This document shows, one piece after another, positions 1 to 34,805 of a stretch of DNA of 34,805 nucleotides. The DNA is from a virus (Duplodnaviria > Caudoviricetes): the IMG/VR virus record IMGVR_UViG_3300033814_000023, positions 1 to 34,805 of that record; one strand, written 5' to 3'. Within the stretch, counting starts at the first letter, position 1, and every line of letters starts with the position of its first letter. Under the pieces are notes generated by a model. That model was not told where the DNA came from. It ran no database searches and worked only from the letters and a program-made list of their open reading frames with translations. The position numbers and the translations under genes are program-made.

Positions 1-78
1 GATCTTCACCAGCGGCGCCGTAATCATGGAACCGCATCCAGCCAGCAGTAATGTTGCAAGCAGCACGAACCGGGACAT
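1..78 (-). CDS. Rz1-like outer-membrane lipoprotein spanin, nested in the +1 frame of Rz (truncated by the window edge)
   Basis: An AAGGAGG RBS precedes the ATG at 78. Translation MSRFVLLATLLLAGCGSMITAPLVKI shows a signal peptide II with lipobox LAG-C. Confidence 0.8.
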   Translation of the reverse strand, partial: MSRFVLLATLLLAGCGSMITAPLVKI

Positions 79-337
79 GGGGTGCCTCCTTCTCGATGAT
101 CGTCACGACTTCTCTGATTTCGATCTCGCGCTTCACATGCACTTCGCGCACGATCTCCTTCACTTTCTCGATCTTGGTGATGATCTTGACCGCAGCCTTG
201 GCCTGTTCGACCTGATAATCCCAGAGCTTTTTGACGCCCCGATGGTAACCCAAGCCAGCCGCCGTTCCGAGCGCCATCAAGATCACCAAACCGTATATGA
301 CAATACGCTGCCAATTCCCGAGAAGGAGTTCGATCAT
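1..337 (-). CDS. Rz-like inner-membrane spanin (runs off the window edge; absent from the ORF track)
   Basis: The ATG at 337 overlaps the upstream stop (ATGA). Manual translation gives MIELLLGNWQRIVIYGLVILMALGTAAGLGYHRGVKKLWDYQVEQAKAAVKIITKIEKVKEIVREV...ACNITAGWMRFHD: one N-terminal TM segment followed by a charged helical region. It lies downstream of the putative endolysin and contains a nested lipoprotein gene. Confidence 0.8.
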   Translation of the reverse strand, partial: MIELLLGNWQRIVIYGLVILMALGTAAGLGYHRGVKKLWDYQVEQAKAAVKIITKIEKVKEIVREVHVKREIEIREVVTIIEKEAPHVPVRAACNITAGWMRFHDYGAAGED

Positions 338-789
338 GCCGTCACCAGTTCCCCCGAATCCACGAACCGCGCCCCCCGAGCGTTGAGGATTTCAATCGAC
401 ACGGGATCGCCGTGATCTAGGGCGAGCTTGACCCGTTGCTGTAACCCGGCTTGGATGCCGCGAGCGATTCCGCCGCTGATCGTTCCGAGCGCCTCATTTA
501 CCTGATCGCCGACCCCAATACAACCGCTAGTGTCATCGTCGTTGCGAACGGAATGGATGCGGACATAGGTAAAGCCCGGAACGTCCGTCAGCGTAATCGT
601 GTCAGGGCCGAACTTTGGCGAGTTCTCCAACACTACTTTGTAGGTGCCAGCGGGGATCGCCGTCTCGTTCGACACTTTCACCGCGCGCAGTTCGTCCTCA
701 AGCGTTCGACAGAAATAGATTCCGTCCACGGACAACGAGCCGGTCATCCAATCCGGCTCACTGAACCGGCGTTGTAGGAGGAGTTTCAC
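334..789 (-). CDS. DUF5675-like protein, putative endolysin or cell-wall enzyme
   Basis: Motifs TG.L.VDG..FC.TLE, TAIPAGTY, SPKFG, VPGF..VRIH and DTSGCIGVG. It occupies the endolysin position just upstream of the spanins. Confidence 0.7.
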   Translation of the reverse strand: MKLLLQRRFSEPDWMTGSLSVDGIYFCRTLEDELRAVKVSNETAIPAGTYKVVLENSPKFGPDTITLTDVPGFTYVRIHSVRNDDDTSGCIGVGDQVNEALGTISGGIARGIQAGLQQRVKLALDHGDPVSIEILNARGARFVDSGELVTA

Positions 790-1109
790 CTACCCTTCCC
801 TAACTCCCTACAGAACTCCAGTTCCTTCGGCTGCTTCCGCTGCTCCGCCGTGAGCCGGTTGAGACAGTTGGCCTCGCGCTGCGCGTTCAGACTGTCGCGC
901 TGCACCTGGGTCTGCTCCTTGACTGCTTGGACGGCCTTGTTGTTATCGGCTGCGTCAACGTCGTGCTTCCAACCGCCGTATGCCAATAACGAGATCAGCA
1001 CCAGTTGTAGGATGCCGAGAACGTCTGAGCCACGGATGCGGAGCTTCTGATTTTTTACGTCGATCTCGACTTCATCCTGGTTCTTCGGGAGTTCTTCAGC
1101 CATCGTCAT
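786..1109 (-). CDS. small membrane protein with one TM segment and a coiled coil (lysis module, holin-like or unknown)
   Basis: AAGGAG RBS. TM segment VLGILQLVLISLLAYGGW followed by a helical C-terminus. Confidence 0.6.
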   Translation of the reverse strand: MTMAEELPKNQDEVEIDVKNQKLRIRGSDVLGILQLVLISLLAYGGWKHDVDAADNNKAVQAVKEQTQVQRDSLNAQREANCLNRLTAEQRKQPKELEFCRELGKGR

Positions 1110-1118
1110 GCTCCTTTG

Positions 1119-1460
1119 TCACTTGATCCTCGCCTCAATCGCGGCGACTTTTTGCAGAAGGATGTCAATCTTCCTGTCTCGCTCGGCTTCACGGAGCTTC
1201 ACATCAGCCAACTGTGAATCGCGGTTTTTCACTATTATCTCTCGCTCACTCTTGAGCGCCTTGACTTCTGTTTTAAGTTCCGCGAGAGATACCTGTGAGG
1301 TGGCAACCGCGGTCACCAAGGCGACCACCCCTATCCTGATCCACTCCTGCATCGGCAGGGTGTGCCGTATGAACGCGCCGGCGGCGAGAGCATGGTGCCA
1401 GTTCTCGCGCCACTCCACTACGCGCTCCGCGAGCCATTGTCCTATTGGTCCATTGATCAT
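1119..1460 (-). CDS. small membrane protein with a C-terminal coiled coil (holin-like candidate)
   Basis: The likely start is the ATG at 1460 (TAATG overlap with the upstream stop), not 1808. TM segment WIRIGVVALVTAVA followed by a heptad-rich tail. Confidence 0.6.
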   Translation of the reverse strand: MINGPIGQWLAERVVEWRENWHHALAAGAFIRHTLPMQEWIRIGVVALVTAVATSQVSLAELKTEVKALKSEREIIVKNRDSQLADVKLREAERDRKIDILLQKVAAIEARIK

Positions 1461-1792
1461 TAGCAATGTCTTCCCTTGGGATCGAACTGATTGAGCGCAT
1501 GCTCGCAGACCCACGCGGCGACCGCGCCGCGCCGCCCGCCACCGGCCTTGAGGCGTTTGAGCTTCGTCGTGAAGAGCAACTCCCGTGGCAGGTCCAAGAG
1601 CAGGACGGAGGAGACGAGGTTCCACGCAAGGTCGAGCGCGAGCCCGAGCGCGATGACGACGTAGGCGTTCGCTTTCGCGATCGGGTGGAGCGTCGCGCGA
1701 TGCTCGATCAAGGACATCGCGGCGAGGTAGAACGTCCAGGTCGAGAGCGCGAGGAGGTATCCGGCGGCGAGATAGAGCGCGATCGTCATCAT
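1460..1792 (-). CDS. phage membrane protein with 2 TM segments
   Basis: Two hydrophobic segments and a C-terminal WVC..LNQFDPKG.HC. GAGA RBS. Confidence 0.6.
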   Translation of the reverse strand: MMTIALYLAAGYLLALSTWTFYLAAMSLIEHRATLHPIAKANAYVVIALGLALDLAWNLVSSVLLLDLPRELLFTTKLKRLKAGGGRRGAVAAWVCEHALNQFDPKGRHC

Positions 1793-1804
1793 GTGTCTCT
1801 CCGA

Positions 1805-2167
1805 TCAAAACGATAGTTTAACCCCAAGGCTGCGGTTTCGGTTCGTCACCGCGATCTCTACTGCGGCGACCGCCCCGAGGAAGAGCTTCCGATTCATCGG
1901 CCGGAACCAGTCCGCGATCAGCGCGGTCGCGAGGATAGACCCAGCGAAGTAAGCATTGACGCGCCCGACCGAGGGATGATCACCGAGGATTGGATTCGTC
2001 TCGCGATACCGCTCCGGGTGCTTCGCGATGTAGCGCGTTTGCCCCCAATCGACGACGAGCGCGGAGACCGCGACGCCGCCGAGCGCGAGGTCGGCGCGGT
2101 CCCACGGCTCGGAGAGCGCCGGGGCAGAGAGGATCGCGAGGAGCAGCGATGCGACGATCCGAATCAC
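1805..2167 (-). CDS. exported or membrane hypothetical protein
   Basis: The GTG at 2167 overlaps the tail-tip stop (GTGA). Signal peptide IRIVASLLLAILSAPALS and a D..QT...E.NP.LG motif. Confidence 0.6.
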   Translation of the reverse strand: MIRIVASLLLAILSAPALSEPWDRADLALGGVAVSALVVDWGQTRYIAKHPERYRETNPILGDHPSVGRVNAYFAGSILATALIADWFRPMNRKLFLGAVAAVEIAVTNRNRSLGVKLSF

Positions 2168-5100
2168 GCCACGCCCCCGCGACGGTCCCCCGTCGAGACC
2201 CAAGTGACGAGGGCGTTGCCGTTAATATATTTTCCAGCAGCACCGCCATCGAGCCATAGAAAATCATGGGGCGGATTTTCCCCTGGCAATCCGGGGCCAC
2301 CTCCATCTGCTCCTTCTCCACTACCAGCATCCTTTCCGAGCCCGCCCGCTTCGGAGGTTCCATCGCCTGCGTATCCATTATCTACCGGTCCAGCCAACCA
2401 AGAATGGCCGCCGCTACCCACAGCCGTCCCAGCACCACCGCCACCGCCACCACCAATCCCGCCAAAATACTCGGCACCACCCCCACCTCCACCTCCCCAA
2501 AGTTGACCTTCTGCGTTTTCAATGTATAAAACGTATTCGACGAGCAATGCATCACCGCCCGCTTCTGGATTTGTAAGAGGAAAGCCAGCCGAGAAACCAT
2601 TTCCACCTTTCCCCTGCACGCGCCCGCGATTCTCGACAATAAGCGTGACTCCCGCAGGCCATGCTCCCGTTCGCAGCGCGGGCGAGGCGGTCGAGGTCGA
2701 TCCAACCGTGAAGCCGGGGAGTACGATGAAGCGGACCGTCTCGCCGGGAGAGCCACCGACAGGCGGAAGATAGAGCGAGTCATGGACCGTCCGGAGGTTG
2801 AGGTTGAAAACGTCGTTCTCGATGTAGATGATGCGCTCGCCCTCGCCCTCTCCGCCCCCGCCCCCGCCCGTCCCGCTCCCGCTAAAGAACGCGACGCCCT
2901 GCGCCCGGACGCGGATCTTATTCTCCCCGCGCTCGATCTCGACCACCGCCATTGTCGTCGACTTCTCCGCCCCCGTGTCGTCCTGGATCTCCGCCGTCTG
3001 GAGGTTAAAGAATTCCGCAAGGTCCAGTTCCCCCTCGCGGCTCGCGTCGAGCGCGAACTCTACCTCGGTCGGCGGATCGCGGAACATCGCGAGCAGACGA
3101 TTCCCGGTATCAAGCGCCGCCGTTCTCCCGAATTGCGGGATCCAGCGCGAGAATGCTTCGCGGATTCCCGGCGACCCGTAGAGCGCCTCGGCCTCGGCAT
3201 CGTGGATGACGACTCGGGAATGATAATTCCTCCGGTCGTCGAGCTTCGCGACCGGGCTCTTGATGCCGTAATAGACCCAGACCTGGGAGACGCGCCGCGA
3301 GTCTTGTCGCCTCGTTTGGAGCGAGCCCTCGATGATCCATGCGTCGTCGTCGACAGTGACGGTCGGGACGCGCGGACGGAGCGCCGCAAGCCTGATCTGA
3401 TCGGTGGCAACGTCATGCCAGAACGTCACCCCGGCCTGCTCCGAAAGTTCCCCGATGAGATCGCTGACCGGCGTCGGCTCCCCGATCCGCCCCGTGTAGA
3501 GCGTCGTGATCTCGGAGCCGGCGCCGTCCCAGTCGGAGAGAGCGATCGTCGCTGGGTCGACAGAGGAATAGTTCGTCAGAAGATCGTAGATGATGTCTTG
3601 AAAATGAGCCGCGGAATAGCGGAGGACGATCTGGACGAGGTCCTCCTCTTCGTGGTCTTCCGCCCCTGTCCCGAGTGCGCCGCGCACGACGACCGTGAAC
3701 GTGTCGCCCGAGCGCGTCACCTCGATCACCTCGTCGCCGATCGCGACGTGGCCCGCCACCCCTGAAGTGATCGACGCGTAGCCGCCCTCCGTCTCATCGA
3801 GGTCGCCGACTCCCGTCGGGGAGACCGAGAATGTTCCCGGTGACCCAGTAAGGTCCGCAGCCAGCTCGCCCTGAGAGGCGCGCGGCGCGACCGCCTTGCG
3901 CACCTCAATAATCGAGAACAAATCTTTCGCAACGATCGTCACCGCGCCGCCCGCCGGTCCCTGAATGCGGTCGATGATGTAATTCCGCACGCGCATATCG
4001 ATGAGCGCGTCCCCGACATATCCTTCGCGGACGCGGCAGCGATAGGCGGAATGGTACGGGTTTCGCGCAAGCCACTTCCCCCAGAAGGTCCCGCGCTCGT
4101 AGGGATCGAATTCCCCGTTCGTCTCGGTCGTCGCCTCGCCCGTAGGCCGCTCCAAGCGATATTTGTCAACGAGGTGATCGCTGTGTTGATGATCCGAGAG
4201 CCGGACGTTCACGACCTCGCGCTGCCCGAGCGGCGCCGCGCCCGCGTCCATCGCCGCGAGGTTGATCGCACTCGGCGTCGTCTCGATCCCGGCGAGCGAT
4301 GGGATCACGTTCCCGTAAGCGAGGAGCCCGCCCTGCGGCCGCGCGAACCGGAGCGTGAGCGTCCCCGGATTGTAGGCCGCAGGGTCCTGACAGGTGACGC
4401 GCGTGTTGTAGCATTTCCGCTCGCCCGTGATACCGAGGATGGCCTGACATTCTCCCCGTCCGTCGCTCGGGCTGTGAGTCCCGGTCGTGATCGCGCCGCC
4501 TCCGTTATACAAAAAGTTCCCGCCTGTTCCCTTATTGACGAGTCCGAAATCAGTTGGGGTTTCTTGATTATCATTAAGATGAAAATAGATCAGCGGAGCA
4601 ATTCCGGTCGGCGTAGAGCCGTCGGAGCCGAGCCCAACCGGAAAACCGTTCGCTGAGATAAATTTCCTCCGATTCGCCTCTACGGAAAAGTCGAGGTATT
4701 GATTCGGAGCGAAGTAGAACTCGGACATCTCACCCTCGAACTTCGCGTTCCCGTTTTCGGTCGCCGCCCCGACCTGAACGTCCGGAACCGTATGGTCGAT
4801 CGAATCGTCCGTGAGCGTAGCTGTAAAAGAGTCGAAGACATCGACATCATTGACGTAAATATGGCATTTCGCGTTCGCCAGATCCCAAGAGACGAGAAGA
4901 TGCCACGGACCCGTTCCAGCGATATAATCGACGTTAGTCGTCACTGCGATGAGAATCTCGGTCCCGGCTGAATTCCGTCCCCGAACGACGAAGTATCTCG
5001 GCGACGAAAAACGAAAAATCTCGAAACGAACACCGCCGAAAACACCCTCGCATAACAGATATTGGACCCCGCCCCCCGAAGTGAGATAGAACCAACCGGA

Positions 5101-5280
5101 GAAGACTCCGGTCTTTCCGTCCGCCGCTCCCGTGAGCCCCGCGCCACGCGAGAAATACTCGCTACCATCAAACTCCGCAGCATCGACGGTAAGAAGACCC
5201 ACGCCATCGCCGTATATACGCGTGCATAGCGGTTGATCCACTTCAAAAATTTGGATCGTCTCGCGGCCCCATTCAGCCAT
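2164..5280 (-). CDS. tail tip / hub / host-specificity protein with an inserted LamG(ConA)-like domain and a Gly-rich C-terminal domain
   Basis: 1038 aa, second gene after the tape measure. Cys cluster C...CQA..KCYNT..TCQD, an FWGKW.ARNP segment, a LamG-like WHLLVSWD..HIYVND..F.GEM.E stretch and a Gly-rich C-terminus. Confidence 0.75.
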   Translation of the reverse strand: MAEWGRETIQIFEVDQPLCTRIYGDGVGLLTVDAAEFDGSEYFSRGAGLTGAADGKTGVFSGWFYLTSGGGVQYLLCEGVFGGVRFEIFRFSSPRYFVVRGRNSAGTEILIAVTTNVDYIAGTGPWHLLVSWDLANAKCHIYVNDVDVFDSFTATLTDDSIDHTVPDVQVGAATENGNAKFEGEMSEFYFAPNQYLDFSVEANRRKFISANGFPVGLGSDGSTPTGIAPLIYFHLNDNQETPTDFGLVNKGTGGNFLYNGGGAITTGTHSPSDGRGECQAILGITGERKCYNTRVTCQDPAAYNPGTLTLRFARPQGGLLAYGNVIPSLAGIETTPSAINLAAMDAGAAPLGQREVVNVRLSDHQHSDHLVDKYRLERPTGEATTETNGEFDPYERGTFWGKWLARNPYHSAYRCRVREGYVGDALIDMRVRNYIIDRIQGPAGGAVTIVAKDLFSIIEVRKAVAPRASQGELAADLTGSPGTFSVSPTGVGDLDETEGGYASITSGVAGHVAIGDEVIEVTRSGDTFTVVVRGALGTGAEDHEEEDLVQIVLRYSAAHFQDIIYDLLTNYSSVDPATIALSDWDGAGSEITTLYTGRIGEPTPVSDLIGELSEQAGVTFWHDVATDQIRLAALRPRVPTVTVDDDAWIIEGSLQTRRQDSRRVSQVWVYYGIKSPVAKLDDRRNYHSRVVIHDAEAEALYGSPGIREAFSRWIPQFGRTAALDTGNRLLAMFRDPPTEVEFALDASREGELDLAEFFNLQTAEIQDDTGAEKSTTMAVVEIERGENKIRVRAQGVAFFSGSGTGGGGGGEGEGERIIYIENDVFNLNLRTVHDSLYLPPVGGSPGETVRFIVLPGFTVGSTSTASPALRTGAWPAGVTLIVENRGRVQGKGGNGFSAGFPLTNPEAGGDALLVEYVLYIENAEGQLWGGGGGGGAEYFGGIGGGGGGGAGTAVGSGGHSWLAGPVDNGYAGDGTSEAGGLGKDAGSGEGADGGGPGLPGENPPHDFLWLDGGAAGKYINGNALVTWVSTGDRRGGVA

Positions 5281-6118
5281 TGTCGATCCCGGTCATGTTC
5301 CACGACACGGACATCAGGTCCTTGATACCCATGTTCGAGGGATGTATGTCCTCCTGCGTCCAGACATAGGCGAGTTCCGCCGGGAAGGTCTGCGGACGCC
5401 AGCCGAAAAAGTAGGGGTATCGCCGTGCGGATTGGACGAAGAGATCGAGGTCCGAGCGTATCCAAGCGGCGGTGAGGTTGCGGAAGGCAACAGCGCCCAC
5501 GAGGCCGTGACGGCGGAAACTCTGCCCGAGGAACTGGCCCCCTCGCGAGAGCGCCTGGTGGAGTTCCGTTTGACGTGAGAGCGTGATCGGCGTGTGCCCA
5601 CCGTAGATCGGACGCTGCATCGTCAACGCCTCGCCGATGTAGATTACAGCGATGCGTGGTGGCAGGGAATTAGAATTGTCCGCGTCGAGCGTGATCTTGA
5701 CGTGGCGGATCGAGCGCAGTTCATCGAGGAAAAGAATCGGAGAGTCGTCGCTCGGGACCGTCGCCTCGGAAAACGCCGGGAGGTTCTCGTCCGTGTCGAT
5801 GTCCGTCGCGAGCCCAGCAGAGACCTCGACCGTGACGCCGGAGGTCCCGAGCGTGTGCGCCGCGATCCCGATGGCGTTAACGTCGTGGTCCGCCCCAAGG
5901 TCGATCTGCCACGTCGCGGGGAGGGCGACGGGCTCCCAGAACTCGACCGTGTCAGGTCGGGCCGGCGCGTCGCGCGGTCCGGCGTCCGTCTCGCTCGAAG
6001 CGGAGATCGCGGAGGCGAGGAGATCGCGCGCGAGGTTCTGCCACAGGATTCGCGGGTGCGTCAACGGTTCTCCGGCGGCGAGCGCGGCGGCGGGGAAGGA
6101 TGCGGGATAGATGATCAC
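5273..6118 (-). CDS. distal tail (Dit-like) / minor tail protein
   Basis: 281 aa, immediately after the tape measure (GTGA overlap). A discoidin-like WQIDLG..V.AIGIAAH N-terminal part, then PYFF.WRP. Confidence 0.65.
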   Translation of the reverse strand: MIIYPASFPAAALAAGEPLTHPRILWQNLARDLLASAISASSETDAGPRDAPARPDTVEFWEPVALPATWQIDLGADHDVNAIGIAAHTLGTSGVTVEVSAGLATDIDTDENLPAFSEATVPSDDSPILFLDELRSIRHVKITLDADNSNSLPPRIAVIYIGEALTMQRPIYGGHTPITLSRQTELHQALSRGGQFLGQSFRRHGLVGAVAFRNLTAAWIRSDLDLFVQSARRYPYFFGWRPQTFPAELAYVWTQEDIHPSNMGIKDLMSVSWNMTGIDNG

Positions 6119-8244
6119 GCTAAAACCAGGCGGCCGCCATCACGATTGTTCTCATTGATGCGCTCAAGCAATTCCCGGACTTGTTTCCTGCCGAACGTCT
6201 CACCGATCAATTGAACGACCGTCGTCTGGCTCGTCCCCCGGTTCCCGCCGCCAAGCGGCTGCGTAGCCGGTTCCGCGAGCTGCCCCGTCGGCGTCACGGA
6301 TGCCGTCCCGCCTACCGCGCCGCCGCTCCCCGATTTGATCGCGGCGATGAACCCGAACCCAGTGGCGAGCATCTGAAACGCAGCGATGACGCCCATCGGC
6401 CACCCGAGCTTGAGCGACTCCGCCGCACCGACCATCGTCGCAATGAACGCTTGCGTCGCCCCGGCAATCCGCGCCGCGCGCGCGAACTTATCGTTATATG
6501 CCCCGTAGGCTGCGAGCATGTTCGTAAACGCCCCGCCGAGTTCCATGAATTGCGCGCTCTGACTCATCGCCGCGATCCGCCGCATTTTTAGCCCCCCCTG
6601 CGCCGCGATGTCTCCCAAAGCAGCCTGATGCTTCAATTCCAAGTCCTCGCGCAGCCGTCGGTATTCCTCCTCTTTCATGTTCGTTTCTTCGGCGGCGGCA
6701 ACGAGTTGTTCAAGTCTCCGCTGGTGGCGCACGGCCTCCAATTCCTCCTCGACCAACGCATAGTCCTGAAGATTGACGAGATCCGCCGCGCGCTGGTCCC
6801 TGACCTTCTGCCACACCGCGTCCTGCTTCTCCTGAATCTTCGCGAGGTTCTCCTGATGCTTCACGGCTTCGAGGAGTATGAGTTGGTCGAATTCGGTTTG
6901 CGTGATGAGTTTCTTGCGCTGAAACTCCTTGATCTCCCGTAGCCGCGCCTCATGCGCCACGCGCTCCGCGTCCGCCTCGGACATAAGCGATTCACGCAGC
7001 TTATCGAGCCGACGTTGTGATTCCGGATCAATCGCGCCGCGCCCCTCACCACCGCCCCCTGCCATCGCTTTGCGTGCCTTCACGACCTCTTCGGAAGCCT
7101 TTGCCGAAGCCGCCGTGACCTCTGCGAGCCAGAGTTTTAATTCTTCGCTTGGTAGCGGCGCATTCGCAAGCTGCTCAAGTTCAGCGCGCGTCTCCGTGAC
7201 CCCCGCCCGCGCGGTTTCCGCCATGCGCTCGAACGCGCCAGCCACGTCGCGGTCGATTAGCCGGTTGATCTCCTCGATCGGGAATATCACATCTATTCCC
7301 GGTATCTTGTTGAACGCGCGGATGAGAAAATTAAGGGCATCAATCGCGCCGTTCACCATGCGCGTGATTGTCGGGGCGATTGAACCGAGCGCCTCTAGGA
7401 TGACTACGGAAATTTCCTGCCACCCGAGTTTGACGCCAGTCGCGATGATCTCAAGTCCCCGAAACGCATTCGCCAGTAGACCAGCGAAGCGCACCGCAAC
7501 ATCAAGCGCGAAGCGTATCTCATTCTCGAACCCGCGCGAGTCAATCGCCATCTTTCGCAGTCGCTGCGACACATCATCCAAGACCGGCGCAAGCGCGACC
7601 GCAATCCGATTAGCAGCTCCGCGCGCCGCTTCCGAGAGCGATGAGAACTGATCCCGCGCCCGCTCGATCGTCGTCGCGTCAACCTCGGAGACTGCAAGCC
7701 CGAGAGCTTCGACTTCTTCGCGTGCGGTCGCCAATGCGTCGGCGTCGATCAGGCCGATGACGCCGCGCATCTTCTTCCCGAAGATTTCAGCGGCCACCGC
7801 CGCACGTTCCGCCGCCGGCACGTTGCGGAGCAGCGCGTTGTTTATGGCCTCGATGCGCTGGTCAACGTCGAGCTTGGAAATCTCACGCACCGAGAGCCCT
7901 AGACGGTCGAAGGCTTCGGTGGCCTTGTCCTCGCCCTGCAACGCTTTGCCGAGCAGCACGTCGAGGTTCGATGTGGCCTGCGCGAGCTTTTCCTTCTCCA
8001 CCCCCGCGAGGCCCGCCGCGCGCTGTAGCGTTTCAAGCCCCCGGCTCGATGCCCCGAGCGTGCGCGCGAGCTTCAGTTGCGCGTCAATGGCCTCCAGGGT
8101 GTGCGCGATTAGAAGAACGGGACCGCCAATCGTCGCCATCGCGACGGTGGCATGCTTCACGGCGCCGAGCGCCCCAAGGACTTCTGAAAGTCCCTGTGGC
8201 GACATCTTTACGCGGATGTCGGGGTTCCCGGAGCTGAGGGCCAT
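6115..8244 (-). CDS. tape measure protein
   Basis: 709 aa, Ala-rich and helical, with a typical AFDRLGLS...A.EIFGK segment. It follows the tail chaperone. Confidence 0.9.
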   Translation of the reverse strand: MALSSGNPDIRVKMSPQGLSEVLGALGAVKHATVAMATIGGPVLLIAHTLEAIDAQLKLARTLGASSRGLETLQRAAGLAGVEKEKLAQATSNLDVLLGKALQGEDKATEAFDRLGLSVREISKLDVDQRIEAINNALLRNVPAAERAAVAAEIFGKKMRGVIGLIDADALATAREEVEALGLAVSEVDATTIERARDQFSSLSEAARGAANRIAVALAPVLDDVSQRLRKMAIDSRGFENEIRFALDVAVRFAGLLANAFRGLEIIATGVKLGWQEISVVILEALGSIAPTITRMVNGAIDALNFLIRAFNKIPGIDVIFPIEEINRLIDRDVAGAFERMAETARAGVTETRAELEQLANAPLPSEELKLWLAEVTAASAKASEEVVKARKAMAGGGGEGRGAIDPESQRRLDKLRESLMSEADAERVAHEARLREIKEFQRKKLITQTEFDQLILLEAVKHQENLAKIQEKQDAVWQKVRDQRAADLVNLQDYALVEEELEAVRHQRRLEQLVAAAEETNMKEEEYRRLREDLELKHQAALGDIAAQGGLKMRRIAAMSQSAQFMELGGAFTNMLAAYGAYNDKFARAARIAGATQAFIATMVGAAESLKLGWPMGVIAAFQMLATGFGFIAAIKSGSGGAVGGTASVTPTGQLAEPATQPLGGGNRGTSQTTVVQLIGETFGRKQVRELLERINENNRDGGRLVLA

Positions 8245-8246
8245 CG

Positions 8247-8477
8247 TCAGGCCGCCTTATCGAACATGCCGCGCTCGTTCATGTCGGACCACAACTCCTC
8301 TACGTCATCCTCCGTCAGCGACCCATACATCTTCACCGGCCGCCGCGCCGCGACCTGCCACCAGAATTCGACTGGGTGCAGCCGCCAGAACTCCTCCGGC
8401 TTCAGCCCCCAACCGACCGCGGCTTTGTACGCGGCTTCGACGATGGAGCCGCCACCACCGCCGCGCCGGGTTTTCCC
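8247..8477 (-). CDS. gpT-like -1 frameshift extension of the tail assembly chaperone
   Basis: The -1 frame from the slippery site reads GKTRRGGGGSIVEAAYKAAVGWGLKPEEFWRLHPVEFWWQVAARRPVKMYGSLTEDDVEELWSDMNERGMFDKAA*. The stop at 8247-8249 lies 2 nt before the tape measure ATG. Confidence 0.8.
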   Translation of the reverse strand, partial: GKTRRGGGGGSIVEAAYKAAVGWGLKPEEFWRLHPVEFWWQVAARRPVKMYGSLTEDDVEELWSDMNERGMFDKAA

Positions 8478-8806
8478 GCGGCCGCCTCCTTCGCCGCATC
8501 CGGTGGGATCATCAGGAGCAGCAAGTCACCGATTGCCCGCGCGATGCGCTCGCCCATCTCGCCGCTCTTGAACATCGAAGCGTAGATCTCGGGATCGGAA
8601 ACACGCGCCCCGGCGAACCGGAGGACCGCACCGTAGGCCATAGAAAGACGGCCGAGTGGGACGGAGTTGGTGCGCGACCATCGCTCCAAATCACCGAGCG
8701 AAATGTGGTTCTCGATGATCGCAATGACGCGCATCACATCGTTCGGCGGGACGATGTAATCCGCCCCGCCCCATTGGAGCTTAACCTCCGAGAATATGTC
8801 AGCCAT
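8402..8806 (-). CDS. tail assembly chaperone (gpG-like)
   Basis: 134 aa between the tail tube and tape measure genes. Contains the slippery site. Confidence 0.8.
   Translation of the reverse strand: MADIFSEVKLQWGGADYIVPPNDVMRVIAIIENHISLGDLERWSRTNSVPLGRLSMAYGAVLRFAGARVSDPEIYASMFKSGEMGERIARAIGDLLLLMIPPDAAKEAAAGKPGAAVVAAPSSKPRTKPRSVGG
8471..8477 (-). promoter_or_regulatory. programmed -1 ribosomal frameshift heptamer G GGA AAA
   Basis: An X XXY YYZ heptamer in the correct phase (Gly-Lys), analogous to the lambda G/T site GGGAAAG. Confidence 0.8.
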
Positions 8807-8809
8807 ACA

Positions 8810-9205
8810 TCACGTCGGCTGATGATAGGTGACGGCGCCGGTTGATTGAAATTCGCATTCAAACGTCTTGGCGCCGTTGTATTCACCCGTCTCCGTGTAG
8901 CTCGCGAGGAAGAACTGGCCCTCGATCTGCGAACCGTCGGAATAGAGAAAGGTTGTCTCCGCCACCTTATCCGCGTCCGGGTCCCCGATCGCCTCGGTCA
9001 GCAGCGTGTAGTTCAACGCGATACCAGAGACCGAGATGTTGACGGACTGCTCCGCCGCCGCATCGAGCTTGGTGGCCCAGCCCCCAGAATCGTCGTCGGT
9101 TACGTCGATCGGCTCTGCGTTGATCGCCACGCTCTTCGTTCGCACCCCGGCGATGGCCACGCCGTTCCGTTTCACCACGATCGCCCTGCCTTTTTCTGCC
9201 GCCAT
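8810..9205 (-). CDS. major tail tube protein (TP901-1/GTA-like)
   Basis: IAGVRTKS..IN.E.IDVT.DDS.GW...L, G.F....Y.E.GEYN...TFE..F.S.G.V. Strong AAAGGAG RBS. Confidence 0.85.
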   Translation of the reverse strand: MAAEKGRAIVVKRNGVAIAGVRTKSVAINAEPIDVTDDDSGGWATKLDAAAEQSVNISVSGIALNYTLLTEAIGDPDADKVAETTFLYSDGSQIEGQFFLASYTETGEYNGAKTFECEFQSTGAVTYHQPT

Positions 9206-9220
9206 TGTGATCTCCTTTCA

Positions 9221-9685
9221 CTACGCTATGAGAACATCCGGCGCATCCGCCGTATGGATAAGCTCCGCAAACCACCGCATCTGCACCGACCCGTAGGGCT
9301 GGTCCCCGCCTTCGTAGGCTAGGACCGCGCCCTGATAATCGAGCTTGACTATTTTACCCCCTACCGTCGCGCCGGACCCGAGGATGACCTCGACCTCGCG
9401 CGAGATCGCGTCGAGCGTCGCGTCAAGCGTCGCCTCGGAAGCCGTGGCGTAGGCCGTCACGCGCAGGTCAACGGTTCGCTCCATCGTCTCCGGGTCATCA
9501 GGGTCCGCGTCCGGGCTCGCGCGCGAGGCATCATCGCCCGGCGTTGCGACCGCAACCAACGGCAGGTCCGCCGGATCTATAGGCCACACGCGGAAAGGGA
9601 ACACCTCGCCGGCAGAGGGCGGAAGCGCAGCGGTAAGCGCGGCGGTCACTGCATCCCTCAACTGAGTGCGAAGATGGTTAGCCAT
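9221..9685 (-). CDS. tail terminator / tail completion protein (gpU-like)
   Basis: 154 aa just upstream of the tail tube, with the pattern H.RTQLRDAV..AL, V.P.R..P....LP and LD.I..EVE. Confidence 0.7.
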   Translation of the reverse strand: MANHLRTQLRDAVTAALTAALPPSAGEVFPFRVWPIDPADLPLVAVATPGDDASRASPDADPDDPETMERTVDLRVTAYATASEATLDATLDAISREVEVILGSGATVGGKIVKLDYQGAVLAYEGGDQPYGSVQMRWFAELIHTADAPDVLIA

Positions 9686-10382
9686 GTGCGCCCCCCCTTA
9701 TCCGCTCTGCAACCGCCCGCCGCTCATCAGACAGCGCCGTATAACGCTCTTGGTCCCGGTCGCTCGCCCGCCGGCCCTTCGGCCCCACACGTTTCGCGGA
9801 ATAGGTCAGGTCGCGGGGCGCTTTGCCGTTGTTCGGGTGCATGTGCTCCACTAGCACGTCGCGCAGCCAGATCAAGCGGTTGGCCCGCATCGCGATGTCC
9901 GCGATGTGCGTGTCTGCGTAGAAGTGCTCATACGTGGGATGGACCAAATGCCCCACGCAATCGAACCAGGCGCGGGTGACAAAGAAGTGGGTGCAACGCA
10001 GCCCTTTCCGCGCCTCCGCCCCGTCCATTGGCACCGCAACCGCAGCACACCCATCCCCGAGCGCCCGTTCCACCGCGAGGTCCCAGGCCGGGGTGCGGAA
10101 TAGCACATCGTCAGCGCACGCCATAAGCACGTCTCCAGAGGCCCGGGCCGCGAGGTCGTTGAACATCCCCATGACCGAGCCGCTCTCTCCGCAAACGAAA
10201 GTCGCGCCTTGCAGAGTCCCCGATAGCGTCTCATAGTCGGAAAGTCTCGGATCATCTCGATCCACGCGCGCGAGAACGGTGACTCGCTCGGGATGGGACG
10301 CCGTGCGAAACGCGCTCTCCACCATCGCCTCGAAGCGAGCGGGCCGTTCGCGGGTGGCGCAGAGGATTGAGATCATCATCAT
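9678..10382 (-). CDS. GT2-family glycosyltransferase
   Basis: ISIL.ATR.RP, N.LA..A.GD....ADD (DxD-like), YADT and VEH.HP. The start is placed at ATG 10382 (ATGA overlap). Confidence 0.8.
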   Translation of the reverse strand: MMMISILCATRERPARFEAMVESAFRTASHPERVTVLARVDRDDPRLSDYETLSGTLQGATFVCGESGSVMGMFNDLAARASGDVLMACADDVLFRTPAWDLAVERALGDGCAAVAVPMDGAEARKGLRCTHFFVTRAWFDCVGHLVHPTYEHFYADTHIADIAMRANRLIWLRDVLVEHMHPNNGKAPRDLTYSAKRVGPKGRRASDRDQERYTALSDERRAVAERIRGGAHG

Positions 10383-11311
10383 GACGCGGCCTTTATACTG
10401 GCAACGTCCGCCTCCGCGCGGTAGTGATCGAGCAGCCATGAGAGGCTTTCATGGAGCGGAATCTGCGGATGCCATCCCGTAGCAGCGCGGAAGCGGGAGC
10501 AATCCGGCACCTGCGACCGCACATCGAGCGGGCGCATCAGCGCCGGATCAACGCGCGTGCGGACCGGGACGCGCGCCATCTCGATCATCATCTCAAGACC
10601 CGCCTGCACCGTCATAGGCTCCTCCGACCCGATATTATAAATCGGCACTTGATGCTTTGATCGTTCTGGCGGGAAGCTTCCCGCGAGCGCGTAAGCAATC
10701 ACGATGTCTCGCACGTCCGCAAAGGTGCGAACCGAACCGAGGTTTCCGTGGATCAATTCCTTGCGTTGCCCGCGCTCGATCTCTACGATCTGTCGTGCAA
10801 AAGCGGATAACGCGATGTCGCGCCGTCGCGGGTTGATATAACCAAAGGCACGCGTGATGATGACCGGGATACCGTAGCACCTCGCGTACATCTGCGCCAG
10901 CAAGTCCTGCCCCGCCTTCGAGCAGGCGTAGGGATTGGTGTGCCGCGAGATTGGGAATAACTCCGTGATCGGCGAACCGTCCGGGTCGCCATAGACCTCG
11001 GAGGAGGAGCACATGACGACGCGCGGCGGGGGGTCGAATAGCCGGAGTGCTTCAAAGAGGTTGATCGTCCCCCCCGTGTTGTTCCCATACATCCGCGCCG
11101 GCTCGTCAAAGGAACGCCGAACATCCGCCTTCGATGCAAGATGGTAGATGACCTCTGGACGGACCTCCTCCAAGCGACGGCGCACGGCGGCGAAGTCATT
11201 CAAGTCGCATTCCAACCGCGCGATGCCGTGGACCTCATCCCCGATGCTCTCCAGGTATTCCGCGAGGTAACTACCCGCAGCGCCCCGGATGCCTGTGATC
11301 AGAGCCCTCAT
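10379..11311 (-). CDS. gmd: GDP-mannose 4,6-dehydratase-like extended SDR (Gmd/Rmd family)
   Basis: ALITG.RG..GSYLAE.L, SSSEVYG, PY..SK and GNL...R.F.DVRD. Confidence 0.75.
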   Translation of the reverse strand: MRALITGIRGAAGSYLAEYLESIGDEVHGIARLECDLNDFAAVRRRLEEVRPEVIYHLASKADVRRSFDEPARMYGNNTGGTINLFEALRLFDPPPRVVMCSSSEVYGDPDGSPITELFPISRHTNPYACSKAGQDLLAQMYARCYGIPVIITRAFGYINPRRRDIALSAFARQIVEIERGQRKELIHGNLGSVRTFADVRDIVIAYALAGSFPPERSKHQVPIYNIGSEEPMTVQAGLEMMIEMARVPVRTRVDPALMRPLDVRSQVPDCSRFRAATGWHPQIPLHESLSWLLDHYRAEADVASIKAAS

Positions 11312-12276
11312 GCCGCCCCCAGGATGGGATTCGCCAACCCTATCCGGTCGAAAATCCTGCCCCAGAACGCGCCAAGCCCGTGCTCCCGGAGCAGGCGGAC
11401 ACGCAGGCGAGCCCCCATAGCCTCCGTCTCCTCTGGACGGCCCCGGAGGCGCTCGACGATGGTGATCGCCTCCTCGATACTCCCATACTCTAGGAACTCA
11501 ACTTCCGGCTCGAACCAGGTCCGGGTCGGTGAATCGCGCGGTTCGATCAGGGTCGCGCCGGCAAGCCCAGTCTCGACCACCCGGCCTTTGACGTGCGTAT
11601 GCCGGCGCGACCCCGTGTGGGCGAAGTTCGGGACCATGCGGCAGCGCCCAAGGAACTCAGCGACTTCGCGGTAATTCTCTGGCCCACCAGAGCGTAGTCT
11701 GATCTGAAGCCCATGCTGCTGGAGTTGCTCGACGAGGACGAGACGCGGATCAACGTCCGGGTTGTGCCGGCGCTTCCGCCTGGCCCCAATCTGTCCTGCG
11801 AACCCGAGAACGATCGGTCGTTCGGCGTGGGGAGCGGGCACGGCGGCGTAGAAGTTCGGGTCGATCGGGGTAAGCGCGGAGAGCCCGGTATCGCGCAGCG
11901 GCCAGTCCCGGACGCCGTCGAGCGCAACCTGGAGCGAGAACGCCCCGGCGCGCTCGTAGTCTACGAGCAGCGGCCACCACGGGTCATCGGCGGCGTCGGA
12001 ACAGAAGTGGACCGTGGGCGCGATCTCCTCCCGCAGGCGCTTGAACAACTCCGCCGAGGGCGTGTTCCCGCCACACGCCCCGACGTAGACGATGAAGTCC
12101 GGACGGAAACGGACCGCCGCCTCGCGGATCTCGGAGTCGAGCGCCGCGCCAATGATACCCTGGCCGACCCGATGGTTGTAGACGTAGTACCCGACCTCAG
12201 CGCCCGGGAGGCAGGCGAAGGACTGGTAGTGCTTGTGCGTCTCGCTCGTCGGCGTGATCAGAAAAAAACCTCTCAC
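11308..12276 (-). CDS. CgeB-like GT-B glycosyltransferase, paralog 3
   Basis: C-terminal GFAG, L..CR...NF, KGRV.E..LAG and F.P..E..EY pattern. Paralogous to the two neighbouring genes. Confidence 0.75.
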   Translation of the reverse strand: MRGFFLITPTSETHKHYQSFACLPGAEVGYYVYNHRVGQGIIGAALDSEIREAAVRFRPDFIVYVGACGGNTPSAELFKRLREEIAPTVHFCSDAADDPWWPLLVDYERAGAFSLQVALDGVRDWPLRDTGLSALTPIDPNFYAAVPAPHAERPIVLGFAGQIGARRKRRHNPDVDPRLVLVEQLQQHGLQIRLRSGGPENYREVAEFLGRCRMVPNFAHTGSRRHTHVKGRVVETGLAGATLIEPRDSPTRTWFEPEVEFLEYGSIEEAITIVERLRGRPEETEAMGARLRVRLLREHGLGAFWGRIFDRIGLANPILGAA

Positions 12277-12925
12277 ACGGTCTCCTTGATTTGAATCCGT
12301 TCCATTACGCGACGCCAGAATGCGGCGGGCGAATGATCGGCACGCACCTTCTCTCGCAGGCGACCCGCGATCGCCTCGGTCACCACCGGCCGATTATGGA
12401 TCGCGGCGAGGATCGAAGCGGCCTCCTCCATCGAGCCGTATTCAAGGTAATCAACCCCAGGCGTGAACCAGTGGGAGGTCGGTGCCCCGCGTTCCTCCAA
12501 TAGCATCGCTCCCGCGAGGGCGGCTTCGATCACGCGGCCCTTCACCTGCATGTGACGCAGCGATCCGGTGCGAGCGAAGTTCAGCACGATGCGGCATCGA
12601 CCCAGATAGTCAACATACTCCGCGTAACTGTTCCGCGCTCCGTCACGCTCCCGGTATTGGAGTCCGAAAGTAGCAGCACGCTCTAATAACGCGGCGCGCA
12701 CGACTCCTATGTTGCCCGCAAACCCGAACCCGATGGGGCGCTCGGCGTGCCGTGGGAAATCGCGCGCGAACCACTTAGGGTCCAAGGTTGTGAGCGCCGT
12801 GATCTGCGTCTCCGCGAGTGGCCACGCCGGGTTTCCATCAAGCGCCACCTGCACGGAAAACGCGCCTATTCGGTCATACTCCATTAGGAGCGGCCACCAC
12901 GGGTCATCGGCGGCGTCGGAACAGA
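11969..12925. repeat. 37-bp perfect direct repeat (11969-12005 and 12889-12925) shared by two GT paralogs
   Basis: AGCGGCCACCACGGGTCATCGGCGGCGTCGGAACAGA occurs twice, 920 bp apart, and encodes CSDAADDPWWPL in both genes. Confidence 0.85.
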
Positions 12926-13202
12926 GATGCACGGTAGGAGCGATGCGGTCCCGGAGTTTGCGGAGAATACCAGGCTCTGGGAGATTGTCACCGCAAGCTC
13001 CGATGTAGATGATGACATCGGGCATGTAGGACAGCGCGGCGGAAAACATCCGGTCATCACGCGGCCGGCCATTCTCATAAGAGTCCGCCCGCTTCGTGTT
13101 GAAGTAGACGTGGCGTTGAACTTCGTTACCCGGAAGGGACAGGAACGACTCATAGTGCTTATCCGTCTCGTTCGTCGGTGGAGTGATGAAAAAGGCTTTC
13201 AC
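12273..13202 (-). CDS. CgeB-like GT-B glycosyltransferase, paralog 2
   Basis: GFAGN, Y..YL.RCRIVLNF, KGRVIEAALAG and F.PG.DYLEY. Confidence 0.75.
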   Translation of the reverse strand: MKAFFITPPTNETDKHYESFLSLPGNEVQRHVYFNTKRADSYENGRPRDDRMFSAALSYMPDVIIYIGACGDNLPEPGILRKLRDRIAPTVHLCSDAADDPWWPLLMEYDRIGAFSVQVALDGNPAWPLAETQITALTTLDPKWFARDFPRHAERPIGFGFAGNIGVVRAALLERAATFGLQYRERDGARNSYAEYVDYLGRCRIVLNFARTGSLRHMQVKGRVIEAALAGAMLLEERGAPTSHWFTPGVDYLEYGSMEEAASILAAIHNRPVVTEAIAGRLREKVRADHSPAAFWRRVMERIQIKETV

Positions 13203-14107
13203 CGGCCACCCATCGCTCGCGTAACCACATCACCAAATAGCTTTTGCGGGTTGTAATGCTGCCGCGTGTGCGCTTCCCTCATCCATGCGCTTTGCTCTAT
13301 CACCTCATCTGAAAGCGTGCGGATCAGATGCTCCGCCTCCGCAGCGTCCCGATAGATGAAATACGAACCTTCGGGAAACCAGTCCGCGATCGGGGAGCCT
13401 TCGCTCTCAAGCAACGCGCATCCCGCGAATCCGCTCTCGATCACGCGCTGCTTCAGATGATGCGTCACGCCGGAGCCGGTAAATGAGGTATTGATTATGA
13501 TTCGACACTGGCGCATAAATGCGACGTGCTCGGGATAACTCACCGCCCCGTCTGCCACATTTCTTTCTCGTAACGTGACCAATCCGGAGGCGACCAGTGG
13601 TGCCAGGATGCGGCCACGCGGATCGACCGGAACGGAATGCGATGGGCCAGTCAGACCGAGATTCCCGGAAAAGCCGCAGCGGATGTCCCGCCGTGACGCA
13701 GGCGCGTCAAAGAGTAACGGGCTTACGGGGGCGAGCATCACCCAGTCTACGGGCGCATCCTTGCGGCCGTCTATCGTCACTTGCAGGTCGAAACATCCGG
13801 CCCGCGCATAATCTTTCAAGATGTCGTGCCAGCCATCGTCCCCACCGTCGAAGCAGATGTTCACGGATGGCGCTATCGACCGCAGACGCTTCAACGCACC
13901 AAGGGACGGCGATCCTTCAAGATTGTTCGATCCAATGTAAAAGATGATCTGTGGCGTCAAGGCTTGCGTCTCGCGCAGCACACGGTCATCATTCACCCGT
14001 TTCATGTGATTGAACGTCACGCGCCCAGACGGCTCATTGAAGTAATCCCAAGCCCCCGTCACGCTGTCTACATCATTCGTCCGCGTGGTGATGAATACCG
14101 CCTTCAC
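13199..14107 (-). CDS. CgeB-like GT-B glycosyltransferase, paralog 1
   Basis: GTG at 14107 with an AAGGAGG RBS and a GTGA overlap. GFSGN, CRIIIN and KQRVIE.G.AGC.LLE. Confidence 0.72.
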   Translation of the reverse strand: MKAVFITTRTNDVDSVTGAWDYFNEPSGRVTFNHMKRVNDDRVLRETQALTPQIIFYIGSNNLEGSPSLGALKRLRSIAPSVNICFDGGDDGWHDILKDYARAGCFDLQVTIDGRKDAPVDWVMLAPVSPLLFDAPASRRDIRCGFSGNLGLTGPSHSVPVDPRGRILAPLVASGLVTLRERNVADGAVSYPEHVAFMRQCRIIINTSFTGSGVTHHLKQRVIESGFAGCALLESEGSPIADWFPEGSYFIYRDAAEAEHLIRTLSDEVIEQSAWMREAHTRQHYNPQKLFGDVVTRAMGGR

Positions 14108-17100
14108 GCAACCTCCTTGATGTCGCAACCGAACCACTCAACCCGCGTCATGATCGTCCCGGACTTCCGGCCCCACATCAATGTCTCAACGGCGAACCGC
14201 GAGCGGTCCGGAAACCGCCGCGCGTGAACCGTCATCGTCTGACAATCCAAGATAAGCGGTATGGGAGTCGAGGTCAGGAGCCGATCGAAATACTCCGGGA
14301 CATTCCGCTCGAAGCGGTGGATCCTCATCGGTTCGTCCTCCGCCGTCGGGATTCGGAGGCGCTGATAGTAGATGACCTCGACGAGTTCCTCGTCCTCAAA
14401 TTGGATCCCGCGCGAGTAGAGAACGTCGCGGACGAGTTCAGTCAGTTCGAGGTAGAAGGCGTCGAGATCCTCGGCGATCCGGAGGAAGCTCGCCTCCTCC
14501 TCGTCCCAGTAGATCGGGGCGTATCCCTCGACGCGGCGACCCCGCCCACGTCCCGCGAGGATCCGCTCGATTTGCCCGTCGAACTCAGCGATCTCCCGGC
14601 GGAACGTTCTGTGATCTCGCCCGTTCCTCATGACATACTCTATCAAGTCGGTTACTGTCACGCCGTGGCGATCCGCGAGCCAGAGCATGACGAAGAACCC
14701 GACCTTGAGCGAATGAAGGACCATCGTCAGCCAGGAGAAAAGGACCATATCGCGCCACATCGTAAGTGGCATCGCGTCCGTGGTCACGATCACGTCCTCG
14801 AACTCCGTTACGAGATCATCAGTCCGAAGCGCGCCGTGGATCTCGTTTAACTCGATTTGCTTCGTCACGATCCCGAATCGTTTCTGGTATTCCGGATTCG
14901 CCATCTCAGTGTTTGGAAAGATTTGGCAGAGGTAGATGAAAAGCTGGTTCTTCAACCCGGCGGACAGCATCTCCTCTACGCCCGTCTTCCACGTCTCGAA
15001 CGTCTCGCCGGGCAACCCAAGGATCAGTTCGGAATAAACCGGGACATGCGCCTCATTGAACTTGATCTGCAATGACTTGTAGGTTTCGAGCTTGATGTTC
15101 TGGCGTTGGATGTTCTTCAGGACATCCTTATTATTGCTCTGCAACGCCAATGTGATCCCCTTCTCCAAGTCCGCCGCGTGCAACTTCGTCGCGATCCCGT
15201 AGATGCGTTCGTCCGCGTTCTTCCCGAAGCAGGTCCGGAACTTCTCTGGAAATCCGTATTCGCGCTTCACGTCAACGAGTATCTGTGCGATCTCCTCGTC
15301 ACGCTTGTGCATTCCGAAATTGGAATCTGCGTTGAACAGGTACTTGATCTTGTTTCTGGCCGCCCATTCGATTTCTTTGGCGACTCTTTCTATTCCGTGA
15401 AAGCGATATTTTCGGGAGAGTCCGCCTTGTCCCCAGTAGCAGTTATGGGCCAGCAGTCCGTTAGCGAAAAAGTTGTGATGCGGAGCAGCGTTTATAAGGT
15501 CGTAGACCCTCGCCTCACCAGCGGAGGTGATGCTAGTTACCCTGCTCCAGCGAACTCCCGGAGCCTTTCGGCCAGCGCGGAATTGAGTGCATCCGAATCC
15601 CAAATCGTGAAGCAGGCCCAGCCCTTGCCAGCGTAGTCCATTAGTTCTCGTTCCACCTTCTCTGCGTCCTGGTGCCAATATTTGCCGTGCGCCAAGATCA
15701 CGCGCGGGCGAGACGTATGCACGAAGTCCGGGTTGCGGGAAGTACCGGACAGGCATGGTCCCACCCACAGAGAGCCGTCCCCGACGAATCGGAATGGCAA
15801 ATTGTTCTCCAGAAGAAACGCCAGCACACGAGACTCGAAACCGTTTGGGTGTTTCTCCTCGAACAGCTTTATAGCCGCCTCGTATCGCATCCTCGTCTGC
15901 GGATCGTTGAGCGCGACGCGCGCCTTCTCGCGCGCCGCCGCACTCCTCATCGGATTGTTCGCCGTCATGTAAACAGAAATCTTGGCCGAATGTCGCAAGC
16001 GCCGAGTCTCGCCCATGCGCCTCGCCACCTCCGGGTCCTTCATGGGATTGTTCGGCCCGGATTGCTTGGCTCTCGCCGTTTCGCTCATGATCTTTCGACC
16101 GCGAGGCGTGCTCATAAACGGGACGTGCTTCCCACTGGCGTAACTCTGCTTGAGAGTTTCCGCCTGCCGCGCCCTCACTTCCGGACGCTTCATCGGGTTG
16201 TCCGCCTTCATGCGCTTGGAGATTTCTCGTCTCCAAGATTTCGTCCCCGATTTTGATTTCTTCGGCACGTCGCCACCCGCCTCGCGTGTAAATCCTGTGA
16301 TCTGCTGTCGCGTCTAGATACGTCTCGCCGGCGTGAATCCGAACCACCGTCCGCACACCCGTAAAAACGGAACGCTCGACCGCGTTCCAGACCGGAATCT
16401 GTGCCCTCTCATCAAAACCAAGAACCGAATCCCCGGACCGAACATCCTGTATCACCTTATGACCTAATTTTGTGATTATAACAGTGTTCTCTGACAAGCA
16501 GAACGAGCACGGAAATGGGCAGCCGCGATTGGTTTCTACGATAGCTTGGAGTTGAAGTCCCGTCCGCCGCGAGTCGTCCATGATCTCGTCATATAGCCCT
16601 TCGAGATATGGCGAGGGATACATATCGAGGTCTTTCGGTTGATGCGCCTCGACCTCGTTGCGGATGCACGCCCCATCGTCAGCGCGCCATGCGACGTTAG
16701 CGAGCCCAGAGAAATCGCGTGATTCAAGATTACGCAGCAGAATTTTAGCGAACGCTTCCTCACCCTCGGCGCGCACCGCGACATCTATGAAGGGATGGCG
16801 AGCGAAGTATTCCTGCGGGTGCTGTGGCACTTGCGGCCCGCCGAACACGATGAGGCAACGCGGCCAGCGTAGTTTCACTTCCTCCGCCACACGCAGATTC
16901 AACTGCTCGTTCCACATCGACACGGAAAACGCCGCCACGTCCGGCGCGTCGTAACGCGGGAGGATGTTGCTCATGGAATCGATGTGGTAGAAGAACGGCG
17001 CGAATTCATATGCCGCATTGATCTGCGGCACCGTCTCGGCGTAGGCGCGGAGCAATCCGGTTGCGATCGGGAGGTAGGCCGACTGCTCCATGCGGATATT

Positions 17101-17127
17101 GTATTCATTCAAAAAGACCCTACGCAC
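14104..17127 (-). CDS. cobalamin-binding radical SAM enzyme, intein-containing precursor
   Basis: N-terminal B12-binding-like segment (FSVSMWN...IVFGGP...D.AVR.EGE). ETNRGCPFPCSF|intein|CYWG gives CxxxCxxC after splicing. DSNFG and ELILGLPGET follow. The likely start is GTG 17127 (GAGGAG RBS); the ORF track starts at 17154. Confidence 0.88.
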   Translation of the reverse strand: MRRVFLNEYNIRMEQSAYLPIATGLLRAYAETVPQINAAYEFAPFFYHIDSMSNILPRYDAPDVAAFSVSMWNEQLNLRVAEEVKLRWPRCLIVFGGPQVPQHPQEYFARHPFIDVAVRAEGEEAFAKILLRNLESRDFSGLANVAWRADDGACIRNEVEAHQPKDLDMYPSPYLEGLYDEIMDDSRRTGLQLQAIVETNRGCPFPCSFCLSENTVIITKLGHKVIQDVRSGDSVLGFDERAQIPVWNAVERSVFTGVRTVVRIHAGETYLDATADHRIYTRGGWRRAEEIKIGDEILETRNLQAHEGGQPDEASGSEGAAGGNSQAELRQWEARPVYEHASRSKDHERNGESQAIRAEQSHEGPGGGEAHGRDSALATFGQDFCLHDGEQSDEECGGAREGARRAQRSADEDAIRGGYKAVRGETPKRFRVSCAGVSSGEQFAIPIRRGRLSVGGTMPVRYFPQPGLRAYVSPARDLGARQILAPGRREGGTRTNGLRWQGLGLLHDLGFGCTQFRAGRKAPGVRWSRVTSITSAGEARVYDLINAAPHHNFFANGLLAHNCYWGQGGLSRKYRFHGIERVAKEIEWAARNKIKYLFNADSNFGMHKRDEEIAQILVDVKREYGFPEKFRTCFGKNADERIYGIATKLHAADLEKGITLALQSNNKDVLKNIQRQNIKLETYKSLQIKFNEAHVPVYSELILGLPGETFETWKTGVEEMLSAGLKNQLFIYLCQIFPNTEMANPEYQKRFGIVTKQIELNEIHGALRTDDLVTEFEDVIVTTDAMPLTMWRDMVLFSWLTMVLHSLKVGFFVMLWLADRHGVTVTDLIEYVMRNGRDHRTFRREIAEFDGQIERILAGRGRGRRVEGYAPIYWDEEEASFLRIAEDLDAFYLELTELVRDVLYSRGIQFEDEELVEVIYYQRLRIPTAEDEPMRIHRFERNVPEYFDRLLTSTPIPLILDCQTMTVHARRFPDRSRFAVETLMWGRKSGTIMTRVEWFGCDIKEVA
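15442..16500 (-). mobile_element. intein (353 aa), Cys1...His-Asn / Cys+1
   Basis: Block A CLSENTVI, block B LDATADHRIYT (TxxH), block F VYDL and block G HNFFANGLLAHN followed by C. Confidence 0.93.
15537..16268 (-). CDS. putative homing endonuclease (NUMOD3-like repeats plus a Vsr/EDxHD-like nuclease) nested in the +1 frame of the intein
   Basis: 243 aa with its own GTG start and TAA stop. Three NPM(K/R) basic repeats, then FE..V, NPDF, HGKYWH and GW....IWD, matching Vsr PDF..HGCFWH..GW...IWE. Confidence 0.82.
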   Translation of the reverse strand: MPKKSKSGTKSWRREISKRMKADNPMKRPEVRARQAETLKQSYASGKHVPFMSTPRGRKIMSETARAKQSGPNNPMKDPEVARRMGETRRLRHSAKISVYMTANNPMRSAAAREKARVALNDPQTRMRYEAAIKLFEEKHPNGFESRVLAFLLENNLPFRFVGDGSLWVGPCLSGTSRNPDFVHTSRPRVILAHGKYWHQDAEKVERELMDYAGKGWACFTIWDSDALNSALAERLREFAGAG

Positions 17128-17659
17128 CGCTCGGCTCCTCATGGTAGAGGTCACCGTATTCTACTAGCAACGTGGATCCGGCGCGGCCGAGCGCCCGCGC
17201 GTATGCGGGGCCGACCGTCTCCGGGGTCGCGAGCGTCTCGACGACGACGGTCGAGAGCATCGAGCGAAACGCCTCGGTGAAATCCCCGACGTGCTGCGCC
17301 TGTGGGTGAATCGGTCGCGTCGGCCCGACCGCGACCCGCACGATGACCTGCGGTCGCCATAACGAGATCGTCGGGAATTTGTCGAGGTGGTTGACGAGCT
17401 GGTTCGCGGCGAGGAGGAGGAAGTTCCACCGAGGGTAGACGCAGACCGGAACGAAGCCACGGAGCGAGGCGCCGATCGCCATCCCGAGCTGGAACTCCTC
17501 CGCGACGGGAAGCTCGACGAGACGATCGGAGGAGATTCCCGCGAAGGTCGCGGTCATGAACGTCCCGGCGCTCGCGACCGCCTGGCCCATGAAGACGACG
17601 CGCGGGTCCCGGGCGAGCGCGAGCATCGCGTGATTTAGAGCGGAGCGGTAGGTCTCCAT
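17120..17659 (-). CDS. TPP-dependent E1-beta / transketolase pyrimidine-binding-domain protein (short form)
   Basis: D.RV.FMGQ.V, ELPVAEE.QLGMAIG.SL.G..P, NQLVNHLDK and QH.GDF. The start is placed at ATG 17659. Confidence 0.8.
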   Translation of the reverse strand: METYRSALNHAMLALARDPRVVFMGQAVASAGTFMTATFAGISSDRLVELPVAEEFQLGMAIGASLRGFVPVCVYPRWNFLLLAANQLVNHLDKFPTISLWRPQVIVRVAVGPTRPIHPQAQHVGDFTEAFRSMLSTVVVETLATPETVGPAYARALGRAGSTLLVEYGDLYHEEPSGA

Positions 17660-17660
17660 G

Positions 17661-18278
17661 CTAGAACTCGATCCGTTTCCCTGTTCCCGCATGCGGATAG
17701 CGGGAAACGTAGCGATACCGCCTGACGTTCCGCGAGGAGAGGAGCGAGGGAGCGGGGCCGCCCCACGCTGCGTCGGTCGGAGTGCAGACTGAGATGCCGT
17801 TATCCTCGATGACGAAGACGATGGGAAGACGATGATTCCGCGCGTAAGCCGCGCTCTCGTGGGCGATCCCGGTCGCGGCGGTCATGTCGCCAAGGAAACA
17901 CCAAACGCGCTCGCCGGACCCGGCGCGCTTCGCGGCCCAGGCGATCCCGACCGCGATCGGGAGGACGCCGCCGACCATTGCGGAGGAGACGACGCGATGC
18001 TCCGGGAAGTTCAGCGCGATCGAGCGACCGGCCATGATCTCGGCCATGAGTTCAGGGGGCGGGACGCCCTTCAGGAGGCAGTGGTAGTGGGAGCGCCAGC
18101 TTGAGAGGACCCAGTCCTCGTCGCGGACCTCGCGCCGGAAGATCTCTATGAGCGCCTCCTCGTTCCCGTCGTGAAGATGAATCGGCGCGCAGATCCTCCC
18201 CGCGTTGAAGACCCTCGCCACCTCGGTCTCGAACGCGACGAGATCAACCGCAGAGAGGCGTTCCGCAGCAGCCGTCAT
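17661..18278 (-). CDS. TPP-dependent E1-alpha-like subunit (short form)
   Basis: PIHL..GNE, D.V.S.WRSH.H.L.KG, S..VGG..PIAVG.A and a TPP motif GD...EDN. ATG at 18278 (ATGA overlap). Confidence 0.82.
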   Translation of the reverse strand: MTAAAERLSAVDLVAFETEVARVFNAGRICAPIHLHDGNEEALIEIFRREVRDEDWVLSSWRSHYHCLLKGVPPPELMAEIMAGRSIALNFPEHRVVSSAMVGGVLPIAVGIAWAAKRAGSGERVWCFLGDMTAATGIAHESAAYARNHRLPIVFVIEDNGISVCTPTDAAWGGPAPSLLSSRNVRRYRYVSRYPHAGTGKRIEF

Positions 18279-19696
18279 CTCGCGTCCCCGAGGATCTCGC
18301 GCCGAAGACCGAGCCGGGCCTGCCGCTCGATCGAGGCTCGCGTTCCGAACCTCCGGTCGATCTCCGCGAGGTAGTCCGGGTTTGTGAAATAAGTCATCCA
18401 CGCCTCGTCGCGGAAGCGAAGCACCTCGGCGGCGGAGAGCGAGGCGGTCGGGAGGGGGAGACAGTCGTAGGCGAGGAAGCCGTAGCCGGACCAGGTCGAC
18501 GGGAGGGGCGTCCCGCGCTCGCGCGCGCGCCGGTAAAGGGGAGAGCCGGGAAGCGCCATGCAAGGGTAGAAGTTCGCGTGCTCCGTCCGAAGCTCAAGAG
18601 CGAGGTCGAGGGTCTCGCGCATCGACGCGGCGTCGTCATCGGGAAGCCCGAGGATGAAGTTCGCGACGACGTTTATCCCCGCCGCGCGGATCTGGGAGAC
18701 GATCGAGCGGACGTCTGCGTCCTCGAAGTTCCCCTTCGACGCCTCGCGCCGGACGCTTTGGTTGCCGGCCTCGATCCCGAGCGCGAGCCAGTTGATACCC
18801 GCGCGCTTGAAATCGTCGAGGTGCTCCGCCCGAACCGTGTCGACGCGGGCGTAGGCCCAGAGGTTAAGGCCGAGATCGCGCTCGATCAGGCCACGGACGA
18901 TCGCCCCGTAGTGTCGTCGGTTCAAAAAGAACATCTCGTCTGAGATCCGGACATTCCGGACTCCGCGAGAGGCGAGATACTCCATCTCGTCGAGGACGAC
19001 CTCGGAGTCGAAGAAGCGCATCCCGCTCGACTCCGAGGCATCGAGTTGGCTGGCCGAGGATCGGTTGACGAGATTTATCATGCAGAAGTCGCAGCGGAAG
19101 GAGCAGCCCAGCGAGGTATAGATCGCCGCCGTGCGGTCCGTCCTCGATGGGTCGAAGTAGCCGTGCCAGAAATGGGCGCGATATACGGTGAAGTCCGGGA
19201 CGAGGTCCCACGCGTGGCCGCGAAGATCGCGCGTCGGTTCGCCCCAGAGAACGCCGGGCGGCGCGCCGTCGCGCAGGAGCGCACGCAGCGCGGCGATGCC
19301 GTCCCCCGGCAAGACGTGATCCACGTAGGAGAGCGCGGCGGTCTCCTCCGGGGCTGCGGAGGGATGCGACCCGATGAACGCGATCGAGACCCCGCTCCGC
19401 TCCCGGATCTTCCGCGCGAGGCGCTCCGCGCCCGCCATGTTCGTCGTCCCCGAATTCGGGTTCCCACCATAAACGACGAAGCAGACGTAACGCGGGCGCG
19501 CATAGAGGACCCGTTCGACGGCGGCCTCGTCGTCGAGCCGCTCCGCGCGCGGGTCGAGGATCGCAATATCGAATTCGCGGCGAAGCGCGGCGGCGATGAG
19601 GAAAGACCAAGTCGGGGTCTCGATCGCCGCGTAGTCATCCGCGAGCCCCTGGTACGATTCCGCAGAGGAATCGGGATTCACAAGGAGAAGGTCCAT
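18275..19696 (-). CDS. cobalamin-binding radical SAM enzyme (class B methyltransferase-like)
   Basis: GSHPSA, SLGCSFRCDFC (CxxxCxxC), DEMF, YARVDT, GIEAG, FILGLP and LPGSPLY. Confidence 0.88.
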   Translation of the reverse strand: MDLLLVNPDSSAESYQGLADDYAAIETPTWSFLIAAALRREFDIAILDPRAERLDDEAAVERVLYARPRYVCFVVYGGNPNSGTTNMAGAERLARKIRERSGVSIAFIGSHPSAAPEETAALSYVDHVLPGDGIAALRALLRDGAPPGVLWGEPTRDLRGHAWDLVPDFTVYRAHFWHGYFDPSRTDRTAAIYTSLGCSFRCDFCMINLVNRSSASQLDASESSGMRFFDSEVVLDEMEYLASRGVRNVRISDEMFFLNRRHYGAIVRGLIERDLGLNLWAYARVDTVRAEHLDDFKRAGINWLALGIEAGNQSVRREASKGNFEDADVRSIVSQIRAAGINVVANFILGLPDDDAASMRETLDLALELRTEHANFYPCMALPGSPLYRRARERGTPLPSTWSGYGFLAYDCLPLPTASLSAAEVLRFRDEAWMTYFTNPDYLAEIDRRFGTRASIERQARLGLRREILGDAR

Positions 19697-20691
19697 CAGA
19701 GTCCGTTAGGATGATAGAGGACGACGCGGCTCCCGCCGCTCTCGAAGCGGAACGGGACCTGGGCGAGCGACCCGAGCGTCCTGCGGACCGCCTCGCGCTC
19801 GCCGGGACGGACGAAGAGAAGGAGGAACCCGCCGCCGCCAGCGCCAAGGAGCTTCCCGCCGATCGCGCCCGCCGCCCGCGCCGCGTCATAAAGGCCGTCT
19901 ATCTCCGGCGTCGAGATGCGGTCGGAGATCCGCCGCTTCAACGCCCAGCCATCGGCGAGCAGTTCGCCAAACTCCTCAATCGGGCGTGCCTCGTCCTGGA
20001 GCATCTTGATCGCGGAGTCAACCATCGCGCGGAGCGCCCGGAGTTCATCGCCACGCTTCGCGAGGTTCTCGATCGTGGAAAGAGCGACCTCGGAGGCGAT
20101 GCGCGAGAACCCGGTGAAGCAGAGCATGAGATGCTCCTCCAGTTCGACGAGGCGGCGGGATCCGAGGACGACGGGAGCGACCTCGAAGCTCCCGTCCCTC
20201 GCGAAGTCGATGCGGTTCAGACCGCCGAAGGCAGCCGAGATCTGGTCCTGCGAGCCGACGTTCTCCCCGATCACGTTCTGCTCGATGTCGATCGCCCGCC
20301 GCGCGAGGTCCCCCTTCGAGATGTAGCGACCGCGCAACGCGGCGACCGCGTTGATCAGGCCGACCGTGAAGGACGAACTCGATCCGAGTCCGGATCGCGC
20401 CGGGAGGTCCCCGTCGTGGTGGATCTCAAGACCCTCGCGACAGTCGTTGACCCCGAGAACCGCTCGGATGGCGGGATGCTGGATCTCCTCGATCTCTCGC
20501 ACGTTCTCGATCTTCGAGTAGACGATCCGATAGCGATGCTCGAAGAACGGCGGGAGATGACGGAGGCTGATGTAGCAGTAGCGATCAATGGTCCCCGCGA
20601 CGACCGCTCCGCCGTGCTCGCGATACCACGCCGGGTAGTCCGTCCCGCCCCCGAAGAACGAGACCCTGAACGGCGTGCGCGTGATGATCAT
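19696..20691 (-). CDS. hddA: GHMP sugar kinase, HddA-like (heptose 7-phosphate kinase family)
   Basis: MIITRTPFRVSFFGGGTDYP, LPARSGLGSSS, GSQDQ and GGKLLGAGGGGF. ATG at 20691 (ATGA overlap). Confidence 0.85.
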   Translation of the reverse strand: MIITRTPFRVSFFGGGTDYPAWYREHGGAVVAGTIDRYCYISLRHLPPFFEHRYRIVYSKIENVREIEEIQHPAIRAVLGVNDCREGLEIHHDGDLPARSGLGSSSSFTVGLINAVAALRGRYISKGDLARRAIDIEQNVIGENVGSQDQISAAFGGLNRIDFARDGSFEVAPVVLGSRRLVELEEHLMLCFTGFSRIASEVALSTIENLAKRGDELRALRAMVDSAIKMLQDEARPIEEFGELLADGWALKRRISDRISTPEIDGLYDAARAAGAIGGKLLGAGGGGFLLLFVRPGEREAVRRTLGSLAQVPFRFESGGSRVVLYHPNGL

Positions 20692-21626
20692 ACGTTCCCG
20701 TAGCGCGAGTTCGAGAGCATCGCGCAACCTTTCGCGAGTTCGAGGATTCCTTCCCGAAGCGAGACCATCGTCCGATAGCCCGTCGCCTCGATCTTCGCGT
20801 TCGATACTACATAATCCCTCTGGTCCGGGTCCTTCCCGACAGCTGCCTCGACGAACGTGAAAGCCGGGATCTCCTTGCGGATCGCGGCGCAAAGCTCGCG
20901 CTTCGAGAGGTTCGCCTCGGAAAGCCCGACGTTGTAGATCTGGCCCACCATCCGCTCCCGATTCTCGATCCCGTGGAGGAAGGCGCGCGCGACGTCTCGA
21001 ACGTGTATGTAATTCCGGCGGAACCCGGCCTCGAAGAGCACCACCGCCCGATCAACGACGGCGCGGTGGACGAAGTCGTTCACGAGCAGGTCGAGTCTCA
21101 TGCGCGGAGACATCCCGAAGACGGTCGCGAGCCGGAAGGAGATCGACGCCGGACGGTCCATGAGCGCGTGCTCGACCTCGACTTTCTCGCGAGCGTAGAG
21201 CGAGATCGGTCGGAGCGGGGACGCCTCGGTACATTCGTGGTTCTCGTCTCCGCTCCCATACGCGCTGTTCGTCGTCGGCATAACGACGAGCTGGTCCCTC
21301 CCGAGCCCATCGAGCATCATCAGGATCGCGTCGCGGTTCGTTGTCCTCGCCCCGACCGGATCGCGGTCGCAGAGCGGGGCGCCGACCAAGGCGGCGAGCG
21401 GGATAACGATGTCCGCCTGACGAAGAAGTGGCGCGACGACGCTCGCGACGCGCACGTCGCCGCATACGATGTCAAAACGCGGGTTGTGGCAGAGCGCAGC
21501 AAGCGAGTTCTGCCGATAGCGGAAATGATCCAGGACGACTACGCGATGGCCAGCATCGAGCAACGCTGGAACAAGGATCGAGCCGAGGTAGCCAGCGCCG
21601 CCGGTGACGAGGATGCGCTCGCTCAT
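20688..21626 (-). CDS. NAD-dependent nucleotide-sugar epimerase / reductase (extended SDR)
   Basis: ILVTGGAGYLG, Y...K, RLATVFG.SPRMRLDLLVNDF and R.YIHV.DV. Confidence 0.85.
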   Translation of the reverse strand: MSERILVTGGAGYLGSILVPALLDAGHRVVVLDHFRYRQNSLAALCHNPRFDIVCGDVRVASVVAPLLRQADIVIPLAALVGAPLCDRDPVGARTTNRDAILMMLDGLGRDQLVVMPTTNSAYGSGDENHECTEASPLRPISLYAREKVEVEHALMDRPASISFRLATVFGMSPRMRLDLLVNDFVHRAVVDRAVVLFEAGFRRNYIHVRDVARAFLHGIENRERMVGQIYNVGLSEANLSKRELCAAIRKEIPAFTFVEAAVGKDPDQRDYVVSNAKIEATGYRTMVSLREGILELAKGCAMLSNSRYGNV

Positions 21627-22249
21627 GTGCGCCCCATCAGTAATGCGTGCGCCTTGTTGTATCCCGCGGCGGTCCCAATATCGACGAATGACCCGGCGCT
21701 GGTGAAGGAAAGAACCCGCCGCCCACGATCGACCGCCGCCTCAAGGAATCTCTCCAGAGAAAAGGGCGTCGAAGAACTGGCCGCGAACGTTCGCCCCTCA
21801 TCAAGGAGCCCCCGCTCGAAGAGGTAGACTCCGGCATTCACCAGCCCACCAGCGGCGACCACGGAGGCATCGGCACCACCAGCGCGATGCGCCTCCAGGA
21901 GTTCCGCGAGGGAGACTTGGAGATAGGTATCACCGTTGAGAACGAGCACCGGACCGCGCCCCACAAGAAAACCGGCTGCGTGAAGCAGCCCTCCACCGGA
22001 ACCAAGCGGCACGCTCTCGAAGGCGTAGGAGAGTGGAATGCCGCTGCGAGATGAGCCGAGTCCAGTCATAATCGCTTCGCTCCGATAACCAACGGAGAGG
22101 ATGAATCGCGATACACCCTCTTCTATCCAGCGGTCGAGGAGTATCTCTATGAATGGCCGGCCAGCGATCGGTGCCATCGGCTTCGGGACATCCGGGACGA
22201 ACGGCCGGAGCCGAGTTCCGAGACCTCCCGCGAGAACGATCGCCTCCAT
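21623..22249 (-). CDS. sugar-1-phosphate nucleotidyltransferase, HddC-like
   Basis: AIVLAGGLGTRL...PKPMA.I.GRPF, E..PLG.GG, NGDTY, NAGVY and F.DIG. Confidence 0.85.
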   Translation of the reverse strand: MEAIVLAGGLGTRLRPFVPDVPKPMAPIAGRPFIEILLDRWIEEGVSRFILSVGYRSEAIMTGLGSSRSGIPLSYAFESVPLGSGGGLLHAAGFLVGRGPVLVLNGDTYLQVSLAELLEAHRAGGADASVVAAGGLVNAGVYLFERGLLDEGRTFAASSSTPFSLERFLEAAVDRGRRVLSFTSAGSFVDIGTAAGYNKAHALLMGRT

Positions 22250-22251
22250 CG

Positions 22252-23427
22252 TCAGTGGACCACGCGGTCGAGGACCTCGCGGAGCCGCTCTAGCTGTGGC
22301 CTCAGGTCCCGGGGATGGTTCCCGACGAAGAACCCCCGGTCGTGGACGAGGTTCGCATTCGTCATTTCACCAACCGCCTCGAAATCGAAGTGCCGGATCA
22401 CGTCGTGGCGCAAGAAATTCCCACCCGTTATGATCCTGTGCTCGATCTCCGCCTCGCGGAGCGCCGCGAGGACCTCCCGCCGATCGACGCCGAGCTTCGG
22501 GTTGAGGATGATCGTGAAGCAAAACCACGAACTCCGACCGTTCTCGCGCTGGGTTATGAACCTCTCGTCCCCAGAGAAGAGCGCCCGAAAGATCCGCGCA
22601 TTCGCGCGACGGGCTTCGACGAAGTCGTCAAGTTTCCGGAGTTGCTCCCGCCCGACCGCTCCGGAGAGTTCCAGGGGGCGGACGTTATACCCCGGGAGGA
22701 TGAATCGATACGCCTCGAAAAAATCCTCGCCGCCCGCCTCGTAGACCTTCGAGTCTCGCGGGAGGTCGCGGGTCCAACCGTGGGCACGCATAGACCGCGC
22801 GAGGTGATCGATCTCGACGTCGTCCGTGACGAGCACGCCGCCCTCCATAGTCGAGATGTGGTGCGAGAAAAATGTCGAGAACGTCCCGACGTCCCCGAAC
22901 GTGCCCGCGAACTTCCCGTCGATGCTCGCACCCATCGATTCGCAGTTGTCCTCGATGAGGTAGAGCGCGTGCTGGTCGCAGAACTCGCGGAGCGCGACGA
23001 GCGCGCAGGGGTTCCCGAGGATGCTCACGGCGACGACGGCTCGAGTACGCGAGGTCAGGGCGTACTTCAATCGCGACATATCCATATTGATCGTCTCCAA
23101 CTCTACGTCGACGAAGCGAAGCCGGAGCCCGTACTGCTGGAGCGGGTAATAAGTCGTAGCCCACGACACCGCGGGGACGATGACCTCGTCCCCGCGCGCG
23201 AGCGGCGCGATCGCCAGATGTGAGAGTGCGGCGACGGCTAGAAGATTCGCCGCCGACCCCGAGGAAACCATAAGCGCATGGCGGACACCGAATTTCTCCG
23301 CGAACTCCTCCTCGAAGAGCCGCACGTTCTCCCCCATCGTGAAGCGTCCGGAATCGACGACGCGTCGGATCGCGTCCAGTTCTTCCGCTCCCCAGGAACT
23401 CGTGGTCAGGTCGTAGCGAACGCTCAC
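22252..23427 (-). CDS. colD: PLP-dependent DegT/DnrJ-fold enzyme, ColD-like GDP-4-keto-6-deoxymannose 3-dehydratase
   Basis: SGS.ANLL, EDNCES.GA, STFFSHHISTMEGG (His in place of the Schiff-base Lys), RAHGWTR.LP and PGYNVRP. No Cys-rich Fe-S insert of the E1/RfbH type. GTG at 23427 (GTGA overlap) gives 391 aa. Confidence 0.78.
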   Translation of the reverse strand: MSVRYDLTTSSWGAEELDAIRRVVDSGRFTMGENVRLFEEEFAEKFGVRHALMVSSGSAANLLAVAALSHLAIAPLARGDEVIVPAVSWATTYYPLQQYGLRLRFVDVELETINMDMSRLKYALTSRTRAVVAVSILGNPCALVALREFCDQHALYLIEDNCESMGASIDGKFAGTFGDVGTFSTFFSHHISTMEGGVLVTDDVEIDHLARSMRAHGWTRDLPRDSKVYEAGGEDFFEAYRFILPGYNVRPLELSGAVGREQLRKLDDFVEARRANARIFRALFSGDERFITQRENGRSSWFCFTIILNPKLGVDRREVLAALREAEIEHRIITGGNFLRHDVIRHFDFEAVGEMTNANLVHDRGFFVGNHPRDLRPQLERLREVLDRVVH

Positions 23428-24098
23428 CGCCAGTGCTCCCGCATCCACGCGTGAGCGATCCCCCCGTTCGGCTTCGACTTCCCCTTGAAGCAGACGACGG
23501 AGCAACCGCTGGGGACGATGTCGTGGACCTGCTTCGCATAAAGCTGAATCATCCCGGGAACATCATCGGTCAGCCGCGCGATATTCCGGTCCCCGCCCAT
23601 AGCGTCAAAAATATATGCCTGATCTCCCCTCGCGGCGTTGAACGCGCGATGCCGCCCCGCTCCCGGTCCAGGATTCGCCGCATATTCCGCAATCAATCGC
23701 TCAGGGGGACCAGCGAGGAATTGTTCGTAGACATGGACCTGCGGACGACCGAACCACATGACGCCGGAGCCGACATAGTGACGTCGGCCAAAGCCGCGGA
23801 GCATCGCAAATGGATGGCGAAGTTCGGCAAGGCGGTCAAGGTTGCCAACGATCACGGTGTCGAGGTCAAGATATAGAGTTTTGTCCGTCACAACTCCGGG
23901 ACGAAATGCCTCAATTTTCGACCACCATCCCGGCCAGTCGTGAACGAGCGGTATGCGCTCACAGGGAACCTCAACGTCGGAGAGTGCCGCGAAGCGATGG
24001 GCGACGGAGAGATTCCGCGCGACGCCGTCTCGGAGCTTCCGGACCCAAGTCTCGTCGTAGGCTCCGCCTGAGCGTAGTACGCAAAGAACGGTTAGCAC
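23424..24098 (-). CDS. GT-A fold glycosyltransferase (GT8-like)
   Basis: CVL.SGG.Y, GWWSK...F, LY.DLD (DxD), S.VM.F, GDQ.YI and VVCF.G..KP. Confidence 0.78.
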   Translation of the reverse strand: MLTVLCVLRSGGAYDETWVRKLRDGVARNLSVAHRFAALSDVEVPCERIPLVHDWPGWWSKIEAFRPGVVTDKTLYLDLDTVIVGNLDRLAELRHPFAMLRGFGRRHYVGSGVMWFGRPQVHVYEQFLAGPPERLIAEYAANPGPGAGRHRAFNAARGDQAYIFDAMGGDRNIARLTDDVPGMIQLYAKQVHDIVPSGCSVVCFKGKSKPNGGIAHAWMREHWR

Positions 24099-24895
24099 AG
24101 CGGTTCACCCCTTAGAACTCGGAATGGTAGGCCGGATGCGATCTCAGCCAACGACCATTGCGCGCACGCGATGCACTCGAACACTGGAACACGGTCCGGC
24201 ATCGGTGGGTTCTCTATCGCGGCAAGGTCCGTTCCATCCGCACCAGCGGCCACCCAGAACGGGCCGGTGCGAATGACCGGGATTCCGTTCACGAGCGCGT
24301 GGAGCCCAGCGCTTGAGGACCAGATCACGCAGGCCCAGGCGTTTTCCAGATCGCGCGCGAGACCGATGGACGGATGCTCCGTGAGCCGCTTCCAATGCCC
24401 GGGATGCGGTCGGACCCGTATCGGTCGGTCGGTGAGCCGGCGAAGCGCGGCGACCGTCGTGCGTTCCCAGTCAGAGGGCATGAGAAACCACTTCGGGGCG
24501 ATGAACCGATTTGGGCAGACGAGGATGTGGCGGCCATCGGTGCGCCACGGCTTCAGTTCCAAGCCAAGCGCGCGGAAGCGGTCGGGACCGTTGGAATACC
24601 AGAGCCCGCTGCCATTGTGGCCGTGAATCGCAAGCGCGTAATGTTGATGTCCATTTGCGTCCTTCCCGATGTAACCATTCTCGGCCACCAGCACCTTCCC
24701 GCCCATGCCCTCAAACAGATCGGCGTGGCGCTCGTATTCCCCTTTGCGGTTCCACATAATCATAATGTCATCCGGCCGCACCGGGCACCGCGGGAAACCC
24801 TCTTCTGTCGCGTAGCCAGCGGCGCGCAGCCCCGCCATGAACACGTCATGCCGCGCGTCTGCGTGCTTCTTGAGACAGCAGTAGGCGGTCGTCAT
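24092..24895 (-). CDS. GT-B glycosyltransferase resembling capsule-synthesis KpsC/KpsS-like proteins
   Basis: ENGY, IRVRPHP, SS.G..AL..GIPV and A..QWSL.EI.SG. Confidence 0.65.
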   Translation of the reverse strand: MTTAYCCLKKHADARHDVFMAGLRAAGYATEEGFPRCPVRPDDIMIMWNRKGEYERHADLFEGMGGKVLVAENGYIGKDANGHQHYALAIHGHNGSGLWYSNGPDRFRALGLELKPWRTDGRHILVCPNRFIAPKWFLMPSDWERTTVAALRRLTDRPIRVRPHPGHWKRLTEHPSIGLARDLENAWACVIWSSSAGLHALVNGIPVIRTGPFWVAAGADGTDLAAIENPPMPDRVPVFECIACAQWSLAEIASGLPFRVLRGEPLC

Positions 24896-25623
24896 GCCGC
24901 CACTCGCTCGATGAACCGCTTGTGCAATCCTATGGCAAGCTCGTTCTCCGACACCTCAACCATCAACCCAGGGACGAGCGGCACGCGCCCTATCGGCCAA
25001 GTCTTCAACACCCGGACCATAATCCCGCGCACCGCACGCCCAACCTGCGCTCTGTCGGCCGGTGGCGCGAATACCTCGACTGGGTCGTAGGCAGGGAACA
25101 ACGTCTCAAGCGGCCCGCCCATCGAGCGCAAGGGAGCGGTGGGGAGCATCGCTTTGAGCTTCTGCCATTTGTGCAAGTGATGGGGAAGCGCCAGGTGCGT
25201 GCCCGTTGATTTCGCCCTCGCGTCGTAGAAATAGGTTCCGCCAAGGAAGCAGTCCATACCGGCGAGCAAGATCGGCGCGCAACCCATCGCCCAGAGCACC
25301 CAAGCGGCCGTGATGCCGCTGTTGTTGATCGGTGCCTTTGTCATCCAAAAGTCCGCCACCCCGCGTCGCGGCGATATGATCGGGGTGCCCAAATCCCGCA
25401 GATGCACCATGCGCCCGTCTGGATGCTTGAACCGCTTCACGGAAAAGTCGTCGCAGCAGATGATGTAATCGCAGCGCCGCAGGAATGCCCCGTGCTGGTT
25501 CGCGCTCGCGAAGACCGTGTTCGCGGGAGCCGCCGCCACGTTCGCCGGAAGGGATACGCCGCCGCCCATCGCCATTCCAGGACGCCCGGCGTGGGCGTGG
25601 ATCAAGTCGGAGAGCGCGCGCAT
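24892..25623 (-). CDS. Maf/DUF115-like (GT42-related) putative glycosyltransferase
   Basis: G.G.SL, S.N, DY..C.D and NSG..A......MGC.PI.L.G.D. Confidence 0.62.
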   Translation of the reverse strand: MRALSDLIHAHAGRPGMAMGGGVSLPANVAAAPANTVFASANQHGAFLRRCDYIICCDDFSVKRFKHPDGRMVHLRDLGTPIISPRRGVADFWMTKAPINNSGITAAWVLWAMGCAPILLAGMDCFLGGTYFYDARAKSTGTHLALPHHLHKWQKLKAMLPTAPLRSMGGPLETLFPAYDPVEVFAPPADRAQVGRAVRGIMVRVLKTWPIGRVPLVPGLMVEVSENELAIGLHKRFIERVAA

Positions 25624-25624
25624 G

Positions 25625-25942
25625 TCAGGTCGTCAGCGCCCGGCCTAACTCCAAAATTATCAACCCAGATTCATCCCCACCCTCGGGGAACGGCTGGATG
25701 AAGGGGTAATTCTCCCCCTCGAAAACGACGAGGTCTCCGCGCACCAGCGCGAGCACTTCATCCGTCACTTGGCAGTCGAACGAGAGATCAAGCCCCGCAA
25801 TAGAACCGTCCTGGAGCTGGATCTCCCGGTATCTCCTGTGGAAAATCCCGGAAACTTCAGTCCCACCGATGATCGCGTCCTCTCCGACGAGGCCGAATAT
25901 GACCTCGTCGAAGTCCGGCATCCGCCGCGCGAACGCGACCAC
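25625..25942 (-). CDS. head-tail joining protein (gpFII-like)
   Basis: 105 aa, beta-rich (V.GIF, RGD.V..EG..Y), directly after the capsid gene. Confidence 0.65.
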   Translation of the reverse strand: MVAFARRMPDFDEVIFGLVGEDAIIGGTEVSGIFHRRYREIQLQDGSIAGLDLSFDCQVTDEVLALVRGDLVVFEGENYPFIQPFPEGGDESGLIILELGRALTT

Positions 25943-25964
25943 CAGCGGTCCCTCAATCAGTCGG

Positions 25965-27020
25965 TTACGAGCCGCCTTGCACGCCCTTGATTAGAACCGA
26001 TGGACGCGTGCAGTAGCAGAGCGGGTTTGACTGGACATCAATGTCGATGTGCGTGTTCTTCGGATCGGGCGTGATCTTCGCGTAAATCGGCCTCCCGATC
26101 GTGTTCACCGTCTCGATATACGGCGCCGGCCCGTAGACGCAGCGGAAGAGGCCCGGGACGCCTATCGGGAACATGTGCGCCTCCTCCGGGTCGACGAACG
26201 TGACCGATCCGACGGAGCCGCGATAGTTTTCCCACACGATCCCGCCGAACTCGAAGGCGCCGTAGATCGCGAGCCCATTCGGGTAAACGTACGGCTCCCG
26301 AAGGATCTGCGCCATCCCGCCCCCGCCGGTGTAGGACTCGCGGACCTCGGCCTCTTTCAGGAGGCGATCGAAGAACTCGTTCCCGCAGAGAGCGTGGACG
26401 CCCAGGATGGAGGCTGCCCCGAGCGAATCGGCCATCGTGCGGACGACGCCAGCGCACTTCTGCCGGAGTTCGCCCGATCCGAAACCCTGCGAGGTGACGT
26501 TGTGCCCGAAGTCGAAGTTGACATCCGCCGTCGCCGTGATCCCGAACTCGGTGAACAGGTTGTAGAGCGTCGTCGACCCGTCCGCATCGAGGATCGTCCC
26601 CTTGATCGCGCCGAGACGGTGATACTCGATCGTGGCCTCGATTGACTGGCCCATCGCGAGCATCTTCTCGTTCACCTTCGTTCCGATCGTCTCCATCGCG
26701 TCCTCGGAACCAAAGGCGCGAACGCCCTGGATCTCGTCCGCGTAGAGCGCGTCGCTCACCGGGAGGTGATGAACCTTCAGCGTCCGCATTCTGCGGTCCG
26801 CCTTCTGGTTCTGCGTCGGCGGTGCCCCCCGCGCCTTGTTCGGCACGAGGTAGAGCCGCCCTTCCTTCTCCTCGATGTCGACGTAAAGCGTGTCTATCCC
26901 CGTCTCATCGAAGAGCCCCATCCGCCCGACCCGTGAGGGGACGAACGGCATCTTGTTGATCGCGTCGGTCAACCTCACGATCCCGAACGCGTCGCCTTTG
27001 AATACGTCCAACATAGTCAT
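25965..27020 (-). CDS. major capsid protein, lambda gpE-like
   Basis: LT.AIN..P..P.R...MGLF, T.EY.R.GA.KG.ILDADG and QSNPL..CTRP. AAAGGAG RBS. Confidence 0.93.
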   Translation of the reverse strand: MTMLDVFKGDAFGIVRLTDAINKMPFVPSRVGRMGLFDETGIDTLYVDIEEKEGRLYLVPNKARGAPPTQNQKADRRMRTLKVHHLPVSDALYADEIQGVRAFGSEDAMETIGTKVNEKMLAMGQSIEATIEYHRLGAIKGTILDADGSTTLYNLFTEFGITATADVNFDFGHNVTSQGFGSGELRQKCAGVVRTMADSLGAASILGVHALCGNEFFDRLLKEAEVRESYTGGGGMAQILREPYVYPNGLAIYGAFEFGGIVWENYRGSVGSVTFVDPEEAHMFPIGVPGLFRCVYGPAPYIETVNTIGRPIYAKITPDPKNTHIDIDVQSNPLCYCTRPSVLIKGVQGGS

Positions 27021-27052
27021 TTCTCCTTTCGATTAGGTTCGCGCTAACGCGA

Positions 27053-27457
27053 TCAGTCGGTCTGCGTCGAGACCGTGGTCCCGACCACCCGCGTCTGAAT
27101 TCCGAGGACGAGCAGGGCTGCGATCCCCGTCGCTTTCTGTCCCGCCGAGAGCGTTGAGAGCCAGACGAGGTCGTCGTCACGGACCTCCGCGTAGCGACGG
27201 ATGAGGACGCCCTTCGCATCGCCCGCCGTCGCATCGACCTCGTTCAGGAGGACGCCGGCCGCAGCCGTGTTGCCTTCGGACGATGCCGGGTCCATCTGCT
27301 GATACTTCCCGTCGTCGCGCAGGCCCATGACGGAGCCCGCTTTCACGCTCGCCGCCGCGACCTGGACGAGCGTCACCTCCTCGCGGGAGAGAAACCCGTT
27401 CGCTTCGCTGATCAGGAACCCCCCGTCATGCGGGAGGACTTCCGTCTTCGTGGTCAT
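27053..27457 (-). CDS. head decoration protein, gpD-like
   Basis: FL.SEA.G..SRE..T, G.V.G, A.GVL...VDAT..D and R.AEV....L.W. Located between the protease and capsid genes. Confidence 0.88.
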   Translation of the reverse strand: MTTKTEVLPHDGGFLISEANGFLSREEVTLVQVAAASVKAGSVMGLRDDGKYQQMDPASSEGNTAAAGVLLNEVDATAGDAKGVLIRRYAEVRDDDLVWLSTLSAGQKATGIAALLVLGIQTRVVGTTVSTQTD

Positions 27458-27510
27458 CTTCGTGCTCCTTTCGTTCTGAAATATGGGTAACGCTCGTCGT
27501 CGCGGCTATT

Positions 27511-27903
27511 CTAGCCCCGCGCGCGACCGGCGTCGGCAAACACCTTTTTCCGCCTCGCGTAGATGGTCGCCGCCGAATCTACAGGCGGAAGTTCTTTCTC
27601 CGGTTGATCCTCGGAACGGATGCCCGGCGCGTGCCGCGTCATCGCATCGTCTAGGCGCGAGGACTTCGGGCTGGCGGCAAGGATCATCTTCGCCGAGTCA
27701 ACCGAATTATCGGTTTCCAGCGCTAGCGTCTGCGCGAGCCGCTCACGGCCCTTCGCTTCGTCGAGCGCGAGAATCGCCTTGATCCGCGCTCGGGCATCAA
27801 CGGACGGGGCGGCCACAGGCGCCGCCGGCGCCGCGGGTTGAGGGGTTGGGGATGCCGCCGGGGCGGGCGCGGCGTCCGCCGCGGGTTTGTTCGGTGCGTC
27901 CAT
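27511..27903 (-). CDS. in-frame nested scaffolding protein (Nu3-like, 130 aa)
   Basis: The internal sequence TAAAGGAGAACCTC-ATG provides a strong RBS before MDAPNKPAA, at the protease/scaffold boundary. Confidence 0.7.
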   Translation of the reverse strand: MDAPNKPAADAAPAPAASPTPQPAAPAAPVAAPSVDARARIKAILALDEAKGRERLAQTLALETDNSVDSAKMILAASPKSSRLDDAMTRHAPGIRSEDQPEKELPPVDSAATIYARRKKVFADAGRARG

Positions 27904-28701
27904 GAGGTTCTCCTTTAGTGGTGATACGGCCGGCCCGCGCAAGACGGTCCGGAGTTGATTCATAAGTCCGACGCGCTCCTCGCGTTTGACGCCGCCTTTC
28001 AAGAGACTTGCGTCAATCCTTCGGACGAGCGCGTAGGGATCGTCATCCTCGTCGTCGTCCTTCTTCCGCACTTTCACGAGATCCGCCGGTAGCAGCGCGT
28101 CTGCAAACCCGTCCTCGATCGCGGCGTCACCGCCGAACCAGGTCTCGGCGTTCATCATCGCTTCGATCGCCTTTTTCCCCTTCCCAGTCCGCGTCGCGTA
28201 AAGCGCGACGAGCGCCTCGTCGAAGGGTTCGATCCAATCCGCGATCTCGCGGAGATCGTTCCGGTTGCCCATCGCGAGCACCCAGACGTTGTGAATCATC
28301 ATGAAGGCCGCATGCCCGATCTCGATCCGGTCCCCGGCCATCGCAACGATCGAAGCGGCTGAAGCGGCTAGACCTAAGACGCGGACCGTAACGCGCCCAG
28401 CGTGGAGCCGCAGCACGTTGTAGATCGCGATCCCCTCGAACATATCCCCACCAGGGGAGTTGATGTTGACGACGACGTCCCCGCCGTTCGTCGCCGCGAG
28501 CGCGCGGGAGACCGTTTTCGCGGAAACGCCGCCCCACTCCTCTGGACCAATGAAATCAAGCACATCTATCGCCACCGTCCCTTCCGAGGAGGCGGCACGG
28601 ATCGCGGGGTTCCAGCGCGCGACGGCGGACTTCGGGAGGTCGAAGGAAACGCCTTCGCGCCGTGCGCCTTGCGCTATCGCCGGGAGATCGACCTTCCGCA
28701 T
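27511..28701 (-). CDS. ClpP-type prohead protease with a C-terminal scaffold
   Basis: INSPGG, G.AASAAS (catalytic Ser), MIHN and ETW...A...GFAD, then an Ala/Pro linker. GGAGGAG RBS. Confidence 0.92.
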   Translation of the reverse strand: MRKVDLPAIAQGARREGVSFDLPKSAVARWNPAIRAASSEGTVAIDVLDFIGPEEWGGVSAKTVSRALAATNGGDVVVNINSPGGDMFEGIAIYNVLRLHAGRVTVRVLGLAASAASIVAMAGDRIEIGHAAFMMIHNVWVLAMGNRNDLREIADWIEPFDEALVALYATRTGKGKKAIEAMMNAETWFGGDAAIEDGFADALLPADLVKVRKKDDDEDDDPYALVRRIDASLLKGGVKREERVGLMNQLRTVLRGPAVSPLKENLMDAPNKPAADAAPAPAASPTPQPAAPAAPVAAPSVDARARIKAILALDEAKGRERLAQTLALETDNSVDSAKMILAASPKSSRLDDAMTRHAPGIRSEDQPEKELPPVDSAATIYARRKKVFADAGRARG

Positions 28702-28744
28702 CCGGTTCTCCTCCGCACCTGATGGGCGCGTTCACACTCGTCGA

Positions 28745-28802
28745 GCGAATTATACGCGCATTCGCCGTTCTCACCCCACCGCCATTTCCCATCCGCGCAT
28801 TC
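28745..28802 (-). promoter_or_regulatory. candidate promoter / operator in the portal-protease spacer
   Basis: A perfect TATAAT (28749-28754, minus strand) overlaps a GCGAAT-N9-ATTCGC inverted repeat, and GAATGCGCG occurs twice. There is no good -35 box. Confidence 0.4.
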
Positions 28803-28813
28803 CATGCAAGGCA

Positions 28814-30466
28814 TCACGCCCCCCTTCCGCCCGCGCCGCGGGCCGCTTCATCTTCCGCTTCCCGCCGCGGTTCCTCCGGGGCATCCGGGGGTTGCGCCAC
28901 CGGGGTCGGTGCGTTCGGGTCCGGAAGCGTGACTCCGCGCCGCTTCGCGTACCGCTTCTCCTGCGCCTGCTGGTCTATCAGATCGCGCCACCGCTTTCCG
29001 CCGAGCGCCGCCTGCTCCTCCATCGTGGTCAAGCCGAGGGAGAACATAACCTTGATTGCATTCGCTTCCTTCAAGGGATCAACGTGACCTCTCCCCGGTC
29101 CGATCCAATCGCAGGTCGCCCACGCCGTTTTCGCTTCCAGAAAACCCGGAAGTCCAGCCGGCAGCACCACCTCTCCGCGCTCTATGGCCTCCTCCAGCCA
29201 CAGCGCATAAATTTGGGTGGCGAACCAGCCACCGATGAGATATTGCTTGACGGAGAAAAAGCGCCATGCCTCAAGCATCGCGGCGCGACCGGAGGAGTAA
29301 TTCGTCTTACTGTAGTCCCGCGATAGCTGTTCGTAGGTCAGGTTCCACCCCGCCGCGAGGTAGCGGAGCGATGCTTCCTCGAAGGCGTTGAATGCGGGCG
29401 TCGGATGCTGCGGCGTGAGGTGCTTCAGTTCCTCTCCCGGAAATAGGTGCGGGATGCTCAACCCGTTGAACCGAATCATCGAGTTTTCGTGCCAGCCCTT
29501 CACGTTCTGCATGTAGGCGAGCGTCGGATCGTTGTCCGCGTTCCCACCGCCGATGGCAGAAGCCACTGAAGGCCAGTCGAGCGAGGATTGGATGTAGGCG
29601 GCATACATCGCGTTGAAAACGGCGGCCTCCAACGATGCCTTCTCGAACTTGTCGAGCATCTTGTGCTTCAGTAGTACCGATGCGATACCATTCTTTCCCC
29701 GTGACTGCCCCGGATCATCGTTGTCGAAAACGTGGATCACCATCGGGCGACCCCATGGTGTCTCACGCGGAACGTAGCGCCAGGAGCGCGGGGCGCTGGT
29801 CAGGAAGGCCCAGTCGGCATCAACGCGCGAGGCAATGTGATACCCGACCGGCTCACCCATCGCACCTAACGCCACCCCGGCGCGCAGCCGCTCCGCATCC
29901 ATCCGCCCCACGGGGTTTGAGAGCCGCGCCGGGTCGATCATCTGGATCGCCGTGGCATAGGATGATCCGCGACCGGGGAGCCATTCCGCCGTCGCGAGTA
30001 TCTCGAACGCCGTGAGGTAGGAACGATACGCTTGGGCAAACATGGCGGAGAGCCGGGAACGTCGGGAGGCATCGCAATAGCAACCCAAATCCTCTGCCCA
30101 AGCGTCGAACTTAGATTCGATCAAGTCCTCCAACTCGTCGATTTCCCCGTTCATCATCTCATCGTCCGGCTTGATCCCGAGCGCACGGCGGTCCGGCTTC
30201 GCATTCAAGAGCAACCCGGAACCGATCACGTTATCGACGTGCGTCTGCACCGCGCCGGAGGCGATGCCATGATTGCGAATCACATCGCGCGTGCGGTCCC
30301 GCAGAATCTCCAATTCTGGGAGCAGCGCGGAGTCAGCGGAATAGGAACCGGCATTCCACGATGCAAGTTCCTGGCTCTGGCGTGACGCCCCCTCGTGCGC
30401 CGTGCGCGCCATCGGTCGCGCGTATTGATCGAGCAGCACCGGAAACTGGGAGCGCGGGTTCACCAA
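28814..30466 (-). CDS. portal protein, lambda family
   Basis: LR.R.RD..RN, NVIG.G, GQ.RG, YEQLS.DYS..NYSS.R and W.GPGR..VDP.KE. Confidence 0.95.
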   Translation of the reverse strand: MVNPRSQFPVLLDQYARPMARTAHEGASRQSQELASWNAGSYSADSALLPELEILRDRTRDVIRNHGIASGAVQTHVDNVIGSGLLLNAKPDRRALGIKPDDEMMNGEIDELEDLIESKFDAWAEDLGCYCDASRRSRLSAMFAQAYRSYLTAFEILATAEWLPGRGSSYATAIQMIDPARLSNPVGRMDAERLRAGVALGAMGEPVGYHIASRVDADWAFLTSAPRSWRYVPRETPWGRPMVIHVFDNDDPGQSRGKNGIASVLLKHKMLDKFEKASLEAAVFNAMYAAYIQSSLDWPSVASAIGGGNADNDPTLAYMQNVKGWHENSMIRFNGLSIPHLFPGEELKHLTPQHPTPAFNAFEEASLRYLAAGWNLTYEQLSRDYSKTNYSSGRAAMLEAWRFFSVKQYLIGGWFATQIYALWLEEAIERGEVVLPAGLPGFLEAKTAWATCDWIGPGRGHVDPLKEANAIKVMFSLGLTTMEEQAALGGKRWRDLIDQQAQEKRYAKRRGVTLPDPNAPTPVAQPPDAPEEPRREAEDEAARGAGGRGA

Positions 30467-30678
30467 ATCACCCTGAATGGACGCCTCTGATACGTCGTGG
30501 GATCAACGAGCGCCTTCAACTCCGCGATATATTGTCGGAGCTTGTCGATGTCCCCTGGATAGAACGTGAGCCGCCGATCGTCGTAGCCCACCGTAACCAC
30601 ACGCTTCCCGGTCAGGAGCGAATGGAGCGCCGTTTCGGCCTCGGCGAGCTTTTCCGCGTTCGTCAGTTCGGCCATCAC
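30460..30678 (-). CDS. head-to-tail joining protein gpW-like
   Basis: 72 aa, L.EA..ALH.L.TG..V..V....R...F....I..L..YI..L, directly upstream of the portal. Confidence 0.88.
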   Translation of the reverse strand: MMAELTNAEKLAEAETALHSLLTGKRVVTVGYDDRRLTFYPGDIDKLRQYIAELKALVDPTTYQRRPFRVIW

Positions 30679-30684
30679 ATCACC

Positions 30685-33321
30685 TCAAAAGTCCATCGCG
30701 TCGCCCGATGGCGGCGCGCTGTGCTCGAAGTCCATCTGTGCTTCGTCAAGGTCACGCTCCAGGAGTATTTTACCCCTTGCGTCATGTTCAGCCGTTGCCA
30801 CGGTCGAAATCCATGCCTCAAGCGATGCGGATGCACTTAACCCGAAGCGGACGGCCGCCGAGAGGTCGGAGGACGCCGAAAGCTGCGCGAGCAGCACCGT
30901 ATCGAGAGTTACGGCTATCGCGTTCGGAAGCGCAACGACAGCGGAAACGGTCGCGAGAGCGAAGTTACCGACTCGAACCGCTGCATCGGTGCTCGCATTC
31001 CGCGAGTTCGTCGCGCGGATCGCCGCGTCTATCGTAGCCGCCCGCTCCGTGGCGGAGGATACCAGCGCGTCGAGGGTCGCGGCAACCGAGCGGCTTGCTT
31101 GGATCGCGGCATCAAGGCTCGCGATCTGGGACATCTCCCCGATCTCCGCGACGAAGGCCGAGAGTGTGGCCGTCTCGCTCTCGGCGGCGCGGATCGCCGC
31201 ATCGAGCGTGACCGACGCTGTGCGCGCGGCTTCTATCGCAGCATCGAGCGTCGCAGACTCGGATATGGCGGTGGCAACTGCGGCGTCAAGAGTGGTAGTC
31301 CGATTCGCAGCGACGCGGATCGCTGCATCTACCGTCGCAGCCGTGGAGCGTGCGATTGCTATCGCCGCGTCGAGAATGGACTCGATCTCGTGAACCTGCG
31401 TCTTGCCGGAATAGTCACCGTGCCGCCGCCAGCCACCGAACAGGAACGGTCGCGTGAGCATGCCCACCGGATGCGGCCCGCCCTCCTCCGTGATTTGCGC
31501 GTTGAGCGTTGCGGAAGCTGAGCGGGCGGCACGGACAGCGGCATCGAGTGTTGCGGTGAGCGATTGCTGCCCCGCGCCGAGGGTAAGTTCCGGCGTGATG
31601 GTGTAGGCATCAAGCGGCAGCCATGCGCCAGCCGCCTCGATCAGCGCGTCAAGCGTGGCCGTGAGCGTCTGGGCGGACCGAATGACCGCGTCCTGAATCG
31701 CCGTCGCAGTCCATTCAACTGCGACCGCCGCATCTAGCGTAGCGGTCAGTGATCGCGCAAGGTGGATTGCGGCATCAAGGGAAGCAGTTGCCGCATTCGC
31801 CGCTCTTATCGCCGCATCAATGGTCGCCGCGAGTTCGCTTGCCGTGGATACGTTCGCGTCGAGCGTTGCGCTTTCGCTTCGCGCCACCTCCACTGCTCCG
31901 TCCACGGTGCCGGTAACGGTGCGCGCCACCTCTACCGCAGCATCGAGCGTGGCGGCTGCGTCGCGCTGCGCTTCTACCGCAGCCAAGAATGTCGCGCTCG
32001 CTGTCCGCGCCTCTTGGATTGCTGCGTCCAACGTCGCGGCTGCGGACATCGCCGCGCCGGATAGCGTCAATTCCGGTGTTACAGAATAGATGTCGAACGG
32101 CGCCCACGGCGAAATCCGGGCGTCAAGGATAGCGATTCCGGTCCGGCGTGTCGCGATTGCGGAGTCAAAGGTCGCGCTCGCGGAAGTGGCTGCTACCGTC
32201 GCCGCGTCAATCGTCGCCATTGCTTCGAGTGCACGACGCACCGCGGCGTCCATCGTCGTCGTGACCTGCGACCCGGCGTTGACGCTCGCATCGAGCGTTG
32301 TAACAATTTCCCGCGCCAACTCGACCGCAGCGTCAAATGTGGCCGTTACGGTCGCCGCGCCCTGCACTTGCGAATCGAGGGTGACGGTCCGCGTCTGAGC
32401 TTCGGCGACCGCTGCTTCGAGCGTCGCGCTGTGGGACGCTACACTTTCGACCGCCGCATTTAACGTGGTCGTTTCAGTTACAGCGCGTTCGATGGCAGCA
32501 TCAAGAGTTACGGTCTTCGAGTTCTGTACCGCCCCTGTTTCAAGCGCCAATTCCGGCGTGACGGTGTAATCATCCAACACCATCCACGGGTAGATGAACG
32601 CTCCGAGAGTTACGGTCTTAGGTGTCGCGGAGAATTCGATCCCCGCCGCAATCGTCGCCGTGTTCGGCGTCTGCTGCGTGATCGACTCCTTGATCGCGAG
32701 CGCAACGAAGGCAACGTCGTCCGTTGCGGAGACGTAGCCGATCAGGAACTGGTTCTGCGACGCGTTCGTCTGGCGGTCCATCCGGGAGCAGAACGCGCCG
32801 AAATCGTGATCGTGAAGCGCGGTCATCCTCGGGAGCGGGCCGACATTCGAGAGCGGGTGTGGAAGCCCCGAGTAGAGCACGGAGAAGGCGAGGGCGGTCT
32901 CGCCCGCGTAGTCAAGCGTGACGCGCGGATCCGCTTGGTTGTTCGAGAGCGTGCTGCTGGTCTTGACCGCGAGGTCCGAGGCTCCGGAGAGCGCGACGCA
33001 GACGAACTGGATGTCCGTCGCCGTCGCGCTCGCGAGATCTACCGATACGGTCTGATCGCCCGAGAGCCCGGAGAGCCCGGTCCCGACGAAGTAGGCGTAG
33101 ACCCGCCCCGCCTCCGTCGTGTCGTCCGTCGCCGTCGCGACTCGGGCAAGAGCTACTCCGCCGAAGCTCACCGTCCCGGTGATGAGGTCCGTGTTCTCCG
33201 TCCCGTGCGCGGCAAGAAGAAGAACACCCTTCGGCGTCCCCGGCGAAGTTGCCGTGAACGTGTACGGGTCGGTCGTCGCGGTCCGGACCGATTCCGTTAC
33301 GCCGGTGATGCCTATGGTCAT
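30685..33321 (-). CDS. 878-aa putative virion fibre or decoration protein with ~36 14-aa repeats
   Basis: An N-terminal ~215-aa beta-rich domain, then T(L/I/F)DAA(V/I)-x8 repeats rich in Ala/Thr/Ser. Confidence 0.75.
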   Translation of the reverse strand: MTIGITGVTESVRTATTDPYTFTATSPGTPKGVLLLAAHGTENTDLITGTVSFGGVALARVATATDDTTEAGRVYAYFVGTGLSGLSGDQTVSVDLASATATDIQFVCVALSGASDLAVKTSSTLSNNQADPRVTLDYAGETALAFSVLYSGLPHPLSNVGPLPRMTALHDHDFGAFCSRMDRQTNASQNQFLIGYVSATDDVAFVALAIKESITQQTPNTATIAAGIEFSATPKTVTLGAFIYPWMVLDDYTVTPELALETGAVQNSKTVTLDAAIERAVTETTTLNAAVESVASHSATLEAAVAEAQTRTVTLDSQVQGAATVTATFDAAVELAREIVTTLDASVNAGSQVTTTMDAAVRRALEAMATIDAATVAATSASATFDSAIATRRTGIAILDARISPWAPFDIYSVTPELTLSGAAMSAAATLDAAIQEARTASATFLAAVEAQRDAAATLDAAVEVARTVTGTVDGAVEVARSESATLDANVSTASELAATIDAAIRAANAATASLDAAIHLARSLTATLDAAVAVEWTATAIQDAVIRSAQTLTATLDALIEAAGAWLPLDAYTITPELTLGAGQQSLTATLDAAVRAARSASATLNAQITEEGGPHPVGMLTRPFLFGGWRRHGDYSGKTQVHEIESILDAAIAIARSTAATVDAAIRVAANRTTTLDAAVATAISESATLDAAIEAARTASVTLDAAIRAAESETATLSAFVAEIGEMSQIASLDAAIQASRSVAATLDALVSSATERAATIDAAIRATNSRNASTDAAVRVGNFALATVSAVVALPNAIAVTLDTVLLAQLSASSDLSAAVRFGLSASASLEAWISTVATAEHDARGKILLERDLDEAQMDFEHSAPPSGDAMDF

Positions 33322-33325
33322 GGCG

Positions 33326-33973
33326 TCAGCTTATCGTCGCCTCATCGCCCGCAACCGGGGCATGGGTCAACGCGGTGACGGTCAAGCCACCAGTCGCTGA
33401 GGCTCCGGTGATGTTCGTAGATTGGGCGCGCAGCCCTTCCGTGATCGTGTCATCCTCGAACGTGAGGATTTTCCCGTTGAACTGGCCATCGGTCACGGAA
33501 TCAGGCGCGAGGTTCGCGGGCTGAACAATCGTAGTAGTCGAACCTGCCCCGACCGTGACCTCGACGATTCCCTTCGCGAGCCGGACCATCTTCCTGACCA
33601 CGTCGGAGCGGCCCTGGAACGCCTGGACGTTGACGTTGAGGAGCCCGTCCGTTCCGAGAAGCGAGGCGAGAAGATCGTAGGCGTCCCCGGTCGCTGGGAA
33701 CGCCTCGGGATAGACCTGGACCGTGACCGGAATAGCACCAGCGCCAACAAACGTGAACGCGACATGGTTCGCATTCGTCTCCGCCTGCGCCGGGGCGTAG
33801 GAGTAATACCCGTGCCCCTCGTGAGTCGCCCCGCCCCCGCCGACGGAGCCGAGCGCCATCGCGCCGCCATCCTTCGTCACGTAGACGAGCACGGGGTCCG
33901 ATCCCTCATTTCCACTTCCGTCTAGGTCGATCATCTGCGCCCCGACCGACTGGCCCGCGACATTCTTCTTCAT
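33326..33973 (-). CDS. hypothetical protein, probably virion structural
   Basis: 215 aa, Gly/Thr/Ala/Val-rich, coupled to the upstream gene by an ATGA overlap with a GGAGG RBS. Confidence 0.65.
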   Translation of the reverse strand: MKKNVAGQSVGAQMIDLDGSGNEGSDPVLVYVTKDGGAMALGSVGGGGATHEGHGYYSYAPAQAETNANHVAFTFVGAGAIPVTVQVYPEAFPATGDAYDLLASLLGTDGLLNVNVQAFQGRSDVVRKMVRLAKGIVEVTVGAGSTTTIVQPANLAPDSVTDGQFNGKILTFEDDTITEGLRAQSTNITGASATGGLTVTALTHAPVAGDEATIS

Positions 33974-34805
33974 CGGATCAAACCTCCTTGCGCGTTAGCC
34001 GCGAACTGCGGCTTGAACGGCGCCCCGCCGCCGTTGCCACCCGGCAGCTCGCCCTGGGTGAAGGCGTGGAAGCCGATGTCGGTGTTAGGGGTAGACCAGT
34101 CACGGATGCTGCCGAAGAAGTCGTCCCAGACCTTTGCTGTATCTACGCCCGCGCCAATAGCATAACTGCCCGCGGTGATTTGGAAGTCGACAGGATTGAC
34201 TGGTGAGCCGCTGGTAAAGTTTGGCGATGTGGCTCCTACTTGCGCAGTTGAGGAATTATTCGACGCGCTGAGACCTGAAGCTCCCGTGCCATTCAATAGA
34301 ACGTGGTTTGAATCACTCGGCGCATATCCGAGATTATTTTTAACCGTGATGTTCGTAACGCTCGAACCAAGTTCGACCGCGATGAAATCGTTGTCCGACG
34401 CCGAGCTATAGAATGTGTTAGCGAGAACGCGGCACAGATCAGATGCGGGTTCTATGCCTCTCCGAGAAATAATGATGCCTTGCTTAGCTGCCATCGCACT
34501 TACGTTAAGCAGATTATTGCGCGCCGTTATTTCGGACGCCCATACTATGACCTGAACTTGGTTAGCCGATGCTCCATTGTTCATGTTTCGCTCGTAGATC
34601 ACGTTGCGCACGCGCTCATCGCTACCGCCATCTTGCGGCCCAATAGCGATGGTCCAGGCTTCGCTGCCACCAACCACATCGTTGTCCGAGATCACAATTT
34701 GTTCACTGTAAGTGCCGACCCCATCAGGATTGCTAACGCCCGCTGAACCCCATAAATATGCATGGAGTTTGATTACGTGATGGGTAGCACCAGCGCCAGC
34801 GAGCC
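33970..34805 (-). CDS. right-handed beta-helix (pectate-lyase-like) protein, C-terminal part
   Basis: The frame stays open to the window edge (…LAGAGATHHVIKLHAYLWGSAGVSNPDGVGTYSEQIVISDN…). Asn-ladder strands (ISDN, YERN, ARNN, LANTF, VKNN) and a DF...GS.AI.AG…D.G..R….DIG C-terminal cap. Confidence 0.72.
   Translation of the reverse strand, partial: LAGAGATHHVIKLHAYLWGSAGVSNPDGVGTYSEQIVISDNDVVGGSEAWTIAIGPQDGGSDERVRNVIYERNMNNGASANQVQVIVWASEITARNNLLNVSAMAAKQGIIISRRGIEPASDLCRVLANTFYSSASDNDFIAVELGSSVTNITVKNNLGYAPSDSNHVLLNGTGASGLSASNNSSTAQVGATSPNFTSGSPVNPVDFQITAGSYAIGAGVDTAKVWDDFFGSIRDWSTPNTDIGFHAFTQGELPGGNGGGAPFKPQFAANAQGGLIR

What the first reader, a model, noticed from the sequence alone, without database searches (positions are those of the whole stretch)
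15442..16500. Intein hiding a complete homing endonuclease gene in its +1 reading frame
Seen: the intein's in-frame middle (~230 aa, ETRNLQAHEGGQPDEASG…) has no recognisable domain. The +1 frame on the same strand (15537-16268) encodes a coherent 243-aa protein with three NPM(K/R) repeats and a Vsr-like PDF…HGxYWH…GW..IW nuclease. It starts just after block B and stops just before block F, and both frames are stop-free over ~730 nt. Established: intein endonucleases are normally in-frame LAGLIDADG or HNH domains; Vsr-like (EDxHD, I-Bth0305I-type) endonucleases are known as separate ORFs in introns and between split-intein halves. Inference: this is a dual-coded selfish element in which the nuclease is translated separately and the intein removes the junk peptide. 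It is one stop codon plus a restart away from a split-intein 'fractured gene', so it may be an evolutionary intermediate.
Basis: partly seen in the sequence, partly recalled or inferred. Interest (0 to 1): 0.88.

Follow-up and report, generated by a model that had tools for sequence, protein, structure and literature searches.

The report
Intein hides out-of-frame homing nuclease
A self-splicing protein insert (intein) in a phage iron-sulfur enzyme gene carries, one base out of step on the same DNA, a complete gene for a predicted DNA-cutting enzyme that likely spreads the insert; the layout is real and shared by about a dozen relatives, but out-of-frame nucleases in inteins have been described before.

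Summary
Confirmed. On the minus strand of a lambda-like phage contig, a B12-binding radical SAM gene carries a 353-aa intein at the third Cys of CxxxCxxC. Its +1 frame encodes a 243-aa Vsr-like (EDxHD) nuclease (best solved match I-Bth0305I). Both frames are open: 0 host-frame stops against 9.4 expected. Two assemblies show no indel. Ten distinct relatives fetched as DNA have the same complete +1 layout (nine radical SAM genes, one helicase). Conservation follows the nuclease frame in 45 of 45 pairs. Related inteins occur before all three iron-sulfur cysteines and at a fourth site; fractured, IntN-fused, part-deleted and mini forms also exist. The 16 closest host proteins lack the intein, as homing predicts. 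Expression, cleavage and splicing are untested. The layout is known: cyanobacterial DnaX (sense, LAGLIDADG) and actinophage inteins (antisense Vsr-like, out-of-frame EndoVII). This scan has noted it at least eight times on other DNA. New here: a sense-strand Vsr-like gene in a radical SAM host, at four sites. 'Intermediate to fractured genes' is not shown: one origin of the nested form is not rejected, and it looks long-lived. New variant of a known kind.

The parts
16501..17154 (-). N-extein of the B12-binding radical SAM protein, ending in the first two Cys of CxxxCxxC
   Evidence: Pfam B12-binding
15442..16500 (-). Contiguous intein, 353 aa, Cys1 ... His-Asn; +1 residue is the third cluster Cys
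16234..16500 (-). N-terminal splicing domain (aa 1-89; block A, block B T65-x-x-H68, G-W76)
15550..16233 (-). Host-frame filler peptide (aa 90-317), the -1 shadow of the nuclease gene; stop-free, poorly conserved
   Evidence: no family match
15442..15549 (-). C-terminal splicing domain (W318 to N353; blocks F, G)
15537..16268 (-). +1-frame ORF, 243 aa, predicted Vsr-like/EDxHD homing endonuclease (GTG to TAA; alternative ATG at 16211)
16273..16283 (-). Shine-Dalgarno-like stretch before the GTG, written in the intein's T-R-G-G-W codons (inferred ribosome site)
   Evidence: -8.4 kcal/mol, better than 27 of 27 control windows
15945..16199 (-). Three NPM(K/R) helical repeats (residues 24, 74, 105), likely DNA-binding region
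   Evidence: PHROG homing endonuclease match at residues 24-97, E 2.9e-4
15549..15854 (-). Vsr-like catalytic domain (residues 139-240): E145, D181, H194, H199, E208
14104..15441 (-). C-extein, radical SAM domain, starting with the third cluster Cys

Best explanation
This is a contiguous intein in a phage radical SAM gene whose middle also encodes, in the +1 frame of the same strand, a predicted Vsr-like (EDxHD) homing endonuclease that is likely translated separately and would spread the intein into empty copies of the gene. Steps: (1, shown) ribosomes on the host gene can read through the intein, because the host frame is kept stop-free across the nuclease gene. (2, inferred from intact splicing motifs and a +1 Cys) the intein splices out with its 228-aa filler and rebuilds CxxxCxxC. 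(3, inferred) other ribosomes start internally, most likely at GTG 16268 behind a Shine-Dalgarno-like stretch, and make the free 243-aa nuclease. (4, inferred from I-Bth0305I) it binds through its N-terminal repeats and cuts the intein-less allele near the Cys codons; repair copies the element. Selection acts on the nuclease protein; the host frame only has to stay open and keep its splicing ends.
For: Open host frame beyond chance in 12 of 12 nested loci tested (0 stops, 8.0-18.4 expected, 0 of 3000 shuffles each; these were picked for being open), while 10 of 10 free-standing or fractured relatives carry the expected number. Nuclease-frame identity 0.43 against host-frame 0.22; codon positions 0.53/0.61/0.36; 45 of 45 pairs; 16 invariant columns against 3. 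Family profile matches 3r3p at E 2.2e-8 and Vsr at 2e-5; Foldseek ranks 3r3p and Vsr first. Same +1 offset in all 10 nested loci checked. P0152 and P0002 are compatible as two frames of one DNA over 192 codons; next best 14. The 16 closest exteins (67-81%) are intein-free, and starred branches force at least 5 gains or losses. P0153 keeps only the tail of the filler, as expected for decay by deletion.
Against: No expression, cleavage or splicing data. On its own the +1 protein scores weakly (Pfam Vsr E 0.043; 1vsr E 3.9; Foldseek E 0.016). The second acid of EDxHD is Glu208, not Asp, and the extra strand Glu noted by Dassa is Leu192. The ribosome-site signal beats controls at p<0.05 in only 2 of 10 testable loci, and in the window it is fixed by intein codons anyway. 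Patchy distribution could also be repeated loss, and the extein set came from one word-based search. Frame-specific identity is partly built in, because loci were found and aligned by the nuclease.
Confidence: 0.8

Rival explanations
1. Same element, but the nuclease is made by a +1 ribosomal frameshift in the N-terminal splicing domain, as an N-extein-IntN-nuclease fusion.
For: The +1 frame is open from 16313, 45 nt before the GTG. Natural hard-coded fusions of this type exist in the same group (P0018, P0071). Ribosome-site evidence is weak across loci.
Against: Each of 13 nested loci examined has a +1 start codon near the end of IntN, at differing positions. No notable RNA structure at the start region (z -1.0). 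No frameshift signal was searched for systematically.
Confidence: 0.1
2. The nuclease is an intact-looking but inactive passenger here; the intein no longer homes and is on its way to a mini-intein.
For: Decayed relatives exist (P0153 deletion; P0157 and L016 mini-inteins; L021 with one indel). The window's protein lacks the N-terminal CxxC motifs that many relatives have.
Against: All five active-site positions match the family consensus; no stop in 243 codons; nearest host alleles are intein-free.
Confidence: 0.07
3. Assembly artefact: two compensating indels moved an in-frame nuclease out of frame.
For: In-frame Vsr-like inteins exist (L030, P0027, P0118). X1 and X2 may be the source data; no raw reads were available.
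Against: No indel in X1, X2 or the X3/X5 pieces. Ten distinct relatives share the offset. An artefact would not empty the other frame of stops.
Confidence: 0.01

Closest known systems
Cyanobacterial DnaX intein with out-of-frame homing endonuclease (Phillips, DeSimone, Gogarten, bioRxiv 10.64898/2026.09.14.751524; whole text read)
   Same: Contiguous intein; nuclease in a shifted sense-strand ORF over a disordered in-frame filler; Shine-Dalgarno motif upstream; selection on the nuclease frame; full, mini and empty alleles coexist.
   Different: LAGLIDADG nuclease in a cellular clamp-loader gene, one site. Here Vsr-like/EDxHD, phage radical SAM host, related inteins at four sites.
Non-canonical actinobacteriophage inteins (Gosselin, Arsenault, Gogarten, bioRxiv 10.1101/2025.01.02.630785; abstract and sections 8 and 15 read)
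   Same: Contiguous inteins with a Vsr-like/EDxHD nuclease (3R3P match) as a second ORF; EndoVII nuclease in another sense frame; same evolutionary speculation.
   Different: Their Vsr-like genes are antisense; hosts are DNA polymerase, minor capsid, terminase and thymidylate synthase. Here sense +1 and a radical SAM host.
Fractured genes (Dassa et al. 2009, PMC2677866; passages read)
   Same: Vsr-like nuclease gene between IntN and IntC on the same strand, with its 3' end overlapping IntC.
   Different: There the host frame is broken and the intein splices in trans. Here it is continuous.
EDxHD homing endonucleases, I-Bth0305I (Taylor et al. 2011, PMC3239194; passages and section 17 read)
   Same: N-terminal repeat region plus C-terminal Vsr-like catalytic domain; E/D/H positions and spacing; no Vsr zinc loop.
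   Different: I-Bth0305I is in a group I intron, has NUMOD repeats, Asn208 and Asp222; here NPM(K/R) repeats, His194 and Glu208.
ShiLan element (Arsenault et al. 2025, PMC11855218; abstract and section 4.3 read)
   Same: Out-of-frame homing nuclease with GTG start hidden in a stop-free in-frame insertion of a phage gene.
   Different: HNH nuclease and no splicing domain.
NCBIfam NF038136, intein-containing Rv2578c family radical SAM protein
   Same: Radical SAM host with an intein; weak match over residues 203-573 (E 1.6e-12).
   Different: 47 bits against cut-off 700: not a member; the host here is B12-binding.

Membership tests
Canonical (class 1) intein | Cys/Ser at position 1, block B TxxH, terminal His-Asn, +1 Cys/Ser/Thr | tested here: met
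   C1, T65-A-D-H68, H352-N353, +1 Cys; Pfam above cut-off
Canonical (class 1) intein | In-frame insertion absent from close homologues | tested here: met
   Spliced 663-aa product is 81% identical to intein-free P0162
Canonical (class 1) intein | Demonstrated protein splicing | not testable with these tools
   needs an assay
Intein with out-of-frame homing endonuclease | Intact nuclease ORF in another frame with host frame open | tested here: met
Intein with out-of-frame homing endonuclease | Selection on the nuclease frame | tested here: met
   Identity by frame and codon position, 45 pairs; no formal dN/dS, sequences too far apart
Intein with out-of-frame homing endonuclease | Own translation start | tested here: inconclusive
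   Window p about 0.04; 2 of 10 testable loci under 0.05
EDxHD / Vsr-like homing endonuclease | Vsr-type catalytic fold | tested here: met
   Profile to 3r3p E 2.2e-8; top four Foldseek rows are 3r3p and Vsr, E about 0.02, prob 0.99-1.00
EDxHD / Vsr-like homing endonuclease | E, D, x, H positions (I-Bth E170, D196, N208, H213) | tested here: met
   E145, D181, H194, H199, by alignment to Vsr and 3r3p
EDxHD / Vsr-like homing endonuclease | Final Asp (I-Bth D222, Vsr D97) | tested here: inconclusive
   Glu208 at the same spacing (9 after the His), invariant in 15 of 15 close relatives: acidic but not Asp
EDxHD / Vsr-like homing endonuclease | Cleaves the empty allele next to the insertion site | not testable with these tools
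   needs an assay
Fractured gene (split intein) | Host frame ends after IntN and restarts at IntC | tested here: not met
   One open frame 17154..14104
NF038136 Rv2578c family | Score above curated cut-off | tested here: not met
   47 against 700 bits

The most novel reading that the evidence does not exclude
One old lineage of dual-coded inteins has specialised on radical SAM genes and has hopped between all three iron-sulfur cysteines and a fourth Cys downstream. It builds its nuclease's ribosome site and stop codon from the intein's own conserved codons (T-x-x-G-W and W-x-x-V/I). It is a stable state from which fractured, IntN-fused and mini forms arise, so the family is a natural series for testing how inteins gain, split and lose a nuclease and change sites.
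Probability: 0.3. Interest if true: 0.58.

Novelty: new variant of a known kind. Interest (0 to 1): 0.38.

Why it matters
Annotation misses these genes: the intein looks as if it holds a decayed nuclease while an intact one sits one base over, so counts of 'degenerate' inteins and of Vsr-like homing nucleases are likely off. About 240 codons held open in two frames give a clean model of overlapping-gene selection. The radical SAM lineage shows nested, fractured, fused, part-deleted and mini states at several Cys sites, which makes the Dassa and Gosselin models of intein-nuclease evolution testable. The principle itself is already published.

Tried and rejected
Single-sequence fold of the host-frame intein: uninformative, pLDDT 33 even in the splicing domain; not used. 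RNA evidence: no RNA holder listed. Run X6 laid nothing. Internal sigma-70 promoter: none found; two terminator-like sites at chance level. Hairpin over the nuclease start as in fractured genes: z -1.0. Repeated switching between nested and fractured forms: suggested by the first tree (bootstrap not settled) but a single nested clade was not rejected (p-AU 0.64), so dropped. Splicing-domain tree by insertion site: 1 of 13 inner branches starred, sites not clustered beyond shuffles (73 of 200), so no order of site changes is claimed. A nuclease remnant in the +1 frame of the L016 mini-intein: not convincing. Partner nucleases for P0153-P0156 among 151 proteins: none (runs of 10-29 codons); P0154-P0156 are counted as likely nested only from their filler signature. 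Genome collection gave 2 loci, neither with an intein. Antisense frames of the intein have 6-13 stops. Papers on inteins in radical SAM proteins: none relevant among 20 listed of 25. No earlier scan note on this sequence or genome.

Full report
Observation. The feature is on the minus strand. ORF 17154..14104 (1016 aa) has a B12-binding domain, a radical SAM domain and an intein. The intein is 16500..15442, 353 aa, from Cys to His-Asn, and its +1 residue is the third Cys of CxxxCxxC. The +1 frame holds GTG 16268 to TAA 15537, 243 aa; the third sense frame has 18 stops and the antisense frames 6-13. The nuclease ORF starts in intein codon R78, about 12 codons before the end of the N-terminal splicing domain, and its stop is formed by intein codon V321 plus the next base. 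Contigs from runs X1 and X2 span the region with no difference or gap, but either may be the source. Short pieces from X3 and X5 match exactly; one crosses the 5' junction, none the 3' junction. No raw reads were available.

Context. The contig is a lambda-like tailed phage: portal, Clp protease, head decoration protein, capsid E, tail tube, tape measure, tail fibre. The host gene lies in a sugar-nucleotide and glycosyltransferase cluster between head and tail genes. Its best NCBIfam match is the KedN5 B12 radical SAM methyltransferase family, far below cut-off (253 against 700); a methyltransferase role is an inference.

The +1 product. Alone it scores weakly (Pfam Vsr E 0.043; 1vsr E 3.9). 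It has 1982 relatives at E<=0.001 among cluster representatives. A profile of 51 of them matches I-Bth0305I (3r3p) at E 2.2e-8 and Vsr at 2e-5; 6 of 51 members match Pfam Vsr and 6 of 51 DUF559. The model is confident only in the C-terminal domain, and its top four Foldseek rows are 3r3p and Vsr, none under E 0.001. Taylor et al. (PMC3239194, section 17) give the site as E170, D196, N208, H213, D222 (Vsr E25, D51, H64, H69, D97). By alignment these are E145, D181, H194, H199 and E208 here. E145 and D181 are invariant in 51 of 51, E208 in 15 of 15 close relatives. The last position is Glu, not Asp.

Dual coding is selected. Shuffling synonymous codons within the nuclease gene gives 9.4 host-frame stops on average; 0 of 3000 shuffles give none. 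The same holds in 12 of 12 nested loci tested (8.0-18.4 expected), which were chosen for being open. Ten of 10 fractured or free-standing relatives have the expected number. Over the catalytic domain of 10 nested loci, identity is 0.43 in the nuclease frame and 0.22 in the host frame, higher in the nuclease frame in 45 of 45 pairs, and third codon positions of the nuclease frame vary most (0.36 against 0.53 and 0.61). The alignment was made on the nuclease, which favours this result.

Relatives. Of 63 loci fetched, 22 have intein domains beside the nuclease by my own small profiles. Twelve are complete nested +1 loci (10 distinct: L004 in a helicase; L005/L019, L006, L007, L008, L016, L017, L018, L020, L023/L025 in radical SAM genes). 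Three are partial nested loci (L022, L024, L026), one is nested with a single indel that shifts both frames (L021), five are fractured (L001-L003, one sequence; L027; L032, C half only) and one is in frame (L030). Forty had no adjacent intein hit; the 34 of them whose rows I saw have 10 or more stops in the -1 frame. I did not check these for introns. L063 was a weak hit with no nuclease match. From proteins alone, P0152 and P0002 fit as two frames of one DNA over 192 codons; P0154-P0156 carry the same filler signature; P0018 and P0071 are N-extein-IntN-nuclease fusions that end in a stop, and P0027 and P0118 are in-frame inteins. In 6 of 10 nested loci measured the nuclease stop falls at the homologous W-x-x-V/I strand.

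Sites and mobility. Related inteins sit before Cys1 (L007, L008, L020, P0156), Cys2 (L005, L018) and Cys3 (window, L016, L017, L023, P0152, P0154, P0155) of the motif, and at a Cys further downstream (L006, L021). The 16 exteins closest to the window's (67-81%) are intein-free; the closest intein-bearing ones are 66-67%. In a tree of 123 exteins the window's lies in a starred set with five empty alleles, and at least 5 gains or losses are forced. P0153 keeps only the tail of the filler (51% over 41 aa to P0155); P0157 and the first intein of L016 are mini-inteins. This fits homing followed by decay, though repeated loss is not excluded.

The 'intermediate' idea. In a tree of 54 catalytic domains (10 near-duplicate or short rows left out), the 18 rows from radical SAM inteins (15 nested, 2 fused, 1 fractured) form one side of a branch at 94/85, not starred, bootstrap unsettled. 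L001-L004 were not in it. On 32 rows a single nested clade is not rejected (p-AU 0.64). So the forms are close kin but direction and number of changes are open. Nested copies persist at 34-58% identity, which argues for a lasting state. In the window the nearest host-frame starts before IntC are a TTG at 15603 with a poor ribosome site and an ATG at 15756.

How it likely works. The host frame is read through and the intein splices out with its filler (inferred from motifs). The nuclease is most likely made by internal initiation at the GTG; its Shine-Dalgarno-like stretch beats 27 of 27 control windows, but only 2 of 10 testable loci reach p<0.05. Frameshifting to a fusion is the main alternative. 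Cleavage of the empty allele is inferred from I-Bth0305I.

Prior knowledge. Phillips et al. 2026 (whole text) describe a sense-strand out-of-frame LAGLIDADG gene in the cyanobacterial DnaX intein with frame-specific dN/dS, and credit Gorbalenya 1998, which I did not see. Gosselin et al. 2025 report antisense Vsr-like and out-of-frame EndoVII genes in contiguous phage inteins. Dassa et al. 2009 (passages) describe fractured genes; Arsenault et al. 2025 a hidden HNH gene. My four searches on the topic did not show a sense-strand Vsr-like gene nested in a contiguous intein, or a radical SAM host for this layout; the preprints' supplements were not seen. PMC3384342 and PMC3322345 were seen as passages and add nothing. 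This scan has noted the layout at least eight times in other genes, and related radical SAM inteins; those notes are unchecked and are not counted as support.

Verdict. Real, selected and widespread among close relatives; a new variant of a known kind. Interest 0.38.

Noticed in passing
window 9678-24098: A lambda-like phage carries about 14 kb of sugar-nucleotide, glycosyltransferase, aminotransferase, TPP-enzyme and two B12 radical SAM genes between its head-completion and tail genes; possibly a virion or DNA glycosylation pathway.
   Followed up: no
window 30685-33321 (-): 878-aa Ala/Thr/Asp-rich protein with many 'TLDAAI'-type repeats just upstream of the portal gene; no Pfam or PHROG match.
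   Followed up: no
L016 1741-3282: Two related inteins 7 residues apart in one CxxxCxxC motif: a mini-intein at Cys1 and a nested-nuclease intein at Cys3.
   Followed up: partly
L001 2117-5503: Fractured gene with a split intein and an NPMK-repeat Vsr-like nuclease between the halves, plus a second mini-intein 7 residues on, in a radical SAM-like Cys motif.
   Followed up: partly
L004 2181-4727: Phage helicase intein with a more distant DUF559-like nuclease in the same sense +1 layout.
   Followed up: partly
L021 about 1030-1068: One indel shifts both the host and nuclease frames; assembly error or a decaying copy.
   Followed up: no
L030 51-2159; proteins P0027, P0118: Vsr-like nucleases fused in frame inside contiguous inteins of a sugar dehydratase-like gene, a QueC-like gene and an amidotransferase/QueC-like gene (host names from motifs, by recall).
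   Followed up: partly
L024 3' end: The nuclease frame runs into an unrelated epimerase-like sequence; the contig looks chimeric.
   Followed up: no
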